DNA of 63,361 bases, counting the filler. It is 12 parts of 12 records of this genome, joined end to end, with 100 filler letters (N's around TTAATTAATTAA, not from the genome) between each part and the next. Parts side by side here need not be neighbours in the genome. Positions count along the whole stretch, not along the records: positions 28,607 to 36,457 come from SRR7504441_16481; 11 more parts are not named here. One strand, written 5' to 3'. Of the stretch, positions 1 through 63,361 are shown in pieces (within the stretch, counting starts at the first letter, position 1; the number at the start of each line of letters is the position of its first letter). The notes under the pieces are model-generated. The model did no database searches and had not been told where the DNA came from. It saw only the letters and a program-made list of their open reading frames with translations. Made by a program: the position numbers and the translations under genes.

Positions 1-2419
1 GATGCAAGAGGTGAGATCATAGTCACCTGTGGTAGTCACCTGTGGTATTCTGGCTGAACTTTGCACTTGTAATACCCGTAACAGCCCTAATTATGGTTGA
101 CGCATCTGCTTGCAGGCAAAGATGGAGCTGATTAGCACACGTGCAAAGCTGGAAGGCCATCGGGAAATGACAGCGTTGCTTTCACACAAGCTGCGATCAC
201 CTGTCGCAGTATTAGATTATAAGCTGCGCTATCTCACTGCAGATGCAGTGTTCGCTGAGCGCTTTGCTACAGATGCTGCCGAGATGAGGGAGTGCATTGG
301 AAATGTCGTCGAAATTTGCGAACAGCTCACCCACGAAGAACTCGGGGTCGCCGAGGGATCTGCATTTGCCGCAGCAAGACAGGCTGCGTCTGAGGATCGA
401 CATGCTAGGTTGCAAACCCCGCCCCACAGTGAATGTGAGGAAGGCCGCAAGGGGGTGTTGATGGTGCTGGTGGTGGACGACGTAGCTTCTCTTCGGAAGG
501 CTACGCGGCACCATTTGAGTAGCATGCTAGAGCAATGCGAGCGCCCTTTTAGAGTCAGTGATAAGACCTGTGAGATCCTGGAGGCAAGCACTGGCGAGCA
601 GTGTCTTGAAATGACCTCCAGGACCTGTTTTGATGTAATTCTGATGGACCAATACATGCATGGCGCTGGTGGCAAGCTTTTGGGCTCCGAGACTGTGCAT
701 CTCTTGCGACAACAGGGGTATTCTGGTTTGATCATTGGTTGTTCAGGGAACAACGAGTGCGCGCCTCTGTTTATTGAAGCCAAAGCCAATTTCTTTTGGG
801 GCAAGCCAATGCCTGACGATTCTCAAGTGATTAAGGTATTGGAGCAGGAATTGCGCACCATTAAACCTGAGGTTCAAGCAAGAGGCGCAAAAGGCACAGT
901 TTTGACTAACGGTCCATCTAGCCATGTGCGCTACCAGCAGTGGGCAAAACAAATTCTTCATGATTTGGGCACACCGCTTCAAACACTGCAGCTTGCATTT
1001 AGCCAGCGTGATCGACATGCCATGGAGCTCGCTATTCGGCACATTGTGTTTCTCCGCAACATGTTAACAGAGGAGGCCAAACTTCAGCATGGCGAGGTTC
1101 TGACGCCGCACAGACAATCATGTGACCTGTCCCAGCTAATTCAGGAACTTGTAGTGATGACAAATAGCCAGGTGTGTGCAGCAGATTTAGTGCTGAGAGT
1201 TGAGATTCCCGAAGGATTGCCGCCTATCATAACGGATTCTACTTGGTTGATGTCGATGGGGATAAATTACATTTCTAATGCGGTCAAGCATGCATCCGAA
1301 GCGGTTCGCCTGGTGGTCAAAGTGTCGACTTCGTGGCTTCGTGTGGAGGTCCACGACGATGGTCCAGGAGTGCCTCACTCATTTAAGGACAAGTTGTTTC
1401 AAGAGTATGAGTGCGAGCAAAGCTATAATGGCGGCCTTGGCTTAGGTCTAGTGAGTGTCAAGGCACAGGTTTCGGAGCTTGGTGGGCAATGCGGACACGA
1501 TGACAGCATTTTAGGTGGCGCCATGTTTTGGTTCGAAATCCCATACTGCCCAGACAATATGACGGACGCATGCGCAGTGGAGAACCTGTCTGGCTTAGCA
1601 ACGAGGGAATGCCTGCACGTTCTAGTGGTAGATGACAGCAAGGCTCTGCGAGAGTCACTCCAAGCTATGCTCGAGAGCCATGGGCATCACGTGGCTACTG
1701 CAATGAACGGGCGGCTTGCGCTCAAGCAGATTCAGGAAATGCATAGTAGCAAAGGGCTGACGTACTCAGTTGTGCTGTGCGATGTTCAAATGCCACATTT
1801 GGATGGCTTTCAGCTTGTTGCTGCATTGCGGAGATGGGAAGCAGAACTGCCTTTGGGAAACAAGCCCAAACAACCCGTGGTTCTCATGAGTGGGAATTGC
1901 TCAGATGCCGATATTCAGAAGGGCACGGCTGCTGGTGCCGATGGGTATGTTGGCAAGCCCATTGAGAGTAAGCAGCTGATCGAGGCAATCACCCATGTAT
2001 CGCATCATGCTGCAGCAGAAAGTCGCGACCAGGTTCTCGATAGAGAACATCAGACTGATCATGGAGCCACCACAAATGTGCATAAATTAGACGCCGCCAG
2101 TGCTGTAGTCGGCGCATTGCAGTCGATGTATGGAGCGGGCTGTGCTGAAATTGTAACCAGCGCATTGCAAGAAATCGAGTCTGACCTAGCAAGCCTTGAC
2201 AATCCTACTGCGGAGAGTGCTAAAGTTGCACATAAGATGAAAGGGGTTCTGGGAATGCTCTACTTGCACGAAGCATTCCAGGAAGCAAATGCACTAGAGA
2301 AGTTGCTCAAAGCCGGCTCCTTTACCAGCGCTCAAGAACACATAGCAAGTCTCCGTGAGTTGTTTAACTTGACTATTGCTGGTGAAATCTTACCTAATCC
2401 TGATGCGTTCCGGAATTGA
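1..2419 (+). CDS. Hybrid histidine kinase, 5'-partial (degenerate HisKA - REC - HisKA - HATPase - REC - HPt); intron 11-115
   Basis: REC motifs VLVVDD/ILMD and VLVVDD/VLCDVQMP; H-box LHDLGTPL; N-box NYISNAVKH; G-boxes DDGPG and GLGLGL; HPt AHKMKG. GT..AG intron at 11-115 precedes a 2.3-kb exon. Confidence 0.9.
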
Positions 2420-2547
2420 TGACGAATAATCAATTATGTTATTATCTGTACATGACATTTGTATGGCATTTGTGCTTACAAACCGGTTCATTTGGCTATT
2501 ACGGCGCCGTTCGTGATTCGGTTTCGCAAGTACTCGTGACGCGTACG

Positions 2548-2813
2548 ATGGCATCTGACCCCAAGCCCCCTCGCAATTCGGTGTGGGACTAGTATAGTGT
2601 GGGACGAGGACGATCTTTCGGTAGATTGCAACTAATTACTTCTCCGTATCCAAGGTCAATACTGCCGGCGGCATTGGCTATGAGCTCCGTATCGAAGCGA
2701 TCAAGGACCCCAAGGCATTCAAGAAGCGGGTGATGGAACAAGTCGAAGGGTCGCATTATCAAGGAGGGTCTACAGCTGTAAGTTACATCCCTACTAAGTA
2801 CTGTACACTATAA
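2548..2813 (+). pseudogene. Possible gene remnant with a bPH_2/DUF304-like C-terminal fragment
   Basis: Frame VNTAGGIGYELRIEAIKDPKAFKKRV; the upstream ATG frame is stopped inside a duplicated gtgtgggac. Confidence 0.25.
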
Positions 2814-2896
2814 AAGTACACAACTGTTATTTAGTTACCTATACTAGTCATTTAATGTTAGCACCAATTCCAAGTAAATTCCAAGCGTCTCTGACA

Positions 2897-4702
2897 TCAG
2901 AAGCAGCACGAGCAGCACTTGTGCCGCAGCGTGTTCACCTGCCCCTCAATCAGCCCACCCCCGGGCCGGGCAACTCTAAAGCAGCTCGCCTGGATCTCAA
3001 GACCGTACACGTCTGTTAGCGCTTGCATGAAGTGAGCATCCTCGGTCCCCGCCACCGTATACCTCGCCCCTCGATTAATTATTCCCTTATACGGCAGGTA
3101 CGACGCCTACAATTCCCTTATTAGGAACCCACCGGGTTTGCCCGCAGTGCATTCCAGTCCCATCGTGACTGAGCACCGCCTGATGATGGTACGCGTCCTC
3201 CAACGAGCTGTGCACCAGTCAGTTGCTTGCCTGACCCTCACCGCACCGGTGCAGCTGGTTGTTCATTTCTACAAAGAAAAGCTGGAGCGACGTTTCGCAT
3301 CCAGCCAGCTGCGGCCCCTTACAGCCTGCAAGCATACCCCGCACCGTGGCAGGGTCGTTTGCTGGGCCTGCTGAGCTCATGATTGCTAGAATGTCGCCAA
3401 AGTGCTTCAAGTCAGTGTCGGTTACCTGAGCCGAGTCTCACCAGCCTTGTGGGCGGGCCAGCCACCTTGAGCGCCTTGTGGTCCGAATGCAGCACGAACC
3501 TATTGTTGTGGATCCAAACGTCACACAAATCAGCTCGATACTGACCCCAAAAATCAGCCCGGCACGGCCCGAGCAGTGAGAGCCTCGAGCACCCTATCGC
3601 TGGTGCAGGCCAGGTACGCCGGATACACGTCCCTGTAGTTGACCAGCTCGTCGCAATTTGCAGCTGGCACGTGGAACAACGGATGCGGCCCCACCTAGCT
3701 AAACACTCACAGAACGGCTCAGGCCTCGTGCAAGATAATACGTGGTCCGCCTCGTTGACGGTCGGACGCGGGAATGTGTGTTGCATGAGTGCGCACGCGG
3801 CCTGCGCCCCGCGAGTGAGAGCTGCGGCCGGCCGAGCTGCAGCGGCCTGTATGCGGTCGCAGACCGGGCCGAGAGGTACCGGTGAGTAGAACATTACTCT
3901 CTTGCCCAGGTGCATCGCCTGTCTCGGCTCGGTTTGGTCTATAATTAGCACGGACCTTCCACAGTATGAACAGCTGCTCCCTGAAGTGCCCGACCAGCTG
4001 TGATATCGATCCAGCCGGAGCAGCCACTCGCGCGGCCGGCGGCATCTCCAGCGGCTCGAGCGGCGGCGCTCGCGGGACCAGCACGATCGGACAGTCGGGT
4101 CTACCGCCGTGTGAGGCCAGGTGCGCCGAGAGTCGCTTCAGCTGCTCCTCGCTCCCCGTGTGGTCACAGGCCTCAGCCTGTAGGAAGGCTCGATGCGCGT
4201 GCAGCCCCGTGAGCCCCTCGGCCAGGACAGCCACGGCCTGCATCGTCACCCCCCGGGCCTCGCTAGGCGCCCCGGCGCTGCCCCGGCAGGTCAGTCAGCG
4301 GACAGCGGTAAGCGCACCGGTGGAAGCAGGCCAGGCCGTAGTACTGCTGGTGGGCGAAGAGCACGTAGTCTTCCGACAAGTTGTGCAACCCCGAGGCGAT
4401 CGCCTTAAACTCCAGCCCGGCCAGCGCCCCCGCGGCTGGCGGGGCACTCCAATGTATCAAGTTGCCTGCCGCCAGTCTGGACGGCCTGCCATCGGCAAGG
4501 CACCGCAGGCGTTGTCAAACTTGGCTATCAAGATCGCGGCCAGCGGGGCGGGGCCCTCGGTCGAGTTGTCGCCGAGCAACTCGTGCTGGAGCTGCAGCTG
4601 GTGCTGGTACACCACCCGCCGCCCGTCCCGCAGCTCCACCCCCCCGTCCAGCAGCGGCTGGTCCGCTCGGTCCGCTGCACCCTTCTTCTTGCGCTTACCC
4701 AT
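2897..4702 (-). CDS. DENND11: DENND11/LCHN (Anr2-like) DENN-domain protein, about 10 introns
   Basis: Spliced product has AILIAKFDNACGNLIHW, GLEFKAIASGLH, YGLACF, LFILWK, KRVMFYSPVP, PLFHV, YLACTSDRVLE and a Cys-rich end (KCCSCCF*). Confidence 0.85.
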
Positions 4703-4832
4703 CCGTGGTCTGAGCCTGCCGCCGTGGAGGCTGCGCTGGCGCTATGTTGCCCAGCTGCAGGGCCGCTTTGTTCTGATTTTTCGGTTGATTTCGATTGAAG
4801 GACACGCTCCGCGTCGGGCAGCGGCGGCGGCA

Positions 4833-5511
4833 ATGGCAAAGCCGACGCTCACCCAGAAGGAGATGGACGTGCTGGAGGAGGTCGGCCCGCCCGCCCCGCC
4901 CCGCCCCGACCGGTCCGCAGGTCTTTAGCCTGTTCCAGCAGCCCGACGAGGACGGGGCCCCGGTGGTGCCTGTGGCCAGCCTGGGCGCCGCGCTCCGAGT
5001 GACCGGAGCCAACCCGACCGAGCAGCAGGTGGCCGCGCTGGTGGCCCGGGCCAACGGGTGCCTGCGGAGCGCCCAGGCTGGGGCTGAGCGGGGGCAGGGC
5101 GGAGGCGCTGGGTCGGGGGACGTTCATTAATGTTATGAAGGAACACATGCTCGAGGAGGCCGAGACCCCCGTGGAGGAGGCCGACCTACTGAGCGCGTTC
5201 CAGGCGCTCGACTGGCAGGACACCGGCTTGGTACGGGCCCGGGCAGTGTCCGTTGATTGTCCGTTGGCAGATCTCCAAGGAGCTGCTGCTGCACATTATG
5301 ACCAACGTCGGTGAGCCTCTGACGGACGAGGAGGCGCCGGCCGAGGCTGGGCCGGGGGCTGAGTGCGGGGGCAGTTTTCCAAGCTGATCGAGGTGCATGC
5401 GGAGGGGCTAGTCTCGGACGATGGCCAGATTGCCTATGATGTGAGCCAGGCCTGAGCATAGTAGGGTGACCGGGTTCGTAGGAATTTGCAAAAGTTCTCG
5501 GGGCCCGCTGA
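4833..5511 (+). CDS. Calmodulin/myosin-light-chain-like EF-hand protein; introns 4881-4920, 5058-5097, 5231-5270, 5334-5374 (GC-AG), 5441-5481
   Basis: Spliced: EVFSLF..LGAALRVTGANPTEQQV..AFQALDWQDTGLIS..IMTNVGEPLTDEE..DDGQIAYDEF. Confidence 0.85.
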
Positions 5512-5853
5512 GCTGCAGTCCTGACCCAGAGCCGAACGAGCTTGTGAGAGATTTATTTATTTACGTCGAGGGCATTAGCTGCCCCACATAACAGGCTGAC
5601 CGCCGGGCTAGTCACGTTACTGGTTGACTCCCGGCCAGTGCGCTGGCCCGTATACATCCTGGGCTAAGCTGCAGAGACGTAATTGATATATCAAACTGAC
5701 AAGGGTCGTTTTTGAATACAGATTTTTATTCATATACCGATATGTGTAGGCTCAGCCGACGAGTCCCGATCCTGCTCTACTCGTAAGTACATGTCACTGA
5801 GCCATGATCGCGGCAAAGAGGCCGCTCCAATCGAGAGTAAACCCAAAGCGCCT

Positions 5854-6117
5854 CTAAGGCATGTGCGGCTTGGCCACGTCGAAGAAGATCTTGGCTCCAC
5901 CGTTGAAGATCTTGACTCCCTTGCTCAGCATCGAGGCGAGCGAGGGCGCCGCGGTCTGCACCTTCTTCTGGCCTTTACCCAGCACGTGCCAGATAAAGCT
6001 CTTGATTGGGCCCGGCGCGACCTTCACCTTCGTGTGCGGCGTCTGAGCCAACGGAACCTTCTCCGCCACCGGCTTCTGAGCCACCGGCTTGGGCTCCGCC
6101 TTGGGCACTGCCTTGGG
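5854..6117 (-). CDS. Hypothetical protein, C-terminal fragment (Lys/Pro-rich)
   Basis: Open frame from the contig edge with GC-ending codon bias. Confidence 0.5.
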   Translation of the reverse strand, partial: PKAVPKAEPKPVAQKPVAEKVPLAQTPHTKVKVAPGPIKSFIWHVLGKGQKKVQTAAPSLASMLSKGVKIFNGGAKIFFDVAKPHMP

Positions 6118-6217
6118 NNNNNNNNNNNNNNNNNNNNNNNNNNNNNNNNNNNNNNNNNNNNTTAATTAATTAANNNNNNNNNNNNNNNNNNNNNNNNNNN
6201 NNNNNNNNNNNNNNNNN
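6118..6217. other. Artificial contig linker
   Basis: N44-TTAATTAATTAA-N44; stops in all six frames. Confidence 0.99.
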
Positions 6218-6383
6218 AACTCGACGTGGCGTAGCGCCTCTGTACCGCCTCCTACTCTAATCCTGTATTACTTGATGAAGCTTGGGAGTAAGGTAAGTTG
6301 GGATTAAGCGAACTTATCAAGAGACATCGTTGCGCCCTCCACCAAACCTCGCAGAGCTAAACAATCCGTGCATTGCTCACCAG

Positions 6384-9300
6384 CTAGTCGCGCTCCTCAT
6401 CAAAGGATGCTGCCACCAAATTCGACTCACACCACATGAAGACCTATACTAAAGCACACCTGGAGCAAAGAGGATCCCGTCAGCTGAGTAAAACTTGGAC
6501 TGGAACTCGACCCATTGCAGACGGAGCGCATGCAGGAAAGCCGATAGCGTTTCCATCACCTAGACTCAGCCTCAGGCTCGGCTCACGGGTTGCACTGACC
6601 ATCAGAACTCCGACGGTTGCCGCCAGCCACACAAAGAAGCACGCGACCAGCATCGGGACTGACGAGTTCATCCCGACTCCAAACTTCTGCCCGTTGAGAA
6701 TGTAATTCCAAAACACCTGCTCAAGTGTCAGTTCCGGATGCGAGTCGGGTGCACCTCCGACAACTGAGAGTGTGCCAGAGAGAGCGCCCATAGCCGAAGG
6801 TACGAGGCCGTATTGGATATGCAGCCCAGTACATACTCTATCGTGTGGATGGTTTGATTGATCATGATCTCCGTAAAGTCGAATAACGGCTTGCTCTGCT
6901 CCTCCGATTCGAGCATTGCGTCCTCTTCCAGCTGCTGATACGGCACATCCCCGTGCCCGTCGCGCGTAATGCCCCGTGACGCCCCGTCGTTCTCTGCTTT
7001 GAGCGCGTACGGCTTGCCAAGCAGCAACCACGGCACGCAGACCTGCCCGGCGCTGGTCAGTTCCGTCCGCTGGCGGGCCTAGGACCACACAGACGAGCAG
7101 GAGCAGCCTCTGGAGCCATGTCTGGCCAGCACAGGTGCCACTCGGGCCGTACTCGCAAGTCGAGGCAAACAGCAGCACATTCTGGTGGAGCACCTGCCTC
7201 TGCACTCAGCCCGCAGATGCAGCGGGCAGAACGGACCGGTTTGGCCATCGCGAAGTCTATCAGGGTGTTGATGATCTGGGGCGGGCCTCGAGGCCACACG
7301 ACCCTGCCTTCGCTCGCCATGTTCCAATTGGTTGACCACTTGCAGAATATCAGGATCACAAGGTAACCAAAGCTGCACATAAACAAGAGCAATTCCGGCA
7401 CGCTCTCATGGAGCAGCACGATCGCAGCGTGCCGGCGCTTGGCCGGGCTCGGCTGGTTGGCTGGCTTTTGCCAGAAGATTTGGTTGACAGCCTTGAGGCA
7501 AACTCCGAGAGTCATCTGGCTCACTCCGAGGATGATAGACATTTTCATTTTGAGAGAGTTCGTGAACTTAATGCTGTTGCCCGACCAGCGCCAGGCAGGG
7601 TCGAGCCCGAATGGATATGGATTGCCGTCGTGGCCGATCAGGGTATATACTGATGGGTCCGGTTGCTCGAGACCTGCAGATTCTGGCCACGCAGATCCCC
7701 AGATATCGATTGGCACTGACGCGAGTTCGTTGTATATGAAGCCCATGTAGATGCTCATGATTGCCATCAGAAGGATCAGGTACCGGCCCTGGAACGGCAT
7801 TTTGAATAGCTCGTTGTCGATCTTGGCCAGCGTGTCCTCGTAGATAATACAAAACAAAGCGAATATGAGCAGAAAAGTGCCGTGCAGAATATCCCCAAAC
7901 ATCACCCCAAAAAGGAACGGGAAGAAGACAATCGCAAACAGTCCGGGGTTAAGCTCCTGGTACCGAGCCACGCCATATGCATTCACGATCCCTTGGAACG
8001 CAGCGGTCGCCTTGTCTGTCGGAAAGAAGGTCGGTATCGTGGTCGAGCTCCCAATCGGCTCCTCCATCATGTGCTTACCGTCCACACCCAACCCGAATGC
8101 GCCGGCAATCTGCTCCTCGCGCGCCGCGGGCAGCCAGGCGTGCACGGCCATGTACTGCCCGGTGGTGGCGCCCGAGCTGGATCCGACCACTCTAAACTTG
8201 TTCAAGTGATGGTACAGTATCGAACTCCGGCTAATCGTCTCCTTCCATCGGTCGGCCGAGTGCACAATCTGCCAGAACGCTTCCTGGTTCTGCAGTTCTG
8301 TCATCCGCACCACTTCTAGATCACGTTCCATGTCAACCTGGCGCAGCCCTTTCCGGACAATCATCTCCGAGGCCTCCTCCGCTGTCATCCGAGGGCACTC
8401 GTACACGCAGCAGTTGAACGCGTGGCAGATGTTGGTCACCTTCTTCAGAATCTCCTGGGCCGTCACGAAAATGATGAACACGCACTTGTACACCGGCTCG
8501 TTCGTTGCATAGTCTATCAACTTCTCCTCAATTGGCAGCGTCTTGGTCACCACATTTGACCGGCACGCGCGGAACAGCACTTGCTTGAAGCGCTCGACCC
8601 GGTCCGTGTTGATCACGCCAGTCAGGTGGAGTACCATGCTCGCGCCGAGCAATCCAGTCTCGAGCATCTCGTCAGAGTCGAGCGGATTGGGCTGGCCGTA
8701 CTCCTGCAGCTGCATCGACGCCCCCCCGAGCGACATGCTCGACTCAACAGGCGAGGCCATCGAGGCGAGCACTTTGGAGGCCAGTTGGAGCACATGCCTG
8801 CGCCCGGCTCAGCCAGGCCGGCAGGTGGGCAGGCACCGGTGCTCCTTCTTCCTGTTCAACCGCTGATTCGCCTCGGTGATCAAAAAGGAATTTTGGGAGA
8901 CGGTGCGCTCCAGCTCCACCAGCCGGTCGAGCAGCGCCTGGACCGGCTCAGCCGCCGGGGCCCGGGCTGGGCACCTCGATGCTGATCTGCTCCGTAGGAA
9001 GCCCAGCCTTGTTGCCAGTGAAAATGGACCGGCCACGGTCGCCCGTGCTGTCCGAGTCCACGAAACTGTTCACCTCGCCCATCAAGTACCTGCCCCCTCC
9101 GCTCGGCCCGCCCCGCCCGGCCGCCCGGCACCGGAGTACCCGATCGCACTCGGCGCACTGAAAAACAGCCGACCTGCCGCCGCGCTCGGGCGGTCGGACA
9201 CCCGGCGGCCCACCTGAAGCGGCGGGCCTCGCTGGTCGGGTTGGCATTGTCGTCGACGAACATCACCTACAACGGCTCAGCCGGTCGATGGGCCCGGCGC

Positions 9301-9590
9301 ACCGAGTTAGTGCCAATCAACCGGGAAACCGCGTCGGCCGCTGCGTTCGGATCCTGGCGGCGGGTGAGCGGGGCAGGGCAGGGCGGGCGGGCACCGTCGA
9401 TACCGTGATGCGCACGAATCGCATCGGCTGCGAGCTGGCGCCGGGTGAGCGGTGGGGCCCGGGCGGCGGGGCACCGGAGCAAGTCGCCCGCGAGGCCTGT
9501 AGGCATGTCCCACTGCACCTGCGGCAGGGCTAAGCGGCGGCCAGGGGGGAAGGCTGCCTCCCGCGGGGCCGCGGGGGGTATGGTGGCCAT
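6384..9590 (-). CDS. V-type H+-ATPase V0 subunit a (Vph1/ATP6V0A family), more than 10 short introns
   Basis: [101 protein letters not shown]. Confidence 0.97.
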
Positions 9591-9867
9591 GCTCCCGTAC
9601 GTGATTGCTCCTCGCCCCCTTGGCAGGTCCCTCGCCGCTTGCACGGTGCTGCTGGACCCAGAACGCAGGAGCGATCCCACGTTCCTGATCTCAACGATAA
9701 ATCCAACGTATTCATGAACTGCAGTGACTGCATACGTTCTGTAGATCTACTTGGCGTACTCGCGTACTTGGAACCATCTTAACTTGTCATTCACATCGTC
9801 GACGATCCGGCAGCAATTCAGTTTTCCAATTAGTCATTACAGAATTGTGCACAATCCTTTATTCACT

Positions 9868-10167
9868 TTACAAATCCTTGAGGGTCACTTTCAGTTCTTC
9901 CACACCTGCGGCACAAACCGCCCACACTTTCTTAGCTCCGTTTAGCGGAAAGCGCGTTTGGTTATGCGATGTCCCATTCGGCAGCTTCACAATCGCGGAC
10001 TGCCAGCCACTGCACATATCCGCTGGGGTGCTTTCTAGCGTCATCAGCAGCTGTAGCCCGCGCTGCAGATCTGCCGTCAGAGTGGCGTTGCTGCCACTTA
10101 CGGCCACCGACTGGGCTCGAGTATGCATCGCCCACGTGACGTTGTCAGCGCTGTTGGAGATGGAATC
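9868..10167 (-). CDS. C-terminal fragment, possibly heparinase II/III-like
   Basis: Open from contig edge; NVTWAMHTRA motif. Confidence 0.35.
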   Translation of the reverse strand, partial: DSISNSADNVTWAMHTRAQSVAVSGSNATLTADLQRGLQLLMTLESTPADMCSGWQSAIVKLPNGTSHNQTRFPLNGAKKVWAVCAAGVEELKVTLKDL

Positions 10168-10267
10168 NNNNNNNNNNNNNNNNNNNNNNNNNNNNNNNNN
10201 NNNNNNNNNNNTTAATTAATTAANNNNNNNNNNNNNNNNNNNNNNNNNNNNNNNNNNNNNNNNNNNN
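10168..10267. other. Artificial contig linker
   Basis: N44-TTAATTAATTAA-N44. Confidence 0.99.
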
Positions 10268-11302
10268 CGGGGCATTCGCAGTGTCAATCAGTTCCAGGAG
10301 TTCACTGGCGAGAGCGATCATCGCGCGCTCCGCTCTCATCTTCTCCGGGGATATGTTCTGACCCACCCCGAGCATTCCGGTGATGTTCCCATTCATGTCT
10401 CGGCGGGTGGTCGTATTCAGCGACAGATCCTGGTGAGCGCCCGATTTGGTCATGATTTGAAAGTCATAACTCGACGCTTGGTAGGCGCCGGTCACTGCTG
10501 CGTTGAGAGTGGCTTTCACGCGTTCCCGATCGTCTTCTACAATGTAACAGTCCACGATGGGCTTACCCATCACCTCGGCCTTCTTGAACCCCCAGATCTC
10601 CTCCGCCTTCTGATTCCACTCGTTGATCCGCAATGAGACATCTAGTCCGAATATCGGAGCATTGGCTGTGTCTATCAAGGTGAGCAGCTCGGCAATGCTG
10701 TAGCTATGGGCCTCATCATACGAGCTGTCAGACCTATTATCGTCACTCGGGTCCGCGCCCAGGCTGGTCCCGCGCAGCGCGTCCATGCTCAATTGCTTGA
10801 TCATCCCCGGCTTGTCCCCCGGGCCGCACCGCTCCCCCGGAGGCGTTCCGCTCATTGTCTGGAGCATCGCACCAGCGCAGCAGATCCGCTGGCAGCGCTC
10901 GGCGAACTGGCAGTCCTCCGGGAAGACCCACTTCATCAGCGCGTCGGGCTCGGACCGCTTCGCAAGGTCGCCGAGTCTCTGGCCATCGAGCATCACTTCA
11001 CAAAGGGCTTGCTTGGCCCGCGACCGGAGCACCGGCAGCACCAGGCTGGCGCTCGCCGGGCTCCACTCGAACAGGGCCACCAGCGCCGAGTTGTGCTGGG
11101 CCACGGCCACCAGCGCCACCCGGTCAGAGTCGGCGGTGCCGAATGCCACCGCAGTCCGGTCCTGCGTGAGGCTGGCTAGGTGCTCGGCCAGCTCGGCTTC
11201 AGGGAGAACCCGGAGCGCCAGCTCGCCGAACTCCTGGGAAGACAGCTTGAAACCGCCGTCCGCGGTCGGGTGGACCTCGGCGTGGGTGAGATCTGTCTCC
11301 AT
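10268..11302 (-). CDS. Multi-PAS sensor protein, 3'-partial
   Basis: LIDTANAPIFG..INEWNQKAEEIWGF..EVMG..RRDMNGNITGMLGVGQ; a second LIDTANAP repeat starts at the contig edge. Confidence 0.85.
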
Positions 11303-11567
11303 CCGCCGCGCGGCGGGCCTCCGCGCCTGAGGAGAGCTTGTGGGCGTGGATCTTGACCCCGCAGCTGAGTTCAAGATGCCACCGCAGCTGAGTTCGTGAG
11401 GGACTCCCTTAATCAAGTCAATTCCGGAAAAAAAAATCCAGCTTGACCAGTTGGAATCACGTTTTGTTCAGCGTCGCTACGTTCCGCTCAGGAGAATGAT
11501 TTATTAAAAAAGCCAAGTAACCAAACCCGCGAGTAACTGCGCGAGCTGGTGCCCATTGATTGTGCGG

Positions 11568-12458
11568 CTATCCGTCATCCTCTCCAAGCCCTCTCCTAAG
11601 CTTGGCCAACCCCTCGATGACACCGTCAGCGTACGCACCGACCGCTAGCCAGTGCTCGTCCGGCCGCGCGCACGCCTCCCGCGCCTGCAGCAGCCCGGCG
11701 CTGGCGTTGGCCACGCAAATCATGGGCAGCCCTATCTCGAGCATCGAGATATCTCCTAGCGTATCCCCAGCACACAAGCACCGCTCGGCCGGAATCTGAC
11801 ATCGATCTCGAATATACTCCACCGCCCGGCCCTTGGAACAGATCGACGGAAGCACCGTCACCAGCTGCGGCGGCGGGGCCTCGCCCCACGCGGGCATCAC
11901 CGTCACCGTCGCCCCGGCCCCGAGCTCGGTTCTGAGCAGCGCGGCCACCTCCTGAGCATGGGCCGGGTCCGTGACAGTTATAGCCACCCGAGCCTCGCCG
12001 TCCGGCGGAGAGTTACACGGGTCGTTCAGCCCGGAGATCCGGCCCTCGTCGTGCTCCGCGCACAGCCGCCGCGCCCGCGCCCCCAGCCCCGACTCGTCCC
12101 AGTGCGCGCTTACCGCCCCGGCCCATGCCACGTCCAGCTCCATCTTTCCGTCAGCGGCCCGCCACCGGATCTCGGTGCCCTCCCCGGTTACCAGCACCTC
12201 CGGGTTGGCCAGCCCCTCGCGATCGCTCAGCTGCCAGTATTGACGGACGCAGCGGGCCGTATTGTAGCAGAGGAGCGACTGGCAGCTCTCCTCCTGGTCG
12301 GACCAGCGGCTGGCGAACCGTTGCAGGGCCGGCTTGTCCCCGCAGAGCGTCCCGTCCAGGTCGGTGAACAAGGCCACCCCCCGCCTCCAGCGCTGGTTGT
12401 CGTGGCAGGCGCACCAGCCCGCCGCCACAGCCCCCGCCACCGCCCCCCGGGCCAGCAT
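11568..12458 (-). CDS. HAD-IIB sucrose-phosphate-phosphatase-like hydrolase, intronless
   Basis: DLDGTL, YNTAR, SKGRA, AGDTLGD, VANA, YADGVIEGL. Confidence 0.88.
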   Translation of the reverse strand: MLARGAVAGAVAAGWCACHDNQRWRRGVALFTDLDGTLCGDKPALQRFASRWSDQEESCQSLLCYNTARCVRQYWQLSDREGLANPEVLVTGEGTEIRWRAADGKMELDVAWAGAVSAHWDESGLGARARRLCAEHDEGRISGLNDPCNSPPDGEARVAITVTDPAHAQEVAALLRTELGAGATVTVMPAWGEAPPPQLVTVLPSICSKGRAVEYIRDRCQIPAERCLCAGDTLGDISMLEIGLPMICVANASAGLLQAREACARPDEHWLAVGAYADGVIEGLAKLRRGLGEDDG

Positions 12459-12472
12459 TCAGCAGTTCTTCA

Positions 12473-13816
12473 ATGAAGCTGCTGAAGCTCGGCGTGCTGC
12501 TCGGGCTCGTAGCGGCGGCCGAGGCTTACGTAGCCGACTGCCGGGCCAGACCCGACGCACTCACCGCCGCCCGAGACGCCATCCGGGCCACCCGCCGCTC
12601 CCTGGCCGAGCCGGCGACGGTGCGCGTGGTCGGGCTGTGCCGGCTCAACCAGTCCCTGGAGCTTGGGCCTTTAGACCAAAACATCCGTTGGGAAGGCGGC
12701 GGCTTGAGCGGCGCGGTCCCGCTCTCGGGATGGCGCCGGCTGGCCCCGGCCTCCTGTGCCGGCTGCGGCTGGGTTTGGACCACTGAGCTCCCGGCGGGCG
12801 TCGCGGGGGCCCGGCAGCTCTGGGTGGACGGCGTGAGAGCCAACCGGACCACGATGCGGTTCCCGCAGGCCGGAGCGGCCAAGACGGCCACGGGGCTCAA
12901 CACGTCAATCGGGGCCAGCTGGAGCCGCCCTGAGGCAGTTGAATTAGTCTACGCTGGGCAACAGTTCTGCCTGGGGACTCCGCTGAGCCAGCCGTCCTCT
13001 CCTAACTTCTTCACGTGGCAGCGGATCCCGGTCAAAGCGGCCGGACCCGCATCGCTGGTGCTTTCCGCAACGGCATTGTCGCACGTGCCTTTGATCCCAA
13101 GACAAGCTGAGCTCGGGCTGCCGTGCTGGGCTGAGAACATTTATGAATTACTCGGGGATAACGCCACAGGTAGTCCGGGCGACTACTATCACGATATACC
13201 GGCCCGGAGGGTGTACTATGTCGCCCCGGTGCCGCCGGTGGGGGCGGTGCTGCCTCAGGTGATAGTAGCACTAGTATTAATAGCAGCAGTAGCGCTAGTG
13301 GTAATAGCAGCTGTAGTAGCACTAGCAGCTGCAGTGGCACTATTCAGGGGCTCTGACCCTGTCCGCCAGCTCACCACTTTAGTCAAGATCACCAACACGA
13401 CAAACGTCACCTTTGCCAACACGACCTTCGAGCACTCCACCTGGCAGTTTGGCGACGACGGCTACACCCAAATCCAAGCTGGATGCACCAACCGCAAAGA
13501 CCGGCTCGCCCGGTGGGAGGGCGCCGACCCTGCCACAGCGTGCCTGCCCACCCCGGCGGCCGTCGAGGTGGTCGGCTCGCGGGGAATTGGGTTTGAGCAG
13601 TGCCGGTTTGGTAATCTTGGGACCTCTGGTCTGCATTATCATGGCGGGTCGCATAAAGGGTCTGTAACTCGGAGTGATTTCAACGACATATCCGGATCGG
13701 CCGTGCTGTTTGGATCTGTGGATAGCTACAACGTATCGGACCCGTTGCTGCAAGATGCCGGACTCACAGTGGCGGATAGCGTCATCTCCAACGTGGGGCA
13801 CGAATACCCAGGTAAC
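12473..13816 (+). CDS. Secreted right-handed beta-helix protein (GH141-like), 3'-partial; probable intron 13259-13369
   Basis: Signal peptide MKLLKLGVLLGLVAAAEA; RQLWVDGVRA, ENIYELL..PGDYY, F..LG, DISGSAV. Confidence 0.75.
13259..13345 (+). repeat. Degenerate (tag/cag)n microsatellite inside a probable intron
   Basis: gtgatagtagcactagtattaatagcagcagtagcgctagtggtaatagcagctgtagtagcactagcagc. Confidence 0.8.
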
Positions 13817-13838
13817 TGACAAATCTGTGGCCTGAGAG

Positions 13839-13938
13839 NNNNNNNNNNNNNNNNNNNNNNNNNNNNNNNNNNNNNNNNNNNNTTAATTAATTAANNNNNN
13901 NNNNNNNNNNNNNNNNNNNNNNNNNNNNNNNNNNNNNN
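13839..13938. other. Artificial contig linker
   Basis: N44-TTAATTAATTAA-N44. Confidence 0.99.
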
Positions 13939-16509
13939 GAAGTCCGCCCTATGAGCTTTCTCCATGATCTTGGTATTGAAGCCTCCGTATACATCCTGCC
14001 AGGTTGGGAACTCCATGCCACCGATTAAAGCACCTGAAACCAGTAGGTCAAGCAGTGTCGGCACAGGCGTGATTGCCTATGCGCATCAGCCCGAAGAAGC
14101 TGTCCACCAGCGCAAGTCCGACCATGAGAATGAGCACCACGATGGCACCAGCCGCTGCATTGCCTGGAGAACGGCTCACTACTTGCACTGGCAGGCAAGT
14201 TCACCCATATGAGACGCCGCCTCTGGTAAGGGCTTGAGGACTGGAAGCTTGGTAGACACGATGTTTGTGATACTATTTAGCCATCCTTGTTAGCACTGCT
14301 CAACCGGCAAGCTCACCTCCAGTAATCGTAGTTGTCAACGAAAAAAGCACAGACCAATGCAAGAGCACACAACCCAGCAAATGTGGTGAGGAGCACTTGT
14401 GTAGAATGTCCCAGCTCGTTGTAGATTGATTCGTGCATGCGGTACAGCAAAGCTCCGTACACCTACAGGTGAGGGCAATGAGGCTGCACTCGTGGTTTGA
14501 CATTCTTATTCAGCTGGACTCACCACCGCAGCAAGTAGAATGGCCGCTAGTACCAGTGCTGTCAGCCCAGCCCCTTGTGGAAATGCAATGTACACGACTG
14601 TCGCAACCAGAAAAGCCGCGCCACCAACAGCAATCATCCCAGCCAAGTACTTTGCTGCCTCGATCGTCCCACTCGGGATGAGCATTGCCCGCAAAGCCAT
14701 GGTGGCCCTTCAGAATGATCAGTCCAAGCTCAATCAGCGCTCCAACCTGAATAGATAGTAGGAGCATACGACAAAGTATGCTGTGGTAAACCCAAAGTTG
14801 ACCTGGCAGACCCTCAGACCATTCCATCGGGAGGGCACCCAGCGATAGCCAGGCACAAACACGAGCAGCGACTTGGCGTTTGAGGTGAGCCAAAAGTGGT
14901 GCTGGAGTAAATACCTGCCAGGTATCACATGATGAGCCAGCCAGACCGACTCACGTCTCGAGCGTGATCTTGCCCATCTGAACCAACATGTTGAGATTGT
15001 ATCCTCGAAGGAAAGTCGAGCAGTTTCGATAGTAGATGTAGGACACAAGCGGTACAATGAATGTGTATGGATGCAGAGCGTTGTAAGTGAACTTAGGGAG
15101 CGGGTACACAAAGAATAGCTGCAGCTGCGAGTCAGCCCGCGGCAGGCACAGTCACGCACCCAGAGCGCAAATGCGGCCCCGAACAGGCCGGCCAGGCCGA
15201 GCTTGACCTGGAGCTGCTTGGCACTCTCAAGATCCTCCACCCGAGCAAGCCACTGGGTGAGCATCTGGCCACCCCCGTGAGAGCCTGAACGGCCAGCAAC
15301 GGACCGGGAAGTTGAGAGCAAACAGCATCCCGAAGGCGCTGTCCCAGTGGTCGAGGCTGGACCGGAAGTGCCACTCGTGACTTATCCCGTACTTCGCACC
15401 TGCACACAGCTGAGCTCGGGACGGGCAGAGCGCACACCGAGCTGCGCATGGGTGGGCAGCCAGCCCCAGACGTACGGCCAGACAAAATCCAGATCCCAGA
15501 CCACAAACAGCAGCACGAACAGCACCAGCATCTTGATCTTGATCCCGTTCTCGGTGTGGTTGAGGCCTTCCAGCACCCGCATGAACACGAACACCACCAG
15601 GAAGAAGAACGTGTGCAGCGGGCAAATGTAGTACAGAATGTAAGTGTTGTTCATCGCCAGGCAGAGCCAGAATACCGAGAAGTTGAGCCGCCACATCATA
15701 GACCTGCCGCCCGCTCCTGCCCGGCCAGCCAGCTCGCGCGACCAGAATCTGACGAACGAGAAGTCGCGCTTGGTGTAGAAGAAGGAGAAGTTGCCAAACC
15801 CGGTCATCCACACGTAGCACGAGATGTACACCCGGATCAAGTTGTACGTCTGCTCCTGCACGCAGTTCTGCCGGCCCAGGGGCGGCAGGCTTGCCTGGTG
15901 CATGTAGTGGTACATGAGGAACTGCATCTGCATCCAGCCCTTCCACTCCTCGGTCTGGTTCCGGTTGAGCACGCCGGAGTCGCTGGTCTTGCCGGCGGTG
16001 GTCAGCGCCACCAGCACGAACAGCACGCTCAAGAAGATGAACCAGTCCAGGTCCGGCTTCTTATGCCCGCGCGGGAAGAGCGGACAGTACTCATTGATCC
16101 AGCCCATCAACAGGATCAGCCCTGGCCCGCCCGCTCCCGCCTGGCGGCGGGCCCACTCACCCACGACGCTGGCCTGCCGGAGCAGCAGCGTCACTGAGGG
16201 CAGGTTGGACTCCAGCTTGGAGTACCGGCCCTCCTGTGCCGCCACGTACAGCGGGTGCAGCCTGTGCGTCGCAGGCTCATCCAGGACCGACGACTCGGCC
16301 GCCTCGGCGTCCGCAATCGGCTGCACCTCGTCCGAGGTTGCCGTGTCATGCACCTCCTTGGAGCAAAGCCGGCGAGCCGCCCGCGGGATGGCGTCGAGGC
16401 AGAGCCAGAGGAGTACGACCGCCCCGAAGAGCACCGCCACGAACACGGTGCCCAAGGGCAGCGGGGACATGCTGCTCATATCCAGCGGAGTGGGAATCTT
16501 CACTGCCAT
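13939..16509 (-). CDS. Cas1p/CASD1/RWA-family O-acetyltransferase with extra C-terminal TM region, 3'-partial, many introns
   Basis: LNRNQTEEWKGWMQMQFLMYHY, YVWMTGFGNF, YILYYICPLHT, EWHFRSSLDHW, YLLQHHFWL. Confidence 0.92.
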
Positions 16510-16901
16510 CGCTGCACGATATCGACGCACGATCTGTGATCTCGAAGCAGTGAGAACTGCACTGACAGCTGACTGAGTATTTACAAGTACTTCGCAGACT
16601 TCGAGTAGTGGCCTAGTACTTACGTAGTCTAAGAATGATTATTAAGCCCACGACCTAGATACGGAGATGGTCTCTAACCCATTCCAAAACGTTAGAAGGA
16701 TGTAAGTGTACTTGTGCTTGTGTTGACCGTACCGTACATATAAAAATTATTGCCTGTTTAACTAACGTAGTCAGTAGAGGATGCTAGCTACCTGCCCCTA
16801 CCGGCTCATCTTGATCACTTGCGCTCCTCGTTGCTTCCATGGCGTCTAGAGCCTCGCTAGACGGCTCGTCGAGTATGCTCTCGTATTCAGATGTACAATC
16901 A

Positions 16902-17480
16902 CTAGTGATGCAGGAGAGCATTGCCTCTCGGTTCAGCAACAATGAGGTTCCCATGTTCGTCGACCTTATCGTTTCCTTCAATGTCATCAAGTAGATTTTG
17001 AACGCGCTTAATAATGGCCTGAACTAATGCTGACACTGCAAGCAGTGCTCCCGCGGGTCCAGACATTAAAATGTGGAAGTCGCTGGCCATAGCAGCTATT
17101 CCCAGAAGAATTAAAATAACCATGAGCAGCACTGCAATCATATTGTATAGTGCAGTTTCGACAGCAATCTCTTTGTAGTCCCAAATTGCGGCTGTTGGGC
17201 AGCTAGAAGATCCTGATCCTCAACCTCCAGCTTGACGCGCCCACCAAACCACACCCGTCCACCCGGGGAGAGCATCACCGCTGGACTATCAGCAGGAGAC
17301 GTACCACCTTGATGTGCTTGGCGTATTGGCTTCATAGCTTTTTCTAGTTCTTGTTTTTCGTCGGAATCTAGGAAACCAAGAGCTTCCTTCCTTTCTTGGC
17401 GATCCATTGCCACTAAGATTGTTGCAGCTACACATGCGGCATCTGCTTTCCTGATCTCATCCATATGCTCTTCTGCATCA
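16902..17480 (-). CDS. Hypothetical membrane protein, C-terminal fragment
   Basis: Open from contig edge; hydrophobic segments after a probable short intron. Confidence 0.45.
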
Positions 17481-17580
17481 NNNNNNNNNNNNNNNNNNNN
17501 NNNNNNNNNNNNNNNNNNNNNNNNTTAATTAATTAANNNNNNNNNNNNNNNNNNNNNNNNNNNNNNNNNNNNNNNNNNNN
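17481..17580. other. Artificial contig linker
   Basis: N44-TTAATTAATTAA-N44. Confidence 0.99.
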
Positions 17581-17791
17581 CCCCCCCCCCCCCCCCCTTC
17601 CTGCTAGGAGTCCCCTTTCTAAAACTCGTCGATGCCATACAGTGCAACGGCGTGTTTCGCTGGGGGATAGACTAACCGCCCTGCTTTTGAGAAAGGAGCC
17701 GCGCCGGTTGCGCCGCCCCTGGTACTGCATGGCTACACACAACCCCCGCCCTTTGATTGGCATGATAGGACTCTGTAACGGCTCGTGGCAG

Positions 17792-20061
17792 GCTGGTCCA
17801 GTAAAATCCTGCCGTTGATCGCCGAGCTGGCCGAGGCGAACGCGTCGGAGGGGGGTGGGGTGATCGTGGTTTGTGCGGACAAGGACGCTGAGACGATGGA
17901 CTCACTGCTCGAGGTGGAGATGGTGTCTTAATATACATAACTAAACCCGGCCTAATCGGCAGGGCTGAGCCAGGTGCGCTGAGCCAGCTTGGCCAGTATA
18001 TGGCTGGCTCAACGCATCTGTGAACAGCCTTGCTAGTTAGGGCATCGCTGTTGCTGATTGTGTCGCCCCGAGTAGCTGGTGTCTTTCGTTGTCCGACGCA
18101 CTGACATTTTGTCCCTGAGCAGGAAGCAAATCAAGTCGACCTTAAAGGCTCGACAGTCATGTGCAGGCACCGCTCTTTCTGGCTGATCGAATCCGCTGAT
18201 CTGCTGCAATGCAGACAAATCTCTCTCTGCTCTGAAACGGACTTGCGGACGGTATCAGTTACATCAGCCAAGAGCATTATCATCCTCGCCGAATCGGACA
18301 TTGAATCGGACGCTTCCGATGCCCAGGTCTGTCCCGCGTGAGGTCGGGTTTTGAAGGCCGGCAGGTGCTGCGTACGATGCTTACAGTGATGGCGTTTGAA
18401 GATAAGCTCTCTGGACATATTGTAGTCGAGCTGTGTGACATCGACAACAAGACGCACGTGCAGCTGATAGGAGGGGAGCACGTGGAGGTGGTCTGCTCTC
18501 ACGACATCCTTGGGCGGTGCCTCTTGCCCGAATGTGCAGCAATTGATCCTCCGGTTGCAGCATGATGGTGCTTGGAGCAGTGACTCGCGGGCTCAGCGGA
18601 GTTTACGATCAGCTGTTGGGATTCGAGGGACAGGAATTTTACGACGAGGAGTGGCCTCAGCTGCATGGCAAGGAGTTTGGTGAGGCTGTATTCTGGTTTG
18701 AGAGTGCAGTGCTGTGTGGGATTATCAAAGAGGATGGCGGCACCTTTATCAACCCTGAAGATAGCACCGTGATCCAGCCGGGCGACAGAATGCTGGTGAG
18801 CCTAATAAGCAAATTACCAGCTGGTCGCCTTCTGATCAGATGATCTCTGTCAGGTCTTGGCGGAAGACGACAGCACGTACACGGTGTCGAATAAAAGCCA
18901 CTCGCCCGGGACCGCATATGAAGCGTACATTCGAGGCGGCTGGGTCCACGATAGGGTGAGTGAGGAGGCGGTGACGAACGATTATCTCTTCTGCGGGTGG
19001 CGTCGGGACATTGGGGACATGATCTTGCTGTTGGACGAGTTTGTGCATCAGGGTTCCACACTCACTATCATGTGCGAGACTGAGATAGCAGAGCGTGAGG
19101 CCTCGTTCCGTTGGCAAGGCCGTGACATGTCCAAGCTGTTGAACTTGGAGGTCAAGCACGTGGTAGGCAATCCGACCATCCGGCACCACCTGGAACAACT
19201 GAATCTGAGCAAGTTTTGCTCAATTATGATCCTCGGTGATGAGCACGAGAGCAACGCGCGGGATTCGGACGCTCACACCATCGCCACAATGCTGCTCATT
19301 AGGGACATTCAGAGCAACCAACACTTTGGGGATTTGGCCGGGTCCGAGAAAGGCATGCGCTCACCAAGTCAGCGGGGCGATAAGATGGTGATGCACCAGT
19401 CGCAGATGTGGTTTGACCGTGCCCAGGCACGTTGCGCTTATTAGGAAGGTTGACGGGCAAGCGACTGAGTGGGTGGGGGGCAGTCTCTCGGGCTGCACGC
19501 CAAGATTGCTTGCGAGATCTTAGAGAGCCATACCAAGCGGCTGCAGACGTTGCAGAGTGTTTCGGATTATATAATGAGTCATGAGATGCTATCCAAGTAC
19601 ATTGCTATGGTGGCCGAGAATAGGAAAGTGCACAAGGTGCTTCACTCGCCCATCGACGAGCGTTTAGTCTCTAATCAGCAAGGCAGGTGCTGGAGGAGCT
19701 ATTCTCATCGGTCGGCAATGAAGTTTACCTCCGGTCTGCTGACCTGTACGTGCGGCCCGAAGAGCAGGTCACGCCACTCCGATCCCTTACCTATCTGACC
19801 ACTCGCCAACAGATGAGCTTCTGGGATCTGACAGTTCGTGCGCGCGCAAGGTGCGCTACTCATTTAGGCAGGCGTTGACTGCTGAGCAGGGGAGAAATTT
19901 TGCTCGGCTACCGAGTACTTGAGGCTGATCCAGATGGGGGGAGGCCGGTCCAGACAATTGTGCTCAACCCGGCGGCTGAGAGCCGGAACGAGCTTATGGG
20001 ATGGCATGATGACAAGGCGGTGGAGTTTATTGTGCTGGCGCAGGACGACGAAGTGTTGTGA
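17792..20061 (+). CDS. CASTOR/POLLUX (DMI1)-like cation channel, RCK region, 5'-partial, about 9 introns
   Basis: GWSSKILPLIAELAEANASEGGGVIVV, DLRTVSVTSAKSIIILA, GHIVVELCDIDN, LLGFEGQEFY, LAEDDSTY, LFCGWRRDIGDMI, LLIRDIQ. Confidence 0.9.
17951..18041 (+). ncRNA. Candidate intronic stem-loop RNA (pre-miRNA-like)
   Basis: About 34 bp paired (several G-U) within the 209-nt intron 17914-18122. Confidence 0.4.
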
Positions 20062-20139
20062 CAGGTGCACAAGCTAATTCGGAGTCTCAATTTTTCATGA
20101 GTTTTTTTATTATCATTGTATTGAATTTAGCTATTATCA

Positions 20140-20396
20140 TTATTTTCTATACATTTGAGCTGCCAGAAGCACAAGGTACCACCGACTCGAGTGCGACGTG
20201 CAGTACAACTGTTGTACTCGAGTGCGACGTGCGACGTGCAGTACACCAACACCGGCACATGGGCGCTCGCTAGCCAATTGAATGACCGCGCAGAGCTCAC
20301 CCACGCGGTGCCAGGTTCGTGGGTGAAGAGGTCGATCGGTGTCCCGACGGCCAGCTGCAGCGGGCAGAGCGGCAGCACGGCAGGCTCCGCCTGCAT
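20140..20396 (-). CDS. Possible small protein (~70 aa) with intron 20209-20252
   Basis: ATG head-to-head with the VPS8-like gene; GT..AG 44-nt intron; ends in an AT-rich convergent spacer. Confidence 0.3.
20185..20245. repeat. Direct repeat actcgagtgcgacgtgc(agtaca) x2 around the inverted repeat agtacaac-t-gttgtact
   Basis: Read directly from the sequence. Confidence 0.85.
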
Positions 20397-20464
20397 TGCT
20401 CTGTCCGCCGACGGGCAGATCTTCGTTTCGGTTGGCGCGGCGGCCTGCAGCGCTTGGCGGCAGG

Positions 20465-23400
20465 ATGGCCGGGGCTTTGGACGAGCTGCTCCGGGCCGGG
20501 CTGCCGGGCACGCCGCTGCTGCTGGACCCGCAGGCCCTGGCCCCGCGCCAGGCCCCGGCCGAACTGCTCGCCGGCATGTTCCAGCCGACCGAGACCGCCG
20601 CGGGGCCCACCAGCTCGCCTTGCGAGCCGCTGGCCTCGCCGGGGGGCGCTCCCCCGCAGCTTCAGCCCACCCCGGAGCCCCCGCCAGCTGATCCGGTCGA
20701 GCCGGCCCCGGGGTTGGTCCAGCTGGGCGGTGCGCTCGAGCCCGTGACCGAGGGGCTGGCCGGGGAGCGGGTGTCGGCCTGCTGCTGCCAGCAGGGGGAA
20801 CTGTTTCTGGGCACCCTCGACGGAACAGTCCACGTATTCCCGGCGCCACGCACCGAGGCCGGCCGGCAGTACCGCGGGATCAGCCCTACGGCTGTGGTGG
20901 GGCTCGGCCTGTCGCCGGCTGCCCGGGTCCGTATGCGGCTGCTAGCAGTGCTGCATCAGAGCGGGCTGCTCTGGCTGCTTCAGATCCAGACCGGCCGCTG
21001 TGTGGTCTCTATCGAGCCGCCGCAGCTGCCGCTGACGGTAGAGGCGGCTGGGCTCTGCTGGGCGACTAGTAGCACGATGCTGGTGATCGACAAGTCCAGG
21101 CAATCGTGCTGGTGTCAGGCGCAGCGGCGGTTCCAGATATGGCAGTCGGCAGCGGGACGGCTGGGGATGCCGCGAGTGCACGCGATGGCCGCGGCGCCGG
21201 GCGGTGAGGGGGTGGTGGCTGTGGTGCAGGAGGGCGAAGGGGGGGGCGAGGTGCAGTTGATGAGGGTGACGGACGCCGGACCGGCTAGGCGGCAAATGCC
21301 GCGGCCGGTGGGCGGCCCGGCTTCTGTGGAAGGGGTGCTGGGGGTGTGGACTCAGCTCAGCTGGTGGGAAGATCCAGCCATGTTGGCAGTCGGGTGTGGC
21401 AGTTGGCTCAGTCTTCTGTCAGTCGACAATTCGACCAAGCGTGTCGAGCCGTTGTTGCGGTTACAGATGGATGGAGTGCTTAGGGGGGTGTGGTGGGCCT
21501 CTCCGCAGGCAGTGCTAGTCGCCACTCGAACGGGATACCTCCAAACAGTGCACTGTGACACGACTGCTAACTGGGCTAGCTTCGCCGCGCTGGCCTCGGT
21601 GGCACAAGCTGAGTTTGAGCGGTCAGTAGCGGCGGTGGCGGCAGTTCCACCGATCCCTTTGCCCGTTCCACTGGTGGCCGAGGCGCGTAACAGTCAGGTG
21701 CTGCTACCGGACCGGTCAGCCTTGCTTGTGGGGCACACGGGGGTGTGCACGGCGCATGTGTTGTCCTGGCAGCAACGGGTTGATCACCAGATTGCAGCAA
21801 ACCAGTGGCCGGAGGCCTTCTCACTGGTGGTAGACTTGTGGCGGAAGAGCCAGCCCAGCCTCGCTCAGCCTGCGATCGACTTGGTGGCTTGCTAGTTACA
21901 CCGACGACTGACTAAATAACAGGTGCACTTACAGCAGTTGTTATGGCGGTTTATTGACTGGGCGCTCGAGCACCGGACGGCCGGCTGGGCCGCTCGGACA
22001 GCGATTCAATTCTGTTGCCAGGCGGGTTGACCGACGCTTGATTCTTGACCGATTGTGGCAGGTGGGCACGGGCTCGATGAAATCTCTGGTGACACACGAG
22101 CTGCACGACCGTTTTGCGAGGGATGATCAACTCGCCGCCTACTTCACCGCGCTGTTAGAGGCAGCGTTAGAGGGCGAGTTGCGACGGGTGCCGATTCCAC
22201 TGCTCGTGGCAATGGTGGCTGACGAGGCTCTGGACGGGGAGATGATTGATAGAGCTGTGGTAATGCTGGAAAGGCCGGACACAACGAGCATGCGCAGCTG
22301 TGAGCAGCTGCTGACTGTAGTGCAGAGTTGCACCAGGCGAGGACTACTGCTCGCCCATTGGCACGTGTGCGTGCAATGGCTTGATGACTGGTTGGCCCCA
22401 TCGCAGCTACTGCTGAGCACGCCTGGGGCCGACGAAGCGCTGCTAGCATATCTTGTCCTCGTCAAGGCACAGGCTCCAGCTGTGACTGCAGCGGCCGTAC
22501 TCGGAGCGTTTGTATCGGACAGCGCAGCATTGGGCGGGTTGCTGCTGTACTCGCCACAGGCCACGTGTCAGCTGTTAGCTGCACACCTGACAGCCACCTC
22601 CGTCCCAAGAGAGCACGTTGTGTTGGTCGCTGCGCACCTGGCAACGCTCACGTCGGCCTCAGCAGCGGTGATGAGCTGTGTCGACTGGTTGCTCGTGACC
22701 ATTGCAGCTAGCGACCCCGACGCACTCAGCTGCGCCACTGTCACCCGGGCGGCGCTCAGTCTCACGAGGCAGCCATCGTCCCGCAAGAATCGCCAGCTGT
22801 TGGCCTGTCTCGCCCAGACTGTCCCGCAGGACCGAGTCGACGAGCAGCTTTTGCTGCCGGCGTTTGAGATGGCCGGAGCGCACGACGCGGCCCAAGTGAT
22901 GTTTGTTCGGCGGAAGGAACCGCGCCGGGCCATTCAGTCCATGCTGCTAGGCTCGGCCCCGCCCCGGGCTCTCACTTACATAACTGCCATCTGCTCGAGC
23001 CCAGACTGCTCGGAACAGACCAAGGAAGAAGTGCTGGAGACTGTCGTGAGTGAGGTGGGCTTAGCAGCGTGCTTGATGTGGCACTGAGCAGTCCAACAGG
23101 TGCGGACGCTGGTGGCAATCTCGCCGCAGTGGCTGGCTCAACTGGTGGCCTCCACCTTTCCTGCAGCCAACCTCCGGATCCTTAACATGCTCGCACGAGC
23201 ACCTGACGACCAATATCGCTACGTGGCAGCTATGACCGAGCTGCAGAGTCAATCGGTGCACACGAGCCAAATCCGTAAGGAGACAGTCACTCGCGCTCTT
23301 GAACTGGCACCTCAATACGCGCCGGCCATGATGATAAAGATCCTCCGAGCCTTTCCGGACGATTATGACCTGCAGATGGCTCTCTCACTTGCCCAGCTGC

Positions 23401-24619
23401 ATAGAGTGCCTCAAGCTGAGGCAATGCTGCTAGAGCGGTGAGGGCTGGCCTGCGAAGGCCGTTCTCACTGTGCGCTAGGTGTGGGGATGACCAAGGCTGC
23501 CTTAGCCTGATGCTTGCAGCACTTGATGACGAGCTCAAGACAGACCCGAATGGGCAGCTCTGGGCCGGGACGGAGCCCTCACTTCGGATGAGCGAGCTGC
23601 CAGACGCATTAACAGATGTGCTCGGTATGTGCGGCCGGGCGGCTATCATGTCGCAGCTCAAGGCTCGGTTTATGCAAGTCCTTGATCACGTGCTCGTCCG
23701 GGCGCCTCCTGCGCACCGGAGCCGGCTGGGTTGTATTGTGGCCGGGCGTCTGATAGATGAATTCGGTATGGAGGCCGACGAAAGTTCTGTGCAATTCGGG
23801 ATGGAAGCTGACGAGAGCTCAGCACTTTCACGGGCAGCTGTGGCGATACAGATAGCGCAGCACGTGACCCGCAAGTTCCGCGACTGCCCGATCGCCGATG
23901 TCGAACCACTGCTGAGTTTGCTGATGAGCGAAGCCAGCAGCACTTTTGAGGCTGTCGAGGTGGTGCTCGAGTCGACTGTTCAGGGGAACATAGCCGGGCA
24001 CGCGATGTGCCAGGCCGGACAAGCCAGGGCGACCCGGCTCTCCGCCCCGTGGAGTTGTGCCGCCTCGGGACAGGACTTTTGCGACTCCGAGGACTCAATC
24101 ATGCGAGTCTACTGGTGTGGACACCTGTACCATCATTCGTGCACCGCATTCAGTGGCAGCGACCGCTGTGCCGTGTGTAAGCCAGACCAGCCAGCCTCTC
24201 GGGCATGCGCCCCGCAGGCACCGTTTGATATTACAACCGACAGCAGGGTTGGCTTGGCCACTGACCGGCTCGCGCAAGTAGCCATCAGCCGGCAGGAGCA
24301 GGAGCTGTACAAGGCCAGGCTTGTGGCTGAGCTGGTCGGCGGGTCGGCGGTTCGGCAGTTGAAACGTACTATTGAGAGCAGAAAACTGATGAGTTTAGAC
24401 TCCCCAGCCGAATCCGAGCGTGGTAGGAGTGCGAGGATTGGCGTACGAAACCCGAAGCAGCCTTTTAGTGAGAGTGATCGCCCTATTTTAGACTCTGTAG
24501 GTGAGGGCGGGACGGAGGTCTGGTCGTGTCCTAGTGAACAAGGTGGAGAGGAAACTGTCGAGTGGTTTCTGCCTGGTGTCCCTTTGGAGCAAGCGGACGA
24601 CGTTGGTACATGCAGCTAA
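20465..24619 (+). CDS. VPS8/VPS41-like tethering-complex subunit (WD-like propeller, helical solenoid, C-terminal RING-H2)
   Basis: LFLGTLDGTVHV, VLSWQQRVDHQIAANQWPEA, YWCGHLYHHSC..CAVC; short introns link the three long ORFs. Confidence 0.7.
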
Positions 24620-24689
24620 TGGCCATTAAAATCTGTAACAAAATCAATGCGAATGTACATTCAAGAAATGATTACTATCTCAAGTCCTG

Positions 24690-24970
24690 CTACATCCAAA
24701 GTGGAAGCAATGGCAAGCTAGGATCAGCAAAGACGACATCCACCCCTCGACGTCTGCCTGGAACTTGTCCTGGACGCAATGGAGCAGGCCCAGTGTAGAC
24801 ATCTGCTGGTCTGTCAGCACGCCCAGGGACCAGACCCCGCTTCTCTACGTCCACTGGGTAGCCAGCCCGCCTCTGCCAACACCTCACCAATTGCAAGTAG
24901 GACAGACAGTCTGGTCTCGTCATGCCAACGGACGGACATCAGCTTCAATGCCTCGGACCCGGAGCAGCAC
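24690..24970 (-). mobile_element. Decayed non-LTR retrotransposon fragment (restriction-like endonuclease, CRE/NeSL-type)
   Basis: CC..VRWHDE..LAEAG / YPVDVEKRGLVPGRADRPADVY..GVDVVFADP; frames offset by a 4-nt duplication at 24860-24867. Confidence 0.55.
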
Positions 24971-25070
24971 NNNNNNNNNNNNNNNNNNNNNNNNNNNNNN
25001 NNNNNNNNNNNNNNTTAATTAATTAANNNNNNNNNNNNNNNNNNNNNNNNNNNNNNNNNNNNNNNNNNNN
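24971..25070. other. Artificial contig linker
   Basis: N44-TTAATTAATTAA-N44. Confidence 0.99.
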
Positions 25071-25281
25071 CCGGCTCAGGCTCCGGCTCAGGCTCCGGCT
25101 GCCGAGGGGGCGGTCTGTCCCTGAACCAGCCGACCAGCTTGTCGGTGCTCCCGACGCAATTAGCCAGGCTGACCGGCCCGAGCAGCGCGGCCACCCGTTG
25201 GTCGTCCAGGTCGACTCCAGGCAGGCTGCCGAGCACCTGCCGCAGGAAGTCCGGGTCGTCCTCCCAGGACAGCGCCGCCAT
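25071..25281 (-). CDS. N-terminus of a protein with an Rpn10 C-terminal-like motif and (PE)n repeat, 3'-partial
   Basis: DPDFLRQVLGSLPGVDLDD..PEPEPEPEP. Confidence 0.6.
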
Positions 25282-25348
25282 GTCCGTTATAATCAACGGC
25301 TACTGGGTGTGAGGCACGGGCGGGGGCAGTGGTCGGCACTGGGTGGTT

Positions 25349-26641
25349 ATGGCATACACGCCGGCGACCATCGGGGCCTGGTACATCTTCGACACTGGCC
25401 CGCTGCGGGAGGCCTTCGGGCTGCGGTACAAAGGGGAGGATTGCAACTTGGAGAAGCTCCTGTACTTTTACCCGGACGATTGCCCTGACGACCAGAAGAA
25501 GGACCGTGTGGGCTGCTGCGAGGCGCTGGTCAATTTCACCAAGATGTTCTCGCCCGACCAGCCGTGCCAGGCGGTTCATCTGCAGCGCCAACGGCATGGG
25601 TACATCGAGTGCGAGCCGGGGGTCTGGTGCGTACTGGAGGTGAACAATCCCGTGCACGACGCCGACGGCCAGACCGACTATCAGGAGGAGGAGCTTGAAG
25701 ATCTATGGGTGCGCAGCCTGCTCCAGCAGTCGTGGGACTACTTCCAGCTATTCCACGGCAGCCTCAGGCAGTGCTGGGCCCGGGGCGGTGGCGAGAATGC
25801 GGTACGAGAAGCGCTCGCTGCGTTCATGCCGCGCTGCCTGCAGATGATGATGTCGGCCATATCAGACTACAACGTGCTCAACTCGCTCGACGGGATTCAG
25901 TACCTGCCGGTGGATAAGCAGGCGTTCCTCTCGATCCAGTACGTTGTCAATATCATTCAAAGCTCGTTCGAACAAGTCCAGAAATGCGCTTTCTTGTACA
26001 ACGGACAGCTCGTTTGGAGCGGGTTCGACCAGCAGGTGATCCGCAGCCTCTACCACATGAGTGCTTCGGCCGACCAGACGCAAGGGGCCAACGCCGCAGC
26101 GCTGCTACGGATGTGGGCGGGCACGAGCGAGCACCCAGAGATCTACGACCAAGACGGGAACCGTTTGGTGCTGCTGCTCTGCTGCGTGGACCAGGTTCTG
26201 GCGCTTTTCCAGCTGCCGCACGAGGCCGCCACCGAGCAAACCGTCCGCGCACTAGAGGAGTACGTGAGCTCGGAGGTGGGGTCATTGGCTAAGATCATGG
26301 CCAAGAGCGTTGCGCCGTCGGGAGGAGCTGATGAGCCATGGAAGTATATATACTTCAATAAGATGAATCTGGCGCTCAAGAGCTCTCTCAAGTTGCGGGC
26401 CTCGGCGGTGGCGCCAACGGTCATGCGCACACTGAATGAGATGTTGGCACATCTTGAGAGCAACCGATTGGACAATGCGGAGATTTGCGTGCGGCAGCAG
26501 AAGGACGGATGGATCGTTGGCCGGAAGAGCAACGACAGGTTGCTGTTTGCTATTCTTGAGTCCAAGAGTTCTACCCTTAGCGAGATCGCAGAGGACTTGG
26601 ATCAGTTTATGGAGAAGTGTTTTAATAATATCTTAATGTAA
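25349..26641 (+). CDS. CCZ1: Vacuolar fusion protein CCZ1 (Mon1-Ccz1 GEF), intronless
   Basis: KLLYFYP, VGCCEALVNFTKMFSP, ECEPGVW, GIQYLPVDKQAFL, FLYNGQLVWSG, KYIYFNKMNLALKS, WIVGRKSNDR. Confidence 0.93.
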   Translation: MAYTPATIGAWYIFDTGPLREAFGLRYKGEDCNLEKLLYFYPDDCPDDQKKDRVGCCEALVNFTKMFSPDQPCQAVHLQRQRHGYIECEPGVWCVLEVNNPVHDADGQTDYQEEELEDLWVRSLLQQSWDYFQLFHGSLRQCWARGGGENAVREALAAFMPRCLQMMMSAISDYNVLNSLDGIQYLPVDKQAFLSIQYVVNIIQSSFEQVQKCAFLYNGQLVWSGFDQQVIRSLYHMSASADQTQGANAAALLRMWAGTSEHPEIYDQDGNRLVLLLCCVDQVLALFQLPHEAATEQTVRALEEYVSSEVGSLAKIMAKSVAPSGGADEPWKYIYFNKMNLALKSSLKLRASAVAPTVMRTLNEMLAHLESNRLDNAEICVRQQKDGWIVGRKSNDRLLFAILESKSSTLSEIAEDLDQFMEKCFNNILM

Positions 26642-27008
26642 ATTGTGCGACATTACATGTATGGAATCACACCCGCTCGCACCCACCCGACTTACCATAC
26701 GTTCTTGCACAACCATCGCACCTAGCAAACGCCTTTCGCACCTTTGCGTATCGACTAATAAGAGTGCCGCATGGATCAGCGCAATTGCTCTCCGACCAGC
26801 CCCAGTCCGTGCTGGCGGCCGTCGAGCGGGCGGGCCGCTGCTCGCGCCCTGCGCGGACGAGCGATGATCGCAGGCACGTCGCTCATCGTGACCTCCTTTG
26901 TACATGTTGCCATCGATCGATGCATGCACCTGAGCCCGGATCACCGGACGCCCTAGGCCTGGAGTACCTGTACGCAACGGCATCATCAGAAGAGCTGCAA
27001 TGCCGGGA

Positions 27009-28401
27009 ATGCGGGCTCAGCTCCTCTGCCTGTGTCTCTTGTTCGGGCTGTTCGCTCCGGCTGCGGCGCTGGACAACGGTGTTGGCCGCACGCCGGCGCT
27101 GGGCTGGTCATCCTGGAACTATTTCGAGAAGAGCCTCAACCAGACGCTGATCCACCAGATCGCCGATGCCATGGTTTCATCAGGGCTCCGCGACGCCGGG
27201 TACCAGTATGTCAACCTGGACGCTGGCGTGTGGCTGCCCAGCCGGGCTAACGGCACCGGCGAGCTCCAAGCGGACCCTGCGCTGTTTCCTGACGGGATAA
27301 AGGCGCTGGCCGACCGGCTGCACGGAATGCGACTCAAGCTCGGGCTGTACATAAACCTCGGGCCGGACACCGAGAGTTGCGGCCGCGTCGGGTCGTACGG
27401 CAACTACGAGAAGGACGCAGCCACGCTGGCCGGCTGGGGCGTGGATTACATCAAGGTGCCATGCGCGAGGTTATTATAATAATCCCTCTCAGGTAGATTA
27501 CTGCGCCTTCCCGGGCGGGGTGTGGACTCCGCCGATCCCTCAACAGCTCGGGTTCTGGCAGCAGCTCCGGGACGCCTTCCTCAAGACCAAGCGGCCGATT
27601 TGGCTCAACTTCTGCCCTCGTACGTTTGGTGGCAGCCTGGTGCCGCCGGATCCCAAGACCAAGAACTGTCTCCCAAACACACGCTGCGTTGTGGACGGGC
27701 CAGCGCACGAGTGGGATGCAGCCACCCGACAAGGGCTGGCTAACAGCATTCTGACCGAGTACCACAACTCGGGTGACCTGTGGCAGTCGGTGACCAGCAA
27801 CCTCGACGCCTTGCTCGACCTTCGGCCGAGCCCCGACGCTGCAGGGCCGGGCTTCTTCAGCGACGGGGACATGTTGCAGACGTGCAACTTTGGTGGTGGC
27901 AAGACCCCCTCGGGGGGCGCCGGGATGACGCTGAATGAGTACACGGCGCAGTTCGCAGTCTGGTCTGTCCTCGCGAGCCCCATTGTAATCAGCGCTGACT
28001 TGCGTTCAATCCAACAGAAGCACCCCGACTGCTTGGCCGTGATCGCCAACCCAGAGATCCTCGCCGTGAGCCAGGACCCTGCGGCCAACGCTCCCGTCAA
28101 GTTTCTGCAACGCAACGGCAGTTCGGCCTCGCAGGTGACGGCTCAGGGCTTTTACCGGCGCTTGCAGGACGGATCGGTCGCTCTTGTGGTGCTCAATCGC
28201 GGGGACGCGCACAGCGCGGACAGTATTCAGTTCTCGTGGGACGCGATCGGGTTGCCGCATGGGGCCTCGTGCGAGGTGAGAGATTTGATCGGTCGAGAAG
28301 ATCTGCCGAGGAGTGACGGCCACACTGCTGTTCTGGGCATGCACACGGCTGCACTCATCCGCGTCCACAACTGCAGCGACCACAGTATGAGCCCTGTCTA
28401 A
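27009..28401 (+). CDS. Secreted alpha-galactosidase (GH27); intron 27456-27492
   Basis: LDNGVGRTPALGWSSWN, GYQYVNLDAGVW, WGVDYIKVDYC, FSDGDML, VSQDP. Confidence 0.95.
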
Positions 28402-28506
28402 AGCCACGCGATTCGCAGCGGATGGACATTTAATTGGATTTAATCGAGAGCTTGAATACAATTGTCTTCCAAGGACTTAACACTCTAACATGTGCGAAAA
28501 TACTGT

Positions 28507-28606
28507 NNNNNNNNNNNNNNNNNNNNNNNNNNNNNNNNNNNNNNNNNNNNTTAATTAATTAANNNNNNNNNNNNNNNNNNNNNNNNNNNNNNNNNNNNNN
28601 NNNNNN
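28507..28606. other. Artificial contig linker
   Basis: N44-TTAATTAATTAA-N44. Confidence 0.99.
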
Positions 28607-29021
28607 GACATTCCAAGTGTTCCTCGGGGCCACGTTCTGGACTGTAACAACCGAGATGTTTCCGAACAGGGTTCGTGGCGTGGGACTTGGGCTTTGCTAC
28701 CTGATGATGCACACGAGTGCAGTGATTGTGCTGCTGCTGTATGGGCTTGTGAGTGGGAGCGTTGGGCATGATGATAGCATGTCAGCCCGACACGGGCTTG
28801 CCGCAACGTTCGCCTTCTTTCTATCAATTCAGGTGCTTGTGGCTTTGGTGCTATACGTGGCTCTACCAGAGACGGCGGGCATAGACTTGAGCAATGTTGA
28901 ACAACTTTGGCAGGATTCAGAGCCGGGTGAGGAAGACCATAACGTCAGCAAAGAGCCGCCTCTAGAAGAACATCATAGCAAGCTCGCCGCCGCCGACCCG
29001 CACGACCCGGAACCCGCATAG
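28607..29021 (+). CDS. MFS sugar porter, C-terminal fragment
   Basis: TEMFPNRVRG and LPETAGIDL motifs. Confidence 0.85.
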
Positions 29022-29185
29022 AGCCACGCTTGTCGCTCTAACTCAACTATTCTACCTAATTTACATGTAATTAATTAATAAGACAAGTTCGCAATATCGG
29101 GTCACCTCCTTGTACAGAGTACCTGGTAACCTCCTTGAACTTTTATAACCTCAGAGGGTCGCGGCCAGTCGGCTCCTGACGAGAG

Positions 29186-31083
29186 ATGAGCTGCCGGGGG
29201 CCCCGCAGCACCCCGCCCCGGTCGGCGGACCCGGCGGGAGGGGTGCCGCACCCACGCTCCCGGTGCTACCCTCGGGCGCTGCCGCCGTCCACCGCCCCGT
29301 CCTCCGCGCTGGCCAGCACCCCGGAGCACTCCACCCTGTACAACTTTAGCACACCACGTCTACCAGCCTCAGCGCACCTGGGCGGCGCCCGCTGCTTCCG
29401 CTTCGCACCCGGTGGGTCCCCGGGTGTTGCTGCGGCTGAACGCTGCGCAGGCGGGCTCGGCAGTCTCCGAGCCTCTGCCACGGGCAGCACCGCTGCACTG
29501 GGCGCCGCGGGCCGGCTGGCCGAGTGCAGCACGCCGGATCAGATCCTGGCAGAGCTCGACGCCGCCATGGCGAACACACCACGCCAGAAGCCAGCCCGCG
29601 GGGCCACTGGGCGGCTGATGGAGCGGCTGGAGGCTGTCAAAGCCGAGATGGAGCTCTGGCAGGGTGTGACGCCAAAGATCCTGAGCCAGGTGCCGAAAGG
29701 CCGGCAAGCTCGAGCGGGGCCGCAGGTGGCCGATGAGAGGGCAAAGGGGTTGATCGAGGAGGCGGCTGAGCGGACCTTGCAGATCCTTCAGGAGCACACG
29801 GCGCTGGTCGAAAGACGAGTTAAGAGTGCAGCCGAAGCAGCAGCACACGCCAGGAAGCACCGGCCTGGGCTGCTGACCAAGGAGGACGTTCCACGTCTGC
29901 TAATGCCGAAGCCGGCGCCGCTGGATCTCACGGCAGAGCAGCAGAAGCAGGTGGCGAACCTGAGCCGGGTCAAGCCCGAGGTGTGCTGCTGGATGCTGCG
30001 TGTGGCTAACAACTGTGTTATGCAGCGAGTTCAACAGCCGCCGCGAGTGCTGAAAGAGAGCAAGGGTGTGCAAACAAATGAATTAGAGTGGATGGGAAAC
30101 ATGTATTGCGATAATGTGAGGCACAGGGTGCTTTCATGAGCCGTGACTGTGTTTGGATCCAGGACACCCAGGACGTGAGCTATCAAACTCTGCCACATGG
30201 GTTTCACCTCCCCAAGGTCGACGTATTTGAGAGGCAGCACTGCTCAATCGAGAAGAGTGTGGTCCTGCACGGCAAGCACGGGATTGTTGGCTGGTGCGCA
30301 GACGCCTCTGAGCCTCAGCATGATCCGGTCTCTCCCGGGATGGAAGCTGTACCGATTGAGGTGTTGCCTACTGCCGCTGGGCCTTAGGCGGCCGGCACGC
30401 AGGTTGGCGCAAGCATCTGTGGCATCGTCGCTGCGATCCCCGCTTCCTACGTTTTCCACTTGTCTGGGGCTGCAGACCTGGGCTTCACTGTCCTCATTGA
30501 CGTGCTGAATGCCTCGGCAAGCCTGGTTCCCTGTCGGTGCCTCACGCCTATCTTACAGGAGGAGCGTGGACTAAAGAACGATGTTACAAATGGATTTGTT
30601 GTCTTTGCTGCCAGCAAGAATCAGAAACCAGACATCAACCAGGTCAGTGGCCAAGTGTACGCCAGACCAGCCGTTATTCCAGGTCTTGCGAGATAACAAT
30701 CGACAGCAAGTGTCCCAGGCAGCTCAATACACTGCTGATACTCGTGAGACGGGTCATATCAACCTCAAGGTGCTTTGCACAGCGTCACCACCTGAACGCA
30801 GGGCGTTGACGATAGGTGAGTGCCCTGGGACAAAACACTGCTGGTGATTGGTACTTTCAACTGGGGAGATCTCTCTTCTCTTCCCCAGACGCAAAGATCC
30901 ACTTCAAGCTTCGGGTTGAAGTGCACACTGTGAGCCCAAGCTATCAAACTCATTGATCTCACCGCACCGTGTGCGGCTTAGGCTCTGGAGGAATGTGCGA
31001 TGGCACTTGAAAATGAGCTGCAGTCCCTGGAAGTGGCCACCCAAGAGAAGTTGCAGAACTTTGAGCAGGTTCTTAAGTATTAA
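29186..31083 (+). CDS. Hypothetical protein, multi-intron
   Basis: Chain of ORF segments joined by ~40-nt GT/GC-AG introns; family not recognised. Confidence 0.6.
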
Positions 31084-31469
31084 TGGCCATGGGCGGCTAT
31101 TGACAGTTTGCTTTGTTTAAGGCGTGTTCTGTGACTCGAAGTGTGACCAAACCAAATGCAAGAGGGCAGACGCCCACGGGTGATGCTCTCGAGGCTCTCC
31201 TATGTAGTTCTAAGTCTGTGAGTCTTGCTCAGACAAGTCAAAGCGCCGCTTCGAGTCCAAGTTAGTCTTTGTCGAGTTTTTTGTGCGTATTAAAATGATC
31301 ACTTCAATTTAAGCAAAGGCAATGAGAGCCCTAGTTTCCGGTGAAATCACGACGATGATAAGTTAAAATGTATTATTGAACAAGGTGGTGCCCACATCAA
31401 ATCTATCATGTGAACTCAAGAACGCGGCTCAATTGCACAAGCTCAAGCTTGGGTGCTCGTGAACTATGC

Positions 31470-32882
31470 TCACTGTGCCGGGGCAACCTGCGGCGCTTCT
31501 TCAGCAGCCGAAGTCTCGGCTCCAGCTGTGCTTGGCGGGGGGTCAGGCCACTTCTTCTCCATCTTTTGCCTCAGGCGGTGGATTCTGTGCGCCAGGTTCT
31601 CAAAGTCTCGCTTCACCACATCCTGTCGACAGTCTCAACAGAGCGTACCAGCGCAGCGCACCATGAAGTTGGGCATCTTAGACGACTTTTGAGGCGACCC
31701 GAAGGAGGCGAACCGGTTAAAGTGCTGCTCTATCTCGCCTAGCCCACTCTGTGAGCGCCTGGGGCATCAGGCCTGCAGCACCTAGCAACGACTCCTTGGG
31801 GGCAAAGCTTCCCAGCGTGTTGTCCCCGGCGTTGCCCCACTCGAGCTCCTTGGTCTCGAGCGCCTGCCGCCGTCTCCAGCGGCGCAGCAGCGTGGGGCCC
31901 CACCTCACGCAGCATCACGTTGGTCGCCTTCACGTCATCCAGCAGCGTCTGGTCTTCCTCGTGCTGCTTAGTCAGCCGAATGTTGACGTCCTGCAGCTCG
32001 CCAACTGTCTTGGCGATGTCGTCCTTCGCCCGCTCCAACTCGTCCAGCTGCTCCTTATAATGCCGCTCCTGCCCGGGCCTGCTCGCCTCTGCCCTGGGCT
32101 GGCCGGCGCACATCCTCCTCTGTCGCCTCGCTGTGACCCTTGGACAGGCTGCGCAGTTTGTTGTCCTTCTCTTGCACATCCGCCTCCAGCTTCTCCCGCA
32201 GGCTGGCGGCCTCTATGGCCTTGTCCTGGGCCTCAGCCAGCTCGCGCTTGGTCCGGTCGGTGGTTTTGGTCAGCGCCTCGTTCTGCTGCCTCGCCTGATC
32301 GAGCTCACTCTGGTACTCGTTCACTTGCTCCTGCAGCTCGCGACACCGGATCTCGAGCTCCGCCTTCGCCCTGCGCGCCGCGTCGGAGGCGTCCCCCTGA
32401 ACCCTCGCTGGTCAGCGCAGGGCCAGGACACGGAGGCCTCACCGCGCTGGTGTCTCGATCCTCACGCATGCTCTCGATCTCCCCCTCCATGTCCTTGACG
32501 ATGGTCGCATACTCGTTGGTTTTCTGCGCCCCGCTCGGCCCGGCCCCCAGCCGGCCGGCCCACCGACTCAAGGTTCTCGTTCTGGGTCTCGAGGTCGCGC
32601 ACCCGCCCGCTCAGCGCCTCGTTCTGCTCGGTCAGCTCGGCCGCCTGCACAGCGCCCCCGGGCTCGTCCGACTGGCCGGCCCGCCGGCTCACCTGGGCCG
32701 TGTGCTCGGCGGCGCGCTCGGCGGCCTCTCGCGAGATGGTCTCGCACTTTTCGACCAACATCTTGCCCATCTCTGCCCGGGCACGGTCGGCGGTCCAGCG
32801 AGCGGCGGGGCGCACCTCCAGCGGTCTGGAGCTCGTGTTGCTTCTGCTCCAAGGCCGCGCGCAGCTCCTCAACCGTCGACAT
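31470..32882 (-). CDS. Coiled-coil protein, BICD/BICDR/Spindly-like dynein adaptor candidate
   Basis: Spliced N-term LEQKQHELQTAGEMGKMLVE; long heptad repeats; KESLLGEIEQ. Confidence 0.6.
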
Positions 32883-33026
32883 GGCTGAGGTCGAAGCGCT
32901 GGGAGGCACCGAGGCGCTGTGTGCCTGGAGTGATTTGTCTTTGTCAATTCGTCCGTTGCTGCAGCTGGTCCAACGACACTTGCGGCGGTGAGAGGCTGGA
33001 ATGGTGTGAAGTTGGCCCAGCGGAGA

Positions 33027-36000
33027 ATGACCTGGAGCGAATGCCCCGGGGAGGAGCCGGTGGTGTCGTTGCAGTGGGTCCAGCCTGGGGGCGCCGGGCT
33101 CACGCTGCCGCAGGGTCGGGCTCACCGCGGCGTACGGGCTGCTTACGCTGCACGCCCTGCTCTTCCTCGCCACCCTGCGCACCCCCCGGCTGACCGACGG
33201 CAAGATCGGGGACCCGTTCTCCTGCCGCCTGGGTGCCCCCGGGCCCGGCTGCCGGCTCACCGGGCTGCAGCCGCTGGGCTGCTCGGGATAGCGGCGCTGC
33301 GAACGGGGACCACCTGCTTCTGCTACTACTACAACCCGGACACTGGCGGGTGCAACTGCATCTGCAGCGTGATGTACATGGCCGGCGAGCTGCTCTTCTG
33401 CGCGGCGGTGCTCTGGCTGCTCAAGCGCGTACTCGACTCTATCAATTTCATCAAAAAGTCGATCCGGTACCCCCCCCGGCCCGCCGCGCCGGCTGAGCCG
33501 GGCCAGCTGGTTCTTCGGGCTCACGATTGTGGCCCAGCTCGGGCTGGTGGTGACCGAGCTCTGGGCCTGCCAGACCGACCAGACCTTTGGCCGGATCCAG
33601 GGTGCGCTGGCTGCGCCGCACGCTCGACTGGCTGCAGGTCTGGTCAGCCGCGCGTCGATCCTGCTGATGCTCACCGTCACTGGAGTCCGGCTGTTCGGTA
33701 AGGACTCGCTGCGCCGGCACAAGTTCCGGACGATGCTGCTGAGCGTGATGCATGCGCCCCAGAGCAGGCTCGAGGCGCCCGAGTCGCGCGCCGACTACAA
33801 GCGCGACGTGTTCGATCGACTCACAGGAGACCTCGATTCCAACTTTAACCTGGCGCCCCGGCGGACCGGGCCGGGCTGACCGAGCGGCCAGGTGTTCAAT
33901 TTGATGATTCTGATGTCTGTGACCGGCAGCCTGGCGGCGCTGATTGCGGCGATCTTGGTGATAGACCGCTCGTGGGTGCAGTCGATAGAAGCGGACCACT
34001 CACTCTCGCTCCAGAGCATCACCAACCTGCTCGCCGAGGTGCGCGCGCCCTCCCCGCCCGGCGCACATGACACTACCGGCCCGGCAACCTGCGGCAGCAA
34101 TGCCGTGAACAGTGGTCCTGTGCTGGTCAGTACATGTGCAACATGACTAGCGGCCGACTCGGCATGGCCCCGGCCCGACCCGGCGCTAGGAGCCGGCCGC
34201 TGACAGCTGTGTACCTGGCCGGCTGACCGATCGGGGGGTCCAGGTGTGTGTGTATGTAGCCTTCGATTTGCTTTTCCGCAACCCGGATGAGGGTGGTTCA
34301 GTCTACTCGATCACTGAATCATTTCGGATCCTGCTCGGGCACTCGCCCCGGTGCACCCTCAGGTGGGCGGCCCGCGCCTGGCCCGATTGAGCCCGATGGT
34401 GCAGCGAGGACCTGGAGCAGCCTCTCCTGATCAGTGAGATGAACAGCCAGGCGCCGAGCTCGGCAGCTGGGCTGGAGGCAGCGCCCTGGAGGCTGATGCT
34501 CGCCCAGTGGGCCCAGGTCCGGCCCAGCCCGCCTCCCGCCCACTGTGTGCAGGCGCACGGGATGCTGGTCCGGCGGTCGAACAGCGGCGACTGGGACAGC
34601 GACTACGTGCCGACCACGATGGAGCGCGAGGACTCAGGCGATCGAGTGGCCCCGACCATCCTGGAGAGAGCCCAGCTGGTGCTGAGCGAGAACCGGCAGT
34701 CTGGGCCGGGGCACGACGGTGGGCAGCTCAGAGCGTCGATTGAGGAGGCGCGCGATGTGCAGCTGAGTAGCAGCGAGCGAACGGACAGCTCGCCTGAGTT
34801 ACTCAGGCTGATGCAAGTGCACGAGACGCTGCACAGAGGAGGGAGCGACCCCAAGCTGCAGGAGAACGTGGACCAGGTGATGTCCTCGCCGCTGCCGGGG
34901 GACGAGACCGACAAGCCGCTGCTGAGTAGGATCCGGTCTCCACTTTTTGAGACACTCCAGATGCAGCAGAGCACCGACGGGCGCCCTTCCGAGTCGGAGG
35001 CGCTGCTGCCGGATGCAGACATCTCGTTCTCTGTGCCGCTGCCGCGCTGGGACCACAGGCTGCGGGGTGCGATCAGCGGAGACAAGCGGCTGTCTTTTGT
35101 GCAGATCTCGTGCCGGGTGAATGCGCAGGTCGAGTTGGAGCTGAGCTCTACAGTTTGGGTGGAGGTCTGGATTCCGTGGCTGATGCTGGGCGACTGCCGC
35201 GAGGCCGCCAGGTCGTGGTGCGATGCCAGTGAGGGCAACTCGCAGTACTGGGTGCTCGGGGATAGCACTGAGCAGCGCGCACTCGACCAGCAAGGGAGCT
35301 GGCTAAACTTCATAGTCGCACTGGAGGTTGCCCGCAAGGCGCACAAGACCACAGGCACACCGGCCAGCCCTCGGTCAGAGGCCTCCAAATCAGCCACCGC
35401 CAGAGAGCTTGGCACAGCGCTTGGGTACTGGAGGATCTACACCCACCAGAAGCAGCTTGGCGAGTACAAAGTCCAGTTCAGAGTCCGAGGCCAGCGGTTC
35501 GGATCCGGCCAGTTGAATGACGTTGTGAGTGCCGAGAGACCGAGCGAGCCGCTGGCAGAGCTCGAGCTCTCCCTCAAGCAGGTGCTCAGAAGACGCCAGG
35601 GCGTGCACCGCACGTCGCTGCCGCAGCTTGAGCTTCTGCTGAATCCGCTGCCCATTCACGACACGCCAGTGCCGAGCAAATACCCTTTGGTGGCTCTGTA
35701 CAGCCTACCTGACGCGAAAGGCGACCAAGTGGACCCGGCAAATCGGCTGGTGGTGCAGGAGCACATGTGGGAATCAGTGCACTCATGGAATGTGCCGCTG
35801 AAACTGCTGCCAGTGCTTCAGAATGCGTGGCACCTTCAGCATGAGTGGCTGCAGCGGGCCTTCACCAACTTCGAGGACGTGTGGGGGAGCGTGCTGCAGC
35901 AGTACCGCTCTGCCAAACAGCACCAGCGATACTACTTCGAAGGGCTGCTGTCCAAGACTTTGATGGACCTCACGCTGCTTGAGGAGCTCTGCTGGCATGT

Positions 36001-36457
36001 GGACACACACGAGCGCATGACTCGCCAAGCAGGAGTAAGACCTGGGGTGCTGCGCAATCGGATCCAGGGGTACACTGAGGCAGCTTCCTTTGGCTGGGGC
36101 CCTTCTATGCTCTCATTCAAGCCTTCGCGGTTCAAGTCTGAGCAAGAGCTTGAGAACATATGCACCAATCTGCACTCACAGATGGTCGAGGTGCACAACC
36201 CCCAGACTGGCCGGCCTCAGAGGCGGTACATGGTGTCGTGTGGTGCCTTCGCAGCGCACACCCTCAAGTTTAAGCGCGGCCATGGGCTGTGGCACTTCTT
36301 CAGGAAGCGCGTGCACATCATCGAGAGGCTGCGCAACGACACGGAGCGGGGCATATGGACACCTGGGCTGCACCGTGCTCTTGTGTCACTTGAGGCTTCG
36401 ATCCGGTGGCGGCTGGAGATATGTTTGTCTCAGATGCTCTCTGCAGTAGTCACGGCG
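33027..36457 (+). CDS. 7TM (GPCR-like) - INPP4-type inositol polyphosphate 4-phosphatase fusion, 3'-partial
   Basis: Introns 33074-33113, 33233-33270, 33467-33506, 33602-33637, 33853-33891, 34039-34243 and 34351-34404 give one frame. Seven hydrophobic segments are followed by FKPSRFKSEQELENICTNLHSQ and VSCGAFAAH..FK..GL. Confidence 0.75.
34063..34208 (+). ncRNA. Candidate intronic box H/ACA RNA
   Basis: Hairpin with GCAA tetraloop, ACATGA (ANANNA) at 34141-34146, second hairpin 34148-34202, ACA at 34203-34205. Confidence 0.45.
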
Positions 36458-36557
36458 NNNNNNNNNNNNNNNNNNNNNNNNNNNNNNNNNNNNNNNNNNN
36501 NTTAATTAATTAANNNNNNNNNNNNNNNNNNNNNNNNNNNNNNNNNNNNNNNNNNNN
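36458..36557. other. Artificial contig linker
   Basis: N44-TTAATTAATTAA-N44. Confidence 0.99.
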
Positions 36558-36644
36558 TAAGAATAAAAGACCGTTTTACTTGTTAGTTCTACTCGTAGAC
36601 CACGAGTTAGCCATCCACCGTCTTCCATTTTACGTGTCAATTAA

Positions 36645-37838
36645 TTAAGCCTCAAGTGTAGTGAAGCTGACGCTTTGAGCCTCAAAAATGACCATGGAGT
36701 GGTTGTTGCGGTCGTAGAAGACTCCAAGGCTGCCGTCTCCCATGACGGTCATCGACGAGTACCCGGCCGCCTCGCCCCAAACCACCTTGTGTTTGTCCCA
36801 CGTGCTGCCCTGATCAGCGCTGCTCCACACCTGCAACCTGCAAATTCGTCAGCCAACCTAGCGGATTGGACTATTTAGAAATCACCGATTGCGGAACAAG
36901 TCCAGCGATGGGTCCGGGTGGCTGAAGTAGAGCTTCTTGGTGCCCGGGTGGTAGATCAGGCTGCCCTCGCAGCCACGAATCGGCTCCGGGAGCTCTTTGA
37001 CCTCTCGTATTGGGCCCCAACTCAGCCCGCCGTCATGCGACAGAGACTGGAGCCGGTAGCCTTTGCCCGTGATGCCGGCAGGCACGTTGGGCGAGTTCCT
37101 AACGCTCGCCAGCAGGATTGGGACCCCGTCAGCCGTAAAGTTGCCGGTCTCAGCTACGGCCCACTCTCCAGCACTGCCACCCTTGAAGTACTTCTCCGCA
37201 GGCACGTTGCCGCCACATGACCAGCTGGCGCCGTGGTCATCGCTGAAGACCAGATAGACGCCCCCGCTGTAGACGGGGATGGCCAGTCGGCCTTTGGTGG
37301 GGCCCGCCGACAGCTGGATCCCCCCGGCATGGCCGGTCCCTCCAAACCCGCTGCCTCGCCGGAGGGTGGACGAGACGTTGACGGCCGCCGACCAGCTGGC
37401 TCCCTCGTCCGCTGAGTGCGAGAGGAAGAGCTCCGAGTTGTTCCGGGTGTGCAGCAGCCAGATCTTGCCGTTGGACGCGTCCTCCACCCAGTTGCCGTCG
37501 CCCACCGTAGTCCACGCTTTGTCAGTGCTTCTCCCATACATGACCTGCGCCGGCTGCCAGGTGGTGCCGTTGTCCAAGGAGCGCCGTAACAGTAGATCCA
37601 CGTACCCTTGGTCGTCGCAGCTGTACTTGCGGGCCTCGATCATGGCCAGCAGCGTGCCCGACTGGCTCGTGCGGAGGAGCGTCGGGATCTTGTAGCAGCC
37701 GTAACCAAGCTGGCCCGGGCAGTAGAGGTCCGTGTTGCGCGCATCCGGAGCCAGACATCCCGGCTTGAGCGAGGCCGGGAAACCCGGTTTGGTCGCGGTG
37801 CTGCAGGAGACGAGGAGGAGTGCAAGTCCAGCCCGCAT
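36645..37838 (-). CDS. Secreted sialidase-like BNR-repeat protein (GH33); intron 36838-36885
   Basis: Signal peptide; YKIP; Asp-boxes SLDNGTTW, SADEGASW, SDDHGASW, SHDGGLSW, SADQGSTW; AGYSS. Confidence 0.92.
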
Positions 37839-38026
37839 GCTCCCGATCCCGATTTTTTATTTGCAAGGGGGTGGGCAACCACGGGCCGGCGGTACGCGGC
37901 CAGCGGCGCGGCGAGTGCGCGGTAGTGGTGCGCGTCTTTGGTGCGGCAGTCCATCTAGCAGTGGACGTCTGAGGCCGTCGGGCGCGCCGGCCGCCCAGTT
38001 GGCTCGGGCCCCGATCGCTCGGCGCG

Positions 38027-38782
38027 ATGGAGCTGGACTCCCCAGAGTGCGACCGGGCGGGCAAGCGGCCGCGCCACAGCACCGTCCACCCTCCGGTCGG
38101 CGGTCTGTGCGGCGGGCGGGAAGAGCCGCTGGCCTGCCACAACCTCAAGCGCGAGCTGTCGGCCATCGACGACGACTCGGACATCGATGCGGCTGGGGCT
38201 CTAGGGTTCAAAAGGCTGCGGATTCAAAGCTTCTCGGCGGGACATCTCGTGGCCCAGCGCCGGCTCCGAAGCGGTGGCTCGCCCGGGGCGGGTGGTCCTG
38301 GAGGGGGGGGCAGATATTGCCAAGGTTCTCGAATCTGAGGCCGAGTGGCGCGCGGTGCCCGGCTTGTCAATACAGTTCGATCCCAAGGCCGACGACCCTT
38401 TCGCGGTCTACTTTGGGCTGACGGTGCGCCGGGGAGGGGCGAACTCAGCCTGCTGGCAGATCCGCGAGCGCAAGTACCTGTTCTTGATCACGGTGCCCGA
38501 ACGGTATCCGTACCATCCGCCCTCACTCAAGATGATGCCAGCGGTGCGCGCAAACTGCCGGCCCGTGCCGAGTGCAGGGCAGCAACACGTGGACCTGCGC
38601 GGGGACGGGTTTGCCAACCTGCGGGCAATCTTTCACCCCGACAACTCTGTGTCACTGAGGGTCCTGGACTCGAGGCATTGGCGCTGCACCTATGGCATGG
38701 AGGACATCGTGCCTGGCCTGCCCTGCCGGGTGTTGATGGCGTTTGGCAGGTGAGCGAGTGCGTCCACTTGCTGCAAGGCTAG
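38027..38782 (+). CDS. Ubiquitin-conjugating (E2) fold protein lacking the catalytic Cys (UEV-like)
   Basis: AQRRLRSDI, YLFLITVPERYPYHPPSL, VSLRVLDSRHW..YGMEDI. Confidence 0.6.
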
Positions 38783-39329
38783 CGTCAGTGCGCTCAAGCC
38801 GACCTTAAGCCGACTAGGCACTTTCCAACATATAGATCTAGAAACACGATTGACTGCTCGTTTGGACGCGTGTTCAACCTTTGTTCAGTGCTCGAGATTC
38901 ACATGCACTGGTCTACACTGGTCCTGTGGCGAACGTTCGGTGTACATTGTTAGTACCTTATGGTTGCTTCCACATTGGATGCCATTACATACATGCAATC
39001 ATCGCGGTTCAAGCACAAGTCTTGATCGTTAAATACAATAAGAATTTGAGTCATGATTTCGTGATTTGAGTGCTCATGGCCGACATGGCGCCGCCGACTG
39101 TATAGTACGCCCTTTTCAAGATTATTTCAAGATGAATTCCATGTAATATTATACATTTGTATACGGTAGAACCGATTAAGTTGCCATACAACGTAAATCT
39201 GGAGCGATCAAGCGATTTGAGCTGACCGCTCCGCCACGGGTTTGTGCTCTGCACATTGAGTAACAATTATCCGGAGTTGTTCAAAGCCTTGCTCTCAAAA
39301 GACAAACGCCAAGTCAAATGCCGAGAGCA

Positions 39330-40617
39330 TCACTCGTTACCAATCCTGTGGTTCAACAGCCGTGCCAGCAACTTCTCTCGGCGATCATAGATGTTCTGCA
39401 GCGGCTGCAGCGGCTTGGCTGCAGTCGGCTCGCTGGTGAGGTCGTTCGCAAGCTTCTCCTTGACATTGACTACGTTGGTGTTCTCCTTATCCTGGAAGGT
39501 CGGCACCGCAGGAGCCGGCCGGTTGGCCGCCTTCTCACGGGCGTTGAGCAGATGCTCCCGGCGCGAGCACTGTCCCCGCGGCTCAGCCTGTGGCTCAAAA
39601 GCATCTAACCTCGGCTTCCCGCTTCTCCACGGCCTTCTCTCGGATACGGAGCTGAGCCTCCCTCTTGTCAAGCTGGCCCGGGCTCAGCCGCAGGCCACCA
39701 CAAGCAGCCCACCTCGGCCTGCCGCTTGTCGGCGCTAGTCTGGTGAGTGGCGTTGGCCTCCACAGACGGCTTGGCCGCACGGGTAGTCGGCGCAGGCGCC
39801 TTGTAACTAGGCTCGGCGGCTGCCGCAGTGGTGTTGGCAGGCTTGGTGGACGGTTTGACGGCAGCCGGTTTGTTGGATGCAGCCACCGCGGCGGCCACTT
39901 GGACGGTGATGTTGGACGGGAGCTTGTGCTGGACTTCGTTGTAAGTTGGAAGAGTTGCCAGTCTGCTTGAAGACTGAGGCAGCCGTAGCAAGTCCTGCCG
40001 ATCCATGCTCATGGCCTGACGCTGGCGGGCGAGCGTACCACTATCTGCGGGCGCTTGGCCATATCAACTTGAATCATGCTGTAGATGATCCGAGCGATGC
40101 TATCAGAATAGGACGAGGGGATCTTGTGGATCCGGCCCGCCTTGATTTTAGTAGCGAGTTGGGCCTCGTTGGCGGCCTCGAATGGCACCTGCAGGCATGC
40201 CATCTCGTACAAGATGCAGCCCAGAGCCCAGACGTCGCTCTTCTCGTTATAAGACTTCTTCCCGATCTGCCAGACCAATGGTTGAGGGGCATGCGGGTGC
40301 GGGCCGGAAAGACCTGTTCCGGGGACATGTAGTACGGGGTGCCGACGTGGGTCCGCGCAAACAACGAATCGGAGCCGAGCACGCGAGCCAACCCGAAGTC
40401 TCCTAGCTTGACGTTGTGGCTCGCGTCGAGGAAGATGTTGGCAGGCTTGAGATCCCGATGGAGCACAGTGCCCTCTTTGCGGGAGTGGCAATCATGGAGC
40501 GCCAGGGAAGTCTGCAGGAAGACCTTCCAGATCACAGCTTCGTCGATCCGCCTCTTCTCGCGCCGGCACTTCTTAATATACGCCGCGAGGTCGCCCCCGG
40601 GGCAGTATTCCATGACG
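39330..40617 (-). CDS. NIMA-related kinase (NEK2-like), 5'-partial
   Basis: MEYCPGGDL, VLHRDLKPANIFL, VKLGDFGLAR, VGTPYYMSPEQ, YNEKSDVWALGC. Confidence 0.95.
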
Positions 40618-40717
40618 NNNNNNNNNNNNNNNNNNNNNNNNNNNNNNNNNNNNNNNNNNNNTTAATTAATTAANNNNNNNNNNNNNNNNNNNNNNNNNNN
40701 NNNNNNNNNNNNNNNNN
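40618..40717. other. Artificial contig linker
   Basis: N44-TTAATTAATTAA-N44. Confidence 0.99.
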
Positions 40718-41534
40718 GCTCGAGGGCCAGGCCGGGCACATGATGCCGACCAGTGTGAAGGGTAGCCCGCACTACATGGCGCCTGAGCAATGGGACCCGG
40801 AGAGGCTCGGAGGGATCAGCGGCAAGAGCGACGTCTGGTCTTTCGGGTGCACCATGCTCGAGCTGGCCAGCGGGGTGCCGCCCTGGTCGGGCCTCACTAT
40901 GATGCAGATCATGCAGCGGGTGGTCGGCAGGAAGGAGCATCCGGCTGTGCCTTCCACGCTCAAACCGCCAGGCCTGCGTGCGCTGATTGTCAGTTGCCTG
41001 GCCGCGGCCCCCGCCGACCGGCCGGATTTCCCGGAGCTGGCTGGGGCGCTGGGGCGGCTCGAGAGGGAGCAGACGGAGGGCGAGGCGGTGGAGCGGTTGC
41101 TCGACCAAACCAGCGAGGCGGTGGCGGCTGAGATGCAACGGGCGAATCTGGAGATCGACCGGTTACAGGCGGCGCTGCTCAAGGAACGCTCGCTGAGGGA
41201 GCGCGCCGAGAAGCGGGTGCGGGTGCTTGCCAGTTCGTATAAAGCTGCCGAGCAGAGCAATAGGGGTGTGCTGCTGGATAGAGATAGGATAGAGCCGAAC
41301 GACCAAGTGTTGTTTGTGGGCAGAGCCGACCAGCAGACAGGTCGGGTGGTGTTTGAGGCGGTGTGCGCTCGCAGAGGCGTGTACGTGCTGGACGAGCAGT
41401 GCGTGGTGGCGGCGATGCAGCAGCTGAGCTACTTGGTCGGACAAGTACTGATGGTGGGTGAGCCGGCACCCGACGGTACGGTGCCTGTGTGGGCAACCTT
41501 CGACTTACCCTCGACTAGTCAAGAGGCGTTGTAG
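40718..41534 (+). CDS. Ser/Thr kinase C-lobe + coiled coil + Atg11/FIP200 claw-like domain, 5'-partial
   Basis: GSPHYMAPEQW, KSDVWSFGC, RPDF; then IEPNDQVLFV..VFEAV..VYVLD..YLVGQV. Confidence 0.75.
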
Positions 41535-41794
41535 ATGGAATAAATTGTTATGGTCCTGCTCACCAATCATGCCGTACCCTAGTGAGTCCATCGAGAGGTA
41601 CTGTATCTATCGTCGCTCCCACTACGCTCCCACTAGAGCTGCAATTGGGTTGGAGTCGACTTCATAACCATGGTGTGCCATAGTACAACCCCCGAACGTG
41701 CTGATGCACCTCGCGCAGATACTGCTGCAGACGATGCTGCGCCTGGTGCTTCTATCTCAGCTGCTCTCGGGCGCCTCGATGTGCGAGTTCAGCC

Positions 41795-42331
41795 CTACTT
41801 TTTTTTTGCCGTAGTATTAGTATCGCGACCAGCAGCAAACATGATGATAAAGACGGGCACGCAGACAGCGGCCATGGCTACGATACCACTGCCATAGGCA
41901 ACGAGGCCAAAGATCTCGCCCTTTCCATACTGAGTATCTCCTCCGGACAGCCCTCGGTTCTCGCTGAAGTTGCCAGCCCAATAGAACAAGGTGTTCCCCC
42001 AGCCTGTGACGAAGGCTCCCCAGTAGCACTTGCTCGCTTCAGAGGGCGTGAGATGATTGGCACCGAGGACCTTGACGATCACCCCGAAGAGGGCGACGAG
42101 CATCCCGTTGGTGAGGCCCCCCACGTGGGCCGCCTTCCATCCCCTCTCGGATCCTGGAATCTTATATCCGGAGAAGAGTTCAGGTAGGGGCCAGAGCTCG
42201 AACTTGCCGAGCACGGAGAAGGCCAGCATGACGCCAGCCAGCAAGCCTATAGCTGTGGTGACCATACCCAGTCGTATCATCATGTTGCCGTGGTAGTCGA
42301 TCGAGGGCTCTTTGCCGCTAGCTGCCGGCAT
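41795..42331 (-). CDS. styC: Styrene oxide isomerase (StyC)-like heme membrane protein, intronless
   Basis: IPGSERGWKAAHVGGLTNGM, GWGNTLFY..NFSENRGLS.G..YG.G, four TM segments. Confidence 0.85.
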   Translation of the reverse strand: MPAASGKEPSIDYHGNMMIRLGMVTTAIGLLAGVMLAFSVLGKFELWPLPELFSGYKIPGSERGWKAAHVGGLTNGMLVALFGVIVKVLGANHLTPSEASKCYWGAFVTGWGNTLFYWAGNFSENRGLSGGDTQYGKGEIFGLVAYGSGIVAMAAVCVPVFIIMFAAGRDTNTTAKKK

Positions 42332-42471
42332 CTGGCGGGACGTGGACGGAGTCGGGCAACGAGGCTGAAGGACACGGTGCGGGTCAACGCAGCCGGCCGG
42401 CTACGAGTCGATAGGCACTCAGCCACTGGTCCAACGTCCATCTAGTCCAACGGACTCGGACTCCGCTCTCG

Positions 42472-43833
42472 ATGGCGGCCGAGGAAGACTTTGCGAGTTT
42501 CGACTGGGAAGACGAGCGGTGGGCCAAGTACCTGACCAGCGTGACCATCCCAGCTGACCGGCCGTACGACGTTACCATCCAGGCGCCCCGCCTCCCGGCC
42601 CAGCCCGCCCAGCCCGCCCCGGCAGCGTCTCAAGCGCAAGTGGTACAAAAAGACGATCGACGATCAGCTTCAATTCGATAGCGCCTCGTAGCCCGCCGGC
42701 CGCCCCCGCACTGCTCACCGCCCGGACAGCGCCACCGGTCAGCCTTCCGCCAAGCCCGACCCCGAACCATCGGCGGGCACGAGCGCTCCGCCGCCCCGGG
42801 CCCCCGCCGCCCCTGCGCCCGAGCCGGCGCCGAGTTCGCTCAAGGAGTTTGTACTCCGGCGGAAGACCATCCACTTCCTGGTGCCGGCACCCCGCTGGGC
42901 TGGCTCGGACTGGCGGCCCAGATGAGCTGCTGGTTATTGTACAACGCAGCGATGTACATGCTGCCTCTGGGCGGCAGCTCCAGCCAGGCCTACCACCGGG
43001 CGTGCAACGCAGCGTTCATCAAGAGCATCATGAGCCTCTTCCAGAAGCACCCGCCGTCCATCTCCGGGATTTACTCCACCGTACGGCGCATAGGAGTGAG
43101 CCAGCTGAGCCGTGCGGCTAGGTCAAGGGGGTGATGGCCAAGGACCTGCAGGCAGCGCTGCAGATGCAGGCGGTGGTCAGCGACAAGAACATGCACAACG
43201 CATTCATCTACTTCATGTTCAACGCCGCCCCGCCCGTCCCATGTGCGCCTGCCACCTGCCCTGGCCACCAGCCGGTCCCGCAGTCGCTGTGCTGCCGATT
43301 GTGCTCACCTCAGTCTACACCCTCGCCGAGTACAGCTCGGGCTTGCTCGGGCTCACGCTGCCCGCGGCCCAACGGATGCTCGACCCGGCCTTCTCTCGAG
43401 TGCTCAACACTGGCAAGCGGGATCCAGCGACAGGCACGCGGCTCTCTGACGGCTGCTGAGCTCTCACAGGCAATACTCCGATCTTCCTCTGGGTGGCATG
43501 GCTCGAGATGGCCGTCCTCTCGGTCCTGATTCTCCAGCTTTTCACGTGCGGCCCGCTGTCGAGGTTGGCTCACCAGCTGTGACAGGCCGGCCCGGAGCTT
43601 CATGCTGGCGCTTGTTTATGGCCAGTTCCTGCTCATCCGGCACACGAGCACAGGCGCCTCCGGGCTGCACACCAGGCTGGTCTGTGCGGAGGTCGACTCC
43701 AAAATCAGCCAGATCACCCGCAGGCTGGGCCCGGTCGACTCGCTCTATTGCAAGGCACGCACCTGGCCGGGCCTCAGGCTGACCGGTGGTGTAGCTCAAG
43801 AGCGCGCTCGGGGGGCTAGTGAAGCGGGCGTGA
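42472..43833 (+). CDS. TMEM33: TMEM33/Pom33-family ER membrane protein, many introns
   Basis: FDWEDERWAKYL..RLKRKWYKKTID; hydrophobic core; LVYGQFL. Confidence 0.75.
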
Positions 43834-44013
43834 GCCCTGACTGATGCGCGGAGTGGCTGTCCGGCATGTTGCGCATCAGTCTGGTCACTTGACCGATGCG
43901 ACTATACACTGTGTGAGCCTTTGGAGGCGCAATACGAAGATGGATCTTTCGGTTTAGTTGAATAGAAATCGATCGATGCACACTATGAATTATTAGTGAG
44001 TCTGATTAATTTA

Positions 44014-45020
44014 TCATTTCGGGCCGGTTGCCAGCATTTCTTCGTCGAGTGCCAGCTGCTCGTCGCCTTCAAAGTTCACAAAGCACCGGAAATCATTCCG
44101 AAGAGCCGACCTGCCAACTGCTCAGCCCGGCGGCTGGGGGCAGCCGGACCCTTTGCCCTGTCGGCCGTGCTCGGGTCTGTAGAGGCTCCTGCCCACCGCT
44201 GAGCTCTCTTGGGGCTAGCGAGCCACATTTCGAGCCCAAGCAAGTCCCTCGCATACTCAGCCATGATTCTGCCCGACAGGTACAGCACCCGGCACTGGGG
44301 CAGCGGCCCGATCGCGCCATCCAACGGGCCGGCCTCGTCCGCCCGGGCCAGGAACCGGACCGTTTGGGCTGCCTGCGTGAGGCACCTGCGCCCGTGTCGG
44401 GACCGCAAGGGTAAGGTAAGGACGCACTGCTCGGCTAGGTAAGGTGGGTCGAGCACGATCACGTCATACTGGCCGGCCAGCGATGGGCTGAGCTCCAGCG
44501 GAGTGTTGAAGTCCCACGGCACGTAGCACCGCCCGTAGCTGCCCCGCGTCCCCGCCGGCCGGCCGCCGTCGCACCGGGCGAACCGCCGGTCGAATTCTAG
44601 CAGCGCCACGAGCGGCGGCGCGTCGGGCTCGGCCTCGATGTCCAGCCCCGGGAATGCGGCGGCGTACTGCTGGCTGAGCGGTTCGAACAAGGTTGGGGTG
44701 CTCAGCAGCGCCACCCTCGGCGGCCTGCCGGCTCAGTCAGCCGGCTGCTCGACCTGAGCCGCACCTGTCAGCCGGGCAGGCCGCGCTGGCCAGCCGGAGC
44801 AGGCAGCCGGCCAGGAAGTGCGCCGTTTCTTCAGAGTACCTGCCCCGGCTCCCGGCGGCCGGGCGGTAAGGCACCAGAACTGGGAGAGGCCCCAGTCCTC
44901 GGCGAAGCCGTCGATACTCGGGAGCTGATCCTGCTGCTCCAGTGCGGCCCCGGCGGCTTGCTGCTCGGCCAGGAACTCGGCCAGCGCCGCCCGCGCCTCG
45001 GCAGATAGCTCGTCCTCCAT
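44014..45020 (-). CDS. EEF1AKMT1: eEF1A lysine methyltransferase 1 (N6AMT2/Efm5)
   Basis: LSAEARAALAEF, EDWGLSQFWYSEET, ALLSTPT, LLEFDRRF, DVIVLDPPYLAEQC. Confidence 0.93.
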
Positions 45021-45146
45021 ACGCAGCGTCCAGTCACTTCATACACACCCCGCGGCCGGCGCGTTCGTTGTGCAGACGCCAGACGGTTGCCGTGCCTGCA
45101 GCTGGTGGCTGAGCCGAGTGAGCCGGCCGCTGAGCCCCGAGGGGTG

Positions 45147-45621
45147 ATGGCGAGCGTCAACACCCGGCTGATAAGCCCACCGGGCCCGCGGGACTACGGG
45201 GCCGCGGAGGCCAGCGTGGATCGCTCGCAGTACCTCGCCGAGCGTGCCACGGTCCCCAGCCACCTTTGCCTGCCTCTGACGCTGCCTACTGGGGCGCGGG
45301 GATTGAGAGGGAGCGGGCAGGCGGCGCAGGAGCAGACGCGCGACCAGTTGCACCAGGACCGCGCCAGGCTCCTGGAGCACCAGCGGAAGGCGCGGGCTGG
45401 GGCGGCGGCCGGGCGAGCCTGGAGGGCAGGCGCAGGAGCTGAACGATGAGACCGACAAGTCGAACAAGCTGCTGGCCAAGGCTGAGTGCCAGAAGCGGTG
45501 GGACAAGGTGCGCCGGGCGGGCCGGGGGCGGGCGAGCCGGAGGCAGTTCTTTCTGGTGTGTATAGTGGGCCAGGCTATCCTGGCGTTGGCGCTCGGGATA
45601 TACAACTTCGCTGGGCATTAG
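45147..45621 (+). CDS. Small tail-anchored Qb-SNARE (Vti1-like)
   Basis: TRDQLHQDRARL..ELNDETDKSNKLL, followed by C-terminal TM FFLVCIVGQAILALALGIY. Confidence 0.55.
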
Positions 45622-45920
45622 CCCAATGCTAGCTACACTGCGAGGCGAGCTGACACCGGGCGATTTCAGATGAGCCGCAACAGCAGCTTCTATTTCGGTT
45701 CCGTTAAAGCGCTTTAGTACTTAGTACAACATTACTTGTAGTATACGGTACGCCGGCCGTATTCTCCGCCCGCTCTAAGCAATCCCATGATTTCCATCCG
45801 TCTCTACACCGCATGGCCATGAAACCAAAGCAGCCGATGCCTCATCTCACAATATCTCGCGGTAGTGCTCACTCATCAATCACACGATTACTACCGCACT
45901 CGTACGAGTACGTAGCTCCG

Positions 45921-46510
45921 TCAGTTACGAGCCGGCACGCATACAAGTCTCCCGCTACTGCTGGTAGGGCATCGAGCCGCCCTGCTCGAGCTGCGCTATC
46001 CTGGCTTCGAACATCTGGTCCATCTGCGAGGCCCTGCCCTTGTCCGGCTGGTACATGTACTTGGGCTGCCGGCTAGTCAGCCTAGCCTCCTAGGCCGGCA
46101 CCATGCTGGCCAGCATCTCCTCTATCGAAAGCTGGGTGTCCGGATAGTCAAGCACCTTCCGGGCCTCCTGCCCGTTCCCGGCGGCCTCTCGGCCAGCGCG
46201 CAACGGCGGTGGCGGCTGGGCCGGCAGGCAGGCTAGCTGGGTCTCTGCAGCTGGGCCCGTGTGGTAGACTTGAGCCGTCGGCTGTGGGCCGGAGCCGAAC
46301 CTGGGCGTGGCATCGGACGCTGCATGCGTCGGATAAGTGACCGCAGCCTGTGGGCACACCTTCGGACGGCGGGGGCGGCGGCGGTGGGGGTGGGGGCGGC
46401 GGCGGGGGCAGCTCGTCCGGCGCTTCCGGGCCCTGCGGGGCGGTGAACGGCGAGCGGGCAGGCGGCACCTGGGCGGCCCAGGCCCGCTTCTTGACCCCCG
46501 GCCTGCCCAT
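45921..46510 (-). CDS. Short proline-rich protein with a ZNF207/BuGZ/SUF4-like C-terminus (GLEBS-like)
   Basis: Poly-Pro; LDYPDTQLSIEEMLASMPKY..QMDQMFEARI after removing intron 46066-46101. Confidence 0.55.
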
Positions 46511-46671
46511 CACATCAAGGCAGAGGCCGCGATTCCGTTGAGCAAGTGGGACGAGAAGGATGGATGGCATCCTTTCTGTCGGGAGTTGTAAATCTCGTTT
46601 TAATGATTCATTACTCGACTAAACCGCTAAACTAAGAGCTGCACCTACATCAGTTTTGTATGAAGCACGTG

Positions 46672-46771
46672 NNNNNNNNNNNNNNNNNNNNNNNNNNNNN
46701 NNNNNNNNNNNNNNNTTAATTAATTAANNNNNNNNNNNNNNNNNNNNNNNNNNNNNNNNNNNNNNNNNNNN
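46672..46771. other. Artificial contig linker
   Basis: N44-TTAATTAATTAA-N44. Confidence 0.99.
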
Positions 46772-48768
46772 ATCAGCCGGCGAACTTCGTTGATTTGCTC
46801 CGCGGCATCTTGGCGTCGGCCGCTCGCGGCAGTCTTTCCATCCGCTGCGTCGCCATGCGCAGAACGAGCCTGGATTTCACAATCGAATCTTTTTTGCGCC
46901 CTCACAACTGACAGCAACGGCGTCCCGTTTTGGGATCTCGCGAGAACACGCTGCGCTGGCCTGTGCGGCCCAGCGTCACCCCGCTGAGCGAAGACGGCAA
47001 CCGCCGGCGGGCCCGCCAGATCCGAGAGGCGTTCGACCAGCTGGGCCGGCAGGCCGTGCTGCCGCGAGCCGCCAGGCCGATCAGCCAGCTGGGCGGCTGG
47101 CGGCGGAGCTGGGAGGGATGCGGGACCCTGGTGCAACCAGTGGCCTTGGGGCCGGGCTGAGCTGCTGGGGACAGCCTTGTGGGAGCTGGAGGGTGTGACG
47201 GATGAGCTCGAGGATACGCAGGCAGCTGCAACCTGGAAGTTGATGCACTCGGCCAACTCTGCGGTGAGCTCGGCTGTGTGCAAATCGCCGGTTTAGCCAG
47301 TGGTGCAGGTCAAGGTGAGGTCGCAACAGGTTAGACTCGAAAGAGTTCCAGATAGGCCTGTAGGTCCACTTGTGCACAAGAAAAAGCAGACTCTTGCGCC
47401 ACTGGTACATTATCCATCGAGGTATGCTCTCACTCCCTCGAGCTGTCGGTAAGCGCTGTGACTTGCAGGCAGCCAAGCCAGGAGCCAAGCTCTCCTTCTG
47501 CTCAAGTCGTGCATGAGTCACAACTCACAACTTCATCTGATAATAGACCTGTGCTTGTCCGTTGGAAAGTTCCAAGCGAGTCGATGCGAGTGCTGTGTGA
47601 ACAGCTGCAATTGACCAAAGCCGAGAGCAAAGCTGGGAGGGTGAGCCCACCGAGGGCTCCAAGCAGAGAAACTGGAGGCAAAGCCGGAACCGTGAGCCCA
47701 CCAAGGGCTCCTGGCGGAGAAGCTGGGAGCAAAGCTGGAAGCGTGAGCCCGACAAGGGCTCCAAGCAGAGCTGGGACAAGGGCTCCAAGCAGAGCTGGGA
47801 CTTCGAGGGGTGTTAGGAGGCGCCGTGAAGCCAGAAAACTTCGACCGGTTGCTACACCACAAGCTATGTCACGTTCCAATCCTAAAAGTCGCAGCGCATT
47901 TCTGCCCTGGATGGAGGCCAAAGGCAAGCTGACAATGGATTGGCTCAGGCAGATTGATGATAGCAACACGGTCCCTGTGGTGGATGCGCAGACTGAGCTC
48001 AAGGAGCAACTATTGCAACTCATTGGCATGCTAAGCTCGAGCAGAAAGGAACACTTGGACCGACATGGCATTTTACGAGCCCTCAAAAGCGCACACACGC
48101 AGGCGAGTGCTTGCCACATCTACACTGCAGGCATGGTGGCGAGGCGTGTTGGCTAGAGAGCGCGTCCGTGCTAAGATACGGGATATACGACATGGCGTAG
48201 AAACAGCTGCCGCGCTTATCATTCAGAGAACAGCCCGCCACTATGTTTGCTTCTCTAGGTATCATCGATGGCGTAAGTCCGTGGGCATAATCACTCAGTG
48301 GTGGCGTAAAATTGCTGACTTGGACCCAGACTCTATTGACACAGGCGAGTTTTTAGCTTTGGTCAAGGAGCTCAAGTATCCCCAATTTGGGATATCTTAC
48401 TCCACTGCGCTCCACGTGTTTATTTGCTGCAATGCCGATGAGGTCTCTGGGTTCTTTGATGGTGAGGTGAGTACACTCTTGAAAGACTAGTTGCAAGCCC
48501 TTGACCCCATATCACATTTCTGCCTAATGTTGCCAATAGTGAGTTATAGTTTGTGATTTCTGGCGTGTTGTTGCAGATTTCTGGTGATCTGGAGGAGGCT
48601 TTTCAGATGGAGTTCGATGAATTTGAAGGAACTTTTGTGCAGTTTGCTATGTCGATCTATCATGCTCAAAAGGGAGGCGGGAAAAAGAGCTTTGCAAAAG
48701 TTCTCACGGCCTTCATTGAAAAAGTGTTTGCAGAAGCACCCCAGAAATTGCGCTTAACCGTCGACTAA
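46772..48768 (+). CDS. IQ-motif protein, 5'-partial, exon structure uncertain
   Basis: QAWWRGVLAR, IIQRTAR, ITQWWRK; EF-like MEFDEF end. Confidence 0.55.
47620..47805 (+). repeat. Coding tandem repeat (VSPPRAPSR/KAG units)
   Basis: gtgagccc..agggctcc repeated 3-4 times. Confidence 0.85.
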
Positions 48769-48815
48769 TGCCATAATATACACCGGATTTTTAAACACAC
48801 ATTTACAATTGTAAG

Positions 48816-49685
48816 CTACAACTTTGGCCTCTTTGTTTCGTATCGGTCCACTAAGGCCTCACCTTCCTTTGTAGCTTGCACGAGCTGCTCAAGAATGCTC
48901 TTCCAGTGCCTTCGAACGAGCGTATGATTCTCGCCCTCAATGATGTTCATCTTGATCTCCAAATGCTCCTCCAGGTACCTGCCCACCTCCACCGGCACAT
49001 CCGAATCTGCGGTCCCGTGCCACGCCAAAACCGGCATTCTCTTCCCGATCCCCTCCAGCTCAAACCCCCAGTCCTTGCTCTCCAGCACGCTGTCCTGCGC
49101 CGCCCCCTCCAGTCCCTGCCGCACTGCCTCGTCCAGGTCTGCCAGCGCGATCGCCCTCCGGTCCGGCTTCTTCATCTGCTCGTACCCCTCGCGCATGCCC
49201 TGTTCGACCAGCCGCATCCGGGAGAGCGCGGCCTCCATCTCGAGCCCCTCTGCGCCGCACCCGTACATCTGGGGCACCATCCCCATCCGGCTGTACGGCC
49301 CGTCCGACGACACCAGCCCCAGCCCGCTGACCAGCCCGCCGCCCAGCCCGGCGGCGCAGGCCAGCGCGTTGGGTCCGCCGCTCGAGAAGCCGAGCACCGC
49401 CAGCTTGGAGAGGCCCAGCTCGGCGGCGAGTTGGGTCAAGTCCCCGGGGGCGGTCGCGTAGCTCCGGCCGGGCAGGAAGTCCGACTGGCCGTACCCAGGC
49501 CGATCCAGGGCGATCACACGGGCCCCGGCTGCCCGGCTCTGGGCGTCGCTGTCGGCCCAGGCCGGGGCGAACAGCCGGGAGTTGAGGTTGCCATGCAGGA
49601 AGATCACGGGGAAACCCCCCGGGTCGCCGTACTCGCGCCAGGCCAGCGCCCTGCCGTCGGCCAGCACCAGCCGCCGAAAGGCCAT
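48816..49685 (-). CDS. Alpha/beta hydrolase, intronless
   Basis: FLHG, DRPGYGQS, GFSSGG, WHGTADSDVP, GENH. Confidence 0.92.
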   Translation of the reverse strand: MAFRRLVLADGRALAWREYGDPGGFPVIFLHGNLNSRLFAPAWADSDAQSRAAGARVIALDRPGYGQSDFLPGRSYATAPGDLTQLAAELGLSKLAVLGFSSGGPNALACAAGLGGGLVSGLGLVSSDGPYSRMGMVPQMYGCGAEGLEMEAALSRMRLVEQGMREGYEQMKKPDRRAIALADLDEAVRQGLEGAAQDSVLESKDWGFELEGIGKRMPVLAWHGTADSDVPVEVGRYLEEHLEIKMNIIEGENHTLVRRHWKSILEQLVQATKEGEALVDRYETKRPKL

Positions 49686-49739
49686 GGACAACTGATGAAC
49701 CCCGCAGCTGCAGCACCGCGGGCGCGGGGGCCGGCAGCA

Positions 49740-51403
49740 ATGGTGGTGGGACGCTGGGCACGCTCCTCTCATGAGCACCCACGGGGTGGCTCTGCTGTGG
49801 GCCTTGTCGCTCTGGTGGTTCTCCTGGGGCGGCTCGCGGGCGGGAGCCCGCTCTCAGACGACGAGAGCGTGGTGCAGCTGCCGTTCGGTTCGGTCCGCGG
49901 GCTGGTCCACCCTGGCGCCCGCGAATTCCTGGGCATCCCCTTCGCTACTGCCGAGCGGTTTGGGCCGCCTGCCGCCTGGGCTGCCCACTGGGGCGCGCTG
50001 GATGCGAGGCGGTATTCAGTGCGGTGCATGCAGCCGGTGGCTCCAGGGCCTGCCAGCCCGGTCCCCATGTCCGAGCAGTGCCTGCACCTGAACATCTTCA
50101 CGCCGCGTAGCCAAGCCGGCCTGCTCCCGGTCTTGTTGTGGATCCATGGCGGGGCGCTCACCTCCGGGAGTGCGATGAGTCCGCTCTACAATGGCACCCT
50201 GCTGGCCCACAGCCAGAAGGTGGTGGTTGTGGCGATCAATTATCGGCTCAACGTGTTCGGTTTCGGCGCGATCAAAGGGGTGGACGGCCGGGTGGTGGGG
50301 GCCAACAACGGGTTCCGGGACCAGCTTGCTGGGCTGGGCTGGGTGCGAGACCATATCGCAGCGTTTGGTGGCGATAATGCCCGGGTGACTATCTTCGGTG
50401 AAAGCGCCGGCGGGCAGAGCGTGGCCGTGCACATGGTGTCGCCGCTTGCACGAGGCCTATTCCACGCGGCCATCAGTGAGAGCGCTGACGTGAGCGCTGT
50501 GTGCAGCATGGAGCAGGCACTCAGCAGGACCCGTGTGGTGGCTGCCAACGTCTCGTGTGGCAACAGCACTCTAACGTGCATGCGCTCAGCGAGTCTTTCT
50601 GCATTGACGGCCGCAGCCGGGCTTTCCGACTGGAGCTCTGCGGCTGTGGACGGAGTGGTGCTCCCAAGCGACCCGATCAGTCTGGCGGCGACAGCCCAGC
50701 GCGTCCCGTACATCCTTGGGACAAACCGAGACGAGTTCTCGCTATTCGCAGCCTTGGCGGGCGGGGTCCGTTTGAGTGCTGCTCAGGCCCGATGTGCCCT
50801 CAGCCACCTCGGGTCGAGCGTCGCAGCCCAGCTAGACGAAATCTACCCGATCATTGACGGTCAAGACAACAGGGCTGTGCTCACCAGTGCGATGTCCGAC
50901 GTGCGTAGCCGTCCTGAGCTGCGGGTGCTGAGCCGTGGGTACAGGTCATGCACTGCAGCAGCCGCCGATTCGCACTCGGGCTCACACGGTCAGGCAGTCC
51001 GCCCTGGCTGTATTCTTTCCAGCGGACTCCCGGGTGCGGCGCAGTCCACCCAGGAGTCCCAGGCGCGGCGCACTCGTTCGAGATTCCTTATGTTTTTCAA
51101 GTACTGCCTTACATCAACGGTTCTTGCCGTGTGCCCAGTGTGGATCTGAAGCTTTCGAACGCCATGGCTAATATGTGGGGCAGCTTTGCGAAAGAAGGTT
51201 TGGCGACTTGGGCGCGATTTTCTTTGGACAAACAAGAGGCAGCAGTGCTTGACATTGGCATCGACTGGCGGAGCCCGGATTTGATCGGCGGGTATCGGCG
51301 TGGGCAATGCGAGGTGATTGATCGCCTAGGACTCAACTTCCGCAACTCGTTTGATCCAATGATTTGGAACATAGAAAGGTGCTTGCGGTCGGAAACCGAT
51401 TAA
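49740..51403 (+). CDS. Carboxylesterase type B; intron 50901-50944 (approx.)
   Basis: FLGIPFA, SEQCLHLNI, WIHGG, NYRL, FGGD..TIFGESAGG, AAHSFEIPYVF. Confidence 0.93.
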
Positions 51404-51501
51404 TTAACAAAACGTGTTACTCGGTGTGTGTCACCAGTACGAGTAATAAAAGAATTAAGAAGCGGAGGTTTTTAAAACCGTTCCCGAGTCAAAAAAAAAA
51501 G

Positions 51502-51601
51502 NNNNNNNNNNNNNNNNNNNNNNNNNNNNNNNNNNNNNNNNNNNNTTAATTAATTAANNNNNNNNNNNNNNNNNNNNNNNNNNNNNNNNNNNNNNNNNNN
51601 N
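51502..51601. other. Artificial contig linker
   Basis: N44-TTAATTAATTAA-N44. Confidence 0.99.
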
Positions 51602-51709
51602 CCTCGAGGCGCTCCTCGCCTCGGTACGCTCGACGCGCTCGACGGGTCTCACAGTGAGCCGCCAGTCTTGCAGTGCACTTTGGACTCGTTCCGTTAGTGC
51701 TTCGAGGCG

Positions 51710-54700
51710 ATGGACGGCGAGCCGATGGACGGCGAGCCTGCTGCTAGCCCCCCGGTCGACGAGGCCGTATCGGCGGCACCCGGGCTGGAGTCGGCCCCGG
51801 ATCCGACCCCGGAGCCGGCCCCGGAGCCGCAGCCTGCCGCCAAGCCGACCCGGTTCACGCTCCCTGAGGGTTGGACAATCATCCAAAAGACCCGGACCGA
51901 AGGCAAGACCAAGGTGAGCCGGCCGCGGGCACGGGGACAGAGGGCTGGGGCACAGGGCACCTCAGACAAGTACTGCACCAACCCGGACGGCACCCGCCGC
52001 TTCCGCTCTCTCGTGGAGGTGCTGGAACTGGGCTGGTCTGGCCAACCCTCGGCAGGTGGCTAACTACCTTGAATGTCCCGAAAAGTACATACGGGCCCCG
52101 CGGCAGGCAGGTCCACGCCTGTGCCAGGGCTCGTCTGCCGCAGCCGCAGCGGCCAACCGGGCTTTCATGAACGGATGTCCAGAGTTCAAGTCAGCGCCGG
52201 CCCGGGGCGTGGGCTGAGCCTGGTGCAGGCTTGTCCGCCAGAACCGGTATGCGGCCGACGCCGAGGAGCTCCGGCCGACCGGCGGCGAGAAGCACATGAC
52301 TTGCTCGTGCACCCCCGAGCAGGGATGCGGCCCGGTTGGTCGCCGGGCTTGGCGTGGCACTCACCGTGCGCCAGGACTGCATGAACCGTCAGCAATTCCT
52401 CGAGTGCGAGCCGTTTGCCTGCCCGTCGCTCAAGGCTGGCGAGAAGTTTTGCGCCAACGCTGCGCTGCAAGAGAGGCGTTTTCCAAAGATAGAGCCCTTT
52501 CTAGTGGGAGACGGCAAGGGCTGGTGCGCCGGCCAGCCGTGGCCAGGCCGATGGCGGGAGTAGGGGGCTGCGTACGGGGGAGCCTGTGGCGGCGGGCACC
52601 ATGATCGGTGAGTACATGGGCGAAGTGATCACAAAGGTGAAAGCTGCATGCGCCGAGCTGAGCATATCTTGGCGGCGCAGGCTGAATGCATGAAAAGACT
52701 CTCCGATGGGAATCTGGACTTCTATTTCGCCAGCCTGACAGCCGATCTAGTGATCGATGCGGGGCCAATGGGCGGGCTGGCCAGATTCGCCAACCACTCG
52801 TGCAGTCCCAACTGTTTGATGGAGAAATGGACAGTCAGTGGGGAGCCGAGGCTGGTTCTGGTAGCCGACCGCGACTTGGCTGAGCTCGAAGAGATCACTT
52901 TCAACTACTCCGCGGACACGCTGGGCGACCACGTGACCCGGCAGCCCTGCCGGTGCGGCGCGCCCAACTGCGCAAAGTTCATTGGAGCCAAGATTGTGGA
53001 GCAGCAGCTCTCTTGGCTGGATAAATGCTCAAAACTGTTTGACGGAAGGAACAAGCCCACCATCGCCAAAGCGATCGAGCTTTTCCAGGTGCGGCCCGAC
53101 GAGCCAGCGCCGGCAGTGGTACCAGACCCTGTCAAGCTAGAGGCCTCAATATGTCATAATGACCCCGAGCCAACTGCTGAGCCTCAAGTCACTGAGGCCT
53201 CCGAAGTCAAGCCAGAGCCCCCAGAGCCACAAACTCAAGTGCCGGAGCCGCCAGTCAGCCCGCCTAAGATCGACGAGGCTGCAGTTGAGAGGGCCAGGCA
53301 GCTTGGGCTCGTTTTGAATGCCCATGTAATGGTCAAATGGGGCAAGAAGTATTACGATGCAACAATCTATGAGCTCGACTTTACGCGAAAGAAGCATCCA
53401 GTCACTGTCCACTTTGATGTCGACGACACCATCAGTCACGCGTCTCTCTCGAATGTGACACTCACTCCAGACGCAGACCCCGAGCAGGTGCCAGCTGGGA
53501 TGCAAGTCGGCTGCAGGGTGGAGGCTCAGGACTCGTACAGCCTGAACGAGCCAGACCGCTGGCACCAGGGCCGGGTAGAAAATGTCAAGCTCACCCAGAC
53601 CAAGAAAGGTGGGAGCAATCTCTTGTTCTGGGTCTATTTTCCTGCCACTGAGGAGTACCAGTGGTGCCGGCTGAACAACATTAGGTTGCCAACCCAGCCA
53701 GTAGAAGAAGTCCACCCAGCTCAGTCAGCCGAGCCTGAGGCTGCGTCTGCCGAGGAGCCCGCAGCAGAACCTGAGAGTGCCACTGGAGATGCGCCTGCAG
53801 CGGAGCCTGCGGCTGCGGCTGCAGAGGAGCCTGCAGCAGAACCTGAGAGTACTACTGGAGATGCGCCTGCAGCGGAGCCTGAGGCTGCGTTTGTCGAAGA
53901 GCCCGCAGAAGAGCCTGTCAATAGCGAGGCTGCAGCTGCAGAGGAGCCTGCAGCAGCTGAAGATGACTCACAGCCTGAAGAGTCAGCAGTTCATCAGGCG
54001 CCTGTAGTATATACGGATGAGACCATGATCATCAGGCTAGAATCTGCCATTGATGCTTGCAAAAACTGGCAACGAATCTTCAAGCAGAGGACAGCCAAAG
54101 ACGAAAAGGGCAATCCGCGGTGGCTGACCGAAGCTGAGACAGCGGAGATGATTGCAGCTGGTGCCAAGCTACCGCTGGTGATACCAGAGCTCAAGTTTCT
54201 CAAAGAGAGGGCTGCAAGGGTGAAGCCGGCCGTTGAGGCTGCGAACAAGGCCCTCACCACTGGGCAAGCTGTCAACGCAGTCGATGTGCGGTGGGTGATG
54301 GAAGAACTCCTCAAGTGCCATCCTGCAGGGATACCTGACTACACCAAGCTCAATAACCGGCTAAAGCGCTTGCTTGGTCAGGGCAAGAGCGTTGCTAGGA
54401 CTTTGTGCGAGGCGCTCGGTATTTACAGTAAGCAAAAGCTCTGGGACAAGGTGCTCATGGAACACGTGAGCGAACCAACCAGCCTCGTGTTTGTTCGCGA
54501 GAAATGCAAACGCCAGATCAAAAAGCGCAGACTAGATGAGCAAAAGCATGCAGTGGCGGTTGCTAGCAGCAGCGAATTTTCATCTTCGGGGAGAGTGCGG
54601 AAGAAGATCACTCACTTTGTGGCTGAGCCTGCCAAAAGTAAGTTCCTCTAGCGTATTAGCCCTGGGTTGGTAATGGGTTGGTGGTGTTGATTTCGGGGCT

Positions 54701-55730
54701 GTAGGTCGGGCGAATGCCGCAGAAGAGCCCAACGACAAGCCCAAAGAGAAACCCAAAGAGAAACCAAAGCCCAAGAAACGGCAGCTGGAAAACAAACTTC
54801 CGGATCTGCACTGCTTTTGCCAGTTACCGGAGTGGTGTCCGGAAAATCGTGAGCTTGCCCAATGTGATGGCTGTGAGCTCTGGTACCACTCAGAGTGTGT
54901 CGCACGTGCGAGCTCGACGCTGGCGGGTGATGGTGTAGAGACAGAGGATGCGAGTCAATTCTTTTGCCCACTTTGTGTGCATCAGCAGGGGAAGCCCACA
55001 GTTTTATTCGCTGGAACTGGCCCAACTTATAATCACGATCCCTACGTTGGAGGCTGGCCAGGCAGAGCGCCCTGGCTAGATCCTCAAAAGTTAGATCGGG
55101 CACTTGACAGCACCGGTGGGGCCAAGTTACAAGGAACTGATGCTATCAACATATGCTACACACTGCATGGGTATGTACAAGATTGGGAGACTAGGGCTGA
55201 CCAGCTAATCAAGAAGTTGAATGCATCAGATGCTCAACCAGCTGTACAAGACCACCAGAACCCTGAACCAGAAGCGGCAAACCCATGTGCTGAAGGCGAA
55301 GCAATTGCTAGTGGAGGGCCTGCACCGATGGATATTGTTGGCAGCGAGGCACCAGAGACTTCTGCTGAGGCACACACGGAGGACGCAGTGCCCGAAGAGG
55401 CAACAGAGGCGTGTGCTGAGCCAGCACAAGCACCCGATTTACCTGCGGAAAGTGCACCTGTGGTGGATACAGTTGTGGCCCCAGAACTTGAACCGTGCAG
55501 CATCACCGAGATGCGAGCCATTGGGTCTGTGCTCTGTGAGGTGAGGCGCTTTGGCAAGTGGCACAGGCTCAACCTGTGCATTGCCTGCAGGCTGCAGCAT
55601 TGGAGCTGGTCCCTAACCACCGGACTGAGGCGCTGCGGGCTGCTGGGTGGGAGCGTTCTGCTTGTCTCGCCTGCACCGCCACCAGCAAGAGCAGAGCAAA
55701 CCAAGTCCGCTCCTGGATTCGGGTAAGTGC
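51710..55730 (+). CDS. Set2/NSD/ASH1-type histone methyltransferase with N-terminal MBD, AWS-SET-postSET, Tudor-like domains, PLU-1-like helices and PHD; 3'-partial
   Basis: LPEGW..KTR..TSDKY..PDG.RRFRSLVEV; CMNR..EC; RFANHSCSPNC; EEITFNY; CRCGAPNC; HCFCQLP..QCDGCELWYHSEC. Confidence 0.85.
53722..53960 (+). repeat. Coding tandem repeat (AEEPAAEPESATGDAPAAEP)
   Basis: About 72-nt units, read directly. Confidence 0.85.
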
Positions 55731-55830
55731 NNNNNNNNNNNNNNNNNNNNNNNNNNNNNNNNNNNNNNNNNNNNTTAATTAATTAANNNNNNNNNNNNNN
55801 NNNNNNNNNNNNNNNNNNNNNNNNNNNNNN
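55731..55830. other. Artificial contig linker
   Basis: N44-TTAATTAATTAA-N44. Confidence 0.99.
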
Positions 55831-56363
55831 GTGAGCTGGACCTTGCCATGTCACACCCTCAGCCCAGCTCTAATTTAGTTAATTAATTAAAATCCAAATA
55901 AAGCTGAGATGAACGCCTTGCCTGTTCCACATTTAAGCGCATAAAAGTCATGGGATGTGCCACTGTCTCGTTTCACTCGTGCCACTAGGATAAGTATCGA
56001 TAGATAAGTGGGAGTCGGGGAGTGCGGTGCAGGATGTGGTTAAAATCGCGCACTCAAGGTTTGCCCCGCCGATTCTCCCATGCACAGGCGGGCGCAGTTA
56101 GGCGCAGCGCGCAGCGCTTAGAAAAACCAAACTATTCATGTGTACGCCCGGTACGCCTGCTCTAGATAACTCTAGACGCTACAAGCTGAGTGCGGGGTGT
56201 TAATTTGGGAGCGTCGGCGCGGCGCTCCGCCGCTTGGTGCAGTCTGTGTGTGCGGCCGCCAACCACTCCACCAAACTCAAAATATCAAATTTGCTGGCCG
56301 CCTGAGTCGCTCAAGTCGGACTGGTACCGAAGCACTTCACACAACGTATTTTGGCAGCGATCA

Positions 56364-57437
56364 TCAAGTCACATCCCCTCTCTCTCTTCTATGCGTGATA
56401 ACTCAACGTAAGTGACGCCACTATTTGTACGAGCCTGAACTCAATCCCGGAACCGAGGAGTTGTGATCCAGTTAGCATGGCTAAAGCTCTGAACCAGATA
56501 GAATCTGCAGTCCAGCTGTGCAAGTCAACGCGATCCGGTCTAGTGTGCCGGCCATTCGTGCAGTTTATGCTCCTTATAGGCGTCGATGTCAAACACAGAC
56601 TGGTCAGACCAAAGCCACACCCCCGGGTCTTTGGGGTCCGCGAGCTGCAGCCAGTCGTCAGTTTGACATTGGCTGCAGGCACCTGAAGCCCACCCTGTGT
56701 CGCCTGAGCCGGCAGCGTCTTAGCAGTACTGTGCATCCATTCGCCGATGCTGATCGGACAGCTAGGGCTTCCGGCACCCCGGCGCATGATGCGCACATTG
56801 TGACGCTTTTGCAGAGCGCGCCATACGACTGCACTCTGGGTTGCAGCGACGCTCTTCGTCTTCTTGCTCTGGGGCTCCCAGGCGGCGAGCTTCTGTTCGG
56901 TTGCCGAGCTGTTTTCCGCCGGCAGGCTACCTTGGTCGGACTCACTGCTGGGCGACGAGAGCACGAAGAGGTCATCGTCTCCCTGAAAACGCCTCATGTC
57001 ACGACGGCCAACCGAGCACAGGCCTTGCTTTGCGGGGATTGAACCACTTGAGGAATTTCCTCCAGGGTCGGGAGCGTCGGCCTGAACTGCTTCCCGGCCT
57101 CGCCAGACGGCAATCTGAACACCGAGAGCAGTCACCCACGTGCGCCGGAGCCACAGGACCGCTTGCGCTTGAAAAACAGCGTCCCGCGCTTCGAGCCTGG
57201 GCCCTCGTCGCTGCCTGCGGCGGGCGCTATCTCTGGCCACGCAATGCTCAGATAACGACCGCCCATTCGGGCACCGCCGAGTAATGTGTTGGCCCGGGCG
57301 TCGGGCAGCTGGCTCAGTGGTGTGGGGCCGGATCGCGGTCTGGGTCTAGCAGGCTCGTCGCGCTGGACGAACCGGCCCTGCGAGTCGGACCATATCTGGA
57401 AATTGATATCCAGCGGGGCTTGGTTCGACGGCCTCAT
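56364..57437 (-). CDS. Hypothetical protein, multi-intron; 3' end uncertain
   Basis: ATG head-to-head with NDK; frames linked by ~41-45-nt introns. Confidence 0.45.
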
Positions 57438-57567
57438 CTGACCGGCCTCATTCTGCCAGCGCGGCAACACACGGTGCACCTCCGAGGAGGTGGCCCCCCC
57501 GTACCACTACTCATCAGAGTGGAGCCGGAGCGGCTTTTTTTTTCCGGCGGGGTGTCTCGAAGGGCAG

Positions 57568-58338
57568 ATGCGTCGCGTGTCGAATTTGTGGCGGCGGGCG
57601 CTTGCCACCAGCCCGGAGCAGGGGCACCGGCCACTGCTCCCGGAGCACCAGGCACCCTGCAGACCGGGCCGGCTGATCCGCCGGCAGGAGCGCACGCTGG
57701 TGGCAATCAAGCCGGACGGTGTGCAGCGGCGGCTGGCCGGGGCGGTGCTCCAGCGGTTTGAAGCACGCGGGTTCAAGCTGGTGGGGCTCAAGCTGGTCAG
57801 CCCGACCCAGCGACTGGCGAAGGCGCACTATCTGGAGCACGAGCACCGGCCGTTCTACCAGCGGGCGTGTCGGTTCCTGTGCTCCGGCCCTGTGCTCGCC
57901 TCGGTCTGGGAGGGCCGAGGGGTGATAGGCGCAGTGCGAACCATGATTGGCCCGACCAACCCTCTAGAGGCCCCACCGGGCACCATCAGAGGCACCGCCC
58001 CTCCAACTGCAATGGGCCCAGCAACGGGCAGGTGACCTCGGGCTGCACTTTCGGCGCAACCTGGTGCACGCCTCGGACAGCCCGGACAGCGCAGAGCGCG
58101 AGATCGGGCTGTGGTTCCAGCCAGGAGAGTTAATTGAGTACACTGCTGGAGTGGACCGCAGACTAATCGGTCGGTTTGCAGCTGGGACGACACCCAGGCC
58201 AACTGGCTGTATGAGCTGCCCAATGCTCCGATCGATTTTGATAGAATGGACGATCCGGACGAACACCCTGGACACCTAGCCGGTGCGCCACCCTTCACAT
58301 TGCTGCGAGCAGGAGCGCAGGCCGCCCGGGACAAGTGA
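57568..58338 (+). CDS. NDK: Nucleoside diphosphate kinase with N-terminal targeting-like extension
   Basis: [31 protein letters not shown] (restored by GC-AG intron 57992-58031), [17 protein letters not shown]. Confidence 0.96.
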
Positions 58339-58531
58339 ATGACAGCTTGGAGTTCAGAACCACAAAGTAAAAGCTTGCATGATTGTGTGACACAATCATT
58401 GTATATTAAGTACCGTGACATTCGATCATAGCATTGTAGTATGCATTAGGGCCTCACGCAATCAAAGTAAGCTACACTGCTTCAATCTGGATTTAATATA
58501 GGTAGCACATTATATACCAATAAAATTTTGA

Positions 58532-59053
58532 TCATAATTGATAGCGGACCCTCGGCCGGACAATGTCCAAACCATATTTTGGGAGCCCTGCAATAACTAC
58601 AGCAGTGGCCAATACAACGACCATGAGAACAAACACCCCGGCTTGTAAGCCATCGAACCAAGCCTCGGTGCCGACGCCAGCCTTGGGAGCCTGTTCGGCC
58701 TGATCGGCCTGATCGCCCGACGCCCAGTAGTCTCCTAGTCTGTACCCAAAGAACAGTGCAGCCCCCCCAAACAGCCCCCCAAACACCGACGCTGGCAAAA
58801 CAAGCCCGGCGAATCCCGCGGAGCCTGCTGACTGCAGCACGACAAACAGGCTGGCATACGGCACCACGCCTGCATCGCCAGCATCGCCTGCATGGGTCCT
58901 CAACATTTCTGCCAGTGATCCGTCTTCGATCCCGGAGCTAGTGAAACCAGCGGCCCGTAGGCTGGCGACCGCGATCCACGGGCCACTCACAGCCCCAGCC
59001 ACCGCCCCACAGAGTGCCGCAGCCAGCGCGCCAATTGTGCGCGCTCCAGGCAT
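58532..59053 (-). CDS. IFI6/IFI27 (ISG12)-like membrane protein, intronless
   Basis: AAGFTSSGIEDGSLAEM..GVV..SLFVVLQSAG. Confidence 0.7.
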   Translation of the reverse strand: MPGARTIGALAAALCGAVAGAVSGPWIAVASLRAAGFTSSGIEDGSLAEMLRTHAGDAGDAGVVPYASLFVVLQSAGSAGFAGLVLPASVFGGLFGGAALFFGYRLGDYWASGDQADQAEQAPKAGVGTEAWFDGLQAGVFVLMVVVLATAVVIAGLPKYGLDIVRPRVRYQL

Positions 59054-59132
59054 TGCCCTGCTCCAACGACTTTGTGGGCATCACTTTCAAGCCGCGCCCG
59101 GCGTGTAAGTGCAGGGTCGGGCGCTTTGGGCG

Positions 59133-61692
59133 ATGCCGCAGCGGGCGCGAATCGGGTTGCGCGAGCTGAATGAGAAGACCAACATCGTGACTGCACAAGG
59201 CCCGAACTGGCAGACGTACCTCAAGCGGGCCACGCTGCGCGCCGGGATCGCCGGCGGCCTGATCTGGGCCGGGCGGTGGGCCGCCGCCGGAGCACGACTG
59301 AGCCCCGCGGGCGCAGGAGCCTCGCCCCGTCGGACGACGCTGAGGACGGTCGGTGGGCCGGTCGCCGCGGACTGAACGGGGGCGGGTTGCAGACCTTGGA
59401 TGGCAGAACGCGGCGTGGGTGGCTGGATACCTCGGGTTGTTCCTGCTGCTGCTGTCGGCGCTGGACATGGCGCGGGTCTACGGCGACGAGATCATCGGCC
59501 AGCTCTCGGTAATCCAGCCCGCCGGCCACGGCGAGGTGCCCGCCAGAAATACGCGTCGGCGCCGTACGAGTATACTCCGGCGCTGCTCCTGCTGCGGCTG
59601 CTCTCCAAGTTCCGGGTGTTCTGGCGTCTGGTGAGCCCAGCCCGCCGGCCATTCAGCTGAGCGACGAGCAGGGCCTCACTGCCAAGAGCTACCACGAGCA
59701 GACCGGGCTCGGGGTCTCTTATGTCGAGAACCCAGCCGCAGTGGCCGGTAGCCAGCTGGCACGGCCGGTCCTAGTTGGGGCAGGCGCCGAGCTGCAGAAC
59801 CAACTCAAAGACTTCTTGGTGAGCGCCGGACTGATCAAGACGCTGGAGCAGGCTCGAATGGAATTGGACCGGTGTGCAGCTCATTCAGGCGCGGTGAAAC
59901 TCGGCCGACAGGTTTGCACAAGCAACTGGCCGTGGCGATCGATTTGATCCCAACGAGGCGATTGATCCACGAGAGATAATGAACTGGGTGCTCGACAACC
60001 CGCGGGTGCCTCACGCAGCCGGGGGTTGACCAGCTGAGCGGCTTGTCAGCGGGGTGCGCAAGACTCTGGAAAGCTGGTGCACCGGAGGAACCTGGATAGC
60101 CAGTGGGCCGCCCGCCGCAGCGGCTGGCGTGCTCATGGCACGGTGGCAGTACGCCGTCACGGGTCCGGAGATCGGAGACTTATCTGCTCCGTGAGTCTGG
60201 CAATCAATTACTGGCGAGCGCCCGGCCAGGTCAAGGACACCTGATGGAGGACTCTCGCGACGCTGACAAATACCTCAGCTCGCGGTTGCATTCATCGTTC
60301 ACAGGTCTAGACTGACTAGCCGCGGGCTGATGCGCTGGCGCAGGCATTCAGCCAGTAGGGTCCCCAGCTGGCATGTTCGGAGGGCAAGGATCGCCGCGAT
60401 ATGTCGGACACGCGAGCCCGAGCAACGTGGGCGCCTGGCCAATGCCGGGCGGGCAGCACCCTGCAATAGGGCTGGGAGCTGGACAGCCTGGCCGGCTGCC
60501 GTTCCAGGTCAGAGCGCGCACTGGTGGTTGACTGACTAGTGAGCAGACCACTCCTGGAGCCACACTAGAAATGTCCAAATCTGGCAGTGGCAACTCGTTT
60601 GTGCAACGGAACGAGAAATTGCTCCGGGAACAGGCGCACCGGGTTCTGGAGCTGCTGGACGTAGTACACAGGTTTGTGTAGTCGAGTGCAGCCGTGCTGA
60701 GCATGGTTTATGGCAGGATGCCGATCTGGAAGGTCAATCTCAAGTCATGGATTCAAGCCACGATAGTATCAGACCTGTATGAGAAGCTGGAGGAGCGGCT
60801 GCTCATCCCGGAGCCGCAGCAAGGCCAACAGCAGAACAGCTTCCTCACCCAGCCTCAGCCAGGTGCGGGCAATCAATTCAATTTGATGAATCAGATGGCA
60901 AATCAGCCCAAGTACAGACAAGTGAGGGAGGAGCTGCTCTCTGACCACAGCCCATCCGACAGCCTGGCCAAGCGGTTCAGTAATCCGACTTTGGTCAACG
61001 GTCTGCCAGCTGAGCATCAACAAGCGCTCAAAGAGGCCCATTCTAGATTCCAGGAGATGGAAGACTATCTGAATGTGTTTTCGGATCGATATGTGTTGCC
61101 AAACGGCCCCAACGTTCATCCTCACAGGCGACACATTATCTCTCGGATCTTGGCGTTTGCTAGAGGAGGAAGTGTGCTTTCCACTCAGAACCGCTCTCAA
61201 GGGTTTTATGGCATTGGCGCTCAAAAGCCTCCGACAGATGAAGAGATCGTTTTGCATTTGTTTTGCACCTATCTCAATCGGACCGGGCCTGCTCCACAGC
61301 AGCGTCCTGGGGACTTCACTGTCAACTACCTTGTGCCACAGGCTGATAATCGCTCACAAGCCAATGTTGTGCCGGAAGTTGCTCTGCTCCTAGCCGACTG
61401 GCAGCCGTTGCACTTGCAGCTCTCAGTCAATCACAACTTTCAATGGGACGTGACACCAGGTCCTGACAATTTATACGAGGCGTTGGTGCTGTTCTTGTAC
61501 TTTGTGGCGGTGGAAAAGGATGGCCGACTGTACAGCTCCGGGTGCTACGAGCTGAACACGTTCAACCGCATGATCGACCATGTCTTCCATGGGCCACACA
61601 ATCTCAACACAACTGATCGTAGAGGGAGCATGGCTACCAAAATACCGAAGAGTCTCCTAACACCGACTATTGGTTTCACAAGACTTGTGTGA
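59133..61692 (+). CDS. TMEM209-like (CytochromB561_N family) nuclear-envelope protein
   Basis: NLKSWIQATI, IISRILAFARG, PTDEEIVLHLFCTYL, GPDNLYEALVLFLYFV. Confidence 0.75.
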
Positions 61693-61844
61693 ACTAATGT
61701 GCACATTGTCAATTTATGCGCAATTATAAGTCGAGGATAGGTGTTGGATAGTTAAATTGGATTATTAGCGATCGTAAAATGACTCAAGAATAAGTCTTTA
61801 GAAATGACCACTTACTGCTCAAGAAAACAAGAAGACCTTATTGG

Positions 61845-63297
61845 TCAATCACTTGACTCTAGCTTGCTTAGTTTGCGGGCACATAGAGCCAATTGACTCT
61901 CAAGCTCCTTAATCTTTTTGCTCTCAGCAAGCTTCCATGCACCCGAATCTTCGTTAGTTCTCGCTTCTGGAGGGGCTTGTTCCAGGAGTTTACTTTCGAG
62001 CCGGGTGACCTTCTGAGTGCACAGCCAAAGTGCTTCTTCTAGCTCCTTAACCTTGGCATCTTTGGCCTTTAATGCTTCTTCAAGGCCTGCCAATTTGGTA
62101 CCGCTAGCCTGTGCTTCTATATGATTGGCTTCCTCATTCGACAACCTGACCTGGGTTTGTTGATCTAGAGCTCTTTCAAGCTGCATCATCTTTTGGGTGG
62201 TCACTCTAAATGCTCCCTCTAACTCTTGCACGTGAGCGGTCTGACTCTCCATCGCTTGGTCAAGAGCTCGGTGCTGGTCCACTAGTTCTTCATTACGCAC
62301 TGCGACCTGCCATTTGCGTAGCGCCGAAGCGATCTCCCCATGTAGACATATGGTCACCACCAGCTTCACCTTTGCCATCGCCGCAGTCTGCGCATTCGTC
62401 TTGCCGGCCCTAATCAGTTGTTGTTGCGCCTGAAGCTGATGAATCTCCTCGCTCAACGCTGCATTCTGCTTCTGGAGCGCCTGTAAGCGCTTTTGCTCCT
62501 CATCTCTAGACTGCCGGATCTTTTCAGCCAAGTTTTGGACCTGGTTTTCTGTGTTCAATGAATCGCATGCCTGCTTCACGTTCTTTGTCTCAGTCAGGCG
62601 CCGCTGCTTCTCATCAGCAAGTTCCCGTTCGAGCTGGACTATCCTCACCTTGAGGTTCTCCGCCTCTTTCGTGTGCACGGCTTCACACTGTTGCTGGTAC
62701 TCAAGAAGCAATCGGTTATCCAATTCAAGCGCTGAAGATTGCTCCGAGACCACAGCATTCATCTTCCACTGATTTAGCGCCACTGCGGTCTCCCCACACA
62801 TTAAGCCCTTTAGCACAAGCCTCACTTGAGTTGCAGCCGCATCCTTGAGCCGGCCAGTATGGGATGATAGTAGCTCGGTCGCCTGGCTATCAATGTGTGC
62901 CGCCACGTGCCAGCGGTGCACTGCCGCCCCCAGGCGACCGAGAGCCACTGTTTGAAGTACCAGCCTTACCTGCGCCATGGCTGCTCCCCGCGCTAGCTCT
63001 CCGAGCGCCCCGTGCAGAGGATCGTCCCGGAGCGTCACAGCTGCACTCGCTTGCTGCACCCGCTTGGCTCTCTTGAGCCTGGCAGCTGCACGGTCCATGG
63101 ACATGGCCTCAGCTTGCTTGCCCGCCTGCCGCAGCCCGGCGGCCGCGGTCTCAGCCTCGGACACATCATGGTCGAGCTGCTGGAGGTCAACCACCAGAGC
63201 CCGCAGCTCCGCGTTCTGCTGTGCCAGCCGGGCGATTTGCATTCGTCGCCGCTTCGCGTGAGTGCTCAACGCCTCCCTGTGCTGCTCAGGCGCCAGC
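61845..63297 (-). CDS. Long coiled-coil protein, last exon (5'-partial)
   Basis: Heptad-rich ORF; preceded by intron-like CCCTAAC..AATCAG at the window end. Confidence 0.7.
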
Positions 63298-63361
63298 TGA
63301 TTCCGCATAAAGTACAGTACAGTACAAGGTTAGGGGTTCTAACCTGAAACTAGCTCAAAAG

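Follow-up and report, generated by a model that had tools for sequence, protein, structure and literature searches.

GPCR-INPPs, which the original prediction gave as fusions described mainly in oomycetes, are indeed reported from oomycetes and, outside that group, only from Nannochloropsis gaditana, which has seven GPCR-INPP genes; the class was read as receptors without experiments, and its published description mentions no bench test of any member (van den Hoogen et al. 2018, mBio, PMC5784254). Pythium oligandrum TMW67121.1 (P0004, 1380 residues) was used as the oomycete example. The window (the whole stretch of DNA analyzed here, 63,361 nucleotides, filler included) contained a fusion of a seven-helix domain to an INPP4-type phosphatase, and this fusion was confirmed as real. 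It resembled P0004 in that a membrane domain of several helices at the N terminus is joined through a long linker to a C-terminal INPP4-type module (with CKSxKDRT in P0004). The phosphatase part of P0004 was homologous to that of P0002, the full-length homologue of the window protein, the two being 26% identical across 440 residues (E 8e-29). The membrane domains differed: that of P0004 was of the THH1/TOM1/TOM3 type (PF06454, 3.7e-10), while the window exons and P0002 gave no PF06454 match at E<=10; hhalign of a two-sequence profile with P0004 gave a probability of 0.4% (a weak test: one oomycete example, shallow profiles), and BLASTP between the membrane domains of P0002 and P0004 reached 20 bits at best. 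Unlike Pythium, the window came from a marine plankton organism with introns of about 36 to 54 nt. The fusion is a member of the published GPCR-INPP class, with a membrane domain unlike that of Pythium.

The window protein had at least 997 residues, its C terminus being missing, and was organized as a 16-residue outside N terminus, the helices (residues 17 to 284), a conserved inner segment, a linker of roughly 170 residues with little conservation, and the INPP4 module (Table 1). This order agreed with the GPCR-INPP bigram architecture, and the sequence supports a seven-helix domain placed N-terminal to an INPP module within one polypeptide. P0002 (1274 residues, one ORF filling a 3997-nt contig) shares this layout, with a seven-helix part and an INPP4-type module in one ORF. 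BLASTP gave a single match joining residues 6 to 997 of the window protein with residues 6 to 951 of P0002 (38.5% identity, 636 bits; overall identity put at about 38.5 to 50%), while the membrane part alone matched from 30 to 312 with 30 to 295 (30.4% identity, E 1.5e-36).

Table 1. Features of the fusion gene, in positions of the whole window (helices as predicted).
Feature	Position	Strand	Content and evidence
Exon 1	33027..33073	+	Start codon; short acidic N terminus, residues 1-16, predicted outside the membrane
Intron 1	33074..33113	+	40 nt, GT-AG; CTCAC 15 nt before 3' end; brings ATG frame into helix 1 frame; outside RNA cover
Exon 2	33114..33232	+	Helix 1, first cytoplasmic loop (..TLRTPRLTDGK..); hydropathy; P0002 has ..TLHTPRLSDQK..
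Intron 2	33233..33270	+	38 nt, GT-AG, CTCAC branch-like motif; frame restored; P0002 junction gap-free
Exon 3	33271..33466	+	Helices 2 and 3, cysteine-rich outer loop; tblastn of P0002 70-121 on 33312-33467; hydropathy
Intron 3	33467..33506	+	40 nt, GT-AG, CTGAG motif; frame restored; gap-free versus P0002
Exon 4	33507..33601	+	Helix 4, outer loop with conserved cysteine; P0002 alignment, hydropathy
Intron 4	33602..33637	+	36 nt, GT-AG; in frame without stop
Exon 5	33638..33852	+	Helix 5; then a long 55-residue loop on the cytoplasmic side, basic (10 K+R)
Intron 5	33853..33891	+	39 nt, GC-AG, CTGAC motif; contains in-frame TGA at 33877
Exon 6	33892..34038	+	Helix 6, first half of helix 7; RNA contig covers 3' end from 33989
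Intron 6	34039..34243	+	205 nt, GT-AG; splits helix 7; skipped by RNA contig
Exon 7	34244..34362	+	Second half of helix 7, conserved segment just inside membrane (..DLLFRNPD..); RNA contig 34242-34359; conserved with P0002
Intron 7	34363..34404	+	42 nt, GT-AG; skipped by same RNA contig as intron 6
Exon 8	34405..36457	+	Conserved DLEQPLL..SEM and PWRLML, poorly conserved linker, N-terminal part of INPP4-family module; cut by contig end
INPP4-family motifs FKPS..NLHSQ, GAFAAH..KFK, SQMLSAVVTA	36116..36457	+	Columns conserved in alignment A1
Artificial contig joint N44-TTAATTAATTAA-N44	36458..36557	.	Unrelated contig after joint

Hydropathy of the membrane domain gave seven hydrophobic segments (residues 17-35, 55-73, 85-107, 121-141, 151-172, 228-248, and 264-284), the number originally predicted (fewer than six were to count against it), and P0002 likewise displayed seven peaks. 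Basic residues (K+R) numbered 17 on loops 1-2, 3-4, and 5-6 versus 2 on the opposite side, with 9 versus 3 in P0002, and this charge bias would put the phosphatase on the cytoplasmic side and leave the N terminus outside. Receptor identity fared differently. G-protein-coupled receptors are grouped in Pfam clan GPCR_A, and a match to a GPCR family profile in Pfam was taken as the test; the window exons and the membrane part of P0002 matched no Pfam family, and hence no GPCR family, at E up to 10. Of the "7TM receptor" first proposed, the seven helices stood, while the assignment as receptor or GPCR gained no support, there being neither a Pfam family at that threshold nor likeness to the Pythium membrane domain. 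Three further searches were run with the N-terminal part of P0002: (i) the ESM Atlas gave a best score of 0.78, with a THH1/TOM1/TOM3 cluster at 0.76, both below the 0.9 level and thus leads only; (ii) a word-based search with residues 1 to 310 among 6009 candidates of 700 to 2230 residues returned only P0002 itself; and (iii) a JGI metagenome scan gave 46 pattern matches, of which 0 were confirmed.

These results bear on a reading, doubtful but the best placed of the alternatives, which accepts the fusion but takes its seven-helix part as a mere membrane anchor or sorting module for a constitutively active phosphatase, not a ligand-sensing receptor. Such a role would agree with the lack of a GPCR family match noted above, with the poor single-sequence AlphaFold model of P0002 residues 1 to 329 (pLDDT 45.9), and with the 16-residue outside N terminus and outer loops of 9 to 15 residues, which leave little ligand surface. 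Seven helices, however, exceed the need of an anchor, and the outer-loop cysteines and the inner segment (DLExPL..SEM, PWxLML) were kept between the window protein and P0002 at 30% overall identity, which fits a domain transmitting something; moreover, the published class was read as receptors, albeit without experiments (PMC5784254).

The INPP4 motifs named in the original prediction were located in the phosphatase part (FKPS..NLHSQ at 36116-36181 and GAFAAH at 36242-36259), and both fell on consensus columns of A1, a seven-sequence alignment including soluble INPP4-like proteins, together with P0007, P0008, and P0009. phmmer against 1.84 billion representatives recovered P0002 at 1.5e-155 and the Pythium protein at 6.4e-5 (window residues 610 to 683 with P0004 971 to 1046, E for the whole library); just five proteins in that library matched the window frame, and conservation evidence is therefore thin. 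P0007, named inositol polyphosphate-4-phosphatase in JGI, matched at 3.5e-17. When the family profile A1 was run against the PDB, the IP4P domains of P-Rex2 (8.2e-36) and P-Rex1 (1.8e-25) were the only solved structures matching it (6pcv, 8tua, 7syf, and 9zq7; E 1.8e-25 to 8e-36), the match spanning profile positions 972 to 1322, almost wholly past the end of the window frame, so that only the last ~40 window-frame residues lay inside it. These sequence matches support INPP4/IP4P homology of the phosphatase part. A tree of six phosphatase domains resolved only the grouping of P0001 with P0002.

Other searches with this part were as follows: (i) at E up to 1, Pfam gave neither a family nor a C2 domain for the 684-residue frame, INPP4A/INPP4B being proteins that begin with a C2 domain; (ii) a PDB sequence search gave only chance-level BsmA rows for the window frame (E 0.12 and 0.28) and no match for P0002 alone; (iii) AlphaFold with nine aligned rows modeled the window frame at pLDDT 35.9, too poor to judge the fold; (iv) a word-based search with window residues 380 to 684 returned only P0001; and (v) a JGI metagenome scan with the window frame gave 68 pattern matches, of which 0 were confirmed.

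The catalytic CX5R motif was absent within the window because the contig ends at 36457, as originally stated, and there the joint and an unrelated contig follow. The two relatives reaching that far, P0001 and P0002, both carried CKSGKDRT, P0001 showing 82% identity over the last 76 window residues before continuing to the motif. The IP4P domain of P-Rex proteins is a catalytically dead scaffold, and it is improbable that the window module is likewise dead: its own catalytic loop lies beyond the window, and the best solved-structure matches were P-Rex IP4P domains, whose loop reads CSSGVHR (printed alignment), in contrast to CKSxKDR in INPP4 relatives. That reading is opposed by the retention of CKSGKDRT in P0001, P0002, and soluble P0007, P0008, and P0009 and of CKSAKDRT in P0004. 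INPP4A/INPP4B take the 4-phosphate off PI(3,4)P2, and from family membership we infer that the window enzyme would act on the same lipid, the "direct wiring" to its turnover being likewise conditional on that kinship.

Splicing was observed directly. A 212-nt metatranscriptome contig (run X5, record 11, >=99% alike) lay on 33989-34036, 34242-34359, and 34402-34447, and its joints resolved to GT..AG introns 34039-34243 and 34363-34404. The first was the 205-nt junction for which RNA evidence had been sought; six of the seven predicted introns were kept as given, while the seventh, predicted as 54 nt (34351-34404), was replaced by the 42-nt intron seen in RNA, so that the junction of exons 7 and 8 reads ..SPRCTLS/EDLEQ.. 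instead of ..SPR/EDLEQ... The two RNA joints (34038/34244 and 34362/34405) linked both halves of helix 7 (34009-34276) to the large frame, of which the contig takes in the opening 14 codons, bearing out the proposed in-frame fusion. They covered two of the seven junctions, and the other five rested on alignment with one homologue, P0002, which ran without gaps across every junction. A second RNA contig covered 34746-34982. An unspliced DNA contig (X1 record 2, 33956-34133) crossed the intron 6 donor, and a DNA contig of run X1 extended 109 nt beyond 36457; the RNA run may hold some DNA, yet the spliced contig cannot derive from DNA. Metagenomes from four studies, of sea and aquatic origin, contained this uncultured marine eukaryote, in which the gene is spliced and expressed. 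Runs X4 and X6 to X15 shared small portions of the window's words, which count as evidence of nothing.

With seven introns removed, the last one RNA-corrected, the frame from ATG 33027 to 36457 comprised 997 codons with 0 stops (993 codons, also with 0 stops, with the earlier seven-intron set), its phosphatase-side part of about 684 to 689 codons stopping at the contig joint. ATG 33027 was the first ATG of its frame downstream of a stop at 32931, and a divergent minus-strand gene began at 32882, 144 nt from this ATG, leaving scant space for additional 5' exons. The start codon and intron 1 were the least certain elements, since the BLASTP match of the membrane part opened only at residue 30; the N terminus of P0002 gave a weak global match to the exon 1 product. 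Alternative GT donors giving 46- or 49-nt versions of intron 1 also kept the frame (sequence read by eye). At intron 4, tblastn with P0002 left a 12-residue gap exactly at the intron, and the alignment was gap-free once it was removed; at intron 5, the junction NL/VF agreed with P0002. Intron 5 candidates from the nearest GT donors (33808 and 33810) were rejected because they would remove a segment conserved with P0002. The introns of about 36 to 54 nt, one of them GC-AG, break the membrane domain into seven pieces. The fusion is missing from the ORF track, as had been pointed out, and the gene shows that ORF tracks of the prokaryote style overlook genes in this organism. For a V-ATPase gene on another contig, too many short-intron candidates fitted without a reference. 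A further alternative, in which one gene encodes a small protein with seven helices, another encodes an INPP4 enzyme, and the two were joined only through contig chimerism or an erroneous gene model, is very improbable: the whole 3.4 kb was in no single read or contig, DNA contigs of other runs covering pieces, but the spliced RNA contig ran in frame across the end of helix 7 and on into the large frame, 0 stops separated the parts, and P0002, from an independent contig, held both parts in one ORF.

The preferred reading as a whole, an expressed eight-exon nuclear fusion gene of an uncultured marine eukaryote in which a tethered phosphatase senses through its seven-helix domain, was given a probability of roughly 80%. 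According to this reading, the phosphatase module would lie in the cytoplasm, tethered at the membrane where its lipid substrate resides, and would remove the 4-phosphate of PI(3,4)P2 as INPP4A/INPP4B do; the seven-helix domain would sense a ligand or the state of the membrane, and sensing would alter how active the tethered phosphatase is, or how far it reaches, via the conserved inner segment, a coupling that would work without a G protein.

This receptor-enzyme design is rare. It is now found in an uncultured marine eukaryote, having been reported earlier in oomycetes and Nannochloropsis only (PMC5784254). The enzyme is here joined to another membrane domain, very divergent from the first, and comparison of the two could reveal the parts that matter in the design, the conserved inner segment being one candidate. 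We tentatively raise the possibility that the seven-helix domain represents an unnamed receptor family unrelated to the oomycete THH1/TOM1/TOM3 type and that a marine plankton lineage belonging to neither oomycetes nor eustigmatophytes fused it to INPP4 independently. If so, receptor-tethered PI(3,4)P2 4-phosphatases would have evolved at least two times, which would argue that aquatic protists have repeatedly arrived at linking sensing directly to phosphoinositide turnover, with no G protein in between.

Among other known systems, animal INPP4A/INPP4B and protist P0007, P0008, and P0009 shared the FKPS..NLHxQ, GAxAAH, SQxL..VT, and CKSGKDRT columns, but all of them were soluble, unlike the window protein, P0008 having a PH domain. 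The GPCR-INPPs of Nannochloropsis gaditana, as published, have the same architecture in a non-oomycete marine microalga (PMC5784254). GPCR-PIPKs, as described for Dictyostelium RpkA and the oomycete GKs, follow the same logic of joining a seven-helix domain to a phosphoinositide-modifying enzyme, but their enzyme is a kinase, not a phosphatase, and a conserved LRxGI motif adjoins their membrane domain (PMC5784254); the window protein, with no LRxGI (residues read by eye), had DLEQPLL..SEM and PWRLML where that motif sits.

The window (63,361 bases) contained 22 runs of 44 N, corresponding to 11 joints, and was composed of 12 contigs strung together (each about 3.5-8 kb) rather than one DNA piece; since the joints were artificial, any feature crossing one would be an artefact. 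The fusion gene (33027-36457, plus strand) was located on the contig 28607-36457 (7,851 nt) with its 3' end running off the contig, and the sequence past 36557 belonged to an unrelated contig. A divergent coiled-coil gene started 144 nt from the fusion-gene ATG at 33027, making further 5' exons of the fusion gene unlikely; these 144 nt constituted a very compact two-way promoter region. The remaining contigs carried, among others, a hybrid two-component kinase sitting in a eukaryotic bin, and CCZ1/INTU-type longin, carboxylesterase, and SET domain frames, which were ordinary eukaryotic genes of use only for placing the bin.

Features of the window and of the fusion gene (nucleotide positions along the window, except for the helices)
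Feature	Position	Strand	Size	Details
Artificial joints (11)	within 6118-55830, e.g. 36458-36557			N44-TTAATTAATTAA-N44 spacers
Hybrid two-component kinase	101-2419	plus	772 codons	other contig; histidine-kinase ATPase, two receiver stretches, Hpt
V-ATPase subunit a gene	6728-8808	minus	at least 2 exons	other contig; Pfam V_ATPase_I positions 159-599 in 7057-8808 and 622-741 in 6728-7078
CCZ1/INTU-type longin frame	25313-26641			other contig
Coiled-coil gene, divergent, intron-split	31739-32882	minus		start at 32882 (MSTVEELRAALEQK..)
Intron 1	33074-33113	plus	40 nt	
Intron 2	33233-33270	plus	38 nt	
Intron 3	33467-33506	plus	40 nt	
Intron 4	33602-33637	plus	36 nt	
Intron 5	33853-33891	plus	39 nt	GC-AG
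Intron 6	34039-34243	plus	205 nt	confirmed by RNA contig
Intron 7	34363-34404	plus	42 nt	GT..AG, from RNA contig
Helices 1-7 (protein residues)	17-35, 55-73, 85-107, 121-141, 151-172, 228-248, 264-284			
BNR (sialidase-like) repeat frame	36882-37856	minus	324 codons	next contig; BNR_2, 3.8e-10
Carboxylesterase frame	48855-51149			other contig
SET domain frame	52612-54651			other contig

The large frame stayed free of stops for 689 codons, from 34391 until the contig ended, and the hydrophobic stretches upstream of it sat in differing frames. Introns of the short lengths originally predicted were enumerated mechanically and the fitting set was picked from the listing; the exons joined with seven introns, the last of them taken as 34351-34404 (54 nt), gave 993 codons with zero stops. 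All seven introns displayed a GTG, GTA, or GCG donor with G+C-rich bases after it, and their acceptor was CAG; a CTSAS motif stood 14-21 nt before the 3' end in five of them, and TCGAC or TTGAG occupied that position in the other two. The GC-AG intron shared its branch-like motif, CTGAC, with the GT-AG introns. This donor/acceptor pattern may serve as a gene-finding signature in the source organism. When P0002 (the main homologue, with the same layout) was compared with the contig by tblastn, the gaps fell exactly at introns 4, 5, and 7, and global alignment of the spliced protein with P0002 had zero gaps at exon junctions. The GC donor of intron 5 is required, because the nearest GT donors (33808 and 33810) would delete a segment conserved in P0002. 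Judging by the faint P0002 match there, intron 1 and the start codon were the weakest points of the gene model, and intron 1 alternatives of 46 or 49 nt also preserved the frame.

Thirteen of the 15 listed public runs contained part of the stretch, all in small shares, and one of them was a metatranscriptome (X5); four runs including X5 were aligned to the stretch. X5 yielded two RNA contigs at least 99% alike to it: (i) a 212-nt contig covering 33989-34036, 34242-34359, and 34402-34447, whose joints, with the cut shifts stated by the tool, resolved into two GT..AG introns of 205 nt and 42 nt; and (ii) a contig covering 34746-34982. Splicing at the last two predicted introns was accordingly found in RNA, with intron 6 exactly as proposed and the last intron corrected: it was 12 nt shorter than the proposed 54 nt (34351-34404), adding four residues (..SPRCTLS/EDLEQ..) and giving a frame of 997 codons with zero stops. 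The other six predicted introns fitted; RNA cover took in the last two of the seven junctions and left the first five uncovered. Since helix 7 (34009-34276) was itself interrupted by intron 6, the single 212-nt RNA contig connected this helix, in both its halves, with the opening 14 codons of the phosphatase frame. Three other studies contributed DNA contigs that covered pieces at 95-100% likeness, and in one of these contigs (33956-34133) the sequence continued, unspliced, across the donor site of the 205-nt intron.

With the 684-residue frame as query, phmmer retrieved five proteins at E up to 0.001 from 1.84 billion representatives: (i) P0002 (length 1274, E 1.5e-155, 50% identity, query 143-684 to 399-951); (ii) P0001 (390, 5.4e-30, 82%, 609-684 to 1-76); (iii) P0003 (106, 2.7e-9, 73%, 554-597 to 7-50); (iv) P0004 (1380, 6.4e-5, 31%, 610-683 to 971-1046); and (v) P0005 (193, 8.7e-5, 52%, 383-464 to 2-94). 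P0002, the sole product on a 3997-nt Logan contig compatible with a transcript, had N-terminal hydrophobic segments and CKSGKDRT close to its C-terminus. The spliced protein and P0002 gave one BLASTP match (6-997 with 6-951, 38.5% identity, 636 bits), and their membrane parts matched by themselves (30-312 with 30-295, 30.4% identity, E 1.5e-36).

The seven predicted hydrophobic segments were recovered as seven peaks in a 19-residue Kyte-Doolittle scan, with seven at matching places in P0002. Lys+Arg counts on loops 1-2, 3-4, and 5-6 versus the N-terminus plus other loops were 17 versus 2 in the window protein and 9 versus 3 in P0002. Basic loops face the cytoplasm by the positive-inside rule, which places the N-terminus outside and the phosphatase in the cytoplasm. 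Both proteins kept loop cysteines before helix 3 and after helix 4. The segment after helix 7 (34244-34504; DLLFRNPD, DLEQPLL..SEM, and PWRLML in the window protein) was conserved with P0002, while the next ~130 residues were not. Pfam at E up to 10 gave zero seven-helix families in five exon translations or P0002 1-329, Atlas gave a lead only (0.76) from the P0002 N-terminus to a THH1/TOM1/TOM3 cluster, and the AlphaFold single-sequence model of P0002 1-329 was all-helical and unreliable (pLDDT 45.9).

For the phosphatase part, Pfam gave zero matches for three queries: the window frame, P0001, and the C-terminal portion of P0002. Of 7,997 candidates scored against P0002 residues 700-1274, four proteins reached an E of 0.001 or lower, including P0007 (a JGI protein named inositol polyphosphate-4-phosphatase, 3.5e-17) and P0008 (carrying a PH domain). 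P0004, the oomycete protein TMW67121.1 of Pythium oligandrum, had several helices at its N-terminus and a loop reading CKSAKDRT. Its identity with P0002 was 26% across 440 residues (E 8e-29), and the two matched again at the FKPS..NLH region. The INPP4 motifs, including those originally noted, appeared as consensus columns in a seven-sequence family alignment that included soluble INPP4-like proteins: FKPSxxKxxxxLxxxxxNLHxQ, GAFxAHTLKF, SQxLxAxVTA, and CKSGKDRT. In PDB, the only significant matches of the profile of this alignment were two IP4P domains, one from P-Rex2 (8.2e-36) and one from P-Rex1 (1.8e-25), at profile positions 972-1322, nearly all past the end of the window frame; the window thus holds the N-terminal region of the family, and the catalytic domain proper of its gene is predicted from the sequences of P0001 and P0002.

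The observation was confirmed with one intron corrected: one spliced mRNA and one frame joined seven hydrophobic helices to INPP4-family homology, and the distant relative P0002 had the same layout. The proposed receptor-INPP4 fusion was therefore supported in its architecture, with its receptor function and enzyme activity remaining putative. The phosphatase would face the cytoplasm, held at the membrane bearing its substrate, and would remove the 4-phosphate of PI(3,4)P2, as described for INPP4A and INPP4B in a review (PMC9694693). The seven-helix domain would regulate the tethered phosphatase, and the segment between helix 7 and the linker might pass a conformational change inward, being a natural candidate because its conservation with P0002 was well above that of the following linker. 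In the main functional rival, the seven-helix domain would be an anchor only.

GC varied from about 51 to 67% in 2-kb windows along the whole stretch, and the fusion gene had a GC3 of 0.80, tiny introns, and the short divergent promoter region. Runs from four studies, labelled aquatic, seawater, or marine metagenome, contained near-identical DNA or RNA; the source was a eukaryote of marine plankton.

Two publications of 2018, by van den Hoogen et al. (PMC5784254) and in PLoS Pathogens (a review, PMC6033456), defined GPCR-bigrams by topology plus accessory domain, and listed seven genes of the GPCR-INPP class (seven-helix membrane domain plus INPP phosphatase) in Phytophthora infestans, one to nine in other oomycetes, and, outside oomycetes, seven in Nannochloropsis gaditana only, and they stated that no catalytic activity had been tested. 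A full-text literature search on GPCR-INPP found these two publications only, and two others on GPCR-bigrams named no further GPCR-INPP taxa. The window gene belonged to this class by architecture. Its membrane domain differed in not being assignable by sequence to the THH1/TOM1/TOM3 family matched by P0004 (Pfam, 3.7e-10), the one oomycete example compared: the N-termini of P0002 and P0004 had no BLASTP similarity (best 20 bits), and hhalign of a two-sequence profile against the Pythium N-terminus gave a probability of 0.4%. The kinase counterparts, GPCR-PIPKs, have an LRxGI motif (PMC5784254) at the place taken in the window protein by DLLFRNPD, DLEQPLL..SEM, and PWRLML. A phosphatase-domain tree of six sequences resolved only the grouping of P0001 with P0002, and so did not decide between single and independent origins of the fusion. 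The fusion gene was a very divergent GPCR-INPP member from outside the taxa in which the class was described.
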